Below are positions 1 through 64,000 of a DNA stretch of 64,000 nucleotides, piece by piece. Each line of letters opens with the position of its first letter. Positions within the stretch are counted from its first letter, which is position 1. Both the position numbers and the translations under genes were made by a program. A model generated the notes under the pieces. It was not told where the DNA came from. It saw nothing but the letters and a program-made list of their open reading frames with translations, and searched no databases. The stretch is from a virus (lineage: Duplodnaviria > Caudoviricetes). The stretch covers positions 1 through 64,000 of IMG/VR virus record IMGVR_UViG_3300021311_000141; one strand, given 5' to 3'.

Positions 1-930
1 ATGTGCCAGCTTTCCCCCGTCCAATTTCACGGCGACATGATTTTCTGCATTGACTATCACGGCGAGCCATTCGCGCCCGTTAAGCCTATCATTGAGAATA
101 TGGGCATGGATTGGCGGGCACAAGCCACAAAGCTACGCGCCAGCAAGGAACGTTGGGGGGTGGTGATAATCGCCACACCTTCCGAAGGTGGCGAACAGGA
201 GACAACCTGCCTGCCCGTCCGAAAACTGCCTGCCTTCCTCGCATCCATCAATCCTCGCAAGGTCAAGCCCGAACTTCGCCCGCGCATTGAGTTGTACCAG
301 CGTGAGTGCGACGACGCCCTGTGGGACTACTGGACGAAGGGCCGCGCCGAACGCCCCATTACGGCGCCGTCCACTCTGCCCTCTTCCGACGCGCCTTTGA
401 CGCCGGAGCAGCAATGCACGTTGCAGAACATCGTCAAGGCCAAGGTGGAGTCCCTGCCCGAAGCACAGCGCAAGGGGCGCGGCTTATATCCCCAAATCTG
501 GAGCCGCTTCAACAACCACTTCCGCATTGCCCGCTACTGCCAGCTTCCGCAGTGCCGTCTTGCCGAAGCTGTGGCCTATCTGGTGCGGCTGGATATTGAA
601 CCTAAGCAAAAGGCGCTGCCCCAGCCGGAAGCCTTATCGATGCCGAAGCCTGACACAAACAGAGAAAAATTTGTTCGCTTCCTCGAAAAGGTTGAAGCCC
701 TCCGCGCACAGACAGATCGCACTCTTCGGGATCTGGCAGTCGAGGGGGCTGCATTGTTGGATGACGACCGTTTCGGCACCACCAGATGGAACACCAGCTC
801 CATCATCCACGACTGGCTGTTGAATGTCGTTCCGAGGCCCTTGGAAATTCGCCCCGATTTCGAGATGGCTCGCGGATTGTTCGCCTTCCTGCACGATGTT
901 GAAAATCTCTTACCCTTGCGCTGGAGGTAG
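1..930 (+). CDS. Phage antirepressor (P22_AR N-terminal domain plus ORF6C/P22AR-C-like middle region)
   Basis: N-terminus FHGDMIFCIDYHGEPFAPVKPIIENMGMDWRAQATKL and KLPAFLASINPRKVKPELRPRIELYQRECDDALWDYW match the P22 Ant N-terminal family; LTPEQQ...IWSRFNNHFRIARYCQLP is typical of the ORF6C region. Confidence 0.85.
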   Translation: MCQLSPVQFHGDMIFCIDYHGEPFAPVKPIIENMGMDWRAQATKLRASKERWGVVIIATPSEGGEQETTCLPVRKLPAFLASINPRKVKPELRPRIELYQRECDDALWDYWTKGRAERPITAPSTLPSSDAPLTPEQQCTLQNIVKAKVESLPEAQRKGRGLYPQIWSRFNNHFRIARYCQLPQCRLAEAVAYLVRLDIEPKQKALPQPEALSMPKPDTNREKFVRFLEKVEALRAQTDRTLRDLAVEGAALLDDDRFGTTRWNTSSIIHDWLLNVVPRPLEIRPDFEMARGLFAFLHDVENLLPLRWR

Positions 931-952
931 TGCTCAAATTCAAAAAAACAGG

Positions 953-977
953 AAAGGCCGCGGGATTCGCGGCCTTT
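953..977. terminator. Intrinsic terminator-like hairpin between the convergent antirepressor and late operon
   Basis: Perfect 10-bp stem aaaggccgcg-ggatt-cgcggccttt; A-run on the left gives a U-tract on the minus strand. Confidence 0.7.
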
Positions 978-1001
978 ATGCATCATGCCGATTGGCCTGT
1001 C

Positions 1002-2006
1002 TCACAGGTTGAGTTCAAAGCCGTAGGAGGCGGTGCCATATTCCGGCTCCTGGTGGCTGGCTGCAGGCGTTGCGGGTGCGGTGGCGTCCCTGCGTCTCCC
1101 CCCAAGGGGGTACTGGGAGTAATCCACCAACGCGGCGCTTTCGAATACGGCCTGCGCGCGCGTGAAGTCGCCATTCAACATCTCGTGCATGACGTTTTCG
1201 GGGATGAAGAACGGCAGGCTGTCGGCAATCCTGCCGAGAACATGCGCGAATTTCTCCTTCTCCTCGGCCAGGGCGTTGCGCGCCGCCTCCGCCTCCGCTT
1301 TCACTGTGTCCAGATTATTCTCCAACGCCCGATGCCGGCCTTCCAGTTCGAAGTATCGGCGCTGGCTCTCGAATACGGCATCTTCCAGTTCATCCATGTG
1401 GTCATGCAGCTCCAAACGCCAGCCTGCCACAAGCTGCTCTGCCCGCTTGTCGTTTCCGACGATTGCTGCGACGCTCTCAAGCACCATGTCGCCGCGGGCT
1501 GATTCGAGCACATAGCCGCGGTTTGCGGAAAAGCCAGGCGACAACACATAATCGAAACCACTGAACCCTGTGAGCAAAGTCGGACGCTTTGTGCCGCCGT
1601 CCTTACCTGGGCAGGCCCACGAAAAGCCTCCGACTTTCGAGGCGTTGAGCCCGGAGACAATTCTCCCCGTCTCGGTATCGAGAATCTCTTGGGAATGGCT
1701 CACGGTGCCGTCTTCCGCGACATCAAATTTCGTCGTGACATTGCTTGGCACGTTGCTGACCATGGCCTGCTGGCCGTCTGGCAACGTAATCACATCCACT
1801 TCCTCGATGTCCATTTTGCGGCACAGAATCCTTCGCCCGTGTCCATAGAACCCAAGGGCTTCGCGGTTCTGTATCCTCTCCCGCGTGGCGGGCGAGTAGC
1901 AGATGCCGCGGGCATTGTCGATCATGTACTGCCGATGCCGGCCGGTGTACTTGCGCCGGGTGTCCAGCAGGGAAAAGGAGCATTTGATAAGTTCGCTCAT
2001 GGCCAT
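1002..2006 (-). CDS. pro: Prohead processing protease (P1 Pro-like)
   Basis: LGFYGHGRR, SHSQEILDTETG and GGFSWA motifs resemble P1 Pro; directly downstream of the portal as in P1 (prt-pro). Confidence 0.75.
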   Translation of the reverse strand: MAMSELIKCSFSLLDTRRKYTGRHRQYMIDNARGICYSPATRERIQNREALGFYGHGRRILCRKMDIEEVDVITLPDGQQAMVSNVPSNVTTKFDVAEDGTVSHSQEILDTETGRIVSGLNASKVGGFSWACPGKDGGTKRPTLLTGFSGFDYVLSPGFSANRGYVLESARGDMVLESVAAIVGNDKRAEQLVAGWRLELHDHMDELEDAVFESQRRYFELEGRHRALENNLDTVKAEAEAARNALAEEKEKFAHVLGRIADSLPFFIPENVMHEMLNGDFTRAQAVFESAALVDYSQYPLGGRRRDATAPATPAASHQEPEYGTASYGFELNL

Positions 2007-2012
2007 GGCCTC

Positions 2013-3716
2013 CTAAAATTCCTCACCCTCTCCACCGCCATCTCCGGCGGCGAGGGCTGCGGCAGCTTCCTCCGCTGCTTTCGCCTTTTCCTTGGGGAAT
2101 ACCCGCTCAAAGGCGTCTTCATCCAAGCGCAGCATCTTCCATACCTCGCGCGCCAACTCGCGTTTGTCCGCGATGGAAAATTCCTGATCTATCACGCCGA
2201 AAGATCCGATAATGCCGCCAATGGCGTTCGTCCGGGCCTCCAGCGATTCCTGCTCCTCACGCTCAATGGCCGTGCTGACGCTGTTGAAGCCAATTTCCCA
2301 CGGGCATTCATCTGGCAGGAAAACCTTGCCGTACTTGTAGGCGACGTGAATTTCACAGAGACGATGAATGCCGTTTTTGATGGCCTTTCGCAGCAGGTCG
2401 GCCTTTACGGCGGCCATGATGGACATGCGAAAATAGCCGCCGTCCCCAAGCCCGCCGGAAAGGAAGTCGCCAAAGCCCAGAAGTGAGGGATCAACACCTA
2501 TGGCGCCACCAAGACGCTTCACCTGGAAGAGCACGTCCTCCAAGCCATTTATGTCAGGCGAACCCTGCACAGCCTCAACCTGAATGCCGCCCTTGTCTGT
2601 GAAATTGGGCAGAATGTGGTTGACCACCGTCTGCACGGTACCATGCAGATAGGATTGCGTCTGAATATCGTTCGAGGCGTTTGTCACGCGCTCCGCAATC
2701 TGATCCAGATACCGAGCCGCGCGCTCCGGGTCGAGCTTTCCCGTGTTCACCCCAATGATGCGCTCCAGCCGGGCCGCATTGCGTCGGGACATTTTGAGGG
2801 AGCAGATGGCATCAAGCAAATCCATCCACGGCCCGTAAGCGGTGGCAATCAGCGACGTGCCGTATTCCTGCGATTCTACCAGTCCTTCAATAGCCGGGTC
2901 TTCCACGGACAGGTCAACGGGGATGCCGCCCACATTGATTGGCTCTATGTTCTCCGAATCCCACCATTCGGGAATCTCAAACCCGACAAATGTCCACGGC
3001 GGAAGAAGCCGCAACTGGCGCGCATAGGAGCTTGCTCCCTGATAGGTGGCCGTATAGCCGGCCAACCGCCCGCCCTTTTCAAATTTTTGGATGAAGCGCG
3101 GATGGGTATGGAAATCGCATCGCACACTCTGGATGCCCACGCCCTGCTTGCCATAGACGCGCCCGAAGCATGAGCCGTACACGGCCGCCTTCCTGGCCCA
3201 TTCGTTCGCATCCTTTTTGATGATGGGCATGAGTGTGGCGCGCAGGTCATCAACAATCTTGTTCGGCTTGCCGTCAGCGTCGGCCGGCTTGATATACACG
3301 CTTTCAACCGTGTCCGACTTGGAACTCAATGCATTCGAGATGTGCATCTTGATGGCCGAATCAATGGTGGGATCTTTCGCCATGAGGCGCAGCACTGCGT
3401 ATCGGGCAGACCGCTCCTCCGGCAGGACATGCTTCAGGGGAACTTCATCCCCGCCGGAAGCGACACCCAAAAGGCTTGCCCAGGCATTTTCGACCGTATT
3501 CGCACCTGCACCGCCTGCGAAATACGCGGCGCCGGTGGCGGGCAGTCCGACCATGACGGCTTCACGTTGCCCCACGCTGGCCCAGCCGGGGTACATCGCC
3601 TCAAGCGACGTATTACCCGTATCGCTGGCGGTCACAATGCTTGCGGGAGACGGGATGCCGAACAGAACACCATCGACACGCTGCCTCTCCTGTCGCGTCC
3701 TCTTGTTTGTGCGCAT
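2013..3716 (-). CDS. prt: Portal protein (P1 Prt / T4 gp20-like)
   Basis: 567 aa; MAKDPTIDSAIKMHISNALS, RRNAARLERIIGVN and LGGAIGVDPSLLGFGD motifs; ulx-prt-pro order as in P1. Confidence 0.8.
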   Translation of the reverse strand: MRTNKRTRQERQRVDGVLFGIPSPASIVTASDTGNTSLEAMYPGWASVGQREAVMVGLPATGAAYFAGGAGANTVENAWASLLGVASGGDEVPLKHVLPEERSARYAVLRLMAKDPTIDSAIKMHISNALSSKSDTVESVYIKPADADGKPNKIVDDLRATLMPIIKKDANEWARKAAVYGSCFGRVYGKQGVGIQSVRCDFHTHPRFIQKFEKGGRLAGYTATYQGASSYARQLRLLPPWTFVGFEIPEWWDSENIEPINVGGIPVDLSVEDPAIEGLVESQEYGTSLIATAYGPWMDLLDAICSLKMSRRNAARLERIIGVNTGKLDPERAARYLDQIAERVTNASNDIQTQSYLHGTVQTVVNHILPNFTDKGGIQVEAVQGSPDINGLEDVLFQVKRLGGAIGVDPSLLGFGDFLSGGLGDGGYFRMSIMAAVKADLLRKAIKNGIHRLCEIHVAYKYGKVFLPDECPWEIGFNSVSTAIEREEQESLEARTNAIGGIIGSFGVIDQEFSIADKRELAREVWKMLRLDEDAFERVFPKEKAKAAEEAAAALAAGDGGGEGEEF

Positions 3717-3721
3717 GGCTG

Positions 3722-4162
3722 CTACCCGATTGCCAGAGATTCGACCTCGTCATCGACAAGGGTGTATTCACGGTCGTCTGCCTCTCCGTCATCCTCGGAT
3801 TCCGGCACAAAGGTGATCACATGGTGGTTGGAATACATCAGCCCACCATCCATGGCCACCTCCCCATAGACCCAGCAGGCCAACAGATTCCAGACGGGGT
3901 TGCCATAGTCCACATATTCCAGCCATTCCGCGTCCAGACTGTCGCCAAACTCCGTATGGCCGCGGTCTATGAGGATGCGCTTGAGCGTCCACCAGTAGGG
4001 GCCATAAGCACGGTATCTGCGCGGGTCATTACGGATAAGCCCGGCGATAGTGTCGGACATTTTCTGCAACCATTCAGCCTCGGAGACCTGACCGTTCTTT
4101 GTGGCCTCGTCCTTCAGGGGTGCAAGCTCTTCAATGCTCGGCTTGTAAAATATCAGCGACAT
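3722..4162 (-). CDS. ulx: Ulx-like protein (aids DarB incorporation into the capsid in P1)
   Basis: 146 aa; PRRYRAYGPYWWTLKRILIDRG resembles P1 Ulx as recalled; lies between darB and the portal as in P1. Confidence 0.7.
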   Translation of the reverse strand: MSLIFYKPSIEELAPLKDEATKNGQVSEAEWLQKMSDTIAGLIRNDPRRYRAYGPYWWTLKRILIDRGHTEFGDSLDAEWLEYVDYGNPVWNLLACWVYGEVAMDGGLMYSNHHVITFVPESEDDGEADDREYTLVDDEVESLAIG

Positions 4163-4174
4163 GGTTCTTCTCCG

Positions 4175-7100
4175 TTATGCCAGTAATTCGTACAGGTCGT
4201 TGAGGTTAACGCTGGCCTGGACATGCCACCACGCACCGCCATGCTCACTCCATGCCTTGGTGAATTGTGCTCCGTAGCGGCTCTTGAGTATTTCTTTCAT
4301 CCTATAGAGACTTCCGCCCATGCCCCTGCTGTCATACATAAAGAGGCGAGAGAAAGCAGGAATAGTTTGCGCTCTGTTGCGGAAGGATAGCGTTGTGTCA
4401 GTTGTATTATACAGAATATCAATGCCGAGCGCACGGAATTTATCGCGCATGTCGCTGGGCACTTCCTTGAAATCCGGGTGGTTGCGCAGAGCCTCATCTG
4501 CCTTGCGCTTGGCCTCCTGCAAGGCCTCTTCATTTCGGCGGATGGCTTCGTCGCGCTTTTCGTCAAGGAAGGGAGGCACAAGCCCGTTGAACATGTCAAT
4601 GTTGTCATAGCCGTGTTCACCAATAGCCCGCACCAGCTCGTCATTGAATGTGCGGTACACGTCATTCCAGAAGTCCACGAAGAATGAAGGCGGTCTGTCA
4701 TTGAACCGCGCCGTGCTGCTGACCCACGCCTGGGCAAGAACTTCGCGCGCTTCGGTTTCCGTGGCATTGTTTCCGTAAGAGGCAGCCTCTTCCTCAAAGT
4801 CCCTGCCAAAAAGAGTCTCCATCACCACATCCACGGAATAACGTGGAAGTCCGTTACGCCTGGCCTTCAAGTATGCCTGCATGGCTTGCTTGCGGAAGTC
4901 CGCGTCCTGCGGCTCCGGCCACACCAGATGCATATTCTCCGGCACGTCGCGGGTGACAAGCAGCATTGCCCCACTGCGATCCTGCACAAATGCACCGCCC
5001 ACGGTGTTGATGGATGCGTTTTCCCGGTTTTCCTCGAATTGCTGCCGGGTGAGCCCGGATGTCGCCAGCTTATGATACGGCATATTGCCGGTCAGAAGGC
5101 GTTTCAGAGCAATTTCGCTGGCCGAATAACTGACCTTCTTGGCGTAGCTGGACAGCTTCACGGTGTCGATGGTTTGTCTGTCGTCACGCATGACGCCTTC
5201 CAGTTCCAGCATGCGCGTATCCTGCCGGACGCCGGTGATGCGGTACACGCCGACCGGGCGGCGGTGATAGGCGTAGGGGTTGTCGTTGTCTTCGGGAAAT
5301 TCCAGAAATTCCCCGACGGCGTACATTCCGCTGTCGAGAGTGACAAGGCAGTTTTCCGGGTGGTCTATCAGAGCCGCGTCAAAAGGCAGATCGCCCTGCT
5401 TTTCAGCCTGCCGGAGGATGCCGGTGATCATTTTGCGCTGCGCCTCGCTCTTCTGCCGCTCGGTGTCATACTTGGCATTGATGCCCGCAGCTTTGGCCTT
5501 GAGCTTTTCGAGGGTCTGCCTGGCCTTTTTGAGGGCCGATTCTTCCATGCCCTGGGCCTCGTAACGACGCACACGGGCTTCCTGATTCTGCACCTCTGCG
5601 TCTGCGGCATTCTGGGCGCGCTGACGCCGCTCATCGAGCGTGGAAAGTGCCGTTTGAATGGATGCCAGTTGGCGCAAGCGGTTGACAAGCAAATCCCGCG
5701 CGGCGTTCGCCCGGCGCTTTTCCTCTTCGGCCTTGTGAGCACGGTATTCGTCAAGCGTCCCGGTGAGCACGGCAAGCATCTCTTCGTTGGTGGACACGTC
5801 AGCGTTTTCGGCACGGGCATCCTTGCCGGTGAGCAACGCTCCGATCCAGCCTGCCTTTGCCTGCAGAAGCTGTTTCCGGTAGGCGTCAAACGTGCCCTTG
5901 CCCTCGTAGTAGTACACGTCCACAGACTCAACCGTATTGCCCTGGCGAACGCCGCGACCGTTCCGCTGGTCAATGCTGGCCGGCGTCCACGGCAGGGTCA
6001 GGTGGTGGATGGCTGTGGTGCCCTTCTGCAGGTTAACGCCCACCTCCGCCTTTTTATTGGCGATGACGATTTTGACCGAGCCGGAATTGTAGGCCTTCGA
6101 GATTTTGTCCAGCTTGTCGCCGGAGGCATCCTCCGCATTGATGATGGCAACCTGTGCGTCAACAATGGGGAGGTTATGCACCAGAATGCGCTTGAGTTTC
6201 TGGTGCTGTGACTTTTCTTCGGTGAAAACGATCTGCTTGCCACCGACATCCAGATGCTTTTTCAGGTTCTCAATGAGCTTGGCATACTTCGGTGTGAGGG
6301 GGTGCGTTGTCTCGCTCTCGTCAATACCGAACTCGCGCAGGGCGCGCAGCACGGCTTCCTCATGCTGCTCATGCACAATGAGCGAGAACGTGCCGGCGCC
6401 GTTATCCACAAGTTGCGGCTCAAAGTCATAGGTCACGGGGTACTTTTCGCCCGTGTCCTCGTCCGTTTCCTGCACCGTGAACTGCGTGGGAAGTTTCGGC
6501 ACAAAGGCCTGCATCTTGTCCTTATGCACATCGGAGAAAACAAACGTCATCTGACGCTTGAAAAGATCCATGTCCGTGGTGCAACGATCCATGTTCCGCA
6601 TGATGGAGAAGATGCTCGCCTCCCCCTTTTTCCCCGTGCGCGTCTTGGTGGCGGCCGCAGCCTGCTTGCGCAACCCCTCGTAGGCCTCTGCCTGCTCGGT
6701 CGTCATCTCCACCTGCTCTTCCACGTCAACCGCGCTGGGAACATGGATTTCGTCATCCACATCCTTGACTGTCTTGATGTTGACGTACTTGCTGAACATG
6801 CCGCGCAGGCCGGAAAGATTCTTGAAACCTACCAGGGTATCAGACCACTTTATCTCGGTGGATACCGTAGCGCGCGGCTTCTGCTGGATGTCGCCGAAGA
6901 AGCGCACAAAGTCATCCACAGTGTAGATGTTCTTTGCCTCAAACTCCTCCTTGGGGCAGACAAGATTGAGCATGTTGAATATCTCAATGGGGCTGTTTGT
7001 CACAGGCGTTGCTGTGAGGCCGTACACGCCGCGCCCTCCGTTTTTGCGCCGCAGCCAGGCTGTCTTGATTGACATGTCGATGGCGATATTGGAGGGGACA

Positions 7101-10100
7101 GGATTGGGCACATAGGTAATCCCCTGTGTGCGTTTGCCGCCCTTCAGGGAGTTCTTGAAGAAATGGCTTTCATCCGTGATGATGGAATCGAAGCCCATGT
7201 CTTCAAGATACGGCAACTCGCCCTTCTTGGCGGAACCGGCATTGCTGTACTCCCCTTCCAGCCGGATTTGTTTCACGTCATCTTGATAGGAGCGGCGCTT
7301 TTTGGCGCCCTTGCTTTCCAGCGCGTCAGCCTCTTTTTCACTCATCAGGTGGCGGGACACCATTTCGTTGGTGTACTCGCGCATGGTTTCGGGCTTGATG
7401 GGGATGCTCTCAAACTTCTCCTTGGTCATAACGACAAGGGAATAGTTGGACTGCGGAATTTTCCACATGGCCTCATAGACATCTTCCTTGCCCTTGGCGA
7501 AGCGCACCACATCCTGCATGATGGGCTGTCCGTCCTTGCCGGTCTTGGGCTGGCCGTTTTCGTCCAGAATGGCGCGTCGCTCCACATTGCCGTTCTTGTC
7601 TATGACGGGCTCAAGGCCCACAAAAAGCACGTTGGAGCGCATGTAGCCTTCGTTATAGAAAACGCGCGCCTCGTGATACCAATTTTCCAGAACGGAGGAA
7701 GGTACCACGATGCAGGTGCGCTTGGCGCGCCCGTGCTTGAAATTGTAGCCGGCCATGGCCAGGGCCGTGAAGGACTTGCCCAGCCCCGTGCCGAAACCGC
7801 AGATGCCGGCACCCTGTTCGGACAGGCGGCGCACCTCGGCACACTGGTAGGTATGCGGCGTGATGTTGCCGGATACGATGTCGTCAATATCCAGCGGGCC
7901 GGTATCATACTCCACCGGCACCCAACCGTTGAATTTCAGGTTGTACTGCTCGGTAAGCTCATCAATGTCGAGGTGCTGCTTCATCCAGGCGTCAAATGCG
8001 CCCTCAATGCGCCGGGCTTCGTCCTTGTACTCGGCAATGCGCTCCTGCTCATTGGAGGTGATGTTTTCGCCGTTCAGGTATTTTTCGAACTGGGCGACAA
8101 ACTTCTCCGGCTTTCTGTGCCAACTGCCTACGCCATAAATGAAGAACTTGCCATCCTGGGACTGCAAATCTTCGACAAACTGCTCTTTCTTTGTGACGGT
8201 GCCGTCGTCCTCCTGATAGTCCACTTCCCGATATTCACCGAATACGGCGTTTGGGTAGCCGTTGTCGTGGAGGAAGTCGAGGATATACTGCTTGCTGAAC
8301 CACTTGTTCTGCAGTCCGAACGTGATGTCTTCCGTTCCCACGCGCTGAATCTTGCGATTCATCTCGTCAATCTGTTTACGGAACTGCGTCTTGAGGCGCG
8401 CATCGTCCGTCTGGGCGATGGCTTCGGTAAGAGATGCCATTTTGCCAACCACATCGCCTGCACAATACAGGCTCGCGGGCTGCAACATTCCCTCGGCGGT
8501 GATGGACACTCCCTCTATGCCTGCAAGGTCGCCCAGATTTCCTATTGTGGCCGTGCCCTTGTAAAGGGCCTGCACGTCTTCCAATTCAACCTGATCGCCC
8601 TTGCTGCGTTGCAAATAACTCACAATGTCGGCCACATTGTCTTCCACATAACCCCTGGCGCTTGTTTTATCCAGCTTGCCGGCCAGCAGATCCGAGAAGT
8701 TGCCCTTGGTGTCCACGGCGTTCATAAACACGCCAAAGGCGCGCGAAGACGTGCCGGTGAGTGACAGCTTGGGGTTATTGGCCGGATGGCCGAACCGCTC
8801 AATTTCGCTGGTGATGGCTTCCTGCAGGGCCTTCCGTCGAGCGTCAACGTCTTCGCCGCCCTGTTCATCCGCGCCCAGCTTCACCAGCATGGCGCCAAGA
8901 ATGGAGCCGCGGTAGGCCTGCTCGCGCATATCGTCGCGTGACTGGGACATGGCAAATTCGACGGCGTTTTTCTGCTGCTGGCTCAACAATTCAGGGTAGG
9001 CCTTGAAGGCGGCAAAGGCATTGTCCAGAGAGAGACGCAGCGCGCCGGCGGGATCATTGAGCAGTGCGCCCAGCTCTTCCACGCTGGAAACGCCGAACTT
9101 GGCAGGGTCGATGTCTGTAACCTTGGAAACAGTTTCGACTTTCACCCATTCGCCATTGCGGAGCTCGTAGGCTTCCCCGTCAATGGAGCGTCGGTCGCCC
9201 TCTTGGTATGCCCGAAGGATAGGTTCTGCCGCATTCAGGATGTCCCAGTTGATGCGGCTCTGAAACCTGCGGGCCAGGTTGCGCTTGAGGCTCATGTCGT
9301 CGATGTCGCCATCCACAATTTCACGGCTGAAACGGTCGCCCGGAACCCTTGGCACATAGCGCCCCATGATGAACTTGCGCCCCTCACCCTGCCAGTATTT
9401 CCCGCTGATGAACTCCTCCCAGACCACATTGGCTTCCTTGAGCGTATCCAAAGGAATTTCATCGGCCTTCAAGCGGTTGAGCAGATCACGCCCATGCTTG
9501 CGCAGCACAACCACATCTACAACGGTGTTTGTGCCTTGGGCAGCAAATGTTTTGGAGGGGAGCTTATGCGCCCCCAGAAATTCAGCCTTTTTGGAAAGGG
9601 CAATGCGGAACTGCGACCATTTGCCCCCGCGTGCGCCAACAATGTTCACCGGGCAGACGAAAACGGCGAGGCCTCCGGGGCGAATCTTGTCGAGCGCACG
9701 CAAAAGGAAATAGCGTTCGATGCTCTTCTCGTTCTTGTAGGCCGGATCCAGGTGCATGGATGCGCCGCGGGCGTTGCCGAAAGGCACATTGCCGATAGCG
9801 GAATCAAACGTGTCGTCTTCCGTGTTCATAACCACGTCTTCAAACGAACGTGTGGAAATGGCGTCACCGGGGTTCAGCAACGCGGCGACGCCGGAGCCCA
9901 CGGGATCAATATCGTTGCCGGAAACGACAACCCCGGCGGGCTTTGTGCCGGAAAAAATGCCAGCGCCGCAGCACGGGTCAAGCACGTTGCCGTTCACAAA
10001 CCCGTTGGCCTTCATGGCGTCCCATGCCCCTTCTGCCACATGCTTGGGGGTGTAGTATTCATATTGCGAGTTGTCGGATGTGCCGCCCCGCCCGCTGTAC

Positions 10101-10807
10101 TGGCGCAGCACCTCCTTATCCGCCTCTGTCAACGCCGCAGGGTCGCCATTCACGCGCTCCAGGATGTCGCGGCACTGCGCGTTGATGCGTTCGCGGGCCT
10201 TCACGCCGCGAACCTTCAGGCCATAATCCGAATTTTCATCCTTGTATTCGTCGGCCTGGGGTGGGAGCACGGCCCCAAAGGCGCGGAGCAGGATGTTTTT
10301 CAACTCCGAGAATGTGGAGGCGGCGCGGACTTCGCTTTCGATATTCGGCGTGGAGGTTCGTTCCAGAATCCCGTGCATGGATGATTCTCCCTGTATATTC
10401 TTGAGTGCAGCCGTTGCGCTTTCGTAACTGTCCAGGCCGGGCTCAACGATATCCCCGCCTTCGGGCCCCTGCGGAACTTCCCCGTCAACGGCAAACCCGT
10501 ACTGCCAGCCCCTTGATAATGCTTCATAGAGCTGGCGGGGTGAAAAACGCGATCCGTCAATGGGCTTTCCGCGCATGTCGAGGCTTTCGCTCAACCAGTC
10601 GATAAAAAACTGATATAGGGCGTCTTCGCCGCCTTTGGACACATAGGGCTCGCTGTCAGGGATTTCGTCCCATGCCTCGACTTCCATGAGAAGGACGGCG
10701 GTGCCGCTTGTGAAGGCGTCGATGCCTTGAGCATCCCATTGGAGCACGGGCGTATCGACACCCCTGCAGCCCTCTCGCATCCCAATGCGAAACTCGTATG
10801 TCTTCAT
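4175..10807 (-). CDS. darB: DarB-like giant anti-restriction protein: N6-adenine methyltransferase plus SNF2-type helicase
   Basis: 2210 aa; MTase motif I VLDPCCGAGIF and motif IV-like AIGNVPFG; helicase Walker A GFGTGLGKS, Walker B ITDESH, GLTATP, and GVNLQ/QRNGRGVRQGN motifs. Confidence 0.9.
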   Translation of the reverse strand: MKTYEFRIGMREGCRGVDTPVLQWDAQGIDAFTSGTAVLLMEVEAWDEIPDSEPYVSKGGEDALYQFFIDWLSESLDMRGKPIDGSRFSPRQLYEALSRGWQYGFAVDGEVPQGPEGGDIVEPGLDSYESATAALKNIQGESSMHGILERTSTPNIESEVRAASTFSELKNILLRAFGAVLPPQADEYKDENSDYGLKVRGVKARERINAQCRDILERVNGDPAALTEADKEVLRQYSGRGGTSDNSQYEYYTPKHVAEGAWDAMKANGFVNGNVLDPCCGAGIFSGTKPAGVVVSGNDIDPVGSGVAALLNPGDAISTRSFEDVVMNTEDDTFDSAIGNVPFGNARGASMHLDPAYKNEKSIERYFLLRALDKIRPGGLAVFVCPVNIVGARGGKWSQFRIALSKKAEFLGAHKLPSKTFAAQGTNTVVDVVVLRKHGRDLLNRLKADEIPLDTLKEANVVWEEFISGKYWQGEGRKFIMGRYVPRVPGDRFSREIVDGDIDDMSLKRNLARRFQSRINWDILNAAEPILRAYQEGDRRSIDGEAYELRNGEWVKVETVSKVTDIDPAKFGVSSVEELGALLNDPAGALRLSLDNAFAAFKAYPELLSQQQKNAVEFAMSQSRDDMREQAYRGSILGAMLVKLGADEQGGEDVDARRKALQEAITSEIERFGHPANNPKLSLTGTSSRAFGVFMNAVDTKGNFSDLLAGKLDKTSARGYVEDNVADIVSYLQRSKGDQVELEDVQALYKGTATIGNLGDLAGIEGVSITAEGMLQPASLYCAGDVVGKMASLTEAIAQTDDARLKTQFRKQIDEMNRKIQRVGTEDITFGLQNKWFSKQYILDFLHDNGYPNAVFGEYREVDYQEDDGTVTKKEQFVEDLQSQDGKFFIYGVGSWHRKPEKFVAQFEKYLNGENITSNEQERIAEYKDEARRIEGAFDAWMKQHLDIDELTEQYNLKFNGWVPVEYDTGPLDIDDIVSGNITPHTYQCAEVRRLSEQGAGICGFGTGLGKSFTALAMAGYNFKHGRAKRTCIVVPSSVLENWYHEARVFYNEGYMRSNVLFVGLEPVIDKNGNVERRAILDENGQPKTGKDGQPIMQDVVRFAKGKEDVYEAMWKIPQSNYSLVVMTKEKFESIPIKPETMREYTNEMVSRHLMSEKEADALESKGAKKRRSYQDDVKQIRLEGEYSNAGSAKKGELPYLEDMGFDSIITDESHFFKNSLKGGKRTQGITYVPNPVPSNIAIDMSIKTAWLRRKNGGRGVYGLTATPVTNSPIEIFNMLNLVCPKEEFEAKNIYTVDDFVRFFGDIQQKPRATVSTEIKWSDTLVGFKNLSGLRGMFSKYVNIKTVKDVDDEIHVPSAVDVEEQVEMTTEQAEAYEGLRKQAAAATKTRTGKKGEASIFSIMRNMDRCTTDMDLFKRQMTFVFSDVHKDKMQAFVPKLPTQFTVQETDEDTGEKYPVTYDFEPQLVDNGAGTFSLIVHEQHEEAVLRALREFGIDESETTHPLTPKYAKLIENLKKHLDVGGKQIVFTEEKSQHQKLKRILVHNLPIVDAQVAIINAEDASGDKLDKISKAYNSGSVKIVIANKKAEVGVNLQKGTTAIHHLTLPWTPASIDQRNGRGVRQGNTVESVDVYYYEGKGTFDAYRKQLLQAKAGWIGALLTGKDARAENADVSTNEEMLAVLTGTLDEYRAHKAEEEKRRANAARDLLVNRLRQLASIQTALSTLDERRQRAQNAADAEVQNQEARVRRYEAQGMEESALKKARQTLEKLKAKAAGINAKYDTERQKSEAQRKMITGILRQAEKQGDLPFDAALIDHPENCLVTLDSGMYAVGEFLEFPEDNDNPYAYHRRPVGVYRITGVRQDTRMLELEGVMRDDRQTIDTVKLSSYAKKVSYSASEIALKRLLTGNMPYHKLATSGLTRQQFEENRENASINTVGGAFVQDRSGAMLLVTRDVPENMHLVWPEPQDADFRKQAMQAYLKARRNGLPRYSVDVVMETLFGRDFEEEAASYGNNATETEAREVLAQAWVSSTARFNDRPPSFFVDFWNDVYRTFNDELVRAIGEHGYDNIDMFNGLVPPFLDEKRDEAIRRNEEALQEAKRKADEALRNHPDFKEVPSDMRDKFRALGIDILYNTTDTTLSFRNRAQTIPAFSRLFMYDSRGMGGSLYRMKEILKSRYGAQFTKAWSEHGGAWWHVQASVNLNDLYELLA

Positions 10808-12564
10808 TATACGACCTTTGGAAGCGGTTTAGGATCATCGACAAACCACTGCGGCGGTTTAATAAGCGCCGGGAAAAGCGCATCAGCGGCCTTTTTTACG
10901 TCATCATACTGCACCGGAAGCAGCCGTTTTGCGTTGGCAATAAGCATATATGCCTTGCGCAGGACTTCTGTTTTTGGCGCAATTTGTATCATGCGTATCC
11001 AGTGTTCCTGTTCTTCATCACTGACAGATAGGCTCGAATAATAATCCCCAATCTTTCCCCAGTAGCATAAACCATACTGGGAGCCGAAACGGTCAATCTT
11101 GAAGCCGGCAAAACCCGTCGGCTGCGATAGAGCCTCGAACAGCGCCGTATTTGCGGCCTTTCCAAGAGCCTTGCGCCAAGCATCCAGTGCGGCCTTGGCG
11201 TCGGCCCGCTCTGCGGCCTTCTTTTGAGCGACGGCCGTGTACTTCTGCGCGACGACGGCAATATCCGGGTTCTTCCGTCGGCAAATAGCAAGTACCAACT
11301 TGAAGTGTTCCGGATCCGTTGCGGCAAGCTCGGCAAGCAGCTTTGGGCTGGCGAATGCCTGAAAGCCCATGGAGAACACCTCCGAAGAGCCGCCCTCATA
11401 GACCTTGCCCACATAGGGATCGATGAAGGAATCGGGGAACGCGACCTCATTGCTTCCATAGCCAGCATGTGCCAGTTCGCGCAGAGGCTTGGCCGGCCCT
11501 GTGGCTCTGTGACGAATGAATTGGTGACAGGCGCGCTGTGAGGCTTTATCCCAATTTTCTACAAGGTGGCCTATTTCGTGAAAGAGCGTTGTTTTGTTGA
11601 AGTCTCCTTGCACGAAAACTTGAAAGCGCCCGCTTGCAAAAGCACGGTTGCCGCCACGTTGGAGACAAAATTCCACAGGCCCTAACTTGCCGCCGACAAG
11701 CTGGTAAATCTGGGCCATGTCCTGCCGGATGCTCTCTTCGGTAAAACCAAGTTTTTTGAGCTTGTTGAGGGCATTGTCATTAAAGAATACGGCGTTGCTG
11801 GCCCACTCTTTTGCTATTTCGTCGGTGACGATGGAGGCATCCTTAAGCGCTGTAATGGTATCTGTCAGTATTGCCTCTTGCGCATCGTTTGCATTTTCGC
11901 GCAGGGCGTTGAGCTCTTCATATATCGGAAGTTCTTTTTCGCCTTCCGTGAGCAGTTTGGCTTCGTATTCTTTTCGGATTTTCCTAAGCGCCTTATGTCT
12001 CTTTTGCCACTGTGCCGACGTAGAACCAGGAAGACCCAACGCTTCTTTGTAGCGCTGATCCCCGTGCGCGGCATCCCACGCCGCATTAAACAACCCTCCA
12101 GCAAAGGATTCATCTACGCTTTTGCGAGCGGTCTTTTCGAGCTCTGCCAAGCGTTTCAGTTTTGGCAATAGCTCCTTGGCCTTTTCGGGTATTAACGGCA
12201 GCCTTTGCGCAATAAAATCGTTGCCCTGTTCACGCAGGGCTGCGTCCACATCCACATTTTGTCCTGCAGCCTGTAGCCGCGAACGCACGGCCTTGAGGTC
12301 ATCAGTGTTGAAAATGGCTTCTACGACGTCTGGGTGAGGCAGTCGGGCACGTTCCGAAAATTCATACAATTCCTCTGCGGCTATCTGTTCCCCCCGCGCA
12401 TCGCGGGCCAGGACATCGGCCAGAAAATCCAGGTCATCAGCGGCATGGCGTAGTATTTCCCCATCTTGCCCAAAACATGAGCCGATAACGCCGATCAGCC
12501 CGTCAAGCGTTGTCTGCCTGCGGATCTCCTCTGCAATTTGTTCAGGCGTCCACGAAAGGGGCAT
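10807..12564 (-). CDS. DdrB-like internal head protein with zincin metallopeptidase motif
   Basis: HExxH motif (TTLFHEIGHLVE) followed by DPYVGKVY..SSEVFSMG; located in the Dar operon. Confidence 0.55.
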   Translation of the reverse strand: MPLSWTPEQIAEEIRRQTTLDGLIGVIGSCFGQDGEILRHAADDLDFLADVLARDARGEQIAAEELYEFSERARLPHPDVVEAIFNTDDLKAVRSRLQAAGQNVDVDAALREQGNDFIAQRLPLIPEKAKELLPKLKRLAELEKTARKSVDESFAGGLFNAAWDAAHGDQRYKEALGLPGSTSAQWQKRHKALRKIRKEYEAKLLTEGEKELPIYEELNALRENANDAQEAILTDTITALKDASIVTDEIAKEWASNAVFFNDNALNKLKKLGFTEESIRQDMAQIYQLVGGKLGPVEFCLQRGGNRAFASGRFQVFVQGDFNKTTLFHEIGHLVENWDKASQRACHQFIRHRATGPAKPLRELAHAGYGSNEVAFPDSFIDPYVGKVYEGGSSEVFSMGFQAFASPKLLAELAATDPEHFKLVLAICRRKNPDIAVVAQKYTAVAQKKAAERADAKAALDAWRKALGKAANTALFEALSQPTGFAGFKIDRFGSQYGLCYWGKIGDYYSSLSVSDEEQEHWIRMIQIAPKTEVLRKAYMLIANAKRLLPVQYDDVKKAADALFPALIKPPQWFVDDPKPLPKVV

Positions 12565-12565
12565 A

Positions 12566-13528
12566 TTACGCCTCCGGCTTGTCGCCCCGGCCTTGGGCCT
12601 TGCGGCGGCGGATGGGCGTCCAGCGGGCCAGTCTCTCCCTGATTTGCTCCTCGCGCAGCCAGATGTCCTGCCCCTTGAACACGTCCGCTATTTCCTCTTG
12701 CGTCAGGAAACCGGCGTAGAGCTCGCCAAACCATTTTTTGAAATGCTCTTCCAGGAAAGTGGACTGCGTTTTCATGTCCCCGACCTTGCCCCATGAAAAG
12801 GCGCTGGCGTTGTGGATCATCATGGTGCAGTTGGGGGTGGTCTGAATTTCGTCGCATGGCATCGTGACAAGAGAGCCGGACGAGTAAGCGGTGATGACTT
12901 GGGCTATGGTGTTTGCCTTGGTGGCGAGCAGAGCCACATATACGGCTTGGGCTGAATCCGTGCGGCCGCCGTGCGAATTGACCTTGAGAATCACCGTGTC
13001 CACGGAGCGCGCATCGTCGATGGCGCGGACGATTTCGCGGAAAGTGTCCGGCGATTCGAACTCTTTGTCGATGTCTATCAGAATGTCGTCTCCGGCGCCG
13101 GATTCCTTTGGCCTGCGCCGCACTGCGCTGATCCGCCTTTTCAAATCCCCGTCTTCGGCCAGGATGGTGACGGCATCCTGCGGGATACCGGCGTTTTCAT
13201 ACACGCCATCTTCCGAGCGGTGCGCGGCCAGATAGGCAATGACGGGCTCATGCAGGGCCTTGATGTCCCCCCCGATCTCCTTGGCAACGCGCTCCAAAAT
13301 GCTCACGAACCGCACCACGGGTTCTTTGAGAAATTCTCCGGCCACAAGCTGCTCATAGAGCGACTTGAACGCCCCTGCCACTTTGCCTTCCAGCTTGGCG
13401 AAAGCGTCGGCAAGCTGCTTCTGAAGGCTGCGCTTGGTCTTGAAGTCCGGGCCGTTTTCCAGCGAGGCGAAACAGGTTTGAATTTCCTGCTGCAGCGCAC
13501 GTTTTTCCTTGAATGACAGCGCCATCAC
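12566..13528 (-). CDS. DdrA-like N-terminal domain fused to a ClpP-type (S14/S49) serine protease domain
   Basis: C-terminal half has NSHGG, AYSSGSL (catalytic Ser) and MMIHNAS (catalytic His); occupies the ddrA position, and LYEQLVAGEFLKEPVVRFVSIL..VIAYLAAH resembles P1 DdrA as recalled. Confidence 0.7.
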   Translation of the reverse strand: MMALSFKEKRALQQEIQTCFASLENGPDFKTKRSLQKQLADAFAKLEGKVAGAFKSLYEQLVAGEFLKEPVVRFVSILERVAKEIGGDIKALHEPVIAYLAAHRSEDGVYENAGIPQDAVTILAEDGDLKRRISAVRRRPKESGAGDDILIDIDKEFESPDTFREIVRAIDDARSVDTVILKVNSHGGRTDSAQAVYVALLATKANTIAQVITAYSSGSLVTMPCDEIQTTPNCTMMIHNASAFSWGKVGDMKTQSTFLEEHFKKWFGELYAGFLTQEEIADVFKGQDIWLREEQIRERLARWTPIRRRKAQGRGDKPEA

Positions 13529-15042
13529 ATCGCCCCCTGCTTTTTCTTGAGCAGTTCTGTCAGGTGGTCTGCAGCCCGATTGAACAAGGCCTCAAACTCT
13601 TCAAAGCGCCCTGCGGCTTCTGCCTGGCCTGCGGCTTCGTCCAACAGCCTGTCCACCTTGTCGGTGTCATCGTCATACTTGCCGGCAACAATGTCATTGA
13701 GGGTGGTGGCAAACACCGGCGTCGCCGTGTTGGCGCCGGTGTTTCCTCCTTCCGGCTCTTGGGGGGCTGGATACCAACCCTGGGCATCGTCCATGGCAGT
13801 CTGGGCGGAGGTATGCTCCTTTTGTGTGACCCATTCGCCGTCGTTGCGCCAGGTCTGGACGAGATACCAGTCTTTTCCCTTGTCGCGCACATGGGCGACG
13901 CGCATTTCTTCGGGCCGATATTCAGTCTTCGGGAGCGACAGGGGTACATCCAGGACAACAGGTTCGGAGGGGTCGGCATTGCCTCTTTCGTGGATAAACC
14001 GCCACTGGGCTTCTGCAGATTCCTGCGTTGTGATGGGGAGGTCGATGAGCTTGCCGTCCTTCAGGCGCATCTTCCAGACACCGCCATCCTTGACATAACT
14101 GCTGACGGTTGCGCCGTCAGGCGCACCGACGGAACCGGATTCCACGCCTGCGCCATTTCTCCCTGCTCCCTCGCCGGAGGTTCCGGCAGGCTTGCCCCCG
14201 CCCTGGGGCCGAGCCTTGCGCATGGCGTCGAGCTTGGCCTGCAGCTCGGCGTTGATGGTTTTCTGCTTTTCCAGCAAGGCCAGAGTATTGGAAAGCTGCG
14301 CCGTCACCGTTTCAGCATCCTTGGATGCCTGCGCCACCCCGTCCATGAGTTCGCGCTGCTTGTCCTCGGCGTTCTTCACAGCTTCGCGGGCTTCATCCAA
14401 CGCCTTGCGCTCCGCAGCGGCTTCCTTCTGGGTGCGCTCAAAGCGGGCACTGTTTTTCACAACCAACTGGGTGATCCGCTTGCCGATGGATTCAAGGGAC
14501 ACTTCGGAACCGTCCTCCGGGGCCACAACCTGCGTAATGTCCCTTTTGTTCAGCAGCCATTGGAAGGCCACTATGCGGTCGGACGGGGTGATTTTCTTCC
14601 GGTCGCCTTCGGGCGCATGGAAAATCACGGATACCACCTGTCCGTCGGAGAACGGAAGCTGCACCGTGACATAGGCGAAGCTCCCACGCTTGCGGGGCTT
14701 GCCCACAATGGCGTCCAGTGCTGTGATTTCCTTCCCGGCGAGGTGTCGGTTCAGGACACGCACCACAGCGGCCATGCGGCGCTCTGTCTTGCTGAACTTG
14801 TCAACGACGATGGCTTCAAGGATGTAGTCCGGGGAAATTTCATCAGTGCCGGGGTTGTAATAGGCGTCAACTTCCTCGAACGTGGCGCTTTCCATGAGCA
14901 TGTCGTAGTCATGCCGCGTGGCGCCGAGCTCGTTCAGGGCATTCACGAGCTCACTTTCCGAAAATCCGCGAGGATGCAGATCATCGCAATCAATAATCCG
15001 CATGGCGTACACGGGATTCATGGCCTCAACGCGCTCACACAT
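13525..15042 (-). CDS. darA: DarA-like defence-against-restriction protein
   Basis: VTVQLPFSDGQVVSVIFHAPEGDRKKITPSDRIVAFQWLLNKRDITQVVAPEDG and KNSARFERTQ are DarA N-domain motifs; coiled coil follows; adjacent to hdf. Confidence 0.85.
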   Translation of the reverse strand: MCERVEAMNPVYAMRIIDCDDLHPRGFSESELVNALNELGATRHDYDMLMESATFEEVDAYYNPGTDEISPDYILEAIVVDKFSKTERRMAAVVRVLNRHLAGKEITALDAIVGKPRKRGSFAYVTVQLPFSDGQVVSVIFHAPEGDRKKITPSDRIVAFQWLLNKRDITQVVAPEDGSEVSLESIGKRITQLVVKNSARFERTQKEAAAERKALDEAREAVKNAEDKQRELMDGVAQASKDAETVTAQLSNTLALLEKQKTINAELQAKLDAMRKARPQGGGKPAGTSGEGAGRNGAGVESGSVGAPDGATVSSYVKDGGVWKMRLKDGKLIDLPITTQESAEAQWRFIHERGNADPSEPVVLDVPLSLPKTEYRPEEMRVAHVRDKGKDWYLVQTWRNDGEWVTQKEHTSAQTAMDDAQGWYPAPQEPEGGNTGANTATPVFATTLNDIVAGKYDDDTDKVDRLLDEAAGQAEAAGRFEEFEALFNRAADHLTELLKKKQGAM

Positions 15043-15044
15043 GG

Positions 15045-15653
15045 CTATGCTCCTTGCGCCTTCTCAAGTTCGGCGATTTGCGCCTCAAGGGACGCTGTTT
15101 TCTTTCGTTCGGCATCCAGGGCCTTTTCTGCGGCTGCGAGTTCGGCGCGCGACGTTGCCGTGGAGGTGTTGGTGTCGGCCAACTGTTTTTCAAGGTCGGC
15201 GTTGGTCTGGGTGAGCTGCTGCAGGTCTTCGGTGGCCTGGGCCAGCTTTTCTTGGCGAGTGGTTGTGACAGAGGGTTTTGTCGGACGAATCTTGCGGCGT
15301 TCTCGCTGTATCTTCGCCCTTGCGTAGGCCTTGGCGTTGTCGTGAACATAGTCGATCATCTCGCCGACGGCCTTGTCCATGTTGTCCACGTTGCGCACGG
15401 GGACAACCTTGTTGTTCAGCTTGACTTGGTAGATAGTGCCGCCCGCCTTGACCTTGACAAGCATTTTCTGCCCGTCCTCAAAGATCAGGGTGAAGCTCTT
15501 AACCAGCATCCCGCTCTCTCGCTTTGCCTTGTTGGGGGCGTCCACGGAAGCAACGGGGCATTCAAACTTGGCAAATTTTTTTAGAATCGGCTTGAGCCCG
15601 TTCTCGGTCAATCTGTCAAAGGGCAGCACCAGTTGATTGCTCTTGGGCGGCAT
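15045..15653 (-). CDS. hdf: Hdf (homologue of DarA fragment)
   Basis: KRESGMLVKSFTLIFEDGQKMLVKVKAGGTIYQVKLNNKVVPV motif plus C-terminal coiled coil; first gene of the Dar operon. Confidence 0.8.
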   Translation of the reverse strand: MPPKSNQLVLPFDRLTENGLKPILKKFAKFECPVASVDAPNKAKRESGMLVKSFTLIFEDGQKMLVKVKAGGTIYQVKLNNKVVPVRNVDNMDKAVGEMIDYVHDNAKAYARAKIQRERRKIRPTKPSVTTTRQEKLAQATEDLQQLTQTNADLEKQLADTNTSTATSRAELAAAEKALDAERKKTASLEAQIAELEKAQGA

Positions 15654-15716
15654 GGCGTTCTCCCGTATTTTTGGGAATTATCCTGCCATGCCAGCGCAAG
15701 GCTTGCCAAAAAAATT

Positions 15717-15741
15717 TGTCTAAATCTGGCAGATATGGACA
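15717..15741. promoter_or_regulatory. 25-bp hyphenated palindrome, copy 1; candidate late-activator site upstream of the hdf-dar operon
   Basis: TGTCTAAATCTGGCAGATATGGACA with inner ATCTG-G-CAGAT and outer TGTC/GACA; minus-strand -10-like GATAAT at 15677-15682. Confidence 0.7.
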
Positions 15742-15762
15742 GCCAAAACAGATCAAACGCAG

Positions 15763-16047
15763 TCAGCATTGCACCCAGATATAGTTGAGCGTCCACATGC
15801 CAAGACACACGAGGGAAGGCAGCAGCCAGTCCAGCACGCCCTTGACCGTCCACGCATCCGGCAGGAACCCGCCGTACCACGGCATGTTGGCCCTCTTGCC
15901 GCCGCAGTAGGCGGCGATGTAGCGGTACTCGGCCTGCGCGAACTCCCGGCCCATATACCAGATGGCGGGCAGGAACAGGGCTTCGCTGTTGCCGTGCGTT
16001 GCCGCCACGAAAAGGCAGAACAGCAGGGAAATTGCCGCGTGAATCAT
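15763..16047 (-). CDS. Small membrane protein, paralogue of the adjacent gene
   Basis: Hydrophobic segments; YMGREFAQAE and LDWLLP motifs mirror FFFGREHAQQQ and MDLYCP in the neighbour. Confidence 0.6.
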   Translation of the reverse strand: MIHAAISLLFCLFVAATHGNSEALFLPAIWYMGREFAQAEYRYIAAYCGGKRANMPWYGGFLPDAWTVKGVLDWLLPSLVCLGMWTLNYIWVQC

Positions 16048-16048
16048 G

Positions 16049-16375
16049 CTACACCGCCAAAAGAGCCAGCAGGGCCAGTAACAGCGTGGTCACAGTCGGG
16101 CAATACAGGTCCATCCGGCTTGGGTAGTCCCATTTCCAGAACTTGGCGGCTTCCCAGTCGCCCAGCGCGGCATCCTCCGCCCCGCTGAAAAAGTCCTGCT
16201 GCTGGGCGTGCTCACGGCCGAAGAAAAATCCAATCGGGGCGGCTGCTCCCGCACCTACGGCAAGGGCCGGGGAGACCCACCACAGGGCCAGCGTGACTAC
16301 GCCCTGCATGAGCGCCGCGTACACGCAATGCTCAATGGGCGTGAGGTCGCCGCCCAGAAATTCACGGAGATTCAT
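16049..16375 (-). CDS. Small membrane protein (start revised to MNLREF)
   Basis: GGAG-type SD before ATG at 16375; two hydrophobic segments; GREHAQ motif. Confidence 0.6.
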   Translation of the reverse strand: MNLREFLGGDLTPIEHCVYAALMQGVVTLALWWVSPALAVGAGAAAPIGFFFGREHAQQQDFFSGAEDAALGDWEAAKFWKWDYPSRMDLYCPTVTTLLLALLALLAV

Positions 16376-16391
16376 TGCCACTCCCGGTTTG

Positions 16392-16419
16392 GTGGCGGGG
16401 CCGTTTGGAGCCCCGCCAC
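16392..16419. terminator. GC-rich hairpin at the downstream end of the DGR-associated ORFs
   Basis: 10-bp stem gtggcggggc/gccccgccac with an 8-nt loop; no clear U-tract. Confidence 0.4.
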
Positions 16420-16422
16420 GCC

Positions 16423-16542
16423 TCAATCTATTTCCAGGGCAATCTTGAGTTGCTCAATTTCGTATTGCTGCCGCTTGATGATTGCCGCTTGGGCCTCAAC
16501 CAAGTCCACAAGCTCAAGAATTGAGCTTGGCACGGAGTTCAT
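16423..16542 (-). CDS. Small coiled-coil protein (39 aa; start revised to MNSVPSS)
   Basis: Overlaps the end of the upstream gene; amphipathic ILELVDLVEAQAAIIKRQQYEIEQLK. Confidence 0.45.
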   Translation of the reverse strand: MNSVPSSILELVDLVEAQAAIIKRQQYEIEQLKIALEID

Positions 16543-16738
16543 TGATGCGGTCGCGGACGGCCTGCCGCTTGGCATGGAGCTCCGCAATGTCATAGGGTGG
16601 TTCTTGTCCGGCAAGGACGTACTCCTGGTATTTGGCAACTTTCCAGTCGCCGATTTCGGACGCTCCCGAAGTGAGCTTGGACATGCCATCGTGAATTTCC
16701 TGTTCCATGTCCATGCGCTGTTCATCAGTCAGAGGCAT
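16514..16738 (-). CDS. Hypothetical protein downstream of the DGR RT
   Basis: AAGGAG SD; DWKVAKYQE..PYDIAELHAKRQAVRDRINEL is of a type common near phage tail and DGR loci. Confidence 0.65.
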   Translation of the reverse strand: MPLTDEQRMDMEQEIHDGMSKLTSGASEIGDWKVAKYQEYVLAGQEPPYDIAELHAKRQAVRDRINELRAKLNS

Positions 16739-16759
16739 AGTGTTCTCCTTCGATGTTTG

Positions 16760-17914
16760 TCAGTTGTAGTAGAACAACCGCAAGTAGAGATTGTCAGTGA
16801 AGCGAAGGTTCTGTCTGCGATGTGCGTACCGCAACACAGACCCTCGCCAGGACTGATAGGCATCGCTGACCATCTTGCGCGTCATCAGCCCGCGTTCGAA
16901 CAGTCCGCGAAAACGCTTCAGCCTTCGCCGTTCCCGCACAAAGGCCGAGTTGTCGGCCCTCGCTGCTATCCGCCTGCCCACAACTGCGTAGCGGGTTTTC
17001 AGATAGGTGAATCCATGCGACAGCCGGACAATTTGCGTCTTTTTGCGATTCACAAACATGCCAAGCGCCGTGGCTTGCCGCTCAAACTCTCCAAGCGCTT
17101 CCATAAGGCGTTGCCTGTCGCTGTGGATGACATATACGTCGTCCATGTAGCGCCCGTAGTATTTGAACCCCATGGCGCACTTGAAATAATTGTCGATCAC
17201 TGTGGGGAAGAACACGCCGCCGATTTGTGAAATCTGGCTGCCGATGCCCATGGACTTGGACAGTTTCAGCCTGCCCGTGGGCCCCTGATATGCGGCTTGG
17301 CGTTCCCTGTGCCGAATGCTGCTGAACGGCACATGCGCGCTCGAAGCGTACTCGGCATCGGTCATGTAAGAAACGTCGGGGCTGAACGACGACACGACAT
17401 GCTCCAACAACGGGCGTAGCGATGTGTCGCCGCCCAGGCGGCGCTGCACACTTTCCAGAAGTTGGGCATGGGGGATGTTGTCAAAGAATTTCGAGAAGTC
17501 GATGAGCAACACATACCCGTCAGGGTGGCGCCGCAGGAACTTCTCAAGGTGGACTTTCAGGCGTCTGCGCGCGAAATCCACACCCTTGTTTTTCAATGAC
17601 GCGCCGTTGTCGTATATCAGGTATGGGGAGAGGGCGGGAATGAGGGCATTGTCACACAAGGATCGCTGCACAATGCGGTCAGTGATGTGTTGTGACCTGA
17701 TGGGCCGCACCTTCCCGCGTTCGGCCAAGACAAACTCAAAAAACGGCATTTGCCGGTATGTTCCGTCCCGCAGGGCGCGGCGAAGCTGGCTGATGTTGCG
17801 CAGCAAATTCATCTGGCAGCGCTGCGTGGATGCTTTCCAGTCGCTCCCGCGTTTCGCCATCTGAAAGGCGTCGAACAGGTTGTTCGCGTCGCTCACAATA
17901 TCCAGATAGCTCAT
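16760..17914 (-). CDS. DGR reverse transcriptase
   Basis: 384 aa; RPIRSQHITDRIVQRSL, YDNGASLKNKG, DFSKFFDNI, GIGSQISQ, YGRYMDD and FTYLK RT motifs; no maturase or endonuclease domain. Confidence 0.95.
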   Translation of the reverse strand: MSYLDIVSDANNLFDAFQMAKRGSDWKASTQRCQMNLLRNISQLRRALRDGTYRQMPFFEFVLAERGKVRPIRSQHITDRIVQRSLCDNALIPALSPYLIYDNGASLKNKGVDFARRRLKVHLEKFLRRHPDGYVLLIDFSKFFDNIPHAQLLESVQRRLGGDTSLRPLLEHVVSSFSPDVSYMTDAEYASSAHVPFSSIRHRERQAAYQGPTGRLKLSKSMGIGSQISQIGGVFFPTVIDNYFKCAMGFKYYGRYMDDVYVIHSDRQRLMEALGEFERQATALGMFVNRKKTQIVRLSHGFTYLKTRYAVVGRRIAARADNSAFVRERRRLKRFRGLFERGLMTRKMVSDAYQSWRGSVLRYAHRRQNLRFTDNLYLRLFYYN

Positions 17915-18209
17915 ACCGTGCCCCTGTTGGTTCTCATAAGACGGTGAGGCATGTTCACAGCCGTGCCTGACGTGTCAGACGGCATCATGCGCTCGTGTTT
18001 ACCCCGCTCTCACGGGGAAGGACTGACCTTCCTTTCCTGTTTACTCGCATCGGCAACTGCCTACACATAGTGCGAGTACAGCAAATCGGGCGGACACCGC
18101 GCGAGTTGGACGCGTTGTTGTAGTTCGCATTGCCGTTGTTGTTGGCATTGGCGAAGTTCGTCGACGACGCCACCGCGCCCAACCACCAGTTGTAGCGGGC
18201 CTTACAAGG
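17915..18209 (-). ncRNA. DGR template RNA (TR plus structured 3' spacer)
   Basis: Non-coding gap between avd and RT; contains the TR and hairpins tactcgca/tgcgagta (18042-18078), ggaagg/ccttcc (18016-18032) and gccgt-ctgac/gtcag-acggc (17960-17983). Confidence 0.75.
18087..18201 (-). repeat. DGR template repeat (TR), 115 nt
   Basis: Reads ARYNWWLGAVASSTNFANANNNGNANYNNASNSRGVRP in the target frame; 11 AAY codons and 25 adenines. Confidence 0.95.
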
Positions 18210-18785
18210 TCAGCCCTGGCTTTTCTTGGAGGGGGCTTTCCGCTTGCCCTCCTTGATTTGCGCCAATATTCGGTTGTCGGACTTGCGCCACCCCTTGAGC
18301 AGCGCTATCTCCTTCTCTATCATCTCAACATATGGCATGAATTTCTCAATATCGCACGGTATCACATGGATGACGTACTGCATCTCCTGCAAAAGTTGCT
18401 CGCAGTTTATGATTGCGCGATTTTGCATGGAGCGGCGTTCCAGATATTCCCTCTCGTTTATCGCATAGATGGTGTTAGCCCCGATGATGTTTTGCATCAG
18501 GTCACGGAGCAATCCCAAAATGGTTTCCCGAAAGTGGTCTATCAACCAATGCGGATACCGTTCGATGACCGGCTGCTTGAAGCCGTATTTCTCGGCAATC
18601 TCGGCAAGCGCCCGCGTGTCCTCCTCGGACATGCCGCGCATACCCGATAGAACCTGCAGATTGCGCACCTTGTCCTTGATGGCAAAATCACGCAGCAGCA
18701 GATTGGTGAACGCCAGCCGCATCTTGAATGCGGTGTGGTAGAACTCCAAATCTGACAATGTGCGCTTGCTGACCGGCACTGACAT
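18210..18785 (-). CDS. avd: Accessory variability determinant (Avd-like four-helix protein)
   Basis: Helical protein with ANTIYAINEREYLERRSMQNRAIINCEQLLQEMQY..IEKEIALLKGWRKSD; sits between the target gene and TR. Confidence 0.85.
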   Translation of the reverse strand: MSVPVSKRTLSDLEFYHTAFKMRLAFTNLLLRDFAIKDKVRNLQVLSGMRGMSEEDTRALAEIAEKYGFKQPVIERYPHWLIDHFRETILGLLRDLMQNIIGANTIYAINEREYLERRSMQNRAIINCEQLLQEMQYVIHVIPCDIEKFMPYVEMIEKEIALLKGWRKSDNRILAQIKEGKRKAPSKKSQG

Positions 18786-18802
18786 ATCTTGCCCTGTATG
18801 GC

Positions 18803-18829
18803 ATCCCCGCCCCACAAGGGGGCGGGGAT
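18803..18829. promoter_or_regulatory. GC-rich hairpin/cruciform downstream of the VR (retrohoming recognition element)
   Basis: Perfect 11-bp stem atccccgcccc-acaag-ggggcggggat, 7 nt after the target stop codon. Confidence 0.8.
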
Positions 18830-18836
18830 TGAAGAT

Positions 18837-19922
18837 TTACGCGAACAGGAAAAACGGGCGGACACCGCGCGAGTGGGACGCGCTGGCGTAGTACGCACCG
18901 CCGCCGCGGCTGTCGGCATAGGCGAAGGCCGTCGACGACGCCACCGCGCCCAACCACCAGGCGTAGCGGGCCGCTCGTCCGTTGATCCACGTCGGGTCGA
19001 GCCGAAACAGGGCAAGCTGCGCCTTTTTGCAGCCGACATCGCGGGCGGAGGAACTCCAGACCGTGCCGCCGTACACCATGGGTTCGGAACACAGCCCGAT
19101 GAGCTCATCGGCCCACGCGCTGGCATTCGAGCTGCCGACCAGGGCGGAGCCTGCCATGCTGTCGGCAGTGGCATTAACGCCGGTTGTCAGCCAATCGCTG
19201 TGCCCGACAATGTGGCCGTCCATGCAGTTCGCAGCGTTCAGTTCGCCGTACACGGTGTTCTGCAGGGTCGCCCACAACGCGCAGCCGCGGAGTGCGCCGG
19301 TCGTGTCGTTGGTGGGGTTCATCTGGGCGCTGAACAGCGAGGTGTCGGGCATGAGGATAAGATGATTTGCCGTGGTTTGCCCGATGGTGTTCGGATTGCT
19401 GCCGTCAATGGCCAGGCCGTTGGTGGCGTCAACAGCGCCCATGTACTTCCAGTAGTTGAAATGGGCGATGCGGAAGTTCACATCGACCGTGCTGCCGCCG
19501 TGCGTGAACTTCCTGGTGAAGTAGTCGCCGATGTAGAGGTCGGAGAAGTCCCCTGCGGCCAGCTTCGCGGACAGCTCGGCCAGCGTATAGACGTTGGTCA
19601 GATTCTTGCCGCGGTAGATGCAGTTGTGGGCGGCGGCCACGTCGTCGCCGGTGTCGGAGCTGCGAAGGATGAGGTTGGCGCAGCTTTTCCCGTCAGTGGC
19701 AGCAGTGTCCACATAACTCTTATTCGCCCCATGGTTGGCCGCCGTAGGTGCGGGAAGCACTGGGGATGATGTGAAGGTTTTAACGCCGCCGATGGTCTCA
19801 TTATTCACTTTGTGTACTGCGTTGCCCAAAAGCTCTGCGGACTGCCGCAATACGGAAGAGGTTTCCTCAAGTTCTTCCTCGCAGTTCTGAATCGCCGCGA
19901 GCAATTCGTCGGAGGTGGCCAT
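18837..19922 (-). CDS. DGR target: tail-fibre/receptor-binding protein with C-terminal CLec-type variable domain (DUF6273-like)
   Basis: N-terminal coiled coil; fibre motifs VHKVNNETIGGVKTFTSSP and ANKSYVD; DFSDLYIGDYF; ends in WWL...RGVRPFFLF, typical of CLec-fold targets; AAGGAG SD at ATG 19922. Confidence 0.85.
   Translation of the reverse strand: MATSDELLAAIQNCEEELEETSSVLRQSAELLGNAVHKVNNETIGGVKTFTSSPVLPAPTAANHGANKSYVDTAATDGKSCANLILRSSDTGDDVAAAHNCIYRGKNLTNVYTLAELSAKLAAGDFSDLYIGDYFTRKFTHGGSTVDVNFRIAHFNYWKYMGAVDATNGLAIDGSNPNTIGQTTANHLILMPDTSLFSAQMNPTNDTTGALRGCALWATLQNTVYGELNAANCMDGHIVGHSDWLTTGVNATADSMAGSALVGSSNASAWADELIGLCSEPMVYGGTVWSSSARDVGCKKAQLALFRLDPTWINGRAARYAWWLGAVASSTAFAYADSRGGGAYYASASHSRGVRPFFLFA
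18855..18972 (-). repeat. DGR variable repeat (VR), 118 nt
   Basis: Codon-by-codon alignment to TR gives 16 substitutions, all at TR adenines, plus one extra GGC codon. Confidence 0.95.
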
Positions 19923-19962
19923 AGTCAAACTCCTTTTGCGGTGTCACCGCGCTTTTTATTGG

Positions 19963-20553
19963 TTACGATTGGCTTTCCTCGTATCCCAGCTCTGAAGCGC
20001 ACCATGAAACTATTTCTGCAAGGCGCGTTTCTAATATTGACACACGCGCTGCCATATTTGTAAGCAGTGTGTAATATTCAGCAAGCTGCGTCTGATAGGC
20101 AGTGATGATATCAGCAGAAATCAAGTCATACTGTTCACCATTGTAATACAGCAGATATGTATTGTTTGCCATGAGTGCGCGCGCTTCAATAGCTGCGCCC
20201 TGAAAATATATTGACTTCGCACCCGTGTTGTTGACGTTCAACGTGGGATTATTTGCAGTATTTGTGTTGGCAAACCTTACAATAACCGTTGCACCTTTGC
20301 GCAGGATGAAGTTGCTGGCATTAAGGACTTTTTCCGTTGTCCCAGCCGCCGTGGAACATTCACCGGAAACATGGCTATTCAGTTCTCTACGGACAACCTC
20401 AAACTCGGCCTGTGCGTTGGCGCCGGTCACGCCGTTCCGGGCGGTGAGCAGCACCATGCCGCCGTCGGTTTCGGCATGTTCCTTGATGAGGGTGTCGCCG
20501 GAGCGGCGGAAGTTGACGACCTTCTTGATGGTTTCGGAAATGGAAAAGGGCAT
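19963..20553 (-). CDS. Small tail-fibre-associated protein (module C plus AT-rich beta domain)
   Basis: First 51 codons nearly identical to those of 20638-21147; IVRFANTNTANNPTLNVNNTGAKSIY fibre-type motif. Confidence 0.65.
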   Translation of the reverse strand: MPFSISETIKKVVNFRRSGDTLIKEHAETDGGMVLLTARNGVTGANAQAEFEVVRRELNSHVSGECSTAAGTTEKVLNASNFILRKGATVIVRFANTNTANNPTLNVNNTGAKSIYFQGAAIEARALMANNTYLLYYNGEQYDLISADIITAYQTQLAEYYTLLTNMAARVSILETRLAEIVSWCASELGYEESQS

Positions 20554-20554
20554 G
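20402..20554. repeat. 153-bp direct repeat, copy 1 (copy 2 at 20996-21148)
   Basis: 151/153 identical by eye; encodes the shared N-terminus MPFSISETIKKVVNFRRSGD. Confidence 0.9.
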
Positions 20555-20585
20555 GGTACATCCCCTTATGATGAAACACAGCAAT

Positions 20586-20630
20586 GCCCGCGCAGGCTGG
20601 CGGTTTTATATCCCGCCCGCCTGCGCGGGC
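20586..20630. terminator. Long intergenic hairpin between the duplicated fibre genes
   Basis: 12-bp stem gcccgcgcaggc/gcctgcgcgggc plus inner ggcgg/ccgcc; terminator or mRNA-stabilising role uncertain. Confidence 0.45.
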
Positions 20631-20637
20631 GAATTGG

Positions 20638-21147
20638 TTAGGCCTGTTCCACGATTACCAGGCCACCATCGGCGATGCCTTCGGGCATGGTTTCGGGCGT
20701 GCTGGCGACGTGCAGCACGTCCACTTCCTTGTTCTGCACATCGCCCCAGTTCACGGTCACATCCATGGATTCCGCCTCGGCAGTCTTCACCCAGCCGTTG
20801 GTGGTGTCCTGATAGATGTACTTGGCCGCACCGGCAGCGACGGTGTTGTCGGCGCTGGCGTCGATCACCCAGCACTGGTCACCCACGTTCATGCCGGTCA
20901 GGGCGTCGCGGGCGGCAATGTTGGCCACGACGGACATCTTGGTCTGCCCGTCGATGGTGCTCTGCATGCCAGAGATGAGCGTACGGATGGCTTCGAACTC
21001 GGCCTGCGCGTTGGCGCCGGTCACGCCGTTCTGGGCGGTGAGCAGCACCATGCCGCCGTCGGTTTCGGCATGTTCCTTGATGAGGGTGTCGCCGGAGCGG
21101 CGGAAGTTGACGACCTTCTTGATGGTTTCGGAAATGGAAAAGGGCAT
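20638..21147 (-). CDS. Small tail-fibre-associated protein (modules C plus B)
   Basis: Shares its N-terminus with 19963-20553 and the IAARDALTGMNVGDQCWV.DASADNTVAAGAA module with 21242-21667. Confidence 0.65.
   Translation of the reverse strand: MPFSISETIKKVVNFRRSGDTLIKEHAETDGGMVLLTAQNGVTGANAQAEFEAIRTLISGMQSTIDGQTKMSVVANIAARDALTGMNVGDQCWVIDASADNTVAAGAAKYIYQDTTNGWVKTAEAESMDVTVNWGDVQNKEVDVLHVASTPETMPEGIADGGLVIVEQA
20824..20921. repeat. 98-bp direct repeat, copy 1 (copy 2 at 21395-21492)
   Basis: 93/98 identical by eye. Confidence 0.85.
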
Positions 21148-21241
21148 GATTTACACTCCTGTGCTTTATTTTGTTCCAGTGCTGTCTCCGGAGTAACAAT
21201 CACTGGACATGGCCTCGGCCCAATGCTTTGGCCGGATTGAC

Positions 21242-21667
21242 TTATATTTTTTCAATATCCACAGTCAGCCTCCCTCCATCCCGCAATCCTTCCGGCATGG
21301 ACGTTGGCAGCGTGGTTACATGGAGGGCGTCATCCATACTTTCACTCTCTGTTGTCTTGACCCATCCAGAGGATGCCCCCTGCCAGACATAACCGGCCGC
21401 ACCGGCAGCGACGGTGTTGTCGGCGCTGGCGTCGAGCACCCAGCACTGGTCACCGACGTTCATGCCGGTCAGAGCATCACGGGCGGCAATGTCGGGAGCG
21501 ACAAAGCTTTTCGTGTTCCCTTGAACGGCCTGTCTCAATGACTGCATCTCGTGCTTAAATTCAGACAAAATGGTTGGGAGATATTTTTTTGTTTCCTCGT
21601 CATAGACTTCACTTGTCGGTGTCTTTAGGGGTTTCCCATTGCGTGTAAAATGCGCTAGATCTACCAT
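21242..21667 (-). CDS. Small tail-fibre-associated protein (modules A plus B)
   Basis: Same B module and MPEG.DGG C-terminal motif as 20638-21147. Confidence 0.65.
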   Translation of the reverse strand: MVDLAHFTRNGKPLKTPTSEVYDEETKKYLPTILSEFKHEMQSLRQAVQGNTKSFVAPDIAARDALTGMNVGDQCWVLDASADNTVAAGAAGYVWQGASSGWVKTTESESMDDALHVTTLPTSMPEGLRDGGRLTVDIEKI

Positions 21668-21680
21668 AATGCACCCCCGT

Positions 21681-22526
21681 TTAGTCTATATGTGTAATAT
21701 TGACTATCAGCGCAGCATCTTCAGGTGCAACTGATTTGTTATCAACGATAGAGATAGGAGCAATTTTTGCCCCTCCGACAGCTGTATATCCAGCAGGGGA
21801 TAAAGTTTCTGTGAACACAGGTATGACGCTGTTGCCGATACCCATAGCTAACGCCAGTTCAACACTTGCAATGCGGCGCATTAAAATAATGTTATGCTTT
21901 GCAGTATGAACAAATCGCAACATTTCCTGCATCTTGGCAAATTCAACATCATTCTTGAGATCAATTCTCGCCAGCGATTCCAAAATACTGTTCCTGATTA
22001 AACGTATTCTGGAAGCCGTTGCCCTTGCCTCTCGAATCAAAGAATGCTGCACAAAACCAAATATCTGCACTGATTCTGCGACATCACGCCTATCAACATT
22101 GATCATGTCATCCGTGATGTCAGAAGAAATATCCTCAACAGTAACTGTGGCGAGCAGAATATGGTGGTCATTCAGTTTTTCTCTCGCCACAATTCGCTGA
22201 TAGCCGGGCTGCGTTTCGACGTAGAATGCCTCAATGACGATATGCCATGTGCCGGACGCCGGGATTTCCACATACCCAGGGTCGTCCATGGTGACAGTGA
22301 GGCTGTAGCCATCGCGCTCCACAACGGCGACGCTGCGGGAGGAGCCGTCCTCATGCGTGACAAGCACTTTGCCTGCCCCGCCGGGCTTGACCACGAAGCC
22401 GCGGTACACGCCGGGGCTAAGAATGCCAGCAAGTTTACGGTTAAGGGCGCTGGATACATACCGCTCGCCAAACCGCACCGACTGGCGCAGCACAGGCGCG
22501 GACATTGTTTCGATGGACTGACTCAT
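21681..22526 (-). CDS. Short tail-fibre anchor homologous to the constant N-terminus of P1 gpS
   Basis: ERYVSSALNRKLAGILSPGVYRGFVVKPGG resembles the P1 gpS N-terminus as recalled; only 281 aa, with an AT-rich helical C-terminal part. Confidence 0.75.
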   Translation of the reverse strand: MSQSIETMSAPVLRQSVRFGERYVSSALNRKLAGILSPGVYRGFVVKPGGAGKVLVTHEDGSSRSVAVVERDGYSLTVTMDDPGYVEIPASGTWHIVIEAFYVETQPGYQRIVAREKLNDHHILLATVTVEDISSDITDDMINVDRRDVAESVQIFGFVQHSLIREARATASRIRLIRNSILESLARIDLKNDVEFAKMQEMLRFVHTAKHNIILMRRIASVELALAMGIGNSVIPVFTETLSPAGYTAVGGAKIAPISIVDNKSVAPEDAALIVNITHID

Positions 22527-22528
22527 GG

Positions 22529-22969
22529 TTAACCCTCCGTCCCTTCAACGGCTTCCACGGGGAATGTGAGCGCCGGGTAACTGCGGTCTGCCTCGGTCGG
22601 CGTCACCCAGTCGGGAAACGTCGTGCAGACCGCAACCAGATCGCCGTCCTGGTCGTAGATGCCAATGAGGTTGTATTTATGGGGGGTCGATACCGCGCCG
22701 GCGGGTATTTCGCATTTGCAGACGGTGACGCCGTTGGAATACTCGGCCTCCACGGCTCCCCGGTAAAATTCTTCCGGCACGTCAGTCATGTTGGCTGGGA
22801 TGTCGAGCAGGACAGGGGCGTCCGGGTCGGAAACATCGACGAGGCCAAAGCCCGCCCGGAACTCTTCAAAACGGGGGCAGACACCTTGCCCGGCGGCCGC
22901 CATGCCGACCTTTTCATAGTATTTATTCAGCAGCTTGGAACGCTGATAGACAGTTCCGTCCGACATCAC
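22529..22969 (-). CDS. Tail fibre assembly/structural protein (P1 gpR-like)
   Basis: SKLLNKYY and YNLIGIYDQDGDLVAVC motifs; lies between gp16 and S as in P1. Confidence 0.7.
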   Translation of the reverse strand: MMSDGTVYQRSKLLNKYYEKVGMAAAGQGVCPRFEEFRAGFGLVDVSDPDAPVLLDIPANMTDVPEEFYRGAVEAEYSNGVTVCKCEIPAGAVSTPHKYNLIGIYDQDGDLVAVCTTFPDWVTPTEADRSYPALTFPVEAVEGTEG

Positions 22970-24375
22970 ACATACCCTCCATAGGGATAATCAAGCGGGG
23001 CAAAATCCACGCTGATGCCGTCTTCACCGGGGAGACGGTCAAGCGGGTTTTCCATCTCCTCAAAAGCCGGCATTGCGGCATGAAAACGGCATCTTTCGGA
23101 AGCCGTGGAACAGATGAACGATGCAGGCACAGTGAATGCGCGCGTTTTGCGCTCCTGCTGGATGCCGAGCGCATGTTGAAAATCCAGCGCAACGCTTTTT
23201 TCGAGCTCGCGCAGCACCATGCTGATGGCTGACGTATCAGCCGCCTCGTTGCCGCTTCGCACTCTGTCGAGAGGGAGCAAATCGCCAAAGCCGTCAGGCA
23301 GGTAGCGGTCGAGGCGCCATGCGGATACGTCAAGAAAACGTATGCCCTGGCTCCGTTCGGTTTCCCCATGCCGTTTGAGCGTGCCGGGCGCAGCGTACAC
23401 GGTCGAAGTCCTGCCCCGCTTGCCGCTCAACGACATGGCAGGAGCAGAGAGGGGGACGCAAACAAGCCGTTCGCCTTCGGCATAGACGGTGGAAAGGCGC
23501 TGCGGCGCCATGAGTTCTCGCCCCGGCATCACAAGATCAAGCGGCAGCAGGTCGCCGAATCCGTCGGGGAGAAAACGGTCGAGGTGCCAGTCCGAATCAG
23601 CCCAAAAGGCTATGGCGACATGCCGCGAAACGTCGCGCGGCATCTCGAAAACGCCAATGTCGGCATGGCGCACGTCTGCAGGAGTGTAGTCGTAGCGGGC
23701 GCCCAGCGGCCCGAACTGAAGTTCTATCCTGTGGCAGTTGTCCCACGTCACTGACATGGCTGGGTCAAACACGCCCAGGTCGTACCGAATGAACCAAAGA
23801 AAGCCGTCAAAGACGATATGGAGCGGCTTTGTGCGAACCACCAGCGGGTGCGCCTCGTCGCGGAAACGGTCTTTGGAAAGGCCCTCTCGAAAGAGCCCCA
23901 GCTTGTCCACGCCCACGATGCCGCGCGATGTGAGAAAATACCCGTCCGGCGGAATATTCTTCGACCACGCATCCTCAAGCAGGTAATCACTTGTGATGAA
24001 CTCGGTGCCATATTCCTTGGCGGAAGGAGCAAAGAGCGGATACCACTCAACCGGGAAATCGCCGAAGTGCCTGCGGAACACGGAGCGCAGAATCAGCTCC
24101 ATGTCCTTGTATTCAATTTCGAGCCGACGCCATGCCAGGGCTATGGGACGGTCAGCCTCTTTCGGCATCTCGAAAGAGAAATAGTCGCCCATCTGGCGGA
24201 TTTTCTTGGCAAGGTCGGCATCGTCCGCCGTGTAGGAAGAGCGCAGCCGTTCGAGCCTGGACATCTCCGGGTCAAAAAAATCTTCCCAGAGACGTTCCAA
24301 GGCTGTGGCGAAGTCGGCCCACCTGGGCTCCTTCGCCTTCGCAGGCGTGAGGCGGTTTACAAGCCAGTTGTTCAA
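22966..24375 (-). CDS. Baseplate protein (P1 gp16-like) with internal repeats
   Basis: WLVNRLTPAKAKEPRWADFATALERLWE resembles P1 gp16; TTG start; two LDR.LPDGFGDLLPLD motifs. Confidence 0.75.
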   Translation of the reverse strand: MNNWLVNRLTPAKAKEPRWADFATALERLWEDFFDPEMSRLERLRSSYTADDADLAKKIRQMGDYFSFEMPKEADRPIALAWRRLEIEYKDMELILRSVFRRHFGDFPVEWYPLFAPSAKEYGTEFITSDYLLEDAWSKNIPPDGYFLTSRGIVGVDKLGLFREGLSKDRFRDEAHPLVVRTKPLHIVFDGFLWFIRYDLGVFDPAMSVTWDNCHRIELQFGPLGARYDYTPADVRHADIGVFEMPRDVSRHVAIAFWADSDWHLDRFLPDGFGDLLPLDLVMPGRELMAPQRLSTVYAEGERLVCVPLSAPAMSLSGKRGRTSTVYAAPGTLKRHGETERSQGIRFLDVSAWRLDRYLPDGFGDLLPLDRVRSGNEAADTSAISMVLRELEKSVALDFQHALGIQQERKTRAFTVPASFICSTASERCRFHAAMPAFEEMENPLDRLPGEDGISVDFAPLDYPYGGYV

Positions 24376-24380
24376 GAAAA

Positions 24381-24420
24381 TACCCTTGGCGGCCTGATTG
24401 TTTCAGTTCCGACAAGGGTA
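24381..24420 (-). terminator. Stem-loop overlapping the gp16 ribosome-binding site
   Basis: TACCCTTG/CAAGGGTA outer stem plus CGG/CCG and CTGA/TCAG inner stems, followed on the minus strand by UUUUC and the TTG start. Confidence 0.5.
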
Positions 24421-24452
24421 AAAACACATGGCAAGAGGGAACAATAAAAAAC

Positions 24453-24477
24453 TGTCTAAATATGCCAGATATGGAGG
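24453..24477. promoter_or_regulatory. Hyphenated palindrome, copy 2 (degenerate), upstream of the gp16-fibre-DGR operon
   Basis: TGTCTAAATATGCCAGATATGGAGG, similar to the copies at 15717 and 38617; adjacent A-tract. Confidence 0.6.
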
Positions 24478-24494
24478 GTGAAATTAAATTCTGC

Positions 24495-25916
24495 CTATCC
24501 GTCCCTGTACGAAAGTTCAATGACCGTGGCGTCCATGTCAATGCTGACCATCTGGTAAATGAGATCCGCCTTGGGCTGCCCCTGTATGGTGGCCTCGAAC
24601 CATGCCCCGGAATCCTTTTCAAAGTAACCTGTGGAATAGACAGCCTCATAGACCTCGTGCAAGAGCACCACGTCCCGCCGTGTGGGTGATGTCTTGCCGT
24701 AGGCGGCATCCAGCGCGTTTACGATGGCTGACTTTACTTCCGACAGGACGCAATCTTTCAGCACCTTCCCGGTAATATTCAGGGAAAATTCAATATGCTC
24801 CGGCTCGTACCATTGGAAATTGCGGCACATGAACGGAACATCGCGTATCGCCTGCATGGCAACGTCTTTGATGTCGCGCTTTGGAGAATAGGCGCATATC
24901 CATATTTTGTTGATATGGTTTATGTCGTATCCCCACATTTTTTCGGCTTCTTCCTCGCCCCAGGCAACAGCAAATACAATTTCAGGGAAACGTCGCCGCA
25001 GGAAATACTTGTAGTCATTGTCCCATACAAGACGCTCATTATACACAGGCGCATAGTGCAGATCGCGCCGCATCTCTTCCGTGTCTTCCTGATTGACGCC
25101 GTTTTGGATGGTCTGCGACACCGCAATTTGCGCTGCGGCAATCTGGCCCATATCATCCGTGATTTCATCAACGGGATAAAGCGTCTGTTTTTCCAGCAGC
25201 ACCACATTCCCGTCAGTGAGCACGACATCCACGCGCACCTTGGAGCCTGCTGCGGGTATCTTGCCGAAGTCGCCGTTGCCGAAACGTATGCCTATCTGGT
25301 CGGTGAAATGGTAGAACTCGTCAAACACCAGAGAATCGGAGTAGGAATTGGTCAGCAGCCGGTCATAGTTCCACTCGACGTAGTTCTCCCCGTCTTCGGC
25401 CACGAATACCCGAAAAGACACCACATGGCGCGAGATGTCACGCCCCAGGAGCAGTTCATAGAACGGCGTGGCCGCGTCGATGGCAAATTCCAGAGTTTCC
25501 CTGCTGCGTTGTTCCACCGGCGCGTCCACGCTGCCGCCGGCGGGGACGGTTATGGTGTCGGTCAGCGTGAACACAACCTGCGCGTCCGACATAAACTCGC
25601 GCTCGCGCACCAGAGTAAAGGGATATTCTCCCTGATTTGTCACCGTGACCCGTCCCGCAGCCGGAATGGGCTTACGGGGCATATATTCCATGCCTTCGCC
25701 GTGCGCGAGGATGGAGGAACGGTTCAGCGCGGTGTCAATGAATGCCTCATGCCTGGCACGCTCGACTTTATTGGCGGCATCTTCAATGGCCCATCCAATG
25801 AAGATGGCAAGATGCTTGACGAATTGCGAGCCAGTGAGGTCTTTCCATGAATCCATGCCGGCGAGTTCTGTTTTCAATCTCTCGAAAGCCGCATCGGAAA
25901 GTATCATTGCGCGCAC
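24495..25916 (-). CDS. bplA: Baseplate wedge protein (P1 BplA / gpJ-like)
   Basis: EAFIDTALNRSSILAHGE, GIRFGNGDFGKIP and ERLVWDNDYKYFL baseplate-J family motifs. Confidence 0.85.
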   Translation of the reverse strand: MRAMILSDAAFERLKTELAGMDSWKDLTGSQFVKHLAIFIGWAIEDAANKVERARHEAFIDTALNRSSILAHGEGMEYMPRKPIPAAGRVTVTNQGEYPFTLVREREFMSDAQVVFTLTDTITVPAGGSVDAPVEQRSRETLEFAIDAATPFYELLLGRDISRHVVSFRVFVAEDGENYVEWNYDRLLTNSYSDSLVFDEFYHFTDQIGIRFGNGDFGKIPAAGSKVRVDVVLTDGNVVLLEKQTLYPVDEITDDMGQIAAAQIAVSQTIQNGVNQEDTEEMRRDLHYAPVYNERLVWDNDYKYFLRRRFPEIVFAVAWGEEEAEKMWGYDINHINKIWICAYSPKRDIKDVAMQAIRDVPFMCRNFQWYEPEHIEFSLNITGKVLKDCVLSEVKSAIVNALDAAYGKTSPTRRDVVLLHEVYEAVYSTGYFEKDSGAWFEATIQGQPKADLIYQMVSIDMDATVIELSYRDG

Positions 25917-25918
25917 CC

Positions 25919-26272
25919 CTAGAGCTTGATTTGCAGGTTTTCCTGTCCGTACTGGTGGACAATGACCACATGCGCAAGGTCAATGTCCCTGACTTCCACA
26001 TTGACGGCAACAAGCCGCAGGTCGTCTATGTCCAGGGGCATCTTCCGCGAAAGAGCAAGTTCAATCTGCACTTCAAGGCCGTTTCCTTCCGACAGCGGAT
26101 CGTGCTTGAACCTGGACAGGTTGTGCCCCCAGGACGGATTGTTGGCGACCGTGCCTTCCGGGGTGGCCAGCCATTCTTGAATCCGCTCTGACATGGCGTT
26201 GCCTTCCAGCGTCCGGGCCATGTCCGACGCGGGCGCGGAACGCATCCGCCAGCTTGCTTCCTCAAATGCCAT
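25919..26272 (-). CDS. Baseplate wedge subunit (P1 PmgA / T4 gp25-like)
   Basis: ERIQEWLATPEGTVANNPSWG motif; between sit and bplA as in P1. Confidence 0.7.
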   Translation of the reverse strand: MAFEEASWRMRSAPASDMARTLEGNAMSERIQEWLATPEGTVANNPSWGHNLSRFKHDPLSEGNGLEVQIELALSRKMPLDIDDLRLVAVNVEVRDIDLAHVVIVHQYGQENLQIKL

Positions 26273-26284
26273 GTCATCGCCTCG

Positions 26285-29200
26285 CTATGCCGCGTCCTTG
26301 GCCATGCCCTGCGCCGCAGGATCATCGTACTCCGTGCTGATGGAGGGCATTCCGTCACCCCCGCTTCCCTTCGCCATCGCGGCGGCCCGACGCCCGTTTG
26401 CCTCAATGGCTGTCAGGATTTTGCCCAACATCGCTAGAAGCGCGGAATTGTCGCCGCCTCCGCCCGGTTTTGCATCACGTTCAGGGTCAATGACGCGCAC
26501 GGATTCAACCCGCTCCGGCTTTCTCGTTGAAGCGGCACTCGCCGCCGCTGGTATCGCTGCTGCTTGCGGCGTCTGTGGCGAAAGGGCTGGTTGGGCCGAA
26601 ATAGCAGGCCGAGCAGTAGCGGGCCGTGCTTTGTCTTCGGCGGCGGCCACGGGCTGCGGTGTCATTTGAGGTTTGGGTACCCCGCTGGGGCCGGCGCTAT
26701 TTGATACTGGATGCGGTTGGGAACCCTCGGCCACTGCGGTAGAAAGTGCTGCAGGCGTCCCAGGCATATATAGCTTTCGCTCGGCATCGCTGATGTATGC
26801 GGAGCCTTTACGTTTCCCACTATTCAGTGCAGCTCGGTCTTGCTGCATGGCCACTGTTTTTCTGTCCAGGGCCTCAATATGCCAGTTTTCTGGATTTTTG
26901 GCATTTAAGAGTGGCCGATACAGGCCATATTTTTCAAGTTGCTTACCAAAATCCAATCCCTTGCTACGGTAAATAGCTTCCAAACGCTTAATATTTTGAC
27001 CGCCTGATCGAACTCCGCCAGCCTTGATGTCAAAGGCAACGCCTGTCCCGTGGTTTGATTTTCCAGGCGTCGCGGCAAGTCCTGCGCCAAGTTTGTTACG
27101 AAGGCGTACTTGTTCGTCGTAGCTGCGATAGCCTTCTGAAATGATTAGTTTCTCGCCTGTAATCTGCTCATGCTCTTGGGCGAAGGCTGCCATGCGGGCC
27201 GCTGTTTCAGGATCCATGTCCTTGATATTGACGTTTCCACTGTCATAACCAATGGACTGCAATCCCTTGAGCGTAGATAAATCAATGGAACCGTCTTCTT
27301 TGAGCTTCACGCCCGTCTGTGCAGCGATAGATGGGACATTGCCGTTTTGCGCTGCGGCAGCCACAGATGGGGAAACGTCGGCCAGCTTCATCCGCACCGC
27401 TTCGGGAATATCAAGTTCTCGCATACCCAATGCGGCTTCTATACCCTTTTGATATTGTTCATCTGTATAAGGGTCTACAGAGTTTTCACGCCTCACAATG
27501 GCATGGGCAAGCGCCGTGAGCACTTTAGGATCTTTCATGTCCAGCTTGGCGTTGCGATCCACACCGAGCTTCTGCTCCACAAATTTTTTGTAGCCTTCGG
27601 TATCGTTTTCGTTCGGAGGCGCCCAGCGGTCGATAATGCCGTTGATGGTATCAAGACCATGCTTGCTCTTGTAACTCATCAAATTGCGGCCAAGGGCGCG
27701 CAGTCCATGTTCCGGCGTGATGAAGGTAGCATGGCGGCTTTCGTTCGGATTATTGATCTCGCCTACCCACCGTTCTCCTTTGAGACGGTCAATATTCCCT
27801 GGGTTGTTATTGCGGATGCCGCGCTTTTCCTTACCCTGTTCCGGCACAAACATTGGTTGCGCGTCTGCCTTGACCATTTGCGATTGTGTGGGCAGATTTC
27901 CATAAAAATTCGGATCCGGAGCGCCCCCCTCGTTATAGGTGCCGCGCATATACCCTTGCCCGCCCCTCTGAACATCCTGCACCGCTGACTTGAAATCTGC
28001 GACTGCCGCAGAAAAACCCAGATTATCCCCAAACAACTGGGCCTGCCGTTCTTCATCCATAAGGCGGGTTTGCTCTTTGACGGCTGCCGTCAGGGCTTCC
28101 ATATTCTCATTGAGTTTCTCCTGCGCGTCATTGGCTTCGCGCACCATATGGACTTGCTCCAATGGCAATGCTGGGGCAGGGGGCATGGCCGGAGCCGGGG
28201 GAACAGAAAACGTGGGCTGTATGGGAACGGATGTCGGAGGCAACGCCTCCTTCTGCGATGCCGGCAGTATGGCCTGCTGTGCGGCTTGCGGCTGTTGTGC
28301 CGCCTGGGCCATGTCCTGCTGCCGCCGCTGTGCTTCTTCTATGACACGCTGGCGCTCTTGCGGATTTTTGGGCAACTCGTCCGCATGGGCCTCGGATGGG
28401 CCAAGCCGCCCCCACAGCTTGCCGCCAAGCCCCTTGGCGCCCTCCCATGCGGAAGATGCGAAATTCTTTGTGCCCTCCCAGGCCGAATGAGCTTTTTCCC
28501 TAGCCCATTCCAGCCCGGAAGAAAACAACTGCCCGCCTTTTTCTGCGGCATTGGCGGCAAAATCCTTGATTTTCCCAGGCAATTCAGTCGCGCTTTTCCA
28601 TAGCCCTGAAAGCATCTCTCCGGCCCCGGAGATGGCGCTTGACGCGAAATTGCCCAGCTTCCCCCAGATGTCGCCGATGAATGCCTTGCCCCCCTCCCAC
28701 AGGCCGGAGAGCATCCCCATGCCGCTTTCGAGGGTGCCCGCGGCAAAGTCCGCCAGCTTCCCGCCTATGTTTTTGGCGCCTTCCCAGACTTGGGAACCAA
28801 GATTCTGTATGCCCGTCCAGACTTCAGGCAGCAGCCTGTCAAATTCCTGCTTGAAATTTCCGGCAATCGTGGCGATGTCCGAGCCGAACTGGTAGAGCCC
28901 CTGCGCAACGCCCGCCTTGTCGAACTCAATGCCGAACAGCCCCAGCAGGCCGCTTGTCAGCCCACCCATGTCGAGGATGCTTGCCCCTGCCGCGGCGGCC
29001 TTCTGCCCCGTGGTGGCTTCCTGCCCCTCTTTCAGGCCGAAGGCCTCCCGATGCAAGTCCTTGTCGTTCCAGCCCTGAAAACCGTCGTATGCGGCCATGC
29101 CAAGGGCAAGAACCTGTCCGATGCCGGGCAACGCCCGCAACAGTCCTCCGGCGGCCTTGCCGCCCATGGCCAGAACACCCGACGCGGCCCGCCCGGCTCC

Positions 29201-30451
29201 GGCAGCGGCGCGCCCCATGCCGCCGCCGACAGCGGCCAGCCCGCCAAGCAGCCCCTTCCGCCCAGCAGCCCGCGCCCCGGCCCGACCGCCGCCGCGGCGA
29301 GGGTCGATCTCTGCCGCAACAGAGCGTCCCCGACTTCCGGGCCTGCGCCTGCCGTCAACACCTATGTCAACGTCACGCCCGCCGCCGCGCCGCCGTCGCT
29401 CCACGTCCACGGCAGAGCCTCGGCCTCTGGGCCCCTCGCGTATGATGCGGTCACGCCCTCTGCGCCCCAGCATCCGGGCATCCATGAAACGGTCAAGCAG
29501 GCCCCTGTGGTTGGCCTTGACGGCCCTGACAAGCTCTTTGTGGCGTTTCGCGTCGGCCTTGGCCTCCCGTTCCTCAAGAGCAAGTTCCGCCTGGGCAACT
29601 TCAATCTGGGCTGTTTCGCGTCGCGCTGAATCCTGATCCGGCTTATACCGCCCCTTGTCGTCCCGCTCCCTCCCGCCGTCAGCCTTTACCGCGCGGGCTA
29701 TGTCGCGCGCTTCTTCCTTGCGGGCCTTGCGTTCATCCATCGCATTTCTGACGGAATCCGGCATGGCTTCCTTGAGCTCTTTGGCAACGCTGTATAACGG
29801 GCCGCCCAAGGCCAGCCCAGCGGCGTCCTTGAGATCGCTGTTCTCCGTGACCGCTTCCTTGCCCGTGGAAAGAAGACCGCGCAGCTTGCCCAGCCCGGAC
29901 ATGACAGCATCCGCGACCAGCCCTCCCTGGCGTTCCGCAGATCGTTCCGCATTTCTTTCCGCCCGCGCCTCGCTGCCGGCGCGTTGGGAGAGCGTTGGCC
30001 CTGCGGCGGCCTGACCGGAAACGAAACGGCCCCGGTCATCCCTGCGGCGAATTGGCGCGGATCCATGCCCCCCAGGTCTTTCGGTCGCAGTGGCGGCGAT
30101 ATTGTGCGCCATTGACGAGGTTGCCCGCGTTGTTGCAGGGGGCATCTGGTTCCGCCCGGCATTCCCGACCCGCCCAGGAGTGAACTCGCGTCGCCCCGTT
30201 CTGGCAATCGGGCCTGCCGTGCGCTCGGCCTCCCCCCGTCCCGGTCTTGCGATCGTCGCCATGACGACAGAGCCGTTCCCCCTGCCGGCAATCCCCCGGC
30301 GGGTGTTTGCCGCAATTTCGTCCAGATCCGCCGCCATGCGCTCCCAAAGGCCCATGGCCCGCGGCGTCAATCCGTCACGGGCATCCCGTCTGTCCAGGGA
30401 CAGGCTGCGCTCGAAAATGGAGGAAAGAAGATTCCGGGTATCTGCCATCAC
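26285..30451 (-). CDS. sit: Tape-measure protein (P1 Sit-like) with two C-terminal peptidoglycan hydrolase domains
   Basis: 1388 aa, Ala/Gly-rich helical repeats; RGIRNNNPGNI lysozyme-like domain; M15 peptidase motifs SEGYRSYDEQ, SNHGTGVAFDI and ENWHIE. Confidence 0.85.
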   Translation of the reverse strand: MMADTRNLLSSIFERSLSLDRRDARDGLTPRAMGLWERMAADLDEIAANTRRGIAGRGNGSVVMATIARPGRGEAERTAGPIARTGRREFTPGRVGNAGRNQMPPATTRATSSMAHNIAATATERPGGHGSAPIRRRDDRGRFVSGQAAAGPTLSQRAGSEARAERNAERSAERQGGLVADAVMSGLGKLRGLLSTGKEAVTENSDLKDAAGLALGGPLYSVAKELKEAMPDSVRNAMDERKARKEEARDIARAVKADGGRERDDKGRYKPDQDSARRETAQIEVAQAELALEEREAKADAKRHKELVRAVKANHRGLLDRFMDARMLGRRGRDRIIREGPRGRGSAVDVERRRRGGGRDVDIGVDGRRRPGSRGRSVAAEIDPRRGGGRAGARAAGRKGLLGGLAAVGGGMGRAAAGAGRAASGVLAMGGKAAGGLLRALPGIGQVLALGMAAYDGFQGWNDKDLHREAFGLKEGQEATTGQKAAAAGASILDMGGLTSGLLGLFGIEFDKAGVAQGLYQFGSDIATIAGNFKQEFDRLLPEVWTGIQNLGSQVWEGAKNIGGKLADFAAGTLESGMGMLSGLWEGGKAFIGDIWGKLGNFASSAISGAGEMLSGLWKSATELPGKIKDFAANAAEKGGQLFSSGLEWAREKAHSAWEGTKNFASSAWEGAKGLGGKLWGRLGPSEAHADELPKNPQERQRVIEEAQRRQQDMAQAAQQPQAAQQAILPASQKEALPPTSVPIQPTFSVPPAPAMPPAPALPLEQVHMVREANDAQEKLNENMEALTAAVKEQTRLMDEERQAQLFGDNLGFSAAVADFKSAVQDVQRGGQGYMRGTYNEGGAPDPNFYGNLPTQSQMVKADAQPMFVPEQGKEKRGIRNNNPGNIDRLKGERWVGEINNPNESRHATFITPEHGLRALGRNLMSYKSKHGLDTINGIIDRWAPPNENDTEGYKKFVEQKLGVDRNAKLDMKDPKVLTALAHAIVRRENSVDPYTDEQYQKGIEAALGMRELDIPEAVRMKLADVSPSVAAAAQNGNVPSIAAQTGVKLKEDGSIDLSTLKGLQSIGYDSGNVNIKDMDPETAARMAAFAQEHEQITGEKLIISEGYRSYDEQVRLRNKLGAGLAATPGKSNHGTGVAFDIKAGGVRSGGQNIKRLEAIYRSKGLDFGKQLEKYGLYRPLLNAKNPENWHIEALDRKTVAMQQDRAALNSGKRKGSAYISDAERKLYMPGTPAALSTAVAEGSQPHPVSNSAGPSGVPKPQMTPQPVAAAEDKARPATARPAISAQPALSPQTPQAAAIPAAASAASTRKPERVESVRVIDPERDAKPGGGGDNSALLAMLGKILTAIEANGRRAAAMAKGSGGDGMPSISTEYDDPAAQGMAKDAA

Positions 30452-30633
30452 TTGCGACCCTTGCGCAGTTTTGCAAGCGTCTTCGCTTTATTCACAGCCC
30501 CCACGTTGAGCTTGGCCACACGGGTCACGGGGCTTTTCAGGATGCCGTCCATGTTCTGCCCCTCATAGAGGCACAGATTTTCGATGATGATGTTCCAGCC
30601 GTTTTCGTCAAATGGTAGGAACGACCTGGCCAA
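30448..30633 (-). CDS. Small tail/baseplate assembly ORF preceding the tape measure (start uncertain)
   Basis: Overlaps both neighbours; TTG start lacks an SD; an alternative internal ATG has a GAGGGG SD. Confidence 0.45.
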   Translation of the reverse strand: MARSFLPFDENGWNIIIENLCLYEGQNMDGILKSPVTRVAKLNVGAVNKAKTLAKLRKGRK

Positions 30634-31441
30634 ACCGAAACGGATACCGCAGGAGCACCCCCGGCAGCTCCGGGTGTTCGTCGCAGCGAACGTCGGGGAT
30701 AAGCAGCACGATGCGCCCGTTCACATATTCCGTGCTCAAGCCGTGCCGCATCTCGACAAGGGCGTTTTCAACGCGCCCCATGAACTCCCGAAATTCCCCT
30801 GCGGGCATGGCCTTGATCTTGGTTTCCACCGCTCCGCGCCGACTGCGCGGCGTCCCCTGTTCGTCCAGATATGGCATGTCGATGCAGCAGATGACACGCA
30901 GCATGGCCATGCGGACGCGCTTGGCCCGCAGATCGGCTTCCAGGCGCTTGATGTCCGCGCTGGGCAAGTTGTCGCGGTTCTTCTCCAAGAGTTGTTCTGT
31001 CAGCAGCAGGTCGTAGCGGTACTTTTCGATGTCCTCCAGGTCTGCACCCGTCAGAGGATGAATGACAACATTGTGGCCGTCATGCGGGAAGTCGCGGAAC
31101 GGAGAGCCGTCCATGGGGGTGTAGTTTTCAAGGATGGACGCAAGTGAAATATCTTGGGTGTGCTGCTTTCCGCATATTGAGCAGGTGTACGTCAGGGGGA
31201 TGGTCTTGTAGTCCGAGGTATGCACATAGTACATGAACAGCGCGTAACGCCTGTCCTCGCCCGTCCACGCCCGCGGGTCGGAGTAGGTTTCCTTTTCCTG
31301 CACCTTTTCAAGAAAAAGCGATGTGGCCTCTTCCTCACAGTCCGGGTCTATGGAGGAAAAATCAATAGCCTCGGCAACCGTGGCCTCGCGCAGACGCACC
31401 TTGATTTCAGGGTTAGAGGGAAGATTGAACTCGCACAGCAT
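30608..31441 (-). CDS. Baseplate hub/tail assembly chaperone (P1 PmgB position, T4 gp26-like)
   Basis: IPLTYTCSICGKQHTQDISL zinc-knuckle motif; gene order. Confidence 0.55.
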   Translation of the reverse strand: MLCEFNLPSNPEIKVRLREATVAEAIDFSSIDPDCEEEATSLFLEKVQEKETYSDPRAWTGEDRRYALFMYYVHTSDYKTIPLTYTCSICGKQHTQDISLASILENYTPMDGSPFRDFPHDGHNVVIHPLTGADLEDIEKYRYDLLLTEQLLEKNRDNLPSADIKRLEADLRAKRVRMAMLRVICCIDMPYLDEQGTPRSRRGAVETKIKAMPAGEFREFMGRVENALVEMRHGLSTEYVNGRIVLLIPDVRCDEHPELPGVLLRYPFRFGQVVPTI

Positions 31442-31483
31442 GGCATCCTCACTTTGTTGGCCCCTGCGGCAGGTCGGGGCGGG

Positions 31484-32185
31484 TTACATGATTGTGGAGA
31501 ACTGCACCAGCGTCACGGGAATTTCGAGAAACTGCCCGTTCTCCCGCGAGCGCGACAATTCGCCAACCTGAATGGGGTACACGTTCATGCCGTAGGACGG
31601 CGTTTCGTTGCCTTCAACGTCGATATTGTAAATCCTTGCCGCCCTGACATAGCCCTTGGGGCCAAGCGGGAGCCCCACAGTGCCGTTGTTGCTGATAACG
31701 CTTCCCCACCATGTGCTGAAATACACGGAATTGCGGCCGTCAATGTTGTCCCGCATGGTGAAGGAAATGCGTAACGGCTGGTCGCCTGTCGGCCATGAGG
31801 CGCTTGCCGCGCCGTAGCGTTCTTCGTCCGTGGCAATGTCAAAGTGGGAATAGGTGATGTCTTTAACGTAAAAATCAAAGTCTTCCGGCGCGCCCTCAAT
31901 TTCCAGACGGAAATTCCATTCCCCCTGGAAGTCCGTATGGACAAGCTGATGGTTGATGTGGCGCAGCCGGTTGAAATCTTCCGCGGGGTTGGCAATGGTG
32001 AGCAGCCCGCCGGGAATCTGCGACAAAACGGAATCAAGAGCGTTGCGCACCCTGCCCACAACATAGCCTTCGGCCCTGCGCACCACGGTGCGGGCCGCGC
32101 CGCTCGCAATCTGCTTTGCTGTGGCGCCCAAGGCGCTGCCGGAGCGAATTGCATATTCGCCGATTGCCATATTCCACCCCGTCAA
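31484..32185 (-). CDS. Tube-fold baseplate/tail initiator protein (P1 Tub-like)
   Basis: FDFYVKDITY..PLRISFTMRD..VYPIQVGELSRS tube-like fold motifs; pmgB-tub-pmgC order. Confidence 0.6.
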   Translation of the reverse strand: MTGWNMAIGEYAIRSGSALGATAKQIASGAARTVVRRAEGYVVGRVRNALDSVLSQIPGGLLTIANPAEDFNRLRHINHQLVHTDFQGEWNFRLEIEGAPEDFDFYVKDITYSHFDIATDEERYGAASASWPTGDQPLRISFTMRDNIDGRNSVYFSTWWGSVISNNGTVGLPLGPKGYVRAARIYNIDVEGNETPSYGMNVYPIQVGELSRSRENGQFLEIPVTLVQFSTIM

Positions 32186-32754
32186 AACATGGATGCCGGG
32201 GGCACGATGGCTTTGTTGTCCTCCATCGCCGCTTCCAGTTCGGCAACGCGCTGCCGCAGCTCCTGCTCAACAGGCAAGGTCTGGGCCGCCTCGGCCATGC
32301 CTGCCGTCAGATAGGCCTCGCGCTCCCGCTTGGTGTTCTGCAGGGCGATCAAGGCCTCAAGGTAGTCGCACAGCAGTGCGTCGCAGTCGCCAGGCAAGGG
32401 TTCATCCATGTCCCAGTTGCGGAGGTCGCAGAAAAAATAGAGGCAGTACGGCGCGGCGTGGCGCTTCCCGACATCCAGTTCGATAACCCTGACCGTTTCC
32501 CCGGCCTCATTTTCGGCTGTCCCGTACCTCCACGGGACATATCGGCGTCGCGTATCACAGCACCCGGCAACCGTGTGGAAGTGCTGGGGGATTTTGAAGG
32601 CTGTTCCCTCTTGCCATGCCTCCAAAATCACCCCAGCCTTGTCCTGGTACTTGCCCAACGCCTGCCGAAGAAGCCGGGCAAGCGCGTCAGGATCATCGTG
32701 GTACAGCACCATGAAGCGCGACTTCGCATCTTCAAGAATTTCAGCCGGCGTCAT
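32182..32754 (-). CDS. Head-tail adaptor (P1 PmgC-like)
   Basis: TPAEILEDAKSRFMVL..LLRQALGKYQDKAG and LCDYLEALIA resemble P1 PmgC as recalled. Confidence 0.7.
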   Translation of the reverse strand: MTPAEILEDAKSRFMVLYHDDPDALARLLRQALGKYQDKAGVILEAWQEGTAFKIPQHFHTVAGCCDTRRRYVPWRYGTAENEAGETVRVIELDVGKRHAAPYCLYFFCDLRNWDMDEPLPGDCDALLCDYLEALIALQNTKREREAYLTAGMAEAAQTLPVEQELRQRVAELEAAMEDNKAIVPPASMF

Positions 32755-32767
32755 GGCTGGTCTCCCT

Positions 32768-33304
32768 TCAGATATTCAGGGAAAGGCCCTGGTTGCCGGA
32801 ATCGTCATCAGCCCAGGAGCACCAGTTGGCATGGATGGTGCCTGACGGACGCACCAGCGTCGCGCCGTCTTCCACGGACAGGTCAACGCCTTCCAGCTCG
32901 ATCCAGCAGTCTTCCAGGCGCAGGGCTGTATGGGAATTGCCGTCCAGGAAAGACTCTCCGGCGGTGGTGAGCTTGATGGTGATATAGCGTTTGTTGGCCA
33001 CCAGGTCGCGGATAAACTGATAGGTATGCCCCTTGATGGTTTCCTTGAAGGTGATGGGCACATCCTGGGCGTTCTTGAAACGCCCCTGCTGGTTGAACTG
33101 CACACCCTGCGGGCCGTAGCTTTCGATGTTTTCACGGAGCAGCGCGGGCAGTTGCGTGGACTGCACCAGAAAGCGCATGTCCGAGTTGCCTTCGAAGGTC
33201 ATAATGAACTCATCAGACGCAACGCCTTCACCAAGCCCCAGCAGCTTTTTGTAGCCCTTCTTGATGACGGGCACATTGCCGTGAACGTCAGAGATATTCG
33301 CCAT
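32768..33304 (-). CDS. Tail tube protein (P1 BplB-like)
   Basis: SDEFIMTFEG..LVQSTQLP..RENIESYGPQGVQFNQQG resembles P1 BplB. Confidence 0.8.
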   Translation of the reverse strand: MANISDVHGNVPVIKKGYKKLLGLGEGVASDEFIMTFEGNSDMRFLVQSTQLPALLRENIESYGPQGVQFNQQGRFKNAQDVPITFKETIKGHTYQFIRDLVANKRYITIKLTTAGESFLDGNSHTALRLEDCWIELEGVDLSVEDGATLVRPSGTIHANWCSWADDDSGNQGLSLNI

Positions 33305-33322
33305 TGTCTTTCATCCTTGACG

Positions 33323-33973
33323 CTAGTTGTTTTGTTGAAAGCCGGATTTTATGCCATACCCCTTTTTCAACATGTCCTTTGTGACCATCGTCATGGTGGA
33401 CATGGAAAGATTAACGGTACAGCGCACAAAACGGCCTTTTGAGTCTGTTTCCTTGTCGAACGGCACTGAAATGCTGTTCAAGATAAGGAACTGGTAGATT
33501 ACCTGCCGCCCTATATCCAGTTGCAGAGCCTTGGCTATCTGTCCGACGCCCCAATACATGGCAACGTCCGGGGCTATGAACAGTTCCAAGGCCCGCAAGG
33601 GCTGCATGACTTCCTTGTCCGGGTCTTGCAGGGCGTAAAGCTGCAATTCCACGTTGAACTGCGTCGGGGAGTTGCCAAGCCACGTCTGGCGCGTGTTGAT
33701 GGCCTTGATCATGGTCTTGCCGCCGGTGGCAATCTGGGCAACGCCGCCGGCGGCCGTCCCGATGGCCTTGCCGGGCGTGGCCTCTTCCAACGGCTGCTGC
33801 CAGTTGGATGTTATTTCCATGCTGGTGCCCGGCCCATAGACGCCGCAGACTGTCGTATCCCCGTCGCTGATCCAGCACTTGCGGGAATCGCTCAAGCGTT
33901 TGTCGGTGTTGCCGACGAGCTTGGCGTTCCCGTCAAGCTGCTGGTTTTGAATCTGGCGTTCCTCGTCCGCCAC
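33323..33973 (-). CDS. Baseplate/tube cap protein (P1 PmgG position, T4 gp48-like)
   Basis: [31 protein letters not shown] motif; bplB-pmgG-21-22-23 order. Confidence 0.6.
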
Positions 33974-33976
33974 GGA

Positions 33977-34723
33977 CTACAGACCCCTGCGCTCGCGCAG
34001 CTTCATGGACTTGCGCCGATGGAGTTTGGCGGCGGCTGTGTTTGCCTTGCGGCGGGCCTTTCGCAGACCGGCCTTCTGCGCAGCAGAGAGCCGGATCTTG
34101 CCGGAAACGCGCTTGCGCACGATCTTCACCTTACCGTCACGCACCACCTTCTTGCGCTTATAGGTGGCCTCCAGCACGCCGTGCAGGGCTTCATCATAGG
34201 CGGCGTTTTCAAGGATGGCGTCTTCGCCAAGGGCGAACCCGGCGATGATGTCGGCATCCTCGGCCTCAACGCTCTCCATCTCCTTGGAGAGGGCGGCGCC
34301 GATGCGGGCGGCGGCTTCATCGGCCTTCTTGCCGGGGCCGTCCACAAGGGCCTGCACGTCATTGAACTCCGCGCCCAGGGTCAGCAGGGCGTCGCCTATC
34401 TGATCCCAGATGTCGCCGTATTCCTCCTCCTCGCCGTCGGAGAGCTCCCAGTCGCCGTCAATGTCTGCGGCGACTACCACCACTTCGTCGAGTGCGTTGT
34501 AGCTGTAGTCGCCTTCGTCCAGCCAGGTGAGCACGGAGCTCATGGCGCGGGAGCGGGCGGCCGTGATTGCGGCGTCGGAAACCGCGTCAGTCCCTTCGCC
34601 GTCGTCGCCTTTGTTGCCCTCGCTGCCAGCGGATTCCAGCACCATGCCGGCCTCGCTCATGCCCTTCCGCGTGACGGGGAACATGTAGTCATCAATGCCG
34701 GTGTCGAAGATATTGTTTCCCAT
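33977..34723 (-). CDS. Prohead core/scaffold-like protein (P1 gp21 position)
   Basis: Very acidic N-terminal part and very basic C-terminal tail (KRKKVVRDGKVKIVRKRV..KARRKANT), reminiscent of T4 prohead core proteins. Confidence 0.6.
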   Translation of the reverse strand: MGNNIFDTGIDDYMFPVTRKGMSEAGMVLESAGSEGNKGDDGEGTDAVSDAAITAARSRAMSSVLTWLDEGDYSYNALDEVVVVAADIDGDWELSDGEEEEYGDIWDQIGDALLTLGAEFNDVQALVDGPGKKADEAAARIGAALSKEMESVEAEDADIIAGFALGEDAILENAAYDEALHGVLEATYKRKKVVRDGKVKIVRKRVSGKIRLSAAQKAGLRKARRKANTAAAKLHRRKSMKLRERRGL

Positions 34724-34733
34724 GAGGTCACTC

Positions 34734-36473
34734 CTACTTGATGAGCTTCGGCTGGCCTGCGATACGGCGGGCTGCGCCGGTGATGCAGATTTCCCACGTC
34801 ACCTTCCACAGGTCGATTTCAAGCTGCTCGACCTTGATGATGTAGGGGCTGTTGCCGTCGCGTTCCGGGTCACGGGGGGCCACCAGGGCGCCGGACGTAA
34901 CCAGGTCTTCCATGATGGCCGTGGTCATGTCCAAAAGGCCCTGGCGGGTCAGGCCGTCGGGCTCGAACTTCATCTGCTGCGCCGCCTCGTAGAAGCGGTG
35001 GTCGATGTAGTCGAGCACGTCGTTGATCCAGCCGAAGCGCAGATAGTTGGTCTTGAACCAATGCACCAGATCGTCATCAGCCCCGCAGCCGCCCGACGTT
35101 ATGGGCAGAATGGGGTTGATGCGCGAATCGTACAGGTCGTCGCGGTTGATGCGGTCTTCCTCGAACAGGGCCTTGATGCCCGTGCGCGTCAGGTATGACC
35201 GCGCCTCGCCTGCGGGGGCATAGTGAACGCCGGGCGTGGAGCCCACGGTCACGATCTTGTTGCAGCGGGCCTTGGCCGCAGCCATCGCGCCGGACACGCC
35301 CCACACGCACTTGCCGCCGCGCCACTGGTCGTTGGCGGAGTACGGGGAATAGTAGGCGCGGGCATGGCGGCTGGTGAGCCCCAGGGACTTGTCCCATGCC
35401 ATCGCTTCCGCGCTCTTGAGGGCCGGCGGCACGTCATAGAAGTAGGCGATGTGCCGGTCATCGGCCACACCGGCCTGCGCCACAATGATGTCCTGGTCGT
35501 AGATGCCCGCCGCAAAGAGCAGGTTGCAGGCAACGCGCTCGTTGCGGAAGATGTCCACACCGGCCTGCCAGTCGGTCACGTCGGGTTCGTCGCCTGCCGT
35601 ACCGCCCGTGAAGGCGAAGTCGTTGGTCGTCGTGCGCGTGGTGGCGATGGCCTGCAGGGTGGGCAACACATCCTCCCAGGCAAGGCCTTCCATGTAATCC
35701 ACGCGGAAACGCTCGCTTTCGCGCTCGAAAACCGTTTCGATATAGGCGGAAAGGCCCATATCGTCCTTGTCGTCCTCATCCACGCCCACGGTGTGCGATT
35801 CGAGCTCATAGACCTCGCCCAGCACATCCTTGTCATAGATGGTGACGGTGAATCGCCTGTTTTCGGCGTCCACATCCGTGATCCGCACGGTGCGGTTGCC
35901 GGAGGCGTCACCGTCGATGGGGTACAGCACGAACATGGCGCCGTCGCCCACCATGACGCTCTCGTTGTGGCGGTGCGCCCCGGCTTCCGTGGGGCCGGTG
36001 AACACAAGCCAGTCCGTCTGCCCTGCCGTGGCCGGGGTCACGGAGGTGTTGGAGGTGTGGCTGTACGCGCACAGGTATTTTTTGCCCTGGTACGTCACCA
36101 CGTCACCCGCCTTGTACGGGTGCGTTGTCGCCCACGCCTCGCCCGTGTCGTTGAACACCAGGAACGCCAGCGAGGGGAAGCGGTAGGTGAGCGCGTTGAC
36201 CACGCGCACCACGTTCACATAGCTGCACGATTCCGAAGCGTCATGCACATGGCGCAGGCCTTCCATGCCGGCGGCCTTCTTGGGCAGCGGCAGGCCGAAA
36301 TTGTCTTCAATATCGGTCGAGCCGCCGTAAATGGGAATGGGAGTGAACGGCTTGCCCTTGCCGGCAATGACGCAGCAGCCGCCGACGGAGATGTCGCCAC
36401 CGCCCGTCTTGTAGTTGTTGTCTATCGGCTGGAGGATGGTGATCTCCGCCGCATTGGTGATGGTGGATTTCAC
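34734..36473 (-). CDS. Tail sheath protein (P1 gp22-like) with an inserted CBM5/12-like module
   Basis: Sheath C-terminal motifs HYAPAGEAR, RINPI and WINDVLDYID; insertion WATTHPYKAGDVVTYQGKKYLCAYSHTS. Confidence 0.85.
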   Translation of the reverse strand: MKSTITNAAEITILQPIDNNYKTGGGDISVGGCCVIAGKGKPFTPIPIYGGSTDIEDNFGLPLPKKAAGMEGLRHVHDASESCSYVNVVRVVNALTYRFPSLAFLVFNDTGEAWATTHPYKAGDVVTYQGKKYLCAYSHTSNTSVTPATAGQTDWLVFTGPTEAGAHRHNESVMVGDGAMFVLYPIDGDASGNRTVRITDVDAENRRFTVTIYDKDVLGEVYELESHTVGVDEDDKDDMGLSAYIETVFERESERFRVDYMEGLAWEDVLPTLQAIATTRTTTNDFAFTGGTAGDEPDVTDWQAGVDIFRNERVACNLLFAAGIYDQDIIVAQAGVADDRHIAYFYDVPPALKSAEAMAWDKSLGLTSRHARAYYSPYSANDQWRGGKCVWGVSGAMAAAKARCNKIVTVGSTPGVHYAPAGEARSYLTRTGIKALFEEDRINRDDLYDSRINPILPITSGGCGADDDLVHWFKTNYLRFGWINDVLDYIDHRFYEAAQQMKFEPDGLTRQGLLDMTTAIMEDLVTSGALVAPRDPERDGNSPYIIKVEQLEIDLWKVTWEICITGAARRIAGQPKLIK

Positions 36474-36485
36474 GGCTTTGTCCCC

Positions 36486-36875
36486 TTACTTTTTGGCGTT
36501 GCCGTTCTTGGCATTGGCCTGGGCGGCATCCGTCTTGGGAGCGTCGGCGGCCTTGTCGGCCTGGGCCGGGCTGTCACCTTCCTTTGCGGCCTGGGCCGGA
36601 GCCGCCCCGTCCGTCTTGGGAGCGTCGGCGGCCTTGTCGGCGTCAGAAGCCGTGGACGCCTGGGGCTGTCGGGCTTCGGCGGAACCGTCCGCAACTTCCA
36701 CGATTTTCAGCAGCGGGTACCGCTGCTTGAGGCGCGACACGGTAGCCTTGGCCGTGTCATCGGGCAGGCTGATCAGCACGTCCTTGCACATGCCGGGGAT
36801 GTCGATGCGGACGCGCCCCGCCAGGCAAATGGAGCCCTCGCCGTTATTCGTGACCTTGTAGTTTTTCATCTGCAT
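36486..36875 (-). CDS. Small virion protein with low-complexity Ala/Asp/Lys tail
   Basis: Between capsid and sheath; exact 32-bp direct repeat at 36529-36560 and 36610-36641 (ADKAADAPKTD twice). Confidence 0.6.
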   Translation of the reverse strand: MQMKNYKVTNNGEGSICLAGRVRIDIPGMCKDVLISLPDDTAKATVSRLKQRYPLLKIVEVADGSAEARQPQASTASDADKAADAPKTDGAAPAQAAKEGDSPAQADKAADAPKTDAAQANAKNGNAKK

Positions 36876-36902
36876 GGCTTTCTCCTTATGCCTGTGCTGG
36901 GG

Positions 36903-38504
36903 CTATTCGCTGACGAAATTCAGCTTGCAGAGGTACTTCTCGCCGTCGAAGGGCTGCATGTCGCGGTAGGCCAGATCCCACATGGTGGCGCGCTGGGTGA
37001 GGTCGCCCATGACGGGATGGCGGAAGGTCTGGGCGGGCACGGCGTCGCCGGCGACATAGGCCGTCTGGCCATGGTCGGGGCCCTTGGCGAAGCAGAGAGC
37101 CTGCCAGCCATCCATGTAGGGGTTGCAGTACAAATCCCACTGCCCGAAGACGCGGCCCACATAGTGCGGCTGGGCCAGAGAACGATAGCCGGGAGCGGCC
37201 ACGAACAACGGATCGCGGAGGTAGCGGAAGACATTGGTGGCCTGGACGCCAGCAACGATGCCCACAAGGCCGGAAACGCCGTTGCCGACCATGAGCTTGG
37301 AATCGACTTCCAGCAGGGCGGCGTTCAGGCTTTCGTAATGCTGGTGCAGGGTCAGTTCGGGACTGCCGACGTAGCACCATTCCACGCTGTCCTGGGCATG
37401 GAAGAGCATGTCATGCAGGTTCTTCTTGTCCTTGTCGGCCGCCAGAAGATTGCGAAGGCCCTGCATGGTCAGGTTGTCGATGTCCTGCCCCAGCTCGCGG
37501 CGCAGCGTCCAGATCGCCTGGATCGTGGCGTTGCCGGCGATGGCCGATTCGTGGGGATACAGGACGTGAGAGAACATCTGGTGGTCAATGCGCGGGATGA
37601 GCTCCGGCGCGTTTTCGATGTTCACGTCAAAGCCGACATGCAGGGGCGTCTGGGCGGCGGGGGCGGTGGTGAACTCAACCTCGACCTGCCCCGTGGCATA
37701 GTCCACCGTGCCGGACACGACCACGGTGGAATCGCCGCTGACATAGGTGCCCACCATTGCGCCGTTGCCGTTGTCCTCGGCGACCACCTTGTGATTGGCC
37801 CAGATGCGGGTGCGCTTCGGCTTGAAGGGGTAGACCTTGCCGTGGATGCTCTTGGAATCGAAGCTGAACTTCTTGGTGCTGCCGTCGCCGACGCCCAGTT
37901 CGACGCGCTGATCCATGACGGAGTACAGGCCGTCGTAGTTGAATTTGATGATGTCGCCCTTCTGTTTGGTGCCGAAGGTCGATCCGGCCACACGGAAGAC
38001 GCGGAAGAACTCGCTCTGATTGAACTCGCCGGGAATGAACGTCACCATGTTGGCGGTGATGGTCTGCAGCAGCACGGGCAGCACCAAGGAAATGAGGCGG
38101 TCGCGCAGCATGATGCCCTCGGTGGTGCTCATGTCCGCGCTTTCATACACGCCCCCGCCCAGGGTGGCCTTGCCGGTGGCGAGCAACAGGGCGTTTTCCA
38201 CAGCCTTGTGAGCGGACGCCAGCAGATCGTCGGACGGCAGATGCCCGTGGATGCGCTCATAGCCCTGCAGGGCGCGGGAATGAACGGCGGCAATCATGGC
38301 GCCGTTCTGCGACATGGCATAGGCGGAATCGGAAATGGCGCTTTCAAGCACCTGATCGCGGTGTTTCGCGTCGGCGGCGGTCTTGGGCCGGATGAACCCG
38401 CCGTCATCGGCGCGGAAGGGGTCAACAAGAATGCGGCGCATGGCGGCGGCGCGTGTTGCGATGTCCGCCACCTGCTGCTGGTAGGAATTGATTTTGTCAG
38501 CCAT
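36903..38504 (-). CDS. Major capsid protein (P1 gp23-like, with an inserted Ig-like segment)
   Basis: 533 aa; VLPVLLQTITANMVTFIP, HESAIAGNATIQA..RELGQDI and YVAGDAVPA motifs; gene order. Confidence 0.85.
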   Translation of the reverse strand: MADKINSYQQQVADIATRAAAMRRILVDPFRADDGGFIRPKTAADAKHRDQVLESAISDSAYAMSQNGAMIAAVHSRALQGYERIHGHLPSDDLLASAHKAVENALLLATGKATLGGGVYESADMSTTEGIMLRDRLISLVLPVLLQTITANMVTFIPGEFNQSEFFRVFRVAGSTFGTKQKGDIIKFNYDGLYSVMDQRVELGVGDGSTKKFSFDSKSIHGKVYPFKPKRTRIWANHKVVAEDNGNGAMVGTYVSGDSTVVVSGTVDYATGQVEVEFTTAPAAQTPLHVGFDVNIENAPELIPRIDHQMFSHVLYPHESAIAGNATIQAIWTLRRELGQDIDNLTMQGLRNLLAADKDKKNLHDMLFHAQDSVEWCYVGSPELTLHQHYESLNAALLEVDSKLMVGNGVSGLVGIVAGVQATNVFRYLRDPLFVAAPGYRSLAQPHYVGRVFGQWDLYCNPYMDGWQALCFAKGPDHGQTAYVAGDAVPAQTFRHPVMGDLTQRATMWDLAYRDMQPFDGEKYLCKLNFVSE

Positions 38505-38616
38505 GGGATTGCTCCGTAGGTTTGGGCCGCAGGATTGCGGATTTCGGCAACTTCCCGTGAAGTGCCGCCGTTTGGAGCAATCGTGCCCGCCATTTTCGCG
38601 GGCTGACAGGAAAAGT

Positions 38617-38641
38617 TGTCTAAATCTGGCAGAGTTAGACA
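38617..38641. promoter_or_regulatory. Hyphenated palindrome, copy 3, upstream of the major capsid operon
   Basis: TGTCTAA-A-TCTG-G-CAGA-G-TTAGACA; the best-formed copy; adjacent A-tract. Confidence 0.75.
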
Positions 38642-38795
38642 GGACAGGAAATTTTTTTTCGAGGATTTATCGGAAAGTCCACTTTTTCGTTCCGGTGGGG
38701 GATGAAAATGGGGAGAACAAATGTTTTCCCTATAGGAAGATGTGCGGATTGTCCGCGCAGGTTCCTATAAGAATTAACCCTCAAAAAGAGGTATT

Positions 38796-39050
38796 ATGAT
38801 GTATAATATCGTGTTACCAAAGCCACTTGACCGTGCCAGCTCGGAAGAAATTGACAAGGGATTATTTTTTGGTTTTGTGGAGGACAGCGATGGATTCTAT
38901 GAAGTATATAACATTTTTTGGAAGGCAGGCGGAGGGCTCTCTGGCATCTTATTTGGGAAATGCGAACGAGCTATTGATATGTGGAAACTATATAATAAAT
39001 ATGCACAACGCAAATTACTATTTAAGGAAATGAAACGGATGCTCAATTAA
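38796..39050 (+). CDS. AT-rich hypothetical protein (moron)
   Basis: GAGG SD, low GC, opposite orientation to the flanking late genes. Confidence 0.6.
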   Translation: MMYNIVLPKPLDRASSEEIDKGLFFGFVEDSDGFYEVYNIFWKAGGGLSGILFGKCERAIDMWKLYNKYAQRKLLFKEMKRMLN

Positions 39051-39105
39051 CCGAAATAACCGCCCACCAAGATACAACTGTCTTGGTGGGCGGCCACAGT
39101 ATCGG

Positions 39106-39384
39106 CTACACCCTGAGCTTCTGGCCGTATTCCTTGGACACGCGGATGGAGAGCACACGACAGGCGGGAATGGTGACGGGTTGCCCTGTGCGCGGGTTCC
39201 GCCCCGTGCGCGCCGCCCGCTCCTTGGTGACAATCTTGCCGATGCCCTGCAGGGGTACGGAACCGAGGTCTTTGTTCAGTTCGGCCGCCATGATGCCGCA
39301 GAGCGTGTTGAAATACTTTTCGGCCCTGGCGTTGGTCAGGCCTTCCGCCTCCTGAAACTTCTTGATCAATTCCGCCTTGGTCAT
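39106..39384 (-). CDS. HU/IHF-family DNA-binding protein
   Basis: MTKAELI start; VPLQGIGKIVTKERAARTGRNPRTGQPVTIPA signature; GGAGG SD. Confidence 0.92.
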   Translation of the reverse strand: MTKAELIKKFQEAEGLTNARAEKYFNTLCGIMAAELNKDLGSVPLQGIGKIVTKERAARTGRNPRTGQPVTIPACRVLSIRVSKEYGQKLRV

Positions 39385-39411
39385 GTTTTCCTCCAGTTTG
39401 CGCATGACGTG

Positions 39412-40236
39412 TCAATGCGAATGATGGTTGCTGTTGCCTGCGGCGTCCATGATGGAGCCCTGCGCGGTGACATTCTGCTCGCAGGATAGATCGTCCTTCA
39501 TGGTCGTGGGCCCCTCGAAGCGCAGCCCGCCCCCGCCGGTCATGGTGCCCTGCGTTTTCGCCCCCAGAGCGAGGCTTGAGCCGGTGCTGGCGAAGGTGGC
39601 CTCGCCCGTGGATGTTTCGGTCATGGAGCCCTCGACAATTTTCTCGAAATTGCCCTTGATAATCTGCTTCAGATCGCCATCGTACTCTTCCAGCGTATTC
39701 CCCTTGACGCTGGCGAACATGTCGCCCTCGCAGTGCATGATCATGTGTCCGGCCGGCGTAATCTCAATGGCAGAGCCGCTTGTCATCTGGGTTACGCGGA
39801 TAGTGCCTGAACGGCAGAGCTGAATCAAGGCGTGGTTCTGGCAGTACACCACGTCCTCATAGTACGGCGCGGCTTCCGGCTTGGGCTGCCTGTCTGTGCG
39901 CTTATGCGGATACTGTCCGTCGCCCTGGCAGACATCCGGGGCCAGGTTGACCTTGCCGCCTGGGCTGGCCTGCGCCGAGCCGATGACAAGGGGGCGGCGT
40001 GAATCGCCCTCGACAAAGCGCACCCACACCTTGTCGCCCACCTGCACGGGATTGATGGCGCCCTCGCCGGGGCGCGAACCCAGGGGCAGAACGAAATTCG
40101 CCCACGGCAGCGAGGCCACGGGCACCCCGTCGAACACGTCATAGACGTTGACCTTGATGCGGCACCGCTTGTCAGGATCGGCTACGGAAACAACCTCTCC
40201 CACATAGGTGCTGTCGTATTTTTTAGAATGGCTCAA
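39412..40236 (-). CDS. Baseplate central spike (P1 gp5 / gpV-like; start uncertain)
   Basis: YVGEVVSVADPDKRCRIKV and VGDKVWVRFVEGDSRRP OB-fold motifs, then beta-helix repeats ending in HHSH. Confidence 0.85.
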   Translation of the reverse strand: MSHSKKYDSTYVGEVVSVADPDKRCRIKVNVYDVFDGVPVASLPWANFVLPLGSRPGEGAINPVQVGDKVWVRFVEGDSRRPLVIGSAQASPGGKVNLAPDVCQGDGQYPHKRTDRQPKPEAAPYYEDVVYCQNHALIQLCRSGTIRVTQMTSGSAIEITPAGHMIMHCEGDMFASVKGNTLEEYDGDLKQIIKGNFEKIVEGSMTETSTGEATFASTGSSLALGAKTQGTMTGGGGLRFEGPTTMKDDLSCEQNVTAQGSIMDAAGNSNHHSH

Positions 40237-41239
40237 GAGCGACCGCCCCCTTGATGCGGCAGTAGTATTTTGAGGACGAATACCAGTGGGCCACGGATTC
40301 AACCACAACCCTGTCGGGCAGGCCTTCATTGATGGGGTTCGCCGGGTCTGGCGTGTGCCAGACGAGCTTGAGTGCCTGGCCTGCGGTGACGGACATGTTG
40401 CCAAGGGTGACGAAGTCAATGGCCGTCTTCTTGGCGACAGGGCCGTTGCCGAGAACGAAGGGGCTCGGCGAGCCTGTGATGGCTGTCGGCTTGGAACCGG
40501 CCCTGGAGAGGACGGGCATGTCCAGCGCCGTCTTGACGCGCCCCGTCACCTCATTCCAGCCCGTGAAGGTGCGGATGGCCGCTTCCTGCGCTTTCATCTG
40601 GAACGACGGCTTGGTGTACCGCACGATGGCGTTTTCATGGCTGATTGTGCCCCAGTGGAAGGTGACGGACGGCGGCTGGGCTATCATCTCGGCAAAGCGT
40701 TTCATCTGCATGGAGCCGCGGGCATACCAGACGTGCGCCCCCTGCTCGGCGGCGATCTGCCGCAGCAGGGCGGACGGACGCTCACCGGCGATGCAATGGT
40801 AGTTCTCGACCACCGGGAACTTCCCCAGGGAGAATTTCATGCCGGAGGCAAAGGCCTTGAGGATTTCGATGATGCCGCGCTGTGCGAAGATGCGCGTTCT
40901 GTCCGCCATTTTCTTCATCTCGAAGACAGGCTTTGCCATGAGGTTGATGCGCACCATGCCGTCCTGGTCAGGCTTGCACGTCAGGACGATGAATTTCTCC
41001 TTTTCGCTCACGCCCCCTTCACGCCACGGGTCGCCGAAGGATACGGAAAATTCGTCGTACTCCTTGACCTGCAACTGGTTCTTGATGCGCTCTTCGGGGT
41101 CGGCATACACGAGCATGAGCTTTGGCCCGTCCAGCTCGATGGATTCAACGTAGGTGCCTTCCTTGAGGTATCCCGCGTCGATTTCCTCTCCGCTGGACTC
41201 ATGCACCACTCTGGTGAATATGCAGATGTTGTCAATCAT
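40223..41239 (-). CDS. Baseplate hub (P1 gp6 / gpD-like)
   Basis: ERPSALLRQIAAEQGAHVWYARG and CRIKGA end; ATGA overlap with the upstream gene. Confidence 0.7.
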   Translation of the reverse strand: MIDNICIFTRVVHESSGEEIDAGYLKEGTYVESIELDGPKLMLVYADPEERIKNQLQVKEYDEFSVSFGDPWREGGVSEKEKFIVLTCKPDQDGMVRINLMAKPVFEMKKMADRTRIFAQRGIIEILKAFASGMKFSLGKFPVVENYHCIAGERPSALLRQIAAEQGAHVWYARGSMQMKRFAEMIAQPPSVTFHWGTISHENAIVRYTKPSFQMKAQEAAIRTFTGWNEVTGRVKTALDMPVLSRAGSKPTAITGSPSPFVLGNGPVAKKTAIDFVTLGNMSVTAGQALKLVWHTPDPANPINEGLPDRVVVESVAHWYSSSKYYCRIKGAVALEPF

Positions 41240-41940
41240 GCCATCTGCCGCCAGTCCGTTACCAGCCGAATGTAGTCCGGGTACTCGCACTTAGCGCCGT
41301 ACACGGCCTGCGTGTTCACTTCGGCCATGGTGCGCGAACCCCACAGGCGGGTGCCCTCTTCATCCATCTGCTCAAAGGATGTGAGTATTTCCCGCGGCGC
41401 ATTCAGGGACGCGCCGACCTCGAAACGCTCCCCGTCAAGGGTATAGGGGACTGTGAATCGGCTGTGCTTGCGCCGCAGCGGGGCCACATGCGCCCACCAG
41501 GCCAGGGCCATGCGCTCGATGCTGGCCCTATCCCACGCCAGAAAAAGAATGGAATAGGTCAGCGTCAGCGGTATGGTTGTCACCCGCATGGCCGCGTCTG
41601 ACGCCATGACCGTTTCCTCGCCGACGAAGCGCGTCACCTCGGCCACCTGTATGTGCTGGTTGGCATCCGGCGCGATGCCCTGTTCCCGGTAATACATGAC
41701 CACGGGCAGATCCGGGCCCCGGCGGTGCGGCTCATCTTCCAGGTGCGCCAATTTGCGCATTGCCGCCTGCACGTTGTCGTTTTTCACGAAATAGATGCGT
41801 TCCGCGTCCGGGCGGGCAAGGAACCGCTGGAACGCTTTGGGGCCGCTGTCCATGGCCAGGGCTCCGAAGCAGCCCGCGATGACGCCGCCCACGGCAAAAT
41901 CCACCGCCTGCAGGTCGGTTATATGCGCGCCGGCCATCAC
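41236..41940 (-). CDS. Tail terminator/completion protein (P1 gp24-like)
   Basis: LPVVMYYRE and IPLTLTYSILFLAWDR motifs; 5-6-24-7-25-26 gene order. Confidence 0.65.
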   Translation of the reverse strand: MMAGAHITDLQAVDFAVGGVIAGCFGALAMDSGPKAFQRFLARPDAERIYFVKNDNVQAAMRKLAHLEDEPHRRGPDLPVVMYYREQGIAPDANQHIQVAEVTRFVGEETVMASDAAMRVTTIPLTLTYSILFLAWDRASIERMALAWWAHVAPLRRKHSRFTVPYTLDGERFEVGASLNAPREILTSFEQMDEEGTRLWGSRTMAEVNTQAVYGAKCEYPDYIRLVTDWRQMA

Positions 41941-42521
41941 AGCACCCCCACCTGCGGCGCGGCGCCGCCGTTATCATCCCCCTCCGGCTCCGCGTCCTGC
42001 TCCACCCCGCTTCCGTCAAGCTGCGGCACTTCCCCAAGCGCGGGGAGGGGTTGGCAGACATAAACCATACCTGCTCCCAGGGTGCGGCCCATGGGCCGGA
42101 TGTCGGCCACATACACCGTGCGCGTCACGGTTTCCCCACCCTCAAGCGAGCGGTATTCAAGCCACTGGACAATGGAGTGCAGACGCAGGTTCGGCTCGGA
42201 CAGCAGCAGGCGGATGGCGTCGGACGCCGCGTGAAAGCTCTCGAAGCCGCCCGAATCCGTTGCGTCAAAGGCAAGTTCCTGCGTGGGGGCCACCATGGCC
42301 CGGCCCTGCATGGGCGGGTCAAATTCCTGGGCGCGCTCGTCCCGGTCAAGCAGCGTCGCCACCGGGGCGTTGTCCGCAAGAATCTCATTATGTTCAGACG
42401 CCCGTGCGGGATAGATGATACAGTCAAAGGCCTCCGGGTGATCCCGCAGCATGACGGCGTAACTGTGGTTGAGCACACCGCCTGCCGGCTTGTAGGAACG
42501 CGGCGTCATGGGGACTGTCAT
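41937..42521 (-). CDS. Neck/head-completion protein (P1 gp7 position)
   Basis: Gene order; HPEAFDCIIYP..LLLSEPNLRLHSIVQW. Confidence 0.55.
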   Translation of the reverse strand: MTVPMTPRSYKPAGGVLNHSYAVMLRDHPEAFDCIIYPARASEHNEILADNAPVATLLDRDERAQEFDPPMQGRAMVAPTQELAFDATDSGGFESFHAASDAIRLLLSEPNLRLHSIVQWLEYRSLEGGETVTRTVYVADIRPMGRTLGAGMVYVCQPLPALGEVPQLDGSGVEQDAEPEGDDNGGAAPQVGVL

Positions 42522-43570
42522 AGGTTGTGCTCCTTGATGATGGCGTCAATCTGGGCGCGGGTCAGTCTTTGCGCTTTCGCCAGTTGATTGAGCATGGTGT
42601 CCGGCTTCATGTTGGCGGCCCTCGCCAGCTTCAGAAACGTCTTGATGGCGTTCAAAACCTCTTTCGACACTTTCGGCGCCGCAGCCGCCCCGCTGCCGCT
42701 GTCCGGCTTCCTGGGGCGCAACCGACGCTTGATTTGCGCGGCCTCTTTCTCATATATGCGGAAGGCCAGCATGGCGGCGCGCGTCATGCGCTTGGCCTGG
42801 GCAAGCCTCAAGTCCGCCGCGGAAAGCACTTCCTTGCGCATCCCGCCTGTGAATCCCGGCTTGGCGCGCTCCCTGTCCAGCTCCTTTGCCAGCAGGAACA
42901 TGACCCGCGTGCTCTTGAGGTCGTGCAGCACCTTGAGGACATGCTTGCAGCAGCAGCCGGTCAGTTGCGGGTTGCGGATTTTGGGGAATCCTGTCTCCGT
43001 GGGCTTCAGGGCATAGTTGCCCAGCGTGGCGAGGTAGCGATACCAGTATTGGTGGCGGCCGCACGGACACTCGAAGGACAGCCGCCCGGCAATCATGTTC
43101 TTCACGGCTTTGAGGGCCGGTGTGGCGTCCGTGATGTAGGAGTTCCACTCCTCCAGCTTGATCTGCACCCGGTAGAACGCCTGATGGTTGCCCGTCACCT
43201 GAAAATAGATGATGTCGCCCTTTCTCTGGTACAAGGTTGCGCCGCGCACCTGCTTTGACCGCTTCACGTCCACCGGGCGGGACGCGCGTATCAGCGCCCC
43301 GTAGGGGACGCCGTGCGCCCCGTGTCTGGGGTTGAAGGCCTTGCGCGTCTTTTCGATGGTGTTGAGGAACTGGCGCAGCTCTTCGGGGCTGAAAACCTCC
43401 TGCGTCATCCCGTAGGCCAGCACAATGCGCTGCCTGTCCGCGTGACTGGCGATGGGCTGGGTTTTCAGGATGCCGTGCGCGTTCTTGCGCACAGCCGCCG
43501 CCTCCTTGGCCTCTTCATTGGCCTGGCGGTCAAATTCCTTGAAAAGCGCCCGCAGGTTCGCCTCGTTCAT
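42518..43570 (-). CDS. P1 gp25-like protein with a SWIM-type zinc finger
   Basis: SFECPCGRHQYWYRYLAT and GCCCKHVLKVL; gene order. Confidence 0.65.
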   Translation of the reverse strand: MNEANLRALFKEFDRQANEEAKEAAAVRKNAHGILKTQPIASHADRQRIVLAYGMTQEVFSPEELRQFLNTIEKTRKAFNPRHGAHGVPYGALIRASRPVDVKRSKQVRGATLYQRKGDIIYFQVTGNHQAFYRVQIKLEEWNSYITDATPALKAVKNMIAGRLSFECPCGRHQYWYRYLATLGNYALKPTETGFPKIRNPQLTGCCCKHVLKVLHDLKSTRVMFLLAKELDRERAKPGFTGGMRKEVLSAADLRLAQAKRMTRAAMLAFRIYEKEAAQIKRRLRPRKPDSGSGAAAAPKVSKEVLNAIKTFLKLARAANMKPDTMLNQLAKAQRLTRAQIDAIIKEHNL

Positions 43571-43908
43571 TGTTGCTCCATCTCGCAGTAATGCTTGATG
43601 CGCTCGCGTATCCAAACCGTTGAGGGCAGATAGATGACGCTGCCGCTTTCCAGCGTATTCCGCGTGTCATCAAGGCCTGCGGCGGCCATGACCGTCCACT
43701 TGAGCGTGTCCACGCCGTATGCCTTCCATGCTATCAGTTCCGGGCGCAGCACGTCGGCCGGCTGGACGACGTAAAAGCCCCATTCCTCCCCGCGGTATTT
43801 CCTGTCTGTCTGCGCAAGGCGGATTTCCCGCAGCATCTCCGCGCGCAACAGGGGGTCGGCGATGTTCAGCGGCGACAGCCTGCCGCCGGATGATTCCACG
43901 CTATACAT
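43567..43908 (-). CDS. LysM-like baseplate wedge protein (P1 gp26 / T4 gp53-like)
   Basis: RPELIAWKAYGVDTLKWTVMAAAGL..IYLPS. Confidence 0.75.
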   Translation of the reverse strand: MYSVESSGGRLSPLNIADPLLRAEMLREIRLAQTDRKYRGEEWGFYVVQPADVLRPELIAWKAYGVDTLKWTVMAAAGLDDTRNTLESGSVIYLPSTVWIRERIKHYCEMEQQ

Positions 43909-44557
43909 GCTTTTTCGCCTCCACTTCCTTCACACGGGCTTCAAGCCGTTGGCGGCGCGTTTCATAGTCCTGCGCCATGACGCGGAACACAGGCCAGATA
44001 GGGCGCGATTTTTTGGGTGTCGGCAGCGCCCCGACGAAACGCCGCATCCAGTGCTCGGACAGGGGATCCTCCATGACAGCCCCGGCAACGCACATGAGCA
44101 GGGCGCGATGCCCCGCAGAAAATTCAAGCCAGTTGACCCGATAGACAAGCCGCCCCTTTTCGTCATGGGCGACGTCGATCATGTCCGTGGCATTGCCCAT
44201 GCGCAGGGCGTACCGCTTCATGGTGGGGTCGAGTATGATGCTTCCGCGGCCGTCGAGGGCGAAATACCAGTCGAGGGCGCTCTGCAGATTTGTCCTGCCG
44301 TCCGGCCCGGCAGCGTCGAAATTGTAGAGGATGGCGTCAGCCGGGAAGGAATGGGTGCGGTCTTCAACTAGAACCACCCAGCCGCTTGTCACCTTGGCGC
44401 GCACGTCTTCCAGCATGGTGGGAAGCCACTGCGCGGGCGCTCCCGTGATGTCGCGCAGTTCCGTGAGAATGAGATTCGCGCCGTCCCACATGCCCACGGC
44501 CTGCGCCCGGCGGGTTCCCTCAAGGGATATGGCGAGGATCTTCTTTCTACCGTCCAC
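43901..44557 (-). CDS. Conserved hypothetical phage protein (start revised to GTG at 44557)
   Basis: Overlaps the terminase stop; the upstream part of the listed ORF is a shadow of pacB. Confidence 0.6.
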   Translation of the reverse strand: MDGRKKILAISLEGTRRAQAVGMWDGANLILTELRDITGAPAQWLPTMLEDVRAKVTSGWVVLVEDRTHSFPADAILYNFDAAGPDGRTNLQSALDWYFALDGRGSIILDPTMKRYALRMGNATDMIDVAHDEKGRLVYRVNWLEFSAGHRALLMCVAGAVMEDPLSEHWMRRFVGALPTPKKSRPIWPVFRVMAQDYETRRQRLEARVKEVEAKKHV

Positions 44558-47069
44558 CGGCGCTCTCCTCTTCGGCCTGCATCCACGCCCTGGCCAGGGA
44601 CAGCATTTGGCTTTCGTGCTCCGCTGCGGCGGCGCCGCGTTCCGCCGGCAGGTATTCAGCCAGAAATGCGAACGCACATGTATCCCCGATGTCCGGGGAC
44701 TTGATGCCCTGCGCCCGCATCCTCTCCTTGGTTTCCATGGCGTAGCGCCCGCGCTCGTCCAGTTTGAACGGCAGCTTTGACACCTGTTCCACGAAGTTGC
44801 GCTGCTGCGGCCCCTGAAAACGCTTTTGGAAAATGGCGTCGCGCAGCTTGCAGTAGGCGAAGGCGCGCAGGTTGGCGTATCTTCGCTGTGCCGCAGCCGT
44901 GTGGCAGGGAAGCCCCCAGTGGATGGCCTGCACCGGGATGCCCAGTTCTTCCAGTTCAAGGATCACCGTCCGCCCTGCGCCGTCGCCGTCAACGGCTATG
45001 CTCAAATTCGGCAGCTCATAGTATTTGCTGGCGATGAAGCGGGCGAACTGCTTTTCGTTCATGTCAAGGAACTCGCTGCATTCCACAGACGCCACACGGC
45101 GCTCATCTCCCTGCCCGGACATCCTGACGATGTTGGCGACGCTCGAATCCCGGTGCAGCCCCTCGGCAACATCGGCCAGCAGCACATAGCCCCAGTCGCC
45201 TTCGGGAAATTCGACGGCGTTATACTGACAGTCCTCCACCCAGCGCCGGGGAATGAGGTAGCCGGCCATGTTGTCGGGGAAGTTGCCCAGAACCTTGATC
45301 TGGTATTCCGGCGAGTGGTGCCCGCCGTATTCCTGCAGCTTTTCGAGGATATATTCCCGTGAGACAATGGGGGATTCCTCGGAGTTCATGGTGATGGCGT
45401 CATAGATGCCGTCTTCGCCATGCCCCTTTGCCAGCTTGCGCATGGCGTCGGCAAAGTGCCCGGCCGGCCGCGTGGGCTGGGAGGTCATCACATAGCGGTT
45501 GCGGCGGTGCGTCAGGGCGCCGCGCAGAACGCCGTGGATGGCGTCATCCACGCCAGAGGCCTCATCGACCACGATGAGCAGGTTGTTGTTGTGCTGGCCG
45601 GCAAGGTTCTCCGGCGCGTTCTTGCTGGCCGTCTTGGGGAGGACGTACCAGCTGTCCTTGAATCCGCGGGCGTAATAGCGCCGCGTCTCCTTGATAAAAA
45701 AGCCGCGCATCCACGGGTAAAGGGAATCCATGCAATCGATCACGCCGTCCAGATACTTCCAGACCACAGACCGGGCCTGTTCGATGTTGGTGGCGGTCAG
45801 GATGGCGTTGGAATGCGGGAATACGCGCATGTTCCAGTCAAGGAGCCATGCCAGGAGGAAGCTCTTGCCCGTGTTGTGAAGCACCATGAAATCGCCAGAA
45901 AGGAACCGCCGGTTCCCGTCTATCATAAAGCCGAAGTATTCACCGCTTCCAAGGGGCTCAACGCTCTTGACGCCAAAATGAAGGTTGGCCCTTTGAATTT
46001 TTCCTTCCACCGTCGGGCGTTTTCTCTCGATACGGATAGGAATATTCTCTATATTGCGCGTAAGATTTATGACAAAATAGCTGCCTATCACACCTGTATT
46101 TTTGCACGTTTTTTGAACGCATTTCTTTGTTGCATGTATTCCAAGAGAGCGCGCCAGGAACACAATGCCGTCTGCTATCCTCTCATTCTTTTGAGTGATT
46201 GACAGTACCCTTTTTGTGCGCTTGTCTAGCGTTCCGTCGGTATCAACAAGCCCTGCTAAAAGTTCTTTTCTGTCTTCAGCACAGGAAGTTAAATACTCTT
46301 TAGGAATGTGCTTATTGCCCAATAGATTCAAAACGGCTAGTTTACTCTTGAAACCATTAGGTTTCCATTCATTGGACACCCATATATCAAGCCCGGTTTG
46401 CCGATATGTATATCCGTTATCATCGGCATACGTCTTCAAAGCCTGCCTGATCTCTACGTCAGGATTTGTCACAAGCTGGCTTGTCGAGCATCCATCTCCG
46501 AGCCATATGCCCAAAATATACGGTGGAATTGGCAAGTTCCCTTGGCGTTGTGCAAAGTCGCAGCTTACGCGATAGCTGGCATGTGTCCGTCTCTTTCTGT
46601 CACTCCAAGAAAGATAATCTCTAACAGTCGTCTCTTTCTTGTCGCCCGCCCTTTGCGCCCCGTGCGTTTGCGTAGCCACGAGACAAATAATATGCGATTC
46701 GTTGAAAACGTGCTGTGTGCCATCGAAAAACGTGAAGCGATATAAGTTTTCTCTGCCCCTGCAAAGTTCCAGCACATTGCGCGGCGTTGAATCGTCGCCC
46801 ATAAGCACGTCCCCCACGCACACGTCTTCCACAGCCTTCACGGCTCCGTCGTACATGAGAATCGGCGTACCCTTTCCAAAGCATCCGTGCCCGCTCGACA
46901 CGGCCACGCGCGCGCCGGGACGCTGGCAGGCGTCTATGAACTCCATCTGCTGCCATGTGGGGACGACATTGCAGTTTTCCAGCACATAGTCATGGAAGTT
47001 GTCGTAGTACCGCTCCCTGAACCGCAAATAGCGGGGGTCGGCAAGAATGCTAGGCGCTTTGGCCGCCAT
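44547..47069 (-). CDS. pacB: Terminase large subunit (P1 PacB-like) containing an intein; about 503 aa after splicing
   Basis: Walker A SGHG^TGKS split by the intein; Walker B LIVVDEASG; RNase H-type LLADVAEG and KSPDIGD motifs; SD before ATG 47069. Confidence 0.92.
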   Translation of the reverse strand: MAAKAPSILADPRYLRFRERYYDNFHDYVLENCNVVPTWQQMEFIDACQRPGARVAVSSGHGCFGKGTPILMYDGAVKAVEDVCVGDVLMGDDSTPRNVLELCRGRENLYRFTFFDGTQHVFNESHIICLVATQTHGAQRAGDKKETTVRDYLSWSDRKRRTHASYRVSCDFAQRQGNLPIPPYILGIWLGDGCSTSQLVTNPDVEIRQALKTYADDNGYTYRQTGLDIWVSNEWKPNGFKSKLAVLNLLGNKHIPKEYLTSCAEDRKELLAGLVDTDGTLDKRTKRVLSITQKNERIADGIVFLARSLGIHATKKCVQKTCKNTGVIGSYFVINLTRNIENIPIRIERKRPTVEGKIQRANLHFGVKSVEPLGSGEYFGFMIDGNRRFLSGDFMVLHNTGKSFLLAWLLDWNMRVFPHSNAILTATNIEQARSVVWKYLDGVIDCMDSLYPWMRGFFIKETRRYYARGFKDSWYVLPKTASKNAPENLAGQHNNNLLIVVDEASGVDDAIHGVLRGALTHRRNRYVMTSQPTRPAGHFADAMRKLAKGHGEDGIYDAITMNSEESPIVSREYILEKLQEYGGHHSPEYQIKVLGNFPDNMAGYLIPRRWVEDCQYNAVEFPEGDWGYVLLADVAEGLHRDSSVANIVRMSGQGDERRVASVECSEFLDMNEKQFARFIASKYYELPNLSIAVDGDGAGRTVILELEELGIPVQAIHWGLPCHTAAAQRRYANLRAFAYCKLRDAIFQKRFQGPQQRNFVEQVSKLPFKLDERGRYAMETKERMRAQGIKSPDIGDTCAFAFLAEYLPAERGAAAAEHESQMLSLARAWMQAEEESAGGR
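45873..46883 (-). mobile_element. Intein (337 aa) with LAGLIDADG homing endonuclease
   Basis: Begins CFGKGTPILMYDG and ends FMVLHN followed by Thr; YILGIWLGDG and ELLAGLVDTDG motifs; AT-richer than the exteins. Confidence 0.95.
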
Positions 47070-47736
47070 CCCCTTCACCCCTTTCCGCAGGCTTGGCAGG
47101 CGTGGCCCCTGGGGCGTGGCTGTCTGCCACCTGCCTGTGCAGACCCGCCATCTCGGCCCGTCGCTGCGGCAGGCCGTCACGCTGGGCCTGCTGCTCCATC
47201 TCGCGCTCTCTGGCGCGGCGCTCCATCTCTTCGTCCGTCACGACGCAGTACACCCCGGCGTTGGGGTCATCCGGCTCGATTTCCTCTTTCGCCAGCAGTA
47301 TGCGGATCGTATCGGGCAGCGGAACGCCGTTCATTTCCAGTTCGAGGGCCGTGTCCTTCAGGGAAAGCTCGCCGTTCTTGTATTTGCCAAGAATGTCCTG
47401 TGCCTTGGCCGAAATGGCGTCAGGGTCATCCGCATACCCTTTTGCCCTGGGCATCCCGTACTTGAGCACCAAGTCCATGCAATCCTGATTGCCCGCCAAG
47501 GCTTTCTTCTCCACCGTCGGCCACACTTTTTCAGCGGATATGCGGGCCATCTGCAGCAGCTTGCTTCCGACGCCCGCAGGCCTCCCCGGCCCGCCCGCGC
47601 CTCCGCTCACAAACTGCCCCTTGGCATTGCGCTTCGGGCCAGCAGCCGTTTTGCCCGTTTGTTTAACGGTGGCGGCTTTGGCCTTATCTTCCGGCCTGGC
47701 CTTGCCGGACGCTGCGTTGGAGGACTTTGCAGCCAT
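47050..47736 (-). CDS. pacA: Terminase small subunit (P1 PacA-like C-terminus)
   Basis: GQFVSGGAGGPGRP N-terminal motif; LELEMNGVPLP..EMERRARER..QRRAEM resembles PacA; overlaps the pacB start. Confidence 0.75.
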   Translation of the reverse strand: MAAKSSNAASGKARPEDKAKAATVKQTGKTAAGPKRNAKGQFVSGGAGGPGRPAGVGSKLLQMARISAEKVWPTVEKKALAGNQDCMDLVLKYGMPRAKGYADDPDAISAKAQDILGKYKNGELSLKDTALELEMNGVPLPDTIRILLAKEEIEPDDPNAGVYCVVTDEEMERRAREREMEQQAQRDGLPQRRAEMAGLHRQVADSHAPGATPAKPAERGEGDGGQSA

Positions 47737-47738
47737 CC

Positions 47739-47978
47739 CTAGACCCCCGCGCCTTCAGTCCTGTTTGCGGTGCGCGCGGCCAGGTGCTCCGCCAGCACAC
47801 GAACGGCCTCGCGCAGGGCGCTTGCCGTATCGACCGCGATTTCCGTCGTTTCATGGATGTGCCCGCAGGTGAGGCATCGGCGCGTCCTGATGACGCAACT
47901 GGAGAGAGAAGCGGTCTGGATCACCGATGTGGTGGACTTTCCACAGGCCGGACACAGGTAGCCGCGTTTTTCACACAT
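47739..47978 (-). CDS. Zinc-ribbon protein (Ogr/Delta or NrdR-N-like); candidate late activator
   Basis: CPACG..SVIQT..RTRRCLTCGHIHETTE; start revised to MCEKRGY. Confidence 0.65.
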   Translation of the reverse strand: MCEKRGYLCPACGKSTTSVIQTASLSSCVIRTRRCLTCGHIHETTEIAVDTASALREAVRVLAEHLAARTANRTEGAGV

Positions 47979-48196
47979 TACGCACCCCCCACGTTTTGCG
48001 CACGGGCCTGGCTCAATTTCACAAAAAGCTCCTGCTTCTCCCGCCGGCACTGCGAAAGCATGAGGTCGCGCCGGTTGATCTCCTCCCACAGCCAATCGTT
48101 CTCGCAGCAGACGCACATGCCGTTTTCCGGGTTGAGCAACAGCTTCTGCCGGCATCGGCGGCACGGGCCGATCTGTCTCCCATCCATGCTCGCCAT
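47978..48196 (-). CDS. Small cysteine-rich protein
   Basis: CRRC..CVCC motif; translationally coupled with neighbours. Confidence 0.55.
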   Translation of the reverse strand: MASMDGRQIGPCRRCRQKLLLNPENGMCVCCENDWLWEEINRRDLMLSQCRREKQELFVKLSQARAQNVGGA

Positions 48197-48199
48197 AAA

Positions 48200-48550
48200 T
48201 CATGCTCCTCCGGCCAGAAAGAATGTGAGCGTCGCGGCGGCAATGCCGCCAAGGGCGATGAAGGCCGCGAAAATCCACGGCCCGTCCGCAGGCTGGGCGA
48301 GGGCGCAGCGTCCCCAGCGCCACGGCAGGATGCCGGGGCGGTACAGGGGGCAGTGTGGCCCGACACAGGTGCAGGCCAGATAGATGGGAGCATCCGCGCC
48401 GGAAGGCTTGCCCTGCCCGAAGTTGACGATGTTGAACGCGCCTGCCTGAAGGGCCTGCACCCGCGCCCCCTCGACGTTCTGCACGGACACCCGGCCCATG
48501 GGGCACCAGGTCTGTTTGCGCTTCTCCTGCGCGGCCTTCGTTTTGAACAT
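48200..48550 (-). CDS. Hypothetical protein with C-terminal transmembrane segment
   Basis: GGGGG SD before MFKTK; WCPM..CVGPHCPLY motif. Confidence 0.55.
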   Translation of the reverse strand: MFKTKAAQEKRKQTWCPMGRVSVQNVEGARVQALQAGAFNIVNFGQGKPSGADAPIYLACTCVGPHCPLYRPGILPWRWGRCALAQPADGPWIFAAFIALGGIAAATLTFFLAGGA

Positions 48551-48560
48551 GGTTCCCCCG

Positions 48561-49070
48561 CTACTTCTCGCAGTCCCCGCAACCCTGGCAGGCTTCGTCC
48601 GCCGGGGCGTCGTCCCCGTGGGCATGGAAGGGACACTGCCGCGCGTGTTGCCGCCGCATGTCTTCGGGCATGGCGTCGCGTATGGCGTTCATGTCCGCCT
48701 CGTCCATGGGGTCGAACGTGGTGAGGCCGAACTTGGAGCGCGCGAAGGCCATGACCGCGCCCGTGCCGTAAATGCCGAAGAAGAGGCCTATGCCAAGCTG
48801 TATTGCCGGGGTGACGGCCTCACAGAACATGGGGGCAAGCAGCGCGGCTCCCCCGCCGATGAACCCCTGCGTGATGCCCTGCAGGGTGACGTGGCTGACA
48901 ATCTGCACCAGCGTCCGCTGCTTGAACCCTCCCTTGATGCGCTTGAGCCCGAACAGGAAGGCCGCGCCGCCGGTAAAGGCGAACAGCGGCCAGGATTCCC
49001 GAATGGCATCAAGATACTGTTGCCCGCCGCTGCCTGATTGAATCATGTTCATGTCAGTTACCCTTTCCAT
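48561..49070 (-). CDS. Putative holin
   Basis: Three hydrophobic segments and a charged C-terminus; last gene of the lysis cassette. Confidence 0.6.
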   Translation of the reverse strand: MERVTDMNMIQSGSGGQQYLDAIRESWPLFAFTGGAAFLFGLKRIKGGFKQRTLVQIVSHVTLQGITQGFIGGGAALLAPMFCEAVTPAIQLGIGLFFGIYGTGAVMAFARSKFGLTTFDPMDEADMNAIRDAMPEDMRRQHARQCPFHAHGDDAPADEACQGCGDCEK

Positions 49071-49332
49071 GGTTGCCCTCCAGTTTCAGCATTTTGGCCC
49101 GGTATTCGCGCAGGGCCTGCATGTTGACGTTGTGGGCTTTGATGGCGTTCTCGTCGGCGATGACTATGCGTACCAGGTCGCCTACGGTTTTCGCGCCGTC
49201 GCGGGGCGGCAACGGGCAGTCATCGAGAAGCATCACCGGGGGCAGGAACCGCACCGGCTCCGCCGTCGGTTGCGCCGTGCCGGAGCAGCCGGATAACGTC
49301 ATCAGGCAGCACAGCGCGGCCCCAGTCATCAT
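49054..49332 (-). CDS. o-spanin (Rz1-like lipoprotein)
   Basis: Lipobox LSGC, Pro-rich LPPVMLLDDCPLPP; overlaps Rz in another frame. Confidence 0.85.
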   Translation of the reverse strand: MMTGAALCCLMTLSGCSGTAQPTAEPVRFLPPVMLLDDCPLPPRDGAKTVGDLVRIVIADENAIKAHNVNMQALREYRAKMLKLEGNHGKGN

Positions 49333-49576
49333 TGTTGCGCAGCACATTTTCAGTTTCCGTGACGCGCCATTGATTCTTTTCATCCTGCACCTTCCTTGCC
49401 GCCAGGGCTTCCGCCTCTGCGGCATCGGCAAGCCCCTGGGCCTGCTGTAAGAGGTCAATACGGGCGGTCGCCGTGTCCAGCCGTGCCTCCACGCTCCAGA
49501 CGTGCCGGGCGACTGCGTAGATGAGGCACAGCAGCGCCACGGCGCCGGCAGCCATGGACAGCCACACGCGGCCCAT
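49220..49576 (-). CDS. i-spanin (Rz-like)
   Basis: N-terminal TM, coiled coil, C-terminal WGRAVLPDDVIRLL. Confidence 0.85.
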   Translation of the reverse strand: MGRVWLSMAAGAVALLCLIYAVARHVWSVEARLDTATARIDLLQQAQGLADAAEAEALAARKVQDEKNQWRVTETENVLRNNDDWGRAVLPDDVIRLLRHGATDGGAGAVPAPGDASR

Positions 49577-50181
49577 TATTTGAGCCCCCGGACATAGGAC
49601 AGGAGATCGTTGCAGCGGTTGCGCCAGCCCTTGCCGAACGGGCGATAGTCGCGCCCGTCGGGGTAGGGAGACCTGTTGACAAGCATGTTGTGAAAGGCGA
49701 GTCGCTTGCCGATGGCGGCTTCCGCCAGGGCGAGGCCCTTGCCCGCATTGTTCAGGTCGCGGACGGCCTGCACGGTGAGGGGGCCGCAGGCGCCGTCCTC
49801 CTTGAGCAGAGGCTTCCCGGCGAGGGCGTTGACTGCCGCCTGCAGGCAGAGGATGGAGCGGGTTCGGCCCGTATTGACGTTGGTGTCATAGACGACGCAC
49901 TGCACGGGCAGGGAGATCAGACGGTCAAGCGCGGGCTCTTCCCAGAAGGCCCGGTAAAAAATTTGGTCAACTTTATCCTGGTCTTTGTTCCGATAGAGGG
50001 TCAGGATGTCCTTGATGTCGATGTGCCCGTCACCGTTGATGTCGATGCCGGTCTGCTTGAGGAAGCGCAGGGAGACGCCGTTGTAGGTCGCGCCGCCCGG
50101 ATCGTTGGGATGGTTGACGTAGCCCTTTTCCCACTTTTGCGTGAACAGGTTGGCCGTTCGGAAGTTGTCTTTCGCTGTCAT
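49576..50181 (-). CDS. Endolysin, glycoside hydrolase family 108
   Basis: EKGYVNHPNDPGGATYNGV signature and C-terminal FGKGWRNR peptidoglycan-binding motif. Confidence 0.92.
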   Translation of the reverse strand: MTAKDNFRTANLFTQKWEKGYVNHPNDPGGATYNGVSLRFLKQTGIDINGDGHIDIKDILTLYRNKDQDKVDQIFYRAFWEEPALDRLISLPVQCVVYDTNVNTGRTRSILCLQAAVNALAGKPLLKEDGACGPLTVQAVRDLNNAGKGLALAEAAIGKRLAFHNMLVNRSPYPDGRDYRPFGKGWRNRCNDLLSYVRGLK

Positions 50182-50230
50182 GGTTCCCTCCTGCCGTTTT
50201 TTGGCAAAAGCGTACCACAGGATTTACAGG

Positions 50231-50290
50231 CGGATAGGCTGAGGATAGGCTGGGGAAGGTTGAGGCATAGCTGGTGACAGGTTGACAGTT
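50231..50290. repeat. Degenerate ~11-bp tandem repeats upstream of the lysis/terminase operon
   Basis: cggataggctg aggataggctg gggaaggttg aggcatagctg gtgacaggttg. Confidence 0.6.
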
Positions 50291-50295
50291 TTTTC

Positions 50296-50676
50296 ATGGA
50301 GGCGCATATGGCTACGCTAGCTACGCTATTGACTTTCCTCTCTACTATTACTGGCTTCCTTTCAGCGTGCTTTTGGTGGAAATCTGCGAATCTCGACTAT
50401 TCTAGCGACTTTGGTGAATTGGATGCTCCATATTTCGGGAATTGTTACGGGGGAATGCCTCTAAAAATGAGAACAATTATAAAATTCACTCAACTTTTTA
50501 CTATCAAATATAAAACTATTGTAAATTTATATAATACTGAACTCAACAAAACACATAAAAATTATATATATCTGTCGTCAAAACTTAATGCACTTGCCGC
50601 ATTTTACGCCGCAATTACGGTAGCATTTTTATTTCTGAATGAGCTAATTAAACTTCTCTCTGATTTTTCATGTTAA
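50296..50676 (+). CDS. AT-rich two-TM membrane protein (moron)
   Basis: GGAGG SD; hydrophobic N- and C-terminal segments; low GC; opposite strand to the flanks. Confidence 0.65.
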   Translation: MEAHMATLATLLTFLSTITGFLSACFWWKSANLDYSSDFGELDAPYFGNCYGGMPLKMRTIIKFTQLFTIKYKTIVNLYNTELNKTHKNYIYLSSKLNALAAFYAAITVAFLFLNELIKLLSDFSC

Positions 50677-50869
50677 ATATTTCTCTCCATATTTGAAGAC
50701 GCATAGCTTCAGTGCTATACTTTTTCTTACTACCGCGCCCTTCGACTGTAATCGGCGCACCATTCTTTTTCCATGTCCTAACAGTTTTTGGACAAACACC
50801 CATTTTTTCACATATTTCAGCCATATTGCGTAGTATTTTCGGCTCATACACAACACAAGGCTGGTTCAT
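50648..50869 (-). CDS. Small winged-HTH DNA-binding protein (MerR/Xis/Nu1-like)
   Basis: LRNMAEICEKMGVCPKTVRTWKKNGAPI. Confidence 0.7.
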   Translation of the reverse strand: MNQPCVVYEPKILRNMAEICEKMGVCPKTVRTWKKNGAPITVEGRGSKKKYSTEAMRLQIWREIFNMKNQREV

Positions 50870-50885
50870 CTGCTCTCTACCCCCA

Positions 50886-51137
50886 TCAATGGATTTTTGT
50901 GTTGACATCCGTCCCATCCTTCCTTTCGCCGTTGATGATCTTGCCGCAATGCGGACACACCTTGGTCTCCTTGTAGTTATGGCCGCCGAAGCACAGCGCA
51001 GTCCCGGCTATGAAGATAAGCAGAGTTACGGTTATTTCGCTCAAGCCGTCCTTGAGCAACAGACAGGCCATGTAGAGAATGCCACAACAGCCTGTGATGC
51101 GAGCGATCTCCACCAGAGCCCAGCAAATCATCCTCAT
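50886..51137 (-). CDS. Small membrane protein with zinc ribbon
   Basis: Two TMs, then CPHCGK. Confidence 0.5.
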   Translation of the reverse strand: MRMICWALVEIARITGCCGILYMACLLLKDGLSEITVTLLIFIAGTALCFGGHNYKETKVCPHCGKIINGERKDGTDVNTKIH

Positions 51138-51442
51138 TGCGTGTCCTCCCCCTTTGGCTCCCGCGGCGGCAGGTGGGCCCCATGCCAGATGATGCGGCGA
51201 TTACGCCACATCCCGACAGCCCCGGCCCAGCCCTTGCGCGCCTGTCTCGCCGCCCCGGCCCAGCCGTGACCAAGGAAGGCCTGCACGATATCCGCAGCAA
51301 CGCATACCGGGTACAGCGCCGCGCACAGTGCCAGGCCGCACACGGGATGCCGCTTGATGAACCCGTAAATCCACCGTCCGCAGTTTGTCACAAACCGTTC
51401 CTTCAGTGTCTTGCCACCACTGGAGTGATTCACGATAGCCAC
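51134..51442 (-). CDS. Hypothetical protein
   Basis: Coupled ORF in the nin-like operon. Confidence 0.5.
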   Translation of the reverse strand: MAIVNHSSGGKTLKERFVTNCGRWIYGFIKRHPVCGLALCAALYPVCVAADIVQAFLGHGWAGAARQARKGWAGAVGMWRNRRIIWHGAHLPPREPKGEDTQ

Positions 51443-51444
51443 GG

Positions 51445-51693
51445 CTACGCGCCTCCTTCGGTGTCGCCGGTCACGGCTTTGCGCGCGGCGCGGCGCCAGT
51501 CCACGGCTTCATACGGGTAGGGCAATTCCTGCTCGCAGTGCTGCCATATCCAGCGGCCCATGCCTGCGGCCTTTATGGCCAGCCAGGCGGCCTCACTTTC
51601 GAGACGGTCTGCGCGGGCCTTTTCTTCCGCAAGCTGCCGCGCAAGCGACATGGCAGGAGCGTTGAGCCTTTCAGTTGCGCCCATAGCCAGCAC
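51445..51693 (-). CDS. Hypothetical protein
   Basis: Coupled ORF; W.RAARKAV end. Confidence 0.5.
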   Translation of the reverse strand: MLAMGATERLNAPAMSLARQLAEEKARADRLESEAAWLAIKAAGMGRWIWQHCEQELPYPYEAVDWRRAARKAVTGDTEGGA

Positions 51694-51877
51694 CTCCCAT
51701 GCCGTGCTTCACCCGGTCGTGTTCCTCGGCGCGCTTGGCATTGTTGAAGCGGTCGGTTGTGCCGACCAGGTAGCCTGTGATGCGGCGTATCCTCTGGAAT
51801 CTCACGCCCTCGCCGACCAGTTTTTTACGTCCCTCTGCCCACGTTTGCTCCCGCAACCGCTCTCTGACGCTTTTCAT
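51671..51877 (-). CDS. Stand-alone NrdD C-terminal (glycyl-radical loop) domain
   Basis: 68 aa with RIRRITGYLVG..FNNAKRAEEHDRVKH, the class III RNR C-terminal signature. Confidence 0.8.
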   Translation of the reverse strand: MKSVRERLREQTWAEGRKKLVGEGVRFQRIRRITGYLVGTTDRFNNAKRAEEHDRVKHGMGGAGYGRN

Positions 51878-51884
51878 GCCTGCC

Positions 51885-52400
51885 TCACTTTTTCCGCTTT
51901 CCCTGCCCGTACCGCTTGAAAACCCATTCTCCGTCCTTGTCCCGCATGACGCTCAAAAAAATGAACCACGGGTGCTGCCGGGCGGCGGTTTTGAGCTTGA
52001 TGCGGTCTTTCGGGCGCCAGAACCCCTTGGTCTCATGCAGCTCCATGTGCCCATCGCCGGCGATGACCAGAAAATCCGGCGTGTAGGATGTGTTGTCGGC
52101 CAGGTTCAGGGTTATGCTCTCGTAGCGCCACTCCAAAATCTTTCCGGCCATCTTCTCTCTTTCCAGCACTGCGGCGTAATCCACCTCAAGCTGGCTCTTC
52201 ATGCGTTCTGTGTCGTAGCTGCGCCCGGCCATGGGCAGGCGGCACACGGCCTTGACGGCGTTGCCTTTCCTGGGGGCTGCGGCACACGCCGGGGGTTTTG
52301 CGCCCGCCTGTTCCGCCATGGCCTCAACCTCGGCCACGGTCATATGCCGCAAGTCCTTCCCGCGCAGGGCGCTTGCCGGAACAGTGAGTGTGCCGGCCAT
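51885..52400 (-). CDS. PD-(D/E)xK nuclease / Holliday-junction resolvase-like (DUF1064-like)
   Basis: KSQLEVDYA..YTPDFLV..LHETKGF. Confidence 0.75.
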   Translation of the reverse strand: MAGTLTVPASALRGKDLRHMTVAEVEAMAEQAGAKPPACAAAPRKGNAVKAVCRLPMAGRSYDTERMKSQLEVDYAAVLEREKMAGKILEWRYESITLNLADNTSYTPDFLVIAGDGHMELHETKGFWRPKDRIKLKTAARQHPWFIFLSVMRDKDGEWVFKRYGQGKRKK

Positions 52401-52573
52401 TATCCGAGCACCGCCAGCAGAAAGTCCCACAGCCTATTTCCCAGATGCCCGGCAATAATGCACCCCATCACGCCAACCCCAAAACAAAAACCGAGTTTTA
52501 GGCTGCCCCATGCGGACATGTTGCATTTGATTGTGACATTCACGCCGGCACTCTTTTCTTCGGCCTTGCACAT
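52400..52573 (-). CDS. Small membrane protein (57 aa, not in the ORF track)
   Basis: GGAGAGG SD, ATG at 52573, TAATG overlap with the next gene; LKLGFCFGVGVMGCIIAG. Confidence 0.5.
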   Translation of the reverse strand: MCKAEEKSAGVNVTIKCNMSAWGSLKLGFCFGVGVMGCIIAGHLGNRLWDFLLAVLG

Positions 52574-52585
52574 ATTGCCTCTCCG

Positions 52586-53083
52586 CTATCCAGCACGGTT
52601 GAAAAGTATGATTTGCCCCTTGATGCTGCCGTTGTCGCAGGCATCTTCAATGCGGCATGTGTCCTCGCTCGAATAACTGACCAGGCACGACGGCGCATTG
52701 GCCGTGCCGCCCTGCTCGCCGTTCAGGTGATAGAAGCGCAGGCGGCCGAGGAAGAAGAACACGGAGTGCGCCTGCCGCCAGATGGTCTGATGGAAACCTC
52801 GTGTTTCCGTGCGCGCGAAGATCAGGGCCAGGCCGCTGCGATGTTCCGCAAGGCGTTCCAGCCACGCAAAGACCTTCTTCCCGTAAGGCGGATTCTGCCA
52901 GACACGCCCTTGCCACGGCTTGGAAAGCCCGTCATCGAGGACGGTGTAGTGCCTGGCCGCCATGTCCCACGGCCTGTTGACCGGAGCGCAGGGGTCGAGG
53001 TTAAAGGGGCCGAGCGCCTGCAGGATGTCCGGCGGGGTCAGCCATTCTTCGGAATTGTCCGTGTTGGAGTTGAAGTTTTTCAC
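52586..53083 (-). CDS. Phage Dam-family N6-adenine DNA methyltransferase
   Basis: EEWLTPP..FNLDPCA..WQNPPYG. Confidence 0.88.
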   Translation of the reverse strand: MKNFNSNTDNSEEWLTPPDILQALGPFNLDPCAPVNRPWDMAARHYTVLDDGLSKPWQGRVWQNPPYGKKVFAWLERLAEHRSGLALIFARTETRGFHQTIWRQAHSVFFFLGRLRFYHLNGEQGGTANAPSCLVSYSSEDTCRIEDACDNGSIKGQIILFNRAG

Positions 53084-53454
53084 TGAATGCCCCCCGTTCT
53101 GCCGACGATGCCGTCCATTTCCGCACGGGCGGCCTTGTCGCCGTGGAGCGCGCGCATCACAAGGCGGCGGATGCGCGGGTCGCGCGACGGTTCCGGCTCC
53201 GGCAAAGCCGGGAACATCTCACGGGGCGCGGTGCGCGTCGTGGCCAGAATGCGCAGGATATGCGCGGGCGTCGGGAAAAACGTGCTTTGCCGCCGATGCT
53301 CCAGCATAGCCCGCTCCACGTCCTCCTGCCGCTCGTCCGCCAGGTCTGCAGCCCAGATGTCGGCCAGCAGGGCAAGCTCCTCCCCGGAGCGGCCGGAGCG
53401 GTACACCGCCTCCATTTCAGCGAGCCGCATCGCCAATCGCTGTCTGTCCAGCAT
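53080..53454 (-). CDS. Helicase loader/inhibitor (lambda P / G39P-like)
   Basis: LADIWAADLAD..VERAMLEHRRQSTFFPTPAHI; follows the replication initiator. Confidence 0.7.
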   Translation of the reverse strand: MLDRQRLAMRLAEMEAVYRSGRSGEELALLADIWAADLADERQEDVERAMLEHRRQSTFFPTPAHILRILATTRTAPREMFPALPEPEPSRDPRIRRLVMRALHGDKAARAEMDGIVGRTGGIQ

Positions 53455-54424
53455 GTCCGCCTCCCATGTGCTGCTGCCGTTCCTGCTCACGGGCGGCCAG
53501 AAGCGCCGCCGCCATGTTCCTGCTTTCCTGCTGCCGTCGCTGGTGCTCCGTTGGGGCCCGCGTCTGCCCGCCGCCTGCCGGGGCGACCGGGACGGCGGCT
53601 GACGGTTCGCAGAAGGGCTTGTCGTTCCAGCCCTTGCCGTTGAGCCACTTTGACATGTCGCGCACCTTTCCGCGCCTCCATCGGCTGTCCTCCTGCGAGA
53701 GCAGCAAGATGGCGTCGCGGATGACATACGGCTCGGCAAGCGTGTGGTTTTCATACAGGCGCATCCACTCGCGCCATGCCTCTTCCTGCCGCTGCTGCAC
53801 GGGGTACACGTCCCAGCAGGACAGGAAGGCGCGCCACTGCGGATGCCCCTTGCTGGGGCAGTCGGTGCGCTTCGGTGTGGCGGGTACGGCAGGGGTGTCT
53901 TCGGCGGGATTTTCCGGCACGGAACCTGCTACGCGCGCGGGCGCGCATATAACCCCCTCCCCCCCTGTATTTATTTCTTCTCTACTCTTATCTACTCTAG
54001 CGTGACCGTGTGTGACGTTCTCGGTATCGTCGTGACCGTGTGTGACATTGCGTGACACTACGTGACACTCGGATTCCTCTGTGCGCTTTCTGGCGCGGCT
54101 TTCGCGCTTCCGTTCTGCTGCGCTTTCATCTTCACGCTTGGGCTGACGCTCGTTCCACTTGCACACGCACTCGTCGTCAATCAGCCCCTTCGCCTGCATG
54201 GCTTCCACAATGGCGCAGGCCGCGCCGTCGGGCATTCCCAGCATCACGTCAGCGGATTCACAGTCAAAGCCCTCAATGTGCCCACGTTCCTTCGCGGCAC
54301 TGGCTCGCTCCAAGAGCATCGCCCAAACAGCCACCACAAAGGCTACCGGCTGCCCACTCTTGCGGGCAACGACATGGAACTTCGGGTCGGTTGCCGTACC
54401 TTCGTGCCAACGAAACCAAGCCAT
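53417..54424 (-). CDS. Replication initiator (lambda O-like)
   Basis: MAWFRWHEGTATDPKF..VAVWAMLLE N-terminus; FLSCWDVYP..QEEAWREW..WLNGKGWND C-terminal domain. Confidence 0.85.
   Translation of the reverse strand: MAWFRWHEGTATDPKFHVVARKSGQPVAFVVAVWAMLLERASAAKERGHIEGFDCESADVMLGMPDGAACAIVEAMQAKGLIDDECVCKWNERQPKREDESAAERKRESRARKRTEESECHVVSRNVTHGHDDTENVTHGHARVDKSREEINTGGEGVICAPARVAGSVPENPAEDTPAVPATPKRTDCPSKGHPQWRAFLSCWDVYPVQQRQEEAWREWMRLYENHTLAEPYVIRDAILLLSQEDSRWRRGKVRDMSKWLNGKGWNDKPFCEPSAAVPVAPAGGGQTRAPTEHQRRQQESRNMAAALLAAREQERQQHMGGGHAGQTAIGDAAR
53961..54070. repeat. Putative replication origin: helically phased iterons plus pyrimidine/AT tract
   Basis: YGTGAC at 54001, 54011, 54031, 54041, 54051 and 54061; adjacent tract tatttatttcttctctactcttatctactct; inside the initiator gene. 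Confidence 0.75.
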
Positions 54425-54426
54425 GG

Positions 54427-55050
54427 CTATGCCTCCAACGGGCGGAACCGCACCACCCACACATAGGGGTTGTCTGCCCAGCCAAGGCCCCGCGCGGCGT
54501 AGATCTGATCCCACAACTTTGCGAAAGATGTGCGGCCGATCCATGTCTGTCGAGCGGCGATCTCGCCCATACCCTCTTCCCGAACGTCGCCATCAGTAAT
54601 GTCTTGCACCCGCTCCACGCTGATGCCGGTTATCTCCAGCGTCAGCCGGGACACCTCGCGGGGCATGTGGATCGCCGGCGACCAGTGCAACTGCGCCCCC
54701 GTATCGTCCGTGCCGAGCGTAATGCCGTCCGCGCGGTACAGGGCTGCCAACGTGTGGTCGTTTCGCCAGATGGGATAGAACGTCTCGCGCACCCACAGGC
54801 GGTCGCCAGGCGCGCCGAATGGGCAGCGGATGCCGCCGAGCATTTCTTCTTTTTCGATCTGGAAATACGCCTGCAAGCCGATGCGCGGATCAGGGTAGTA
54901 TTCCAGGTGGTGGAAGCGATGCGCGTGGCAGTTGAACCCTCCCACCACGGGCCGCCGCGTGACGTGTTTCACGCCGTTAAGAATGGCGCGCACCATGTTT
55001 GTGCTGAAAAGTATGGGCCGTTCCTTGACTTTTTGCTGATTTTCGTTCAT
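54427..55050 (-). CDS. ASCH/PUA-like phage protein
   Basis: ERPILFSTNMVRAILNGVKHVTRR, GDRLWVRET, WSPAIHMPR and NPYVWVVRF. Confidence 0.75.
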   Translation of the reverse strand: MNENQQKVKERPILFSTNMVRAILNGVKHVTRRPVVGGFNCHAHRFHHLEYYPDPRIGLQAYFQIEKEEMLGGIRCPFGAPGDRLWVRETFYPIWRNDHTLAALYRADGITLGTDDTGAQLHWSPAIHMPREVSRLTLEITGISVERVQDITDGDVREEGMGEIAARQTWIGRTSFAKLWDQIYAARGLGWADNPYVWVVRFRPLEA

Positions 55051-55119
55051 TATTTTTTCCTCTTCTTGGAAGTGTTTTCATTTCCAGATGCCCCGGTGTC
55101 TCTTCCACTGGGGCTTTTT

Positions 55120-55752
55120 TTACTTGAATTTCCGCCATGCGCTCGACGACGCAGGCTTTTCACGGCCCGCCGGTACGCGCTCGCACAGCGGGGTAAAACA
55201 TTCCTCACGCAGACCGCAGGGCAGGGTAAACGCTGTGAGGTGCATCCGCTTGCACTCCTGTAACTGCTTGCCTGCGGCTGTGGTTGCGTGTCTTGGCGTA
55301 CCCTGCGCCTGTTCCAGCGCGGCTTTGCTTTCTGCCAGTTCCGCGCGCAGTTTTTTCAGGGCGTTCTCGCTGGCATCGCGCTCCACCCGCCGCAGAGCCA
55401 GCTCCTTCTTAACAGCGTCCATCTCCTTTCTTGTGGCGTCCAGGTCGGCCTTGAGCGACGCAACTTCCGCTTTGTCGGTCGCCGGTGTCGCATCCCGCGC
55501 CTGTTTCAGCGCCTCCTGTAGCTGCGCCACCTCAACCCGCAGGCGTTCCACCTCGGCTTTGAGGCCAGTAACCATAGCGGCATGTCTTGCCCTGGCAGCT
55601 CGCGCAGATTCGCTTTTGGTGTTCTTGCGCCGTCTTTCCCTACACGCTGTGCCGCACGTCACCTGTGCCGCGTAGGCAGGCGCAAACGGGCTGCCGCATA
55701 TCAGGCAACGACGTTCGCTGTACCCGCTGGCAACTGTTACTGATGTTGTCAT
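55120..55752 (-). CDS. Zinc-finger plus coiled-coil hypothetical protein
   Basis: CLICG..CGTAC, then heptad repeats. Confidence 0.6.
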   Translation of the reverse strand: MTTSVTVASGYSERRCLICGSPFAPAYAAQVTCGTACRERRRKNTKSESARAARARHAAMVTGLKAEVERLRVEVAQLQEALKQARDATPATDKAEVASLKADLDATRKEMDAVKKELALRRVERDASENALKKLRAELAESKAALEQAQGTPRHATTAAGKQLQECKRMHLTAFTLPCGLREECFTPLCERVPAGREKPASSSAWRKFK

Positions 55753-55794
55753 TCGTCTCTCTCCCCCAATGTTTTCCGGGCTGGCCCGATACGT

Positions 55795-56049
55795 TCAATC
55801 TTCATCCCGACGCCCCCGCCGTCTTCCACGTTCATTCTGCAGAGCTTCCCGTATTTCGCTCTCCCGAATCTTGACGTATTGATCTAGCCACGCCTGCATC
55901 TCCGCCGTCGGGGCATAAGCGGCAACACGGCCATTCCCGGTTAGGCGGAACTTGCAATGGTGATAGGTGCGCAGCACATCAAGAGCCATCATGCTGAACC
56001 ACCTGTACGATCCTCTCTCCAATCCAGCGCATGACGGGCACGGCCTCAT
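55795..56049 (-). CDS. Hypothetical protein
   Basis: Coupled ORF. Confidence 0.45.
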   Translation of the reverse strand: MRPCPSCAGLERGSYRWFSMMALDVLRTYHHCKFRLTGNGRVAAYAPTAEMQAWLDQYVKIRESEIREALQNERGRRRGRRDED

Positions 56050-57020
56050 TGCACTGCCTCCGCGAACAGTGATGCCTGTTCAAATCCATTGGGGCGCGCT
56101 TCAGCAAGACGGCGTTGGGCAATCGCAACATAGTCTGGATTCAATTCAATACCGACAAAGCGCCGCCGTTCTTCAACACAGACCACGCCTACTGTCCCTG
56201 CACCGAAAAAAGGATCGAGCACGGTTGCGCCCTCCGGCGCTCCCGCACGAATGCAGGGGCGCACCAAATCAGGCGGGAATGTGGCAAAATGCGCGTCGGG
56301 GAAAGGGTGCGTTGGAATCGACCAGACAGAGCGTCGGTTACGGAACCCCACAGGGTAGGACATTGCGCCGCTCCCCTGTCCGCCACCCCGCGTATCGACG
56401 CCAAGACGCACAGTGCGGTGTTTTGTTGCACGGCGGTTGCCAAGATCGGCCGCCGTAATTTCCCTCATCGCTGTGCGGTCAAAATAATAGCGCGGGCGTT
56501 TGGACAGAAGAAAAAGGTATTCATGCGCCCGCGTCGGCCTATCAGCGACGCTTTCAGGCATGGGATTCGGCTTATGCCAGATGATGTCACAACGCAGATA
56601 CCAACCTACGTCTTGCAGCGCGAAAGCGACCCGCCATGGAATCCCGGCGAGATCCTTCTGCTTCAGCCCTCCTGCGCCGACGCTGCTCTCCCGCATGTTT
56701 TCCCGATACCCAGCCTTATCTGACGGCGCCTCCCCGTCGCCGGCATTTCTGTTCCCATGATATCCGGCATAGGTGTCACCCAAGTTAAGCCACAGCGTAC
56801 CGTCATCACGCAGCACCCGCCAAAGCTCGGCAAACACGGGCATCATGGCAGCGACATACTCTCCGGGCGTTGATTCAAGGCCTAGCTGGCCGGATACGCC
56901 ATAATCGCGCAGCCCCCAGTACGGCGGCGAGGTGACGCAACATTGCGCCGATTGCGGGGGGAGGGTGCGCAACACTGCCAGGGCGTCGCCTGTATGAATA
57001 ACGCCGGAGCACTCACGCAT
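56046..57020 (-). CDS. Beta-class N4-cytosine/N6-adenine DNA methyltransferase
   Basis: VTSPPYWGLRDYG (motif IV) precedes HFATFP and VLDPFFGAGT (motif I). Confidence 0.92.
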   Translation of the reverse strand: MRECSGVIHTGDALAVLRTLPPQSAQCCVTSPPYWGLRDYGVSGQLGLESTPGEYVAAMMPVFAELWRVLRDDGTLWLNLGDTYAGYHGNRNAGDGEAPSDKAGYRENMRESSVGAGGLKQKDLAGIPWRVAFALQDVGWYLRCDIIWHKPNPMPESVADRPTRAHEYLFLLSKRPRYYFDRTAMREITAADLGNRRATKHRTVRLGVDTRGGGQGSGAMSYPVGFRNRRSVWSIPTHPFPDAHFATFPPDLVRPCIRAGAPEGATVLDPFFGAGTVGVVCVEERRRFVGIELNPDYVAIAQRRLAEARPNGFEQASLFAEAVQ

Positions 57021-57400
57021 TACGCATCCCCCGCCGGGAGGCCTCTCCCTATGCCCCACCGCTCTTGCGGCCCGGAGTACAGAGCGTCCACGCCGGCACC
57101 CACCGGCACTGCGTGGGTAGATTGCGCCTCAACAAGGGCGAGCTGCATGTGGGACATCTCGGCATGGAGATTTTCCAGTTCCTCGGTCAGTCGTGTATTG
57201 CGCGCTTCGAGCTGGGCAATCCTCGCCCGGTATTCCCGTGTGACGAACTCCTGCCAGAGCGCAAGCGAGGCCTGCAGCCCCGCTGTGACCGCTTCCTCGT
57301 ATGTCTGACCATTGGGCTTGCGGGAAAGATGTCCCGCAGTCAGATGTGTGAACACCTGATGCCGGGCCAGATACTTTTGCCTGGTTCGCTCATCCATCAT
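57020..57400 (-). CDS. Coiled-coil hypothetical protein
   Basis: Coupled ORF. Confidence 0.5.
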   Translation of the reverse strand: MMDERTRQKYLARHQVFTHLTAGHLSRKPNGQTYEEAVTAGLQASLALWQEFVTREYRARIAQLEARNTRLTEELENLHAEMSHMQLALVEAQSTHAVPVGAGVDALYSGPQERWGIGRGLPAGDA

Positions 57401-57537
57401 TCCCATTCCTCCTCGGCGGCGTGTTCCAGCGCCTTGTAGTGCAGGTACATGGATACCCCCACGATCGTCAGGGCAATAATCACGACAGCGCCAATCCCTG
57501 CAGCCCCCCACAGGACAAGTTCAAACCACCAGTGCAT
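57397..57537 (-). CDS. Small single-TM protein
   Basis: GGGGGG SD; hydrophobic VLWGAAGIGAVVIIALTIVGV. Confidence 0.5.
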   Translation of the reverse strand: MHWWFELVLWGAAGIGAVVIIALTIVGVSMYLHYKALEHAAEEEWE

Positions 57538-57550
57538 GTCCGCCCCCCCC

Positions 57551-58036
57551 CTATTCGCCCGCGCCGCCCTTCCGCATCCACTCGCGGCGATAGCTTTCCA
57601 TCGTTTCATCCAGTTCCTTCTGGGCAGCATGATGCAGGGGAAGGACTTTTTCAGGGGGTAGCTTGCCTTCATGGACGGCCTGCCAGAACTCGTTGCAACG
57701 GTTGAGGTCATCCATAACCTCGTCGCGCACATCGTCATGGCTTGGGGTCACTTCCAGAGAAACAGCCTTGTAGCCGGTCTTGGAGTTGAGCCAGAGCACC
57801 GGGCCGGGAGCGACCGCATAGGGCGCGCTTCCCATGCAGGCCCGGATCAGGGGGAGCAGCGCATCCACGCCGATTTTCGCGCCGTCATCGTTGGGGTCGA
57901 GCTGGCGGTACAAGGAGGTGTAGGACATGCCCACGTCCCCGGCGATGGCCTTCAACGGTCTCCCGCTGGCGTCCACCATGCGGGAAACGACTTCAGAAAG
58001 GGGCAGATTGTTAAAAAAATCATTCTTGCTCATCAC
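57551..58036 (-). CDS. CII-like phage regulatory protein
   Basis: LKAIAGDVGMSYTSLYRQLDPND..ALLPLI HTH; position after cro. Confidence 0.7.
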   Translation of the reverse strand: MMSKNDFFNNLPLSEVVSRMVDASGRPLKAIAGDVGMSYTSLYRQLDPNDDGAKIGVDALLPLIRACMGSAPYAVAPGPVLWLNSKTGYKAVSLEVTPSHDDVRDEVMDDLNRCNEFWQAVHEGKLPPEKVLPLHHAAQKELDETMESYRREWMRKGGAGE

Positions 58037-58234
58037 TTATCCTTTTGTTTAGAGCATGGAACAATGGCCCCATGCAAAGTTACAAAAGTTCTCCCGCTCA
58101 TTTACACATTGCCCCTCGTGGATCCGTGTGGCGCGTTGCGGTGATTCTCCCCGGCTGCATCCTGTGGAGATCATACAGTCGGGCAGAATTTCCAACCCCG
58201 GAAGACGCCCTGCATCGCTGCCTTGAGGGGACGG

Positions 58235-58495
58235 CTACGCGGGCAGCGCCCCTTCGGGCGGCGTGGTGGGGCTGGCTTTAGAACGCTTGCGGCAAGTGAC
58301 GGGCTTCGGCCACTTGCCGTAGATGATGGGCCAGAGCCTAAAAAGGCTCTCTGTTTTCAAGTTCGCTTCCTGCTTGTGGAGGAAGCGCCACAGGCTCGCA
58401 GGCTCTACGCCAGATTCTAGGGCGAGCCTGTGAAGAGTGATGCCTCTCTCACGAATAACGGTCTCAATGTCCGCGCGTAGTGTCTGTCTGTTCAT
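58235..58495 (-). CDS. Cro-like HTH regulator
   Basis: ITLHRLALESGVEPASLWRFL HTH; divergent from the repressor. Confidence 0.8.
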   Translation of the reverse strand: MNRQTLRADIETVIRERGITLHRLALESGVEPASLWRFLHKQEANLKTESLFRLWPIIYGKWPKPVTCRKRSKASPTTPPEGALPA

Positions 58496-58501
58496 GGGGT
58501 C

Positions 58502-58565
58502 TTTGTATGTCGAACGACATTAGGTGTCAACAAAAATTTTGTCGAACGACTTTTGACGAACGACA
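58502..58565 (-). promoter_or_regulatory. PR promoter and OR operators
   Basis: Minus-strand TTGACA-17-TACAAA; operators TGTCGAACGACA (58508), TGTCGAACGACT (58540) and TGACGAACGACA (58554). Confidence 0.85.
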
Positions 58566-58587
58566 AGCCTTGATTGTAGGTGAAGCC

Positions 58588-59091
58588 ATGAGCGTTGAGG
58601 AAAAATTCAAAGCGGCCCTTGTCCGAGTTCTGGATGATGGCACCTTCAAGAGCCAGACGGCGCTTTGCGCCGCCGCAGGCGCGGATCAGGGCGGCGTGAG
58701 CCGTTTTATTCAGACGGCCATGTACAATGCCGGAAAAGGAAAAAAGCCTCGCCTTCCCAAGGAAAATCTTACTCTTGATGTGGTTTCCAGACTTGTGGAA
58801 GCAATGGGAGGGGATCTTGTCTTTCCGTGGGATGAAGGAGGCGCTTCTGCAAGCGTTAAGGTGAAACAGCTTGAATTAAGGCTTGAGGAAGCCAAAAAAG
58901 CGATTGCTGACCTTGAACGCGATATGCTGAAAAAAGATGGGGAGATCGAGGGTTATCTAAAAACCATTGTCCGTCTTTCAAATCCAGACAGTTCACCCAT
59001 CCCCCAAAAACTCCAACAAAAATCATTATTCGAGGACGACACGAATACTCCATCGCAACGGTTGCAGAATAATCTTCCTGGTACGGGATAA
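58588..59091 (+). CDS. CI-like repressor: HTH plus coiled coil, no S24 peptidase domain
   Basis: KSQTALCAAAGADQGGVSRFI helix-turn-helix, LTLDVVSRLVEAMG, C-terminal heptads. Confidence 0.7.
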   Translation: MSVEEKFKAALVRVLDDGTFKSQTALCAAAGADQGGVSRFIQTAMYNAGKGKKPRLPKENLTLDVVSRLVEAMGGDLVFPWDEGGASASVKVKQLELRLEEAKKAIADLERDMLKKDGEIEGYLKTIVRLSNPDSSPIPQKLQQKSLFEDDTNTPSQRLQNNLPGTG

Positions 59092-59239
59092 GCCTTAATG
59101 TATAAATTTTATGAAAGTGAGATATTTGAACTGTACTTTCCGGATTGTGACGGCTCTGCTGATTGAACGACACCAGATAATTTTCAAAGCCCTTGTAGAA
59201 GGCAAGTTTGAGAGTGGCGTTCCAGAGAGGAATTGAGAA

Positions 59240-59473
59240 ATGTACAGACAATGGTACAATACAAGGCACAACGATGACAGAAAGAATGATATTGAATTTG
59301 TAAATTGTGGTAACCCAATGTGCAATAGGACGCTAGAGTTGTCTAAATATATATTGCATAATAATATCCGTGATGGTGTAGAAACTGAACGTATACATGA
59401 AGTATGTGAACCGCGTCTGCGTGATGTTGTTATATTATGCACCTGCGGACATTTTACAAGATTTACAGTGTAG
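59240..59473 (+). CDS. Small Cys/His-rich protein
   Basis: GAGG SD; CGNPMC..CTCGH. Confidence 0.55.
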   Translation: MYRQWYNTRHNDDRKNDIEFVNCGNPMCNRTLELSKYILHNNIRDGVETERIHEVCEPRLRDVVILCTCGHFTRFTV

Positions 59474-59810
59474 CATTTTTTTCTTTAAGAAGTCTATACG
59501 CCTCTATTAGTTCTTTTTCATTACCAAAGAAAAGCGCAGGGCGACCTCTGCATGGGCAATAATCTTCTGTGCATTTGTCTTTTTCCCCACAATTTGTGCA
59601 TTCAGCGGGTTTCAGTTCTCCGAGAAAACCCAACCTTCCAGCCACGAACCACAATGCCCTAGCAATGTCCACGCGATTTTCACCGATATGTGCATCCATG
59701 GCTTCGGATAGCGCATCGAATACAGCTTCATTAAAAAAAATCTTTTTAATGTCCTGTGTAAATTCTTCTTTCTGCAAAATTATTTCTAATGCTTTACGCA
59801 GATTGCTCAT
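59463..59810 (-). CDS. AT-rich hypothetical protein with a Cys cluster
   Basis: GGAGG SD at MSNLRK; CTNC..C..CPC. Confidence 0.6.
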   Translation of the reverse strand: MSNLRKALEIILQKEEFTQDIKKIFFNEAVFDALSEAMDAHIGENRVDIARALWFVAGRLGFLGELKPAECTNCGEKDKCTEDYCPCRGRPALFFGNEKELIEAYRLLKEKNATL

Positions 59811-60129
59811 TTTTACCTCCATGCTTATTGCACTTGTAGTGCTTTGCACGACAACGGTTATTCTTGCTATTCATTTTGATTATGTTACGCCAGCTCTTAT
59901 TTCTGCGTTTGCGATAGCATTTGCTGCCTCCGCTGGCTACTATTTTTTTAGATTGATGCTCTTCATATTCTTCATCTATAAAAATGAAGCTGAAATGTGT
60001 GGGGATTTCATCTCTAAGAAGCGTTTTATAAATAAACGGTCGGACAACAAAAAAATAGAAAATCAAACCGATAATGGCTCCGAAAATAAGACAGAATAAA
60101 TGCAATGCAGGTAAGAATTGTTCAATCAA
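59794..60129 (-). CDS. AT-rich membrane-anchored protein
   Basis: AAGGAG SD, TTG start, N-terminal TM, overlap with the next gene. Confidence 0.55.
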   Translation of the reverse strand: MIEQFLPALHLFCLIFGAIIGLIFYFFVVRPFIYKTLLRDEIPTHFSFIFIDEEYEEHQSKKIVASGGSKCYRKRRNKSWRNIIKMNSKNNRCRAKHYKCNKHGGKNEQSA

Positions 60130-60197
60130 AGTAGTTCTCCTTGCAACCTAATGATGTATTAATAAAATTGTATATTGTGCTAAACACAAAATATTAT

Positions 60198-60533
60198 TCA
60201 CTGCATACCTTCAAGACAATTCTTCAAGATTCGTTTTATCCAAATGTAGCGCAAACTACCCACTTCGACCAAATCCCAGTTTTGCAATGATAAGCAGTCA
60301 GCTAGTTGAGAAAGGGTAACATACGGCTTGATAACGGTTAATATGTTTTTTTGTGCATGTTCAAAACAAAAATAATGTGTCTTCCCATATCCACGAAAAA
60401 TTATTTCGTTATCACTATTTCTTACATATAAATTCTCGACACGGATTGCAAATTTATTATTATCTGTATTGTCTCCGCGTTGTGCAAGCAATTTGCCGCA
60501 CACCTCACAAATAGCATCATCTGCCAGTTTCAT
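60198..60533 (-). CDS. AT-rich hypothetical protein
   Basis: CEVC..FCFEH possible metal site; starts 9 bp from the IS left end. Confidence 0.55.
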   Translation of the reverse strand: MKLADDAICEVCGKLLAQRGDNTDNNKFAIRVENLYVRNSDNEIIFRGYGKTHYFCFEHAQKNILTVIKPYVTLSQLADCLSLQNWDLVEVGSLRYIWIKRILKNCLEGMQ

Positions 60534-60542
60534 CTAATTTTC

Positions 60543-61799
60543 GGCGCGGAAACCTCGGCATTCATGCCGGGGAGGAAGCGCCGCCTCCAAAGTTTTTCCT
60601 TGACTGCCAAGTTGTTACACACTATTTTTCCCTATATGAAGCGCACCATCTCAATCAAGCTCCTCACAACAGCGGAACAGAAAGCCGCACTTGAAGACTT
60701 GCAAAAGGAATTTAACGCGGCATGCAATCAGATTGTTCCTGTTGCCGCCGTCAACAAATGTGCGAACCGAGTCGCGCTGCATCACCTCGCCTACTATGCT
60801 GTGCGTGAAACGCATCCGGCATTGGGCAGCCAGATGGTGTGCAATGCTGTGAAAGCGGTTGCTGATGCCTACAAAACATTCTTTGCAAACAATCCGAAGA
60901 AGCGACGTGAGGAATGGAGTTTGCTTGCCTTCAAAAACGGTTCTGTGCATTATGACGCCAGAACGTATAGCATGAAGGGCAATCTGCTTTCGCTGTTCAC
61001 ACTCTCTGGCCGCATCAAGCTTGAAATGCGTATCGGCGACTTTCAGGCCCAGTACCTTGCCAAGGGCAAAATCAAGGAAGCCGAGCTTATCCATAAACGC
61101 CACCGTTGGTACTTCAATCTTGTTCTTGACCTTCCAGATACCGCGCTCAATGGTGGCGAGGGTGTCCTGGGTGTTGATATTGGAGAGAACAATCTTGCCG
61201 CCACAAGTACGGGTATGCTCCTGGGCGGCGGTCAACTTCGCTACGAACGCGACAAGTTCCTTGCACTTCGCAGCCGTCTTCAAAGCAACGGCACCAAAAG
61301 CGCCAGGCAGCTTTTGGCAAAGGTCTCCGGCAGAGAAGCACGGCACGTCAAACATGTAAATCACGAAGTCAGCAAGGCCATTGTCGCTGAAGCGGTGAAG
61401 AACGGTTTTTCCACGATTGCCATGGAAGACTTGACGCACATCCGCAAGCACATCAAGGCTGGACGCAAAATGCGTACCCGCTTGCATCGCTGGGCGTTCC
61501 GTCAGCTTCAGAACTTTATCACATACAAGGCAGAGGCTGCGGGTATCCACGTGGTCTATGTTGACCCTGCTTATACCTCGCAGACGTGTTCCGTATGTGG
61601 CTCTCGTGGAAATCGTTCTCAACATCGTTTCTCGTGCCCTTCTTGTGGCAGGCTTGCCCACGCTGACCTCAATGCAGGTCTAAACATTGCAAGCCTTGGC
61701 AGCACTGCCGTGCGGTCAACGGGCGCTGTAAACCGTCCGAATGTAGCACTTCCCTCGAAGTGACTATAAAGCTCCGCCCTTCAGGGCGGGGTTGTTTAC
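60543..61799 (+). mobile_element. IS200/IS605-family element, tnpB only (IS1341 type, non-autonomous); boundaries +/-1 nt
   Basis: Left-end hairpin cctcggcat-tc-atgccgggg; right-end hairpin ctccgccct-tc-agggcgggg ending in TTAC; no tnpA in the window. Confidence 0.85.
60636..61763 (+). CDS. tnpB: TnpB RNA-guided endonuclease
   Basis: RuvC triad intact (LGVDIG, IAMEDL, HADLNA); zinc finger CSVCG..CPSCG. Confidence 0.95.
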   Translation: MKRTISIKLLTTAEQKAALEDLQKEFNAACNQIVPVAAVNKCANRVALHHLAYYAVRETHPALGSQMVCNAVKAVADAYKTFFANNPKKRREEWSLLAFKNGSVHYDARTYSMKGNLLSLFTLSGRIKLEMRIGDFQAQYLAKGKIKEAELIHKRHRWYFNLVLDLPDTALNGGEGVLGVDIGENNLAATSTGMLLGGGQLRYERDKFLALRSRLQSNGTKSARQLLAKVSGREARHVKHVNHEVSKAIVAEAVKNGFSTIAMEDLTHIRKHIKAGRKMRTRLHRWAFRQLQNFITYKAEAAGIHVVYVDPAYTSQTCSVCGSRGNRSQHRFSCPSCGRLAHADLNAGLNIASLGSTAVRSTGAVNRPNVALPSK

Positions 61800-62011
61800 T
61801 CCACGGAACATTCCCATCCCCTCTAGTTTCGAGATAGATTCCATCGTGGCCCGGTTCCTCTGGGCAGTCTCCCCTTCCCAGCCAAGATAGAGGATGGCGC
61901 TACTTTTATGGCCGCCATCGTCTGCGTTTTTGTTCTTATCCCGCCGTTCTCCTCCATCTTCCCCACACACAGGAATCTCCTCTGTTTTTTGTCGTTCCGT
62001 TTATAAGGTTG

Positions 62012-62084
62012 TAGTGCACGACAAAAAATAATTTGTCAAACGACAAAAATTTTACTTGCAATTTTTTGTCGTTCGACATACAAG
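62012..62084 (+). promoter_or_regulatory. PL promoter and OL operators
   Basis: TTGCAA(62056)-17-TACAAG(62079); operators TGTCAAACGACA (62034) and TGTCGTTCGACA (62067); 62067-62083 is the exact reverse complement of 58503-58519. Confidence 0.85.
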
Positions 62085-62370
62085 GAATTTGCCAACGCGG
62101 GAAAGCCCGTGCGGCCCGCCAAGAGGCGGAATTGCTCCTTGAAAATCGAGCCAGAAGAAGCCCCCAGGTAGCCGGGAAAGGTCGCTCCCCATCGGTTGCC
62201 GCAAGGTGGATGGATGCTTGAGCAAAGCCGCGCCGGACGCAATGATGCAGGCGCGAAACAAGACGCACTGACGAATTTTTGTTCTCAACGGCCCGCGAGA
62301 GATCGCGGGCCGAAACGGAACGGAAATTGACGGAAACTCAAAAACGCCTTATTTAGGAGGCGAGGCTGGA

Positions 62371-62541
62371 ATGAAAAAAGAAATTTTGGCGTATCTGATT
62401 GGTCTGTGCCAAGCGGCGTCTGCCGCTCTTCTTGCCTCGGCTGTGATAGTGCCAGAGCAAAGGGCGGCTGCGCTTTTTGCCTGCTATATTGCGGCGGCGC
62501 TGGGCCTCTTTTTTGTCTTCCAGAAGAACAAGGAGGACTGA
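62371..62541 (+). CDS. Small two-TM protein (56 aa, not in the ORF track)
   Basis: AGGAGG SD; MKKEILAYLIGLCQAASAALLASAVIVPEQRAAALFACYIAAALGLFFVFQKNKED. Confidence 0.65.
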   Translation: MKKEILAYLIGLCQAASAALLASAVIVPEQRAAALFACYIAAALGLFFVFQKNKED

Positions 62542-62542
62542 T

Positions 62543-62632
62543 ATGTTTGGTGTCTGGGCCTATCTGATCGGCATTTTTGTAACAGGCCTTCTGGTCTGCA
62601 AGTTCCTTCCTTCTGACAAGTTGGACAAATGA
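62543..62632 (+). CDS. Tiny single-TM peptide (29 aa, not in the ORF track)
   Basis: AAGGAGGA SD; MFGVWAYLIGIFVTGLLVCKFLPSDKLDK. Confidence 0.6.
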   Translation: MFGVWAYLIGIFVTGLLVCKFLPSDKLDK

Positions 62633-62660
62633 GTTGTCCACAATAATAATTGGTCACAAT

Positions 62661-62695
62661 GCCCCCCGGATGATTCTCCGGGGGGCTATTTTTTT
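62661..62695 (+). terminator. Intrinsic terminator (tL1-like)
   Basis: 10-bp stem gccccccgga/tccggggggc followed by tattttttt. Confidence 0.85.
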
Positions 62696-62708
62696 ACCAA
62701 AAGGAAAT

Positions 62709-62891
62709 ATGACAGCACTTACATTTGTGGAACGCCGCTGCGAGGGGCGGCAGTGGGCAGAATCGGCCAATCGTGGGACTTGCACCACGGAGGACGCCGC
62801 GCATAAAGCGCATGAAATCCTCCGGCATTGCGGCGAGATACAGTATCTCGCCTTCATCAGCGGATTTAACGAGGAGCTGCAAAACGCATGA
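62709..62891 (+). CDS. Hypothetical early protein
   Basis: AAGGA SD before MTALTF. Confidence 0.55.
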   Translation: MTALTFVERRCEGRQWAESANRGTCTTEDAAHKAHEILRHCGEIQYLAFISGFNEELQNA

Positions 62892-63199
62892 AAAGCAAGC
62901 TCCCTGTGACGGCAGGGAGCGCCCCGGAGGCGACCGGAGCCTGGGCGGTGCGGAACGTGAGGGAACGCCCTCAGTCGGGGGAATGGCAGTACCTCACCCG
63001 CCGCGCCAAAGGACACGGCTAGGCAGAAAGGGCGGTTGACCTGAATAAAGGGTTTGCCGGGCATGGGCGGCCCGCCTGCCGAAGACACCCCATGCGGAGC
63101 CCGCGCCGTCAGTAGCGCGCCGAAAGCGGGCACGGAGACGCTGCACCAGCCACGCAGCGAGGAAACATGCCGGGTGGCACCCGGTCTTGAACAAAAGAC

Positions 63200-63232
63200 A
63201 GGCCGTAGCTTATCGCTGCGGCCTTTTTGTTT
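63200..63232 (+). terminator. Intrinsic terminator ending a 350-nt structured intergenic region
   Basis: aggccgtagc-ttatc-gctgcggcct followed by ttttgttt. Confidence 0.75.
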
Positions 63233-63241
63233 GGAGGAACC

Positions 63242-63493
63242 ATGCGGATTTTTCTGCTCTATGCCTTCCTGCTGGCGAACGGCGAAAGCCTGATCGCAGA
63301 ACGCGAGGCGGCGTCCCCGCAAGGGCATCGCCCGGTGCGCTCCATGCGCGAGTGCGAGCGTATCGCCGCGGCGCAGGCTGAACGGTTCCGCATGGTTTTC
63401 GCCACAGCGGAAAACCGACTTTTCACAGACGTGACGATCCGCTGCGAGAAGCGGCCCGCCCAAAGCAGGACGGTACGGGAAAGGAGGCGGTGA
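63242..63493 (+). CDS. Hypothetical early protein
   Basis: GGAGG SD. Confidence 0.55.
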   Translation: MRIFLLYAFLLANGESLIAEREAASPQGHRPVRSMRECERIAAAQAERFRMVFATAENRLFTDVTIRCEKRPAQSRTVRERRR

Positions 63494-63687
63494 TGTGTTT
63501 CGGCATGGGCTGCATGTTTGAAGGCAGCCGTGGGGAGTGTGGGAAGTCGCTGCGCACACCATGCCCCATTGAAGCGCCGGGTGCATACGAACAGGCCATG
63601 AGCGCGAGAGATGACGCCATTGACCTGCGCTATGCGGAACTGCGCGAAAACCAGCCAAATGAGGTGGAACATGGCACAGGTCATTGA
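63490..63687 (+). CDS. Small Cys-containing hypothetical protein
   Basis: AAGGAGG SD, overlap with the previous stop. Confidence 0.5.
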   Translation: MMCFGMGCMFEGSRGECGKSLRTPCPIEAPGAYEQAMSARDDAIDLRYAELRENQPNEVEHGTGH

Positions 63688-63826
63688 TTTTTCACTCTGG
63701 AAGAGGCGCAGGAAGCCCATCACGGCGGTTTTCCGCACTGCCGGCGGCAGGGCCGTGGTCACGCGGTGCTGGTCATGGGCTGAAGTCATTTTGGCATTTG
63801 AACGCTCGCGGCAGGCTGCCGCGTAA
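63671..63826 (+). CDS. Hypothetical protein
   Basis: GAGG SD before MAQVIDF. Confidence 0.45.
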   Translation: MAQVIDFSLWKRRRKPITAVFRTAGGRAVVTRCWSWAEVILAFERSRQAAA

Positions 63827-63846
63827 ACCAATGGGGAGAGGTGGTT

Positions 63847-64000
63847 ATGAGCCAGAATCAGGGGCGCCGCGAAAGCGCCGGACTGTCGTTGAAGGAAGAC
63901 GCCGAGAGTGCGTTCAAGCGCATTGCTGCGGCCTGTCCGGAGGACGCCCAGGTGCTGGGCCAATATCTCGCCGCGCTACACAAGAAAAGCGTGGTCGCCC
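63847..64000 (+). CDS. Hypothetical protein, truncated at the window end
   Basis: GAGG SD; open reading frame to the window edge. Confidence 0.45.
   Translation, partial: MSQNQGRRESAGLSLKEDAESAFKRIAAACPEDAQVLGQYLAALHKKSVVA

Follow-up and report, generated by a model that had tools for sequence, protein, structure and literature searches.

The closest described systems are the DGR of phage BPP-1 and the invertible segment of phage P1. In BPP-1 (mtd-avd-TR-brt), a target gene with a variable repeat (VR) at its 3′ end, avd, the template repeat (TR) and the reverse transcriptase (RT) gene follow one another in that order; mutagenesis is adenine-specific, TR is rich in AAY codons, a GC-rich IMH lies at the 3′ end of VR with a diverged IMH* in TR, and a hairpin stands downstream of VR. 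The protein diversified in BPP-1 sits distally in the tail fibre, and its variable domain is lectin-like. In P1 (Punavirus), two-state inversion of the C segment by Cin exchanges S/U and S′/U′, and the variable part is the C-terminus of S; the P1 record lists the S C-terminus, U, U′, Sv′ and cin in this slot. DGR prophages are also described in Desulfovibrio piger, of the Desulfovibrionaceae; these are Mu-like (group B), and their targets have FGE-sulfatase domains (PMC12724379).

The locus analysed here has the gene order, mutagenic specificity, IMH/IMH* pair and hairpin of BPP-1, and its target can be likened to the BPP-1 fibre protein, presumably with a corresponding distal place in the virion. 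It differs in that its target body is related to DUF6273 and is not Mtd-like, Avd has 191 residues, the VR allele is one codon longer than TR, and the virion module is that of a P1-type myovirus whereas BPP-1 is a podovirus. Its flanks are homologous to those of P1 and keep their order (sit, pmgA, bplA, 16, R, S N-terminus, hdf, darA), and between the invariant N-terminal part of S and the hdf-darA operon each phage has a device for varying tropism, a presumed one in the window phage. Unlike P1, it has no homologues of cin, cix, U or the S C-terminus, its variable part is encoded by a separate gene, and mutagenic retrohoming could yield up to ~1e15 DNA variants. The D. piger prophages resemble it in Avd, in their tail-fibre-like target and probably in the host family, Desulfovibrionaceae, but they are not P1-type and lack Dar genes (PMC12724379).

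The window, our term for the whole stretch of DNA analysed, comprises positions 1-64,000 of the 72,254-bp IMG/VR record IMGVR_UViG_3300021311_000141. Its minus strand reads gp16, R, short S, three small fibre genes, target, GC-rich hairpin, avd, TR and RT, followed 3′ of RT by small ORFs, hdf and darA (Table 1). A sequence-only reading of this DNA had proposed this order with its coordinates, and every element was found in its place. We consider the locus, with a probability of about 0.85, to be a canonical, active DGR in the tail-fibre region of an integrated prophage with a P1-type virion and Dar anti-restriction genes. The record is listed in IMG/VR as a provirus and recurs, identical in sequence, within a 173.5-kb contig; on these grounds the phage appears to be integrated, in contrast to the plasmid prophage of P1. 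Its host is likely a gut member of Desulfovibrionaceae.

Table 1 Features of the DGR locus and its flanks, in minus-strand order (positions in the window)
Feature	Size	Position	Strand	Basis or remark
gp16-like baseplate/tail-tube protein	469 aa	22966-24375	minus	phrog_2015 E 2.6e-39; 27% to P1 gp16 (tblastn)
R-like small tail-fibre protein	145 aa	22529-22966	minus	size and position of P1 R
Short S	281 aa	21681-22526	minus	homologue of P1 S N-terminal (baseplate-proximal) domain
Small fibre gene f141		21242-21667	minus	fibre-module gene
Small fibre gene f169		20638-21147	minus	fibre-module gene
Small fibre gene f196		19963-20553	minus	fibre-module gene
DGR target gene	361 aa	18837-19922	minus	carries VR at 3′ end
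Variable repeat (VR)	122 nt	18851-18972	minus	near-repeat comparison with TR; IMH at 3′ end
GC-rich hairpin	11-bp stem, 5-nt loop	18803-18829	minus	directly 3′ of target stop codon
avd	191 aa	18210-18785	minus	phrog_3206 'Avd protein of DGR', E 2.4e-9
Template repeat (TR)	119 nt	18083-18201	minus	near-repeat comparison with VR
TR-RT spacer, presumed part of DGR RNA		17915-18082	minus	position only
DGR reverse transcriptase	384 aa	16760-17914	minus	PF00078 (RVT_1) E 2.8e-14; phrog_1423 E 9.5e-64
hdf		15045-15653	minus	phrog_1620 Hdf-like E 1e-35
darA		13525-15042	minus	PF18788 DarA_N E 4.4e-32

Homologues of sit, pmgA, bplA, 16, the S N-terminus, hdf, darA, darB, prt and pro keep the P1 order. 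The virion and Dar proteins are 25-36% identical to those of P1 at the amino-acid level (tblastn), including 30-31% for Hdf and DarA. The region 16760-22969 gave no blastn match to P1-type phages among GenBank phages, and the bplA product is 29.5% identical to P1 BplA, which would place the phage outside the genus Punavirus. The short S aligned with residues 20-184 of P1 S (32% identity, BLASTP E 5e-17) and matched tail-fibre PHROGs 2631 and 454. The R-like protein showed a weak collinear match to P1 R (BLASTP E 0.002) and is 60-77% identical to the R proteins of relatives; its assignment as R is probable mainly from its position. For the small ORFs between RT and hdf, homology to lyd genes was not demonstrable, and they were assigned mostly by position. 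P1 Cin, U, U′ and the S C-terminus had no tblastn match in the 72,254-bp record at E ≤ 1. With the sit-pmgA-bplA-16-R-S and hdf-darA flanks conserved and cin and U lacking homologues, the proposal that the DGR occupies the slot of the P1 C segment is borne out. The companion proposal, a target separate from a truncated S, holds in that the target is its own gene and S carries only the P1 N-terminal domain; the truncation, however, is not peculiar to this phage, as a short S (188-310 aa) is the normal architecture across the clade.

The RT translation contains motif 4 as IGSQISQ, fitting the DGR pattern [LIV]GxxxSQ, and the catalytic box YMDD (pattern YxDD). It has no close relative among the RTs of deposited phages, the best match in GenBank phages being Roseburia phage Shimadzu (36% identity), and the Avd protein is 51-55% identical to those of related cassettes. 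Folded as DNA, the hairpin reached -17.2 kcal/mol (z -4.0), and none of 200 shuffles was as good; comparable hairpins lie 3′ of VR in the related loci L086, L091, L120 and L122. The TR-RT spacer matched no Rfam family.

VR ends 14 nt from the stop codon of the target ORF and lies 0.9 kb from RT. All 17 substitutions between TR and VR fall at TR adenines (hypergeometric p ~2e-14), 16 of them mutagenic and the other an A>T at the IMH border, which is the same in both natural VR alleles described below. The sequence-only count of 16 differences was thus right about adenine specificity and left out the border A>T, and its 25 TR adenines and 11 AAY codons agree with our recount of TR, which adds one border A to the 25 of the core. 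TR and VR share an identical GC-rich stretch of 16 nt, beyond which they diverge, consistent with an IMH/IMH* assignment. A feature absent from the earlier reading is one extra GGC codon in VR, which makes it 3 nt longer than TR; a single copying of the present TR therefore does not simply account for the window allele. A VR longer than its TR by a codon is atypical for a DGR.

Adenine-specific VR polymorphism, the check proposed with the sequence-only reading, was seen between the window and L089, an independent ENA sample ~98% identical to the window phage over 21 kb. The two TRs are identical, whereas the VRs differ by a 3-nt indel and 17 substitutions, 17/17 at TR adenines; the 956 nt of the target gene outside VR have 4 differing sites (Fisher p 8e-14). 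Changes in at least one VR allele affect 23 of the 26 TR adenines, and the extra GGC codon is also missing from a contig of a third sample. Judging from this VR-restricted, adenine-only variation between natural copies with a constant TR, the window DGR is active in nature. It might instead be a decaying relic, its TR/VR differences old and retrohoming ended. The 3-nt length difference, which would not arise from a single retrohoming off the present TR unless RT slipped, speaks for such decay. Against it, intact RT, avd and TR recur across samples with 99-100% conservation, whereas 17 adenine sites in VR differ, and the sister phages L091, L096 and L104, otherwise near-identical, differ almost only in VR (17-18 differences over 21,398 nt, 15-18 of them in VR and 0 in TR). 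We give a relic very little credence.

In the active DGR that we favour, TR would be transcribed and RT with Avd would make cDNA, misincorporating opposite adenines. The mutagenised cDNA would then replace VR, directed by the GC-rich IMH and the downstream hairpin. Rewriting would reach up to 11 AAY codons, and three further codons that contain adenine, in the lectin-like domain at the C-terminus of the target.

The target consists of a unique N-terminal helix and linker (residues 1-89) and a DUF6273-related, C-type-lectin-like body (residues 90-361). Its AF2 model (pLDDT 85) found no match in the PDB with Foldseek at E ≤ 0.001. VIA-align gave 9qa6, a protein of unrelated function, as the best hit (Z 13.5), TvpA (2y3c) at Z 5.7, and dozens of C-type lectin domains at Z 4-5 over residues ~110-361. 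A C-type-lectin fold of the variable domain is at most moderately supported, and similarity to solved DGR variable proteins is modest.

We infer that the target is a virion protein attached to S that affects host range, as the distal receptor-binding module of a tail fibre carried on the short S. This would fit its tail-fibre neighbourhood, the tail-fibre PHROGs matched by its N-terminus, its receptor-binding, tail-fibre and DUF6273 neighbours in BFVD, and its C-type-lectin-like fold. Bacterial DGR targets are often non-phage surface proteins, and the target could accordingly be a surface or secreted protein expressed by the lysogen (e.g. for superinfection exclusion or host-surface adhesion) that merely adjoins the fibre genes. 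This would suit a target that itself matched no Pfam family and whose place in the virion is putative. We regard it as improbable: the gene lies on the same strand as the late tail-fibre operon, inside it, between the fibre genes and avd; the PHROG and BFVD matches point to fibres; homologues carry the N-terminal fibre modules collagen, Phage_fiber_2 and BppL_N; and the translation shows no evident signal peptide or lipobox. Among the target homologues, 14 of 43 matched PF19789.

The DGR is also found beyond this phage. All related P1-type loci whose slot was covered in full and whose bplA identity was ≥ 42% have a DGR in that same slot, and TR/VR pairs with an RT were found between R and hdf in L086, L091/96/104, L092, L097, L106, L108, L120 and L122, in genomes that include Desulfovibrio, Bilophila and Desulfocicer. 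The state reaches relatives at 39-46% bplA identity, and a cin homologue was present in none of about 40 related P1-type loci. Its recurrence in related phages makes the arrangement a trait of the lineage and not a one-off. The synteny survey of cin versus DGR thus showed the arrangement to be common among relatives, and the novelty claimed for a DGR in a P1-like, Dar-encoding phage stands in part: many related genomes carry it, but no described case was found. RT is absent from every deposited, described P1-like or DarA-encoding phage that we examined, and the searchable literature yielded no description of a DGR in the P1-type slot. The mechanism is that of a canonical DGR and what is new is a P1-type phage lineage carrying it, which makes this an evolutionary and ecological advance and not a mechanistic one. 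DGR-driven tropism switching would be extended to P1-type myoviruses, whose described host-range switches have so far been DNA inversions.

The sequence-only reading went further and had retrohoming replace inversion, an ancestral P1-type phage losing its Cin-invertible C segment and receiving a DGR in its place. In P1 and the enterobacterial phages related to it, cin does stand in the slot where the window has a DGR and no cin. This direction is nevertheless unlikely and is not upheld, because the DGR-in-slot state is common to many P1-type phages down to the low bplA identities given above, cin is missing from the surveyed loci, and the annotation of the P1 C segment gives it 92-94% identity to the Mu G region. 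Such identity marks the C segment as an imported cassette and points to a recent arrival in P1.

The Desulfovibrionaceae P1-type DGR prophages L091/L096/L104 (Desulfovibrio sp. SGI.169, mouse-gut isolate), L092 (Bilophila) and L086 (goat rumen MAG) have their DGR in the same slot as the window, in the order R, short S, target, avd, TR, RT, hdf, darA, and their VRs likewise vary in nature. They differ from it in their RTs, which are 23-27% identical to the window RT and form a separate clade, and in their targets, which are unrelated outside the VR scaffold motif. In a careful tree of RTs sampled by similarity to the window RT, the latter grouped with that of L003 (100/99), and both fell inside a clade of 13 RTs from non-P1 contexts (100/100). 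An AU test rejected a single clade for all RTs of P1-type phages (p 0.0006), a group named after a quick tree had been viewed. Residues 90-361 of the target are 64% identical to the L003 target, while the N-terminus is unrelated. Because the window cassette belongs to a different RT lineage from those of its P1-type relatives, a cassette swap is likely. This cassette, made up of target residues 90-361, avd, TR and RT, also occurs in otherwise unrelated phages. The slot from R to hdf thus holds a Mu-like invertible segment in P1, a DGR of one RT lineage in most Desulfovibrionaceae-type relatives, and a DGR of another lineage in the window phage.

These comparisons suggest a broader, three-part picture, to which, taken jointly, we lend tentative credence at slightly under even odds. 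The interval from the S N-terminal gene to hdf-darA may be conserved as a docking site at which cassettes that diversify tropism can be exchanged: Punavirus would have a Mu-type invertible segment there, and Desulfovibrionaceae phages DGRs of at least two unrelated lineages. Unrelated phages may pass on the lectin-like body, avd, TR and RT together, joined near target residue 90 to an N-terminal adaptor specific to the lineage. Finally, if RT slips on the (AAC)3 run, loops might vary in length as well as by substitution. One homologous slot would thus have received two unrelated answers to tropism variation, with a modular exchange of DGR cassettes. Isolate- or strain-titled records (Desulfovibrio sp. 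SGI.169, mouse-gut Desulfovibrionaceae isolate) contain near-identical relatives that bear DGRs, so the system would be experimentally tractable in sulfate-reducing gut bacteria, of which few phages have so far been characterised.

The three small fibre genes, which most of the Desulfovibrionaceae P1-type DGR prophages lack, matched phrog_7946 and tail-fibre phrog_32345. They are built from common DNA modules, the repeats D1 (77% identity) and D2 (96% identity), and the f169 protein is a mosaic whose N-terminus aligns with that of f196 and whose C-terminus aligns with that of f141. Their homologues in L086 are 41-54% identical.

The DGR in the window is real, active and correctly located; it is of canonical type and lies in a P1-type lineage of phages that had not been described before. 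The whole region is encoded on the minus strand, in the order gp16, R, short S, three fibre genes, target, hairpin, avd, TR, RT, small ORFs, hdf and darA. In mechanism the element is of the canonical BPP-1 type, with the defining features tested being present, save that a C-type-lectin fold of the target is only likely, and Rfam searches found no family in the window. The sequence-only reading had described a real and correctly located DGR, its sole omission being an extra codon in VR. The small ORFs between RT and hdf did not match the PHROGs of P1 LydA, LydB or LydC; two of them have hydrophobic segments, and a holin-like role would be a guess.

Features of the DGR region and its P1-syntenic flanks in the window
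Feature	Position	Strand	Basis
gp16-like protein	22966-24375	-	phrog_2015, E 2.6e-39
R-sized ORF	22529-22966	-	position and size
short S (281 aa)	21681-22526	-	tail-fibre PHROGs
three small fibre genes (f141, f169, f196)	21242-21667, 20638-21147, 19963-20553	-	shared modules
target ORF (361 aa)	18837-19922	-	carries VR
GC hairpin	18803-18829	-	11-bp stem, z -4.0
avd	18210-18785	-	phrog_3206 'Avd protein of DGR', E 2.4e-9
TR	18083-18201	-	near-repeat of VR
RT	16760-17914	-	PF00078 E 2.8e-14; phrog_1423 E 9.5e-64; IGSQISQ and YMDD
three small ORFs	15763-16738	-	between RT and hdf
hdf	15045-15653	-	phrog_1620, E 1e-35
darA	13525-15042	-	DarA_N, E 4.4e-32

The record belongs to the IMG/VR provirus class (72,254 bp, 58% GC), and the identical sequence was also found inside a 173.5-kb metagenome contig; a search for host flanks among contigs encoding the pro-like protein found no record. 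Among GenBank phages, the baseplate protein and DarA had their best matches in P1, P7, D6 and other Punavirus-like phages, at ~30% amino acid identity. Homologues of sit, pmgA, bplA, 16 and the S N-terminus, followed by hdf and darA, are collinear with annotated P1, and beyond them a gene for a darB-like 2210-aa helicase protein, prt and pro also follow the P1 order. The short S aligned with P1 S (987 aa) over residues 20-184 of the latter (32% identity, E 5e-17), and R was assigned chiefly by size and position (P1 R match, E 0.002). In P1, the interval from the constant part of S to hdf contains the S C-terminus, U, U', Sv', cin and the lyd genes, whereas in the window it contains the small fibre genes, the DGR and three small ORFs. 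Searches of the whole record for Cin, U, U' and the S C-terminus found no homologue, even at E <= 1. Because the flanks follow the P1 order and these homologues are absent, the claim that the DGR sits where P1 has its Cin-invertible C segment holds. The further claim that retrohoming replaced inversion in this phage assumes a direction that is unsupported; the P1 C segment is itself annotated as Mu-like (92-94% identical to Mu). "P1-like" is valid for the virion and Dar modules only. When the region was compared with GenBank phages by blastn, the sole match was 86 nt in a TR/VR-like region of Acutalibacter phage Fontainebleau.

The three small fibre-module genes (19963-21667) are mosaics. The first 53 residues encoded by f169 are nearly identical to those of f196 (96% at the DNA level over 167 nt), and f169 matches f141 in the C-terminal part (77% over 190 nt). 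Homologues of these genes lie beside a different DGR target in L086, a goat rumen relative, and a Logan assembly contig breaks within 19963-21667.

A repeat search recovered TR and VR as two ungapped blocks at offsets of 771 and 768 nt. Their alignment showed 17 substitutions, all 17 at TR adenines, and one extra GGC codon in VR; the probability that 17 mismatches would all fall on the 26 adenines of the 119-nt TR is about 2e-14. VR ends 14 nt before the stop codon of the target. One of the substitutions, an A>T ending the GC-rich block, is shared by the two natural VR alleles and was therefore counted as an IMH/IMH* difference; once it is set aside, the counts made from sequence alone (16 mutagenic sites, 25 adenines, 11 AAY codons) are reproduced. 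The extra codon falls within 18899-18913 (TR counterpart 18131-18142), beside an (AAC)3 run, where TR reads AAC AAC AAC GGC AAT and the window VR reads GAC AGC CGC GGC GGC GGT. It is missing from the VR of L089, a closely related phage from another sample, which has no indel, and from the contig of run X3, from a third study. Both RT slippage on the AAC run with later adenine mutagenesis and a plain GGC duplication fit its origin.

L089, the second member of the 90% cluster of the target, is a 53-kb contig from a different ENA sample, with about 98% identity to the window across 21 kb and the same gene order. The TRs of the two phages show no difference. Their VRs differ by 17 substitutions, each at a TR-adenine position, and by a 3-nt indel, as against 4 differing sites in the other 956 nt of the target gene (Fisher p 8e-14). 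Together, the two alleles have 23 of the 26 TR adenines altered in at least one of them. A VR that differs at adenines only, with a constant TR, marks mutagenic retrohoming that is ongoing or very recent; the adenine-specific polymorphism proposed as a check on the element is borne out. A second and very clean demonstration of DGR activity came from three near-identical sister phages (L091, L096 and L104), whose 21,398-nt stretches differ at just 17-18 positions, 15-18 of them within the 103-nt VR and none in TR. We also compared four independent gut metagenome runs as Logan contigs, which break at TR and VR; what they showed of VR alleles was the lack of the extra codon in run X3, and coverage gaps in these contigs carry no evidential weight.

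To survey relatives, we used the baseplate protein, which has many metagenomic relatives, Desulfovibrionaceae MAGs among them; single-protein searches of IMG/VR with gp16 and hdf found no close relatives. An alignment of its relatives (A3) led to 13 GTDB genome loci and 23 IMG/VR loci. These and other contigs of relatives were screened for homologues of the window proteins and of P1 Cin, S and U, as well as for repeat pairs with an adenine bias. The contigs of P0009, P0015 and P0016 end before the slot between short S and hdf or give no information on it. An adenine-only TR/VR pair, an avd-sized gene and an RT were found in the same slot, after R and a short S, in a goat rumen Desulfovibrionaceae MAG (L086/87/90), in the sister phages (mouse-gut Desulfovibrionaceae isolate A70_62_DF_DSS, CAJTFO010000001; Desulfovibrio sp. 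SGI.169, NZ_JBNPLS010000005; and an IMG/VR contig), in Bilophila (L092), in Desulfocicer (L097), and in L106, L108, L120 and L122. In relatives whose contig extends that far, hdf-darA lies directly beyond the DGR. Where the slot was fully covered, all 7 lineages with bplA identity to the window of >=42% had a DGR, as did 1 of about 14 lineages at <=41%. No cin was found among the screened loci. The DGR arrangement is lineage-wide. In its usual architecture, a short S of 188-310 aa precedes a separate fibre gene (338-944 aa) that contains VR; a short S, previously read as a truncation in this phage, is normal for the whole clade.

Two other arrangements were seen. In L119 (12506-13979), a distant P1-type relative, hdf comes directly after R and a very short S-like gene, leaving the slot essentially empty. 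In L127 (11422-13545; 70% bplA identity), a 206-aa ORF and an ORF6N/ORF6C anti-repressor-like gene are inserted between bplA and gp16; its short S is followed by conventional fibre genes (532 and 332 aa) and a DUF4376 protein, and the contig stops short of the full slot.

The window RT has just 23-27% identity to RTs of other P1-type phages, compared with 58% to the RT of L003, a non-P1 IMG/VR contig, and about 50% to a dozen others. Contigs with these similar RTs have no other window gene within 10 kb, except that L003 has an anti-repressor and L013 a small ORF in common with it. We built a careful maximum-likelihood tree of 26 RTs without the long-branch rows L086 and L122; in it, the window and L089 joined L003 (100/99) within a 13-row clade from non-P1 contexts (100/100), and the remaining P1-type RTs were placed apart. 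An AU test rejected a single clade of all P1-type-phage RTs (p 0.0006), a group named after a quick tree had been seen. Across residues 90-361, the target has 64% identity to that of L003, and the N-terminus (residues 1-89; 95 aa searched) has a homologue in none of the loci examined but L089. The target of the nearest P1-type relative has the VR scaffold motif alone in common with that of the window. The most economical reading is that a cassette of an unrelated phage (lectin-like body, avd, TR and RT) would have replaced an earlier DGR of the lineage and been joined to a local N-terminal adaptor. Exchange of DGR cassettes is detectable, and different tropism devices have come to occupy the slot: P1 has Mu-like inversion there, and other phages have DGRs of at least two lineages. 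The Ant anti-repressor of the window (phrog_524; 1-930, plus strand) is 60% identical to L003:12812-13450, 1.7 kb past the L003 RT.

An AlphaFold2 model of the target, built on a 43-sequence alignment (mean pLDDT 85), has a helix at its N-terminus, then a disordered linker (34-81) and a globular body modelled with confidence (90-361). Foldseek against the PDB returned nothing at E <= 0.001, and PDB sequences searched with a sequence profile of the target family yielded no meaningful match. VIA-align matched the model to the N-terminal domain of the Thomasclavelia ramosa IgA peptidase (9qa6, Z 13.5), the Legionella Lcl C-terminal domain (Z 7.2), the DGR variable protein TvpA (2y3c, Z 5.7) and dozens of C-type lectin domains (Z 4-5). 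Its BFVD neighbours are phage receptor-binding, tail-collar and DUF6273 proteins; PF19789 (DUF6273) is matched by 14 of the 43 homologues, and some others have N-terminal collagen, Phage_fiber_2 or BppL_N modules. These structural matches, neighbours and homologue domains make a lectin-like receptor-binding tip likely, though not proven. Gene context suggests that the target is present in the virion and attached to S.

No RVT_1 gene was found in five representative DarA-encoding GenBank phages (P1, D6, Cronobacter JK004, Xanthomonas Rb1 and Acinetobacter ABMM1). In GenBank, both RT lineages matched only non-P1 phages. Full-text literature searches gave no description of a DGR in a P1-type phage; large DGR catalogues may list such elements without the P1 context. 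The DGR prophages of Desulfovibrio piger are Mu-like (PMC12724379). What our analysis adds is the lineage-wide arrangement, a slot filled by different tropism devices, and detectable cassette exchange.

Elsewhere in the provirus, the ddrA position (12566-13528) is occupied by a gene for a 320-aa protein with a ClpP/NfeD-type serine protease domain (PF00574, phrog_1827), besides which there is a separate pro-like gene at 1002-2006. On one strand (4175-15653), hdf, darA and the genes for this protease, a 585-aa protein and the 2210-aa DarB-like SNF2/helicase protein are contiguous, whereas P1 has its darB at a separate place from the hdf-darA operon. The record also contains a transposase gene (60480-61763, plus strand; phrog_506, E 2.4e-52), a DNA methyltransferase gene (56046-57059) and an endolysin gene (49576-50181).
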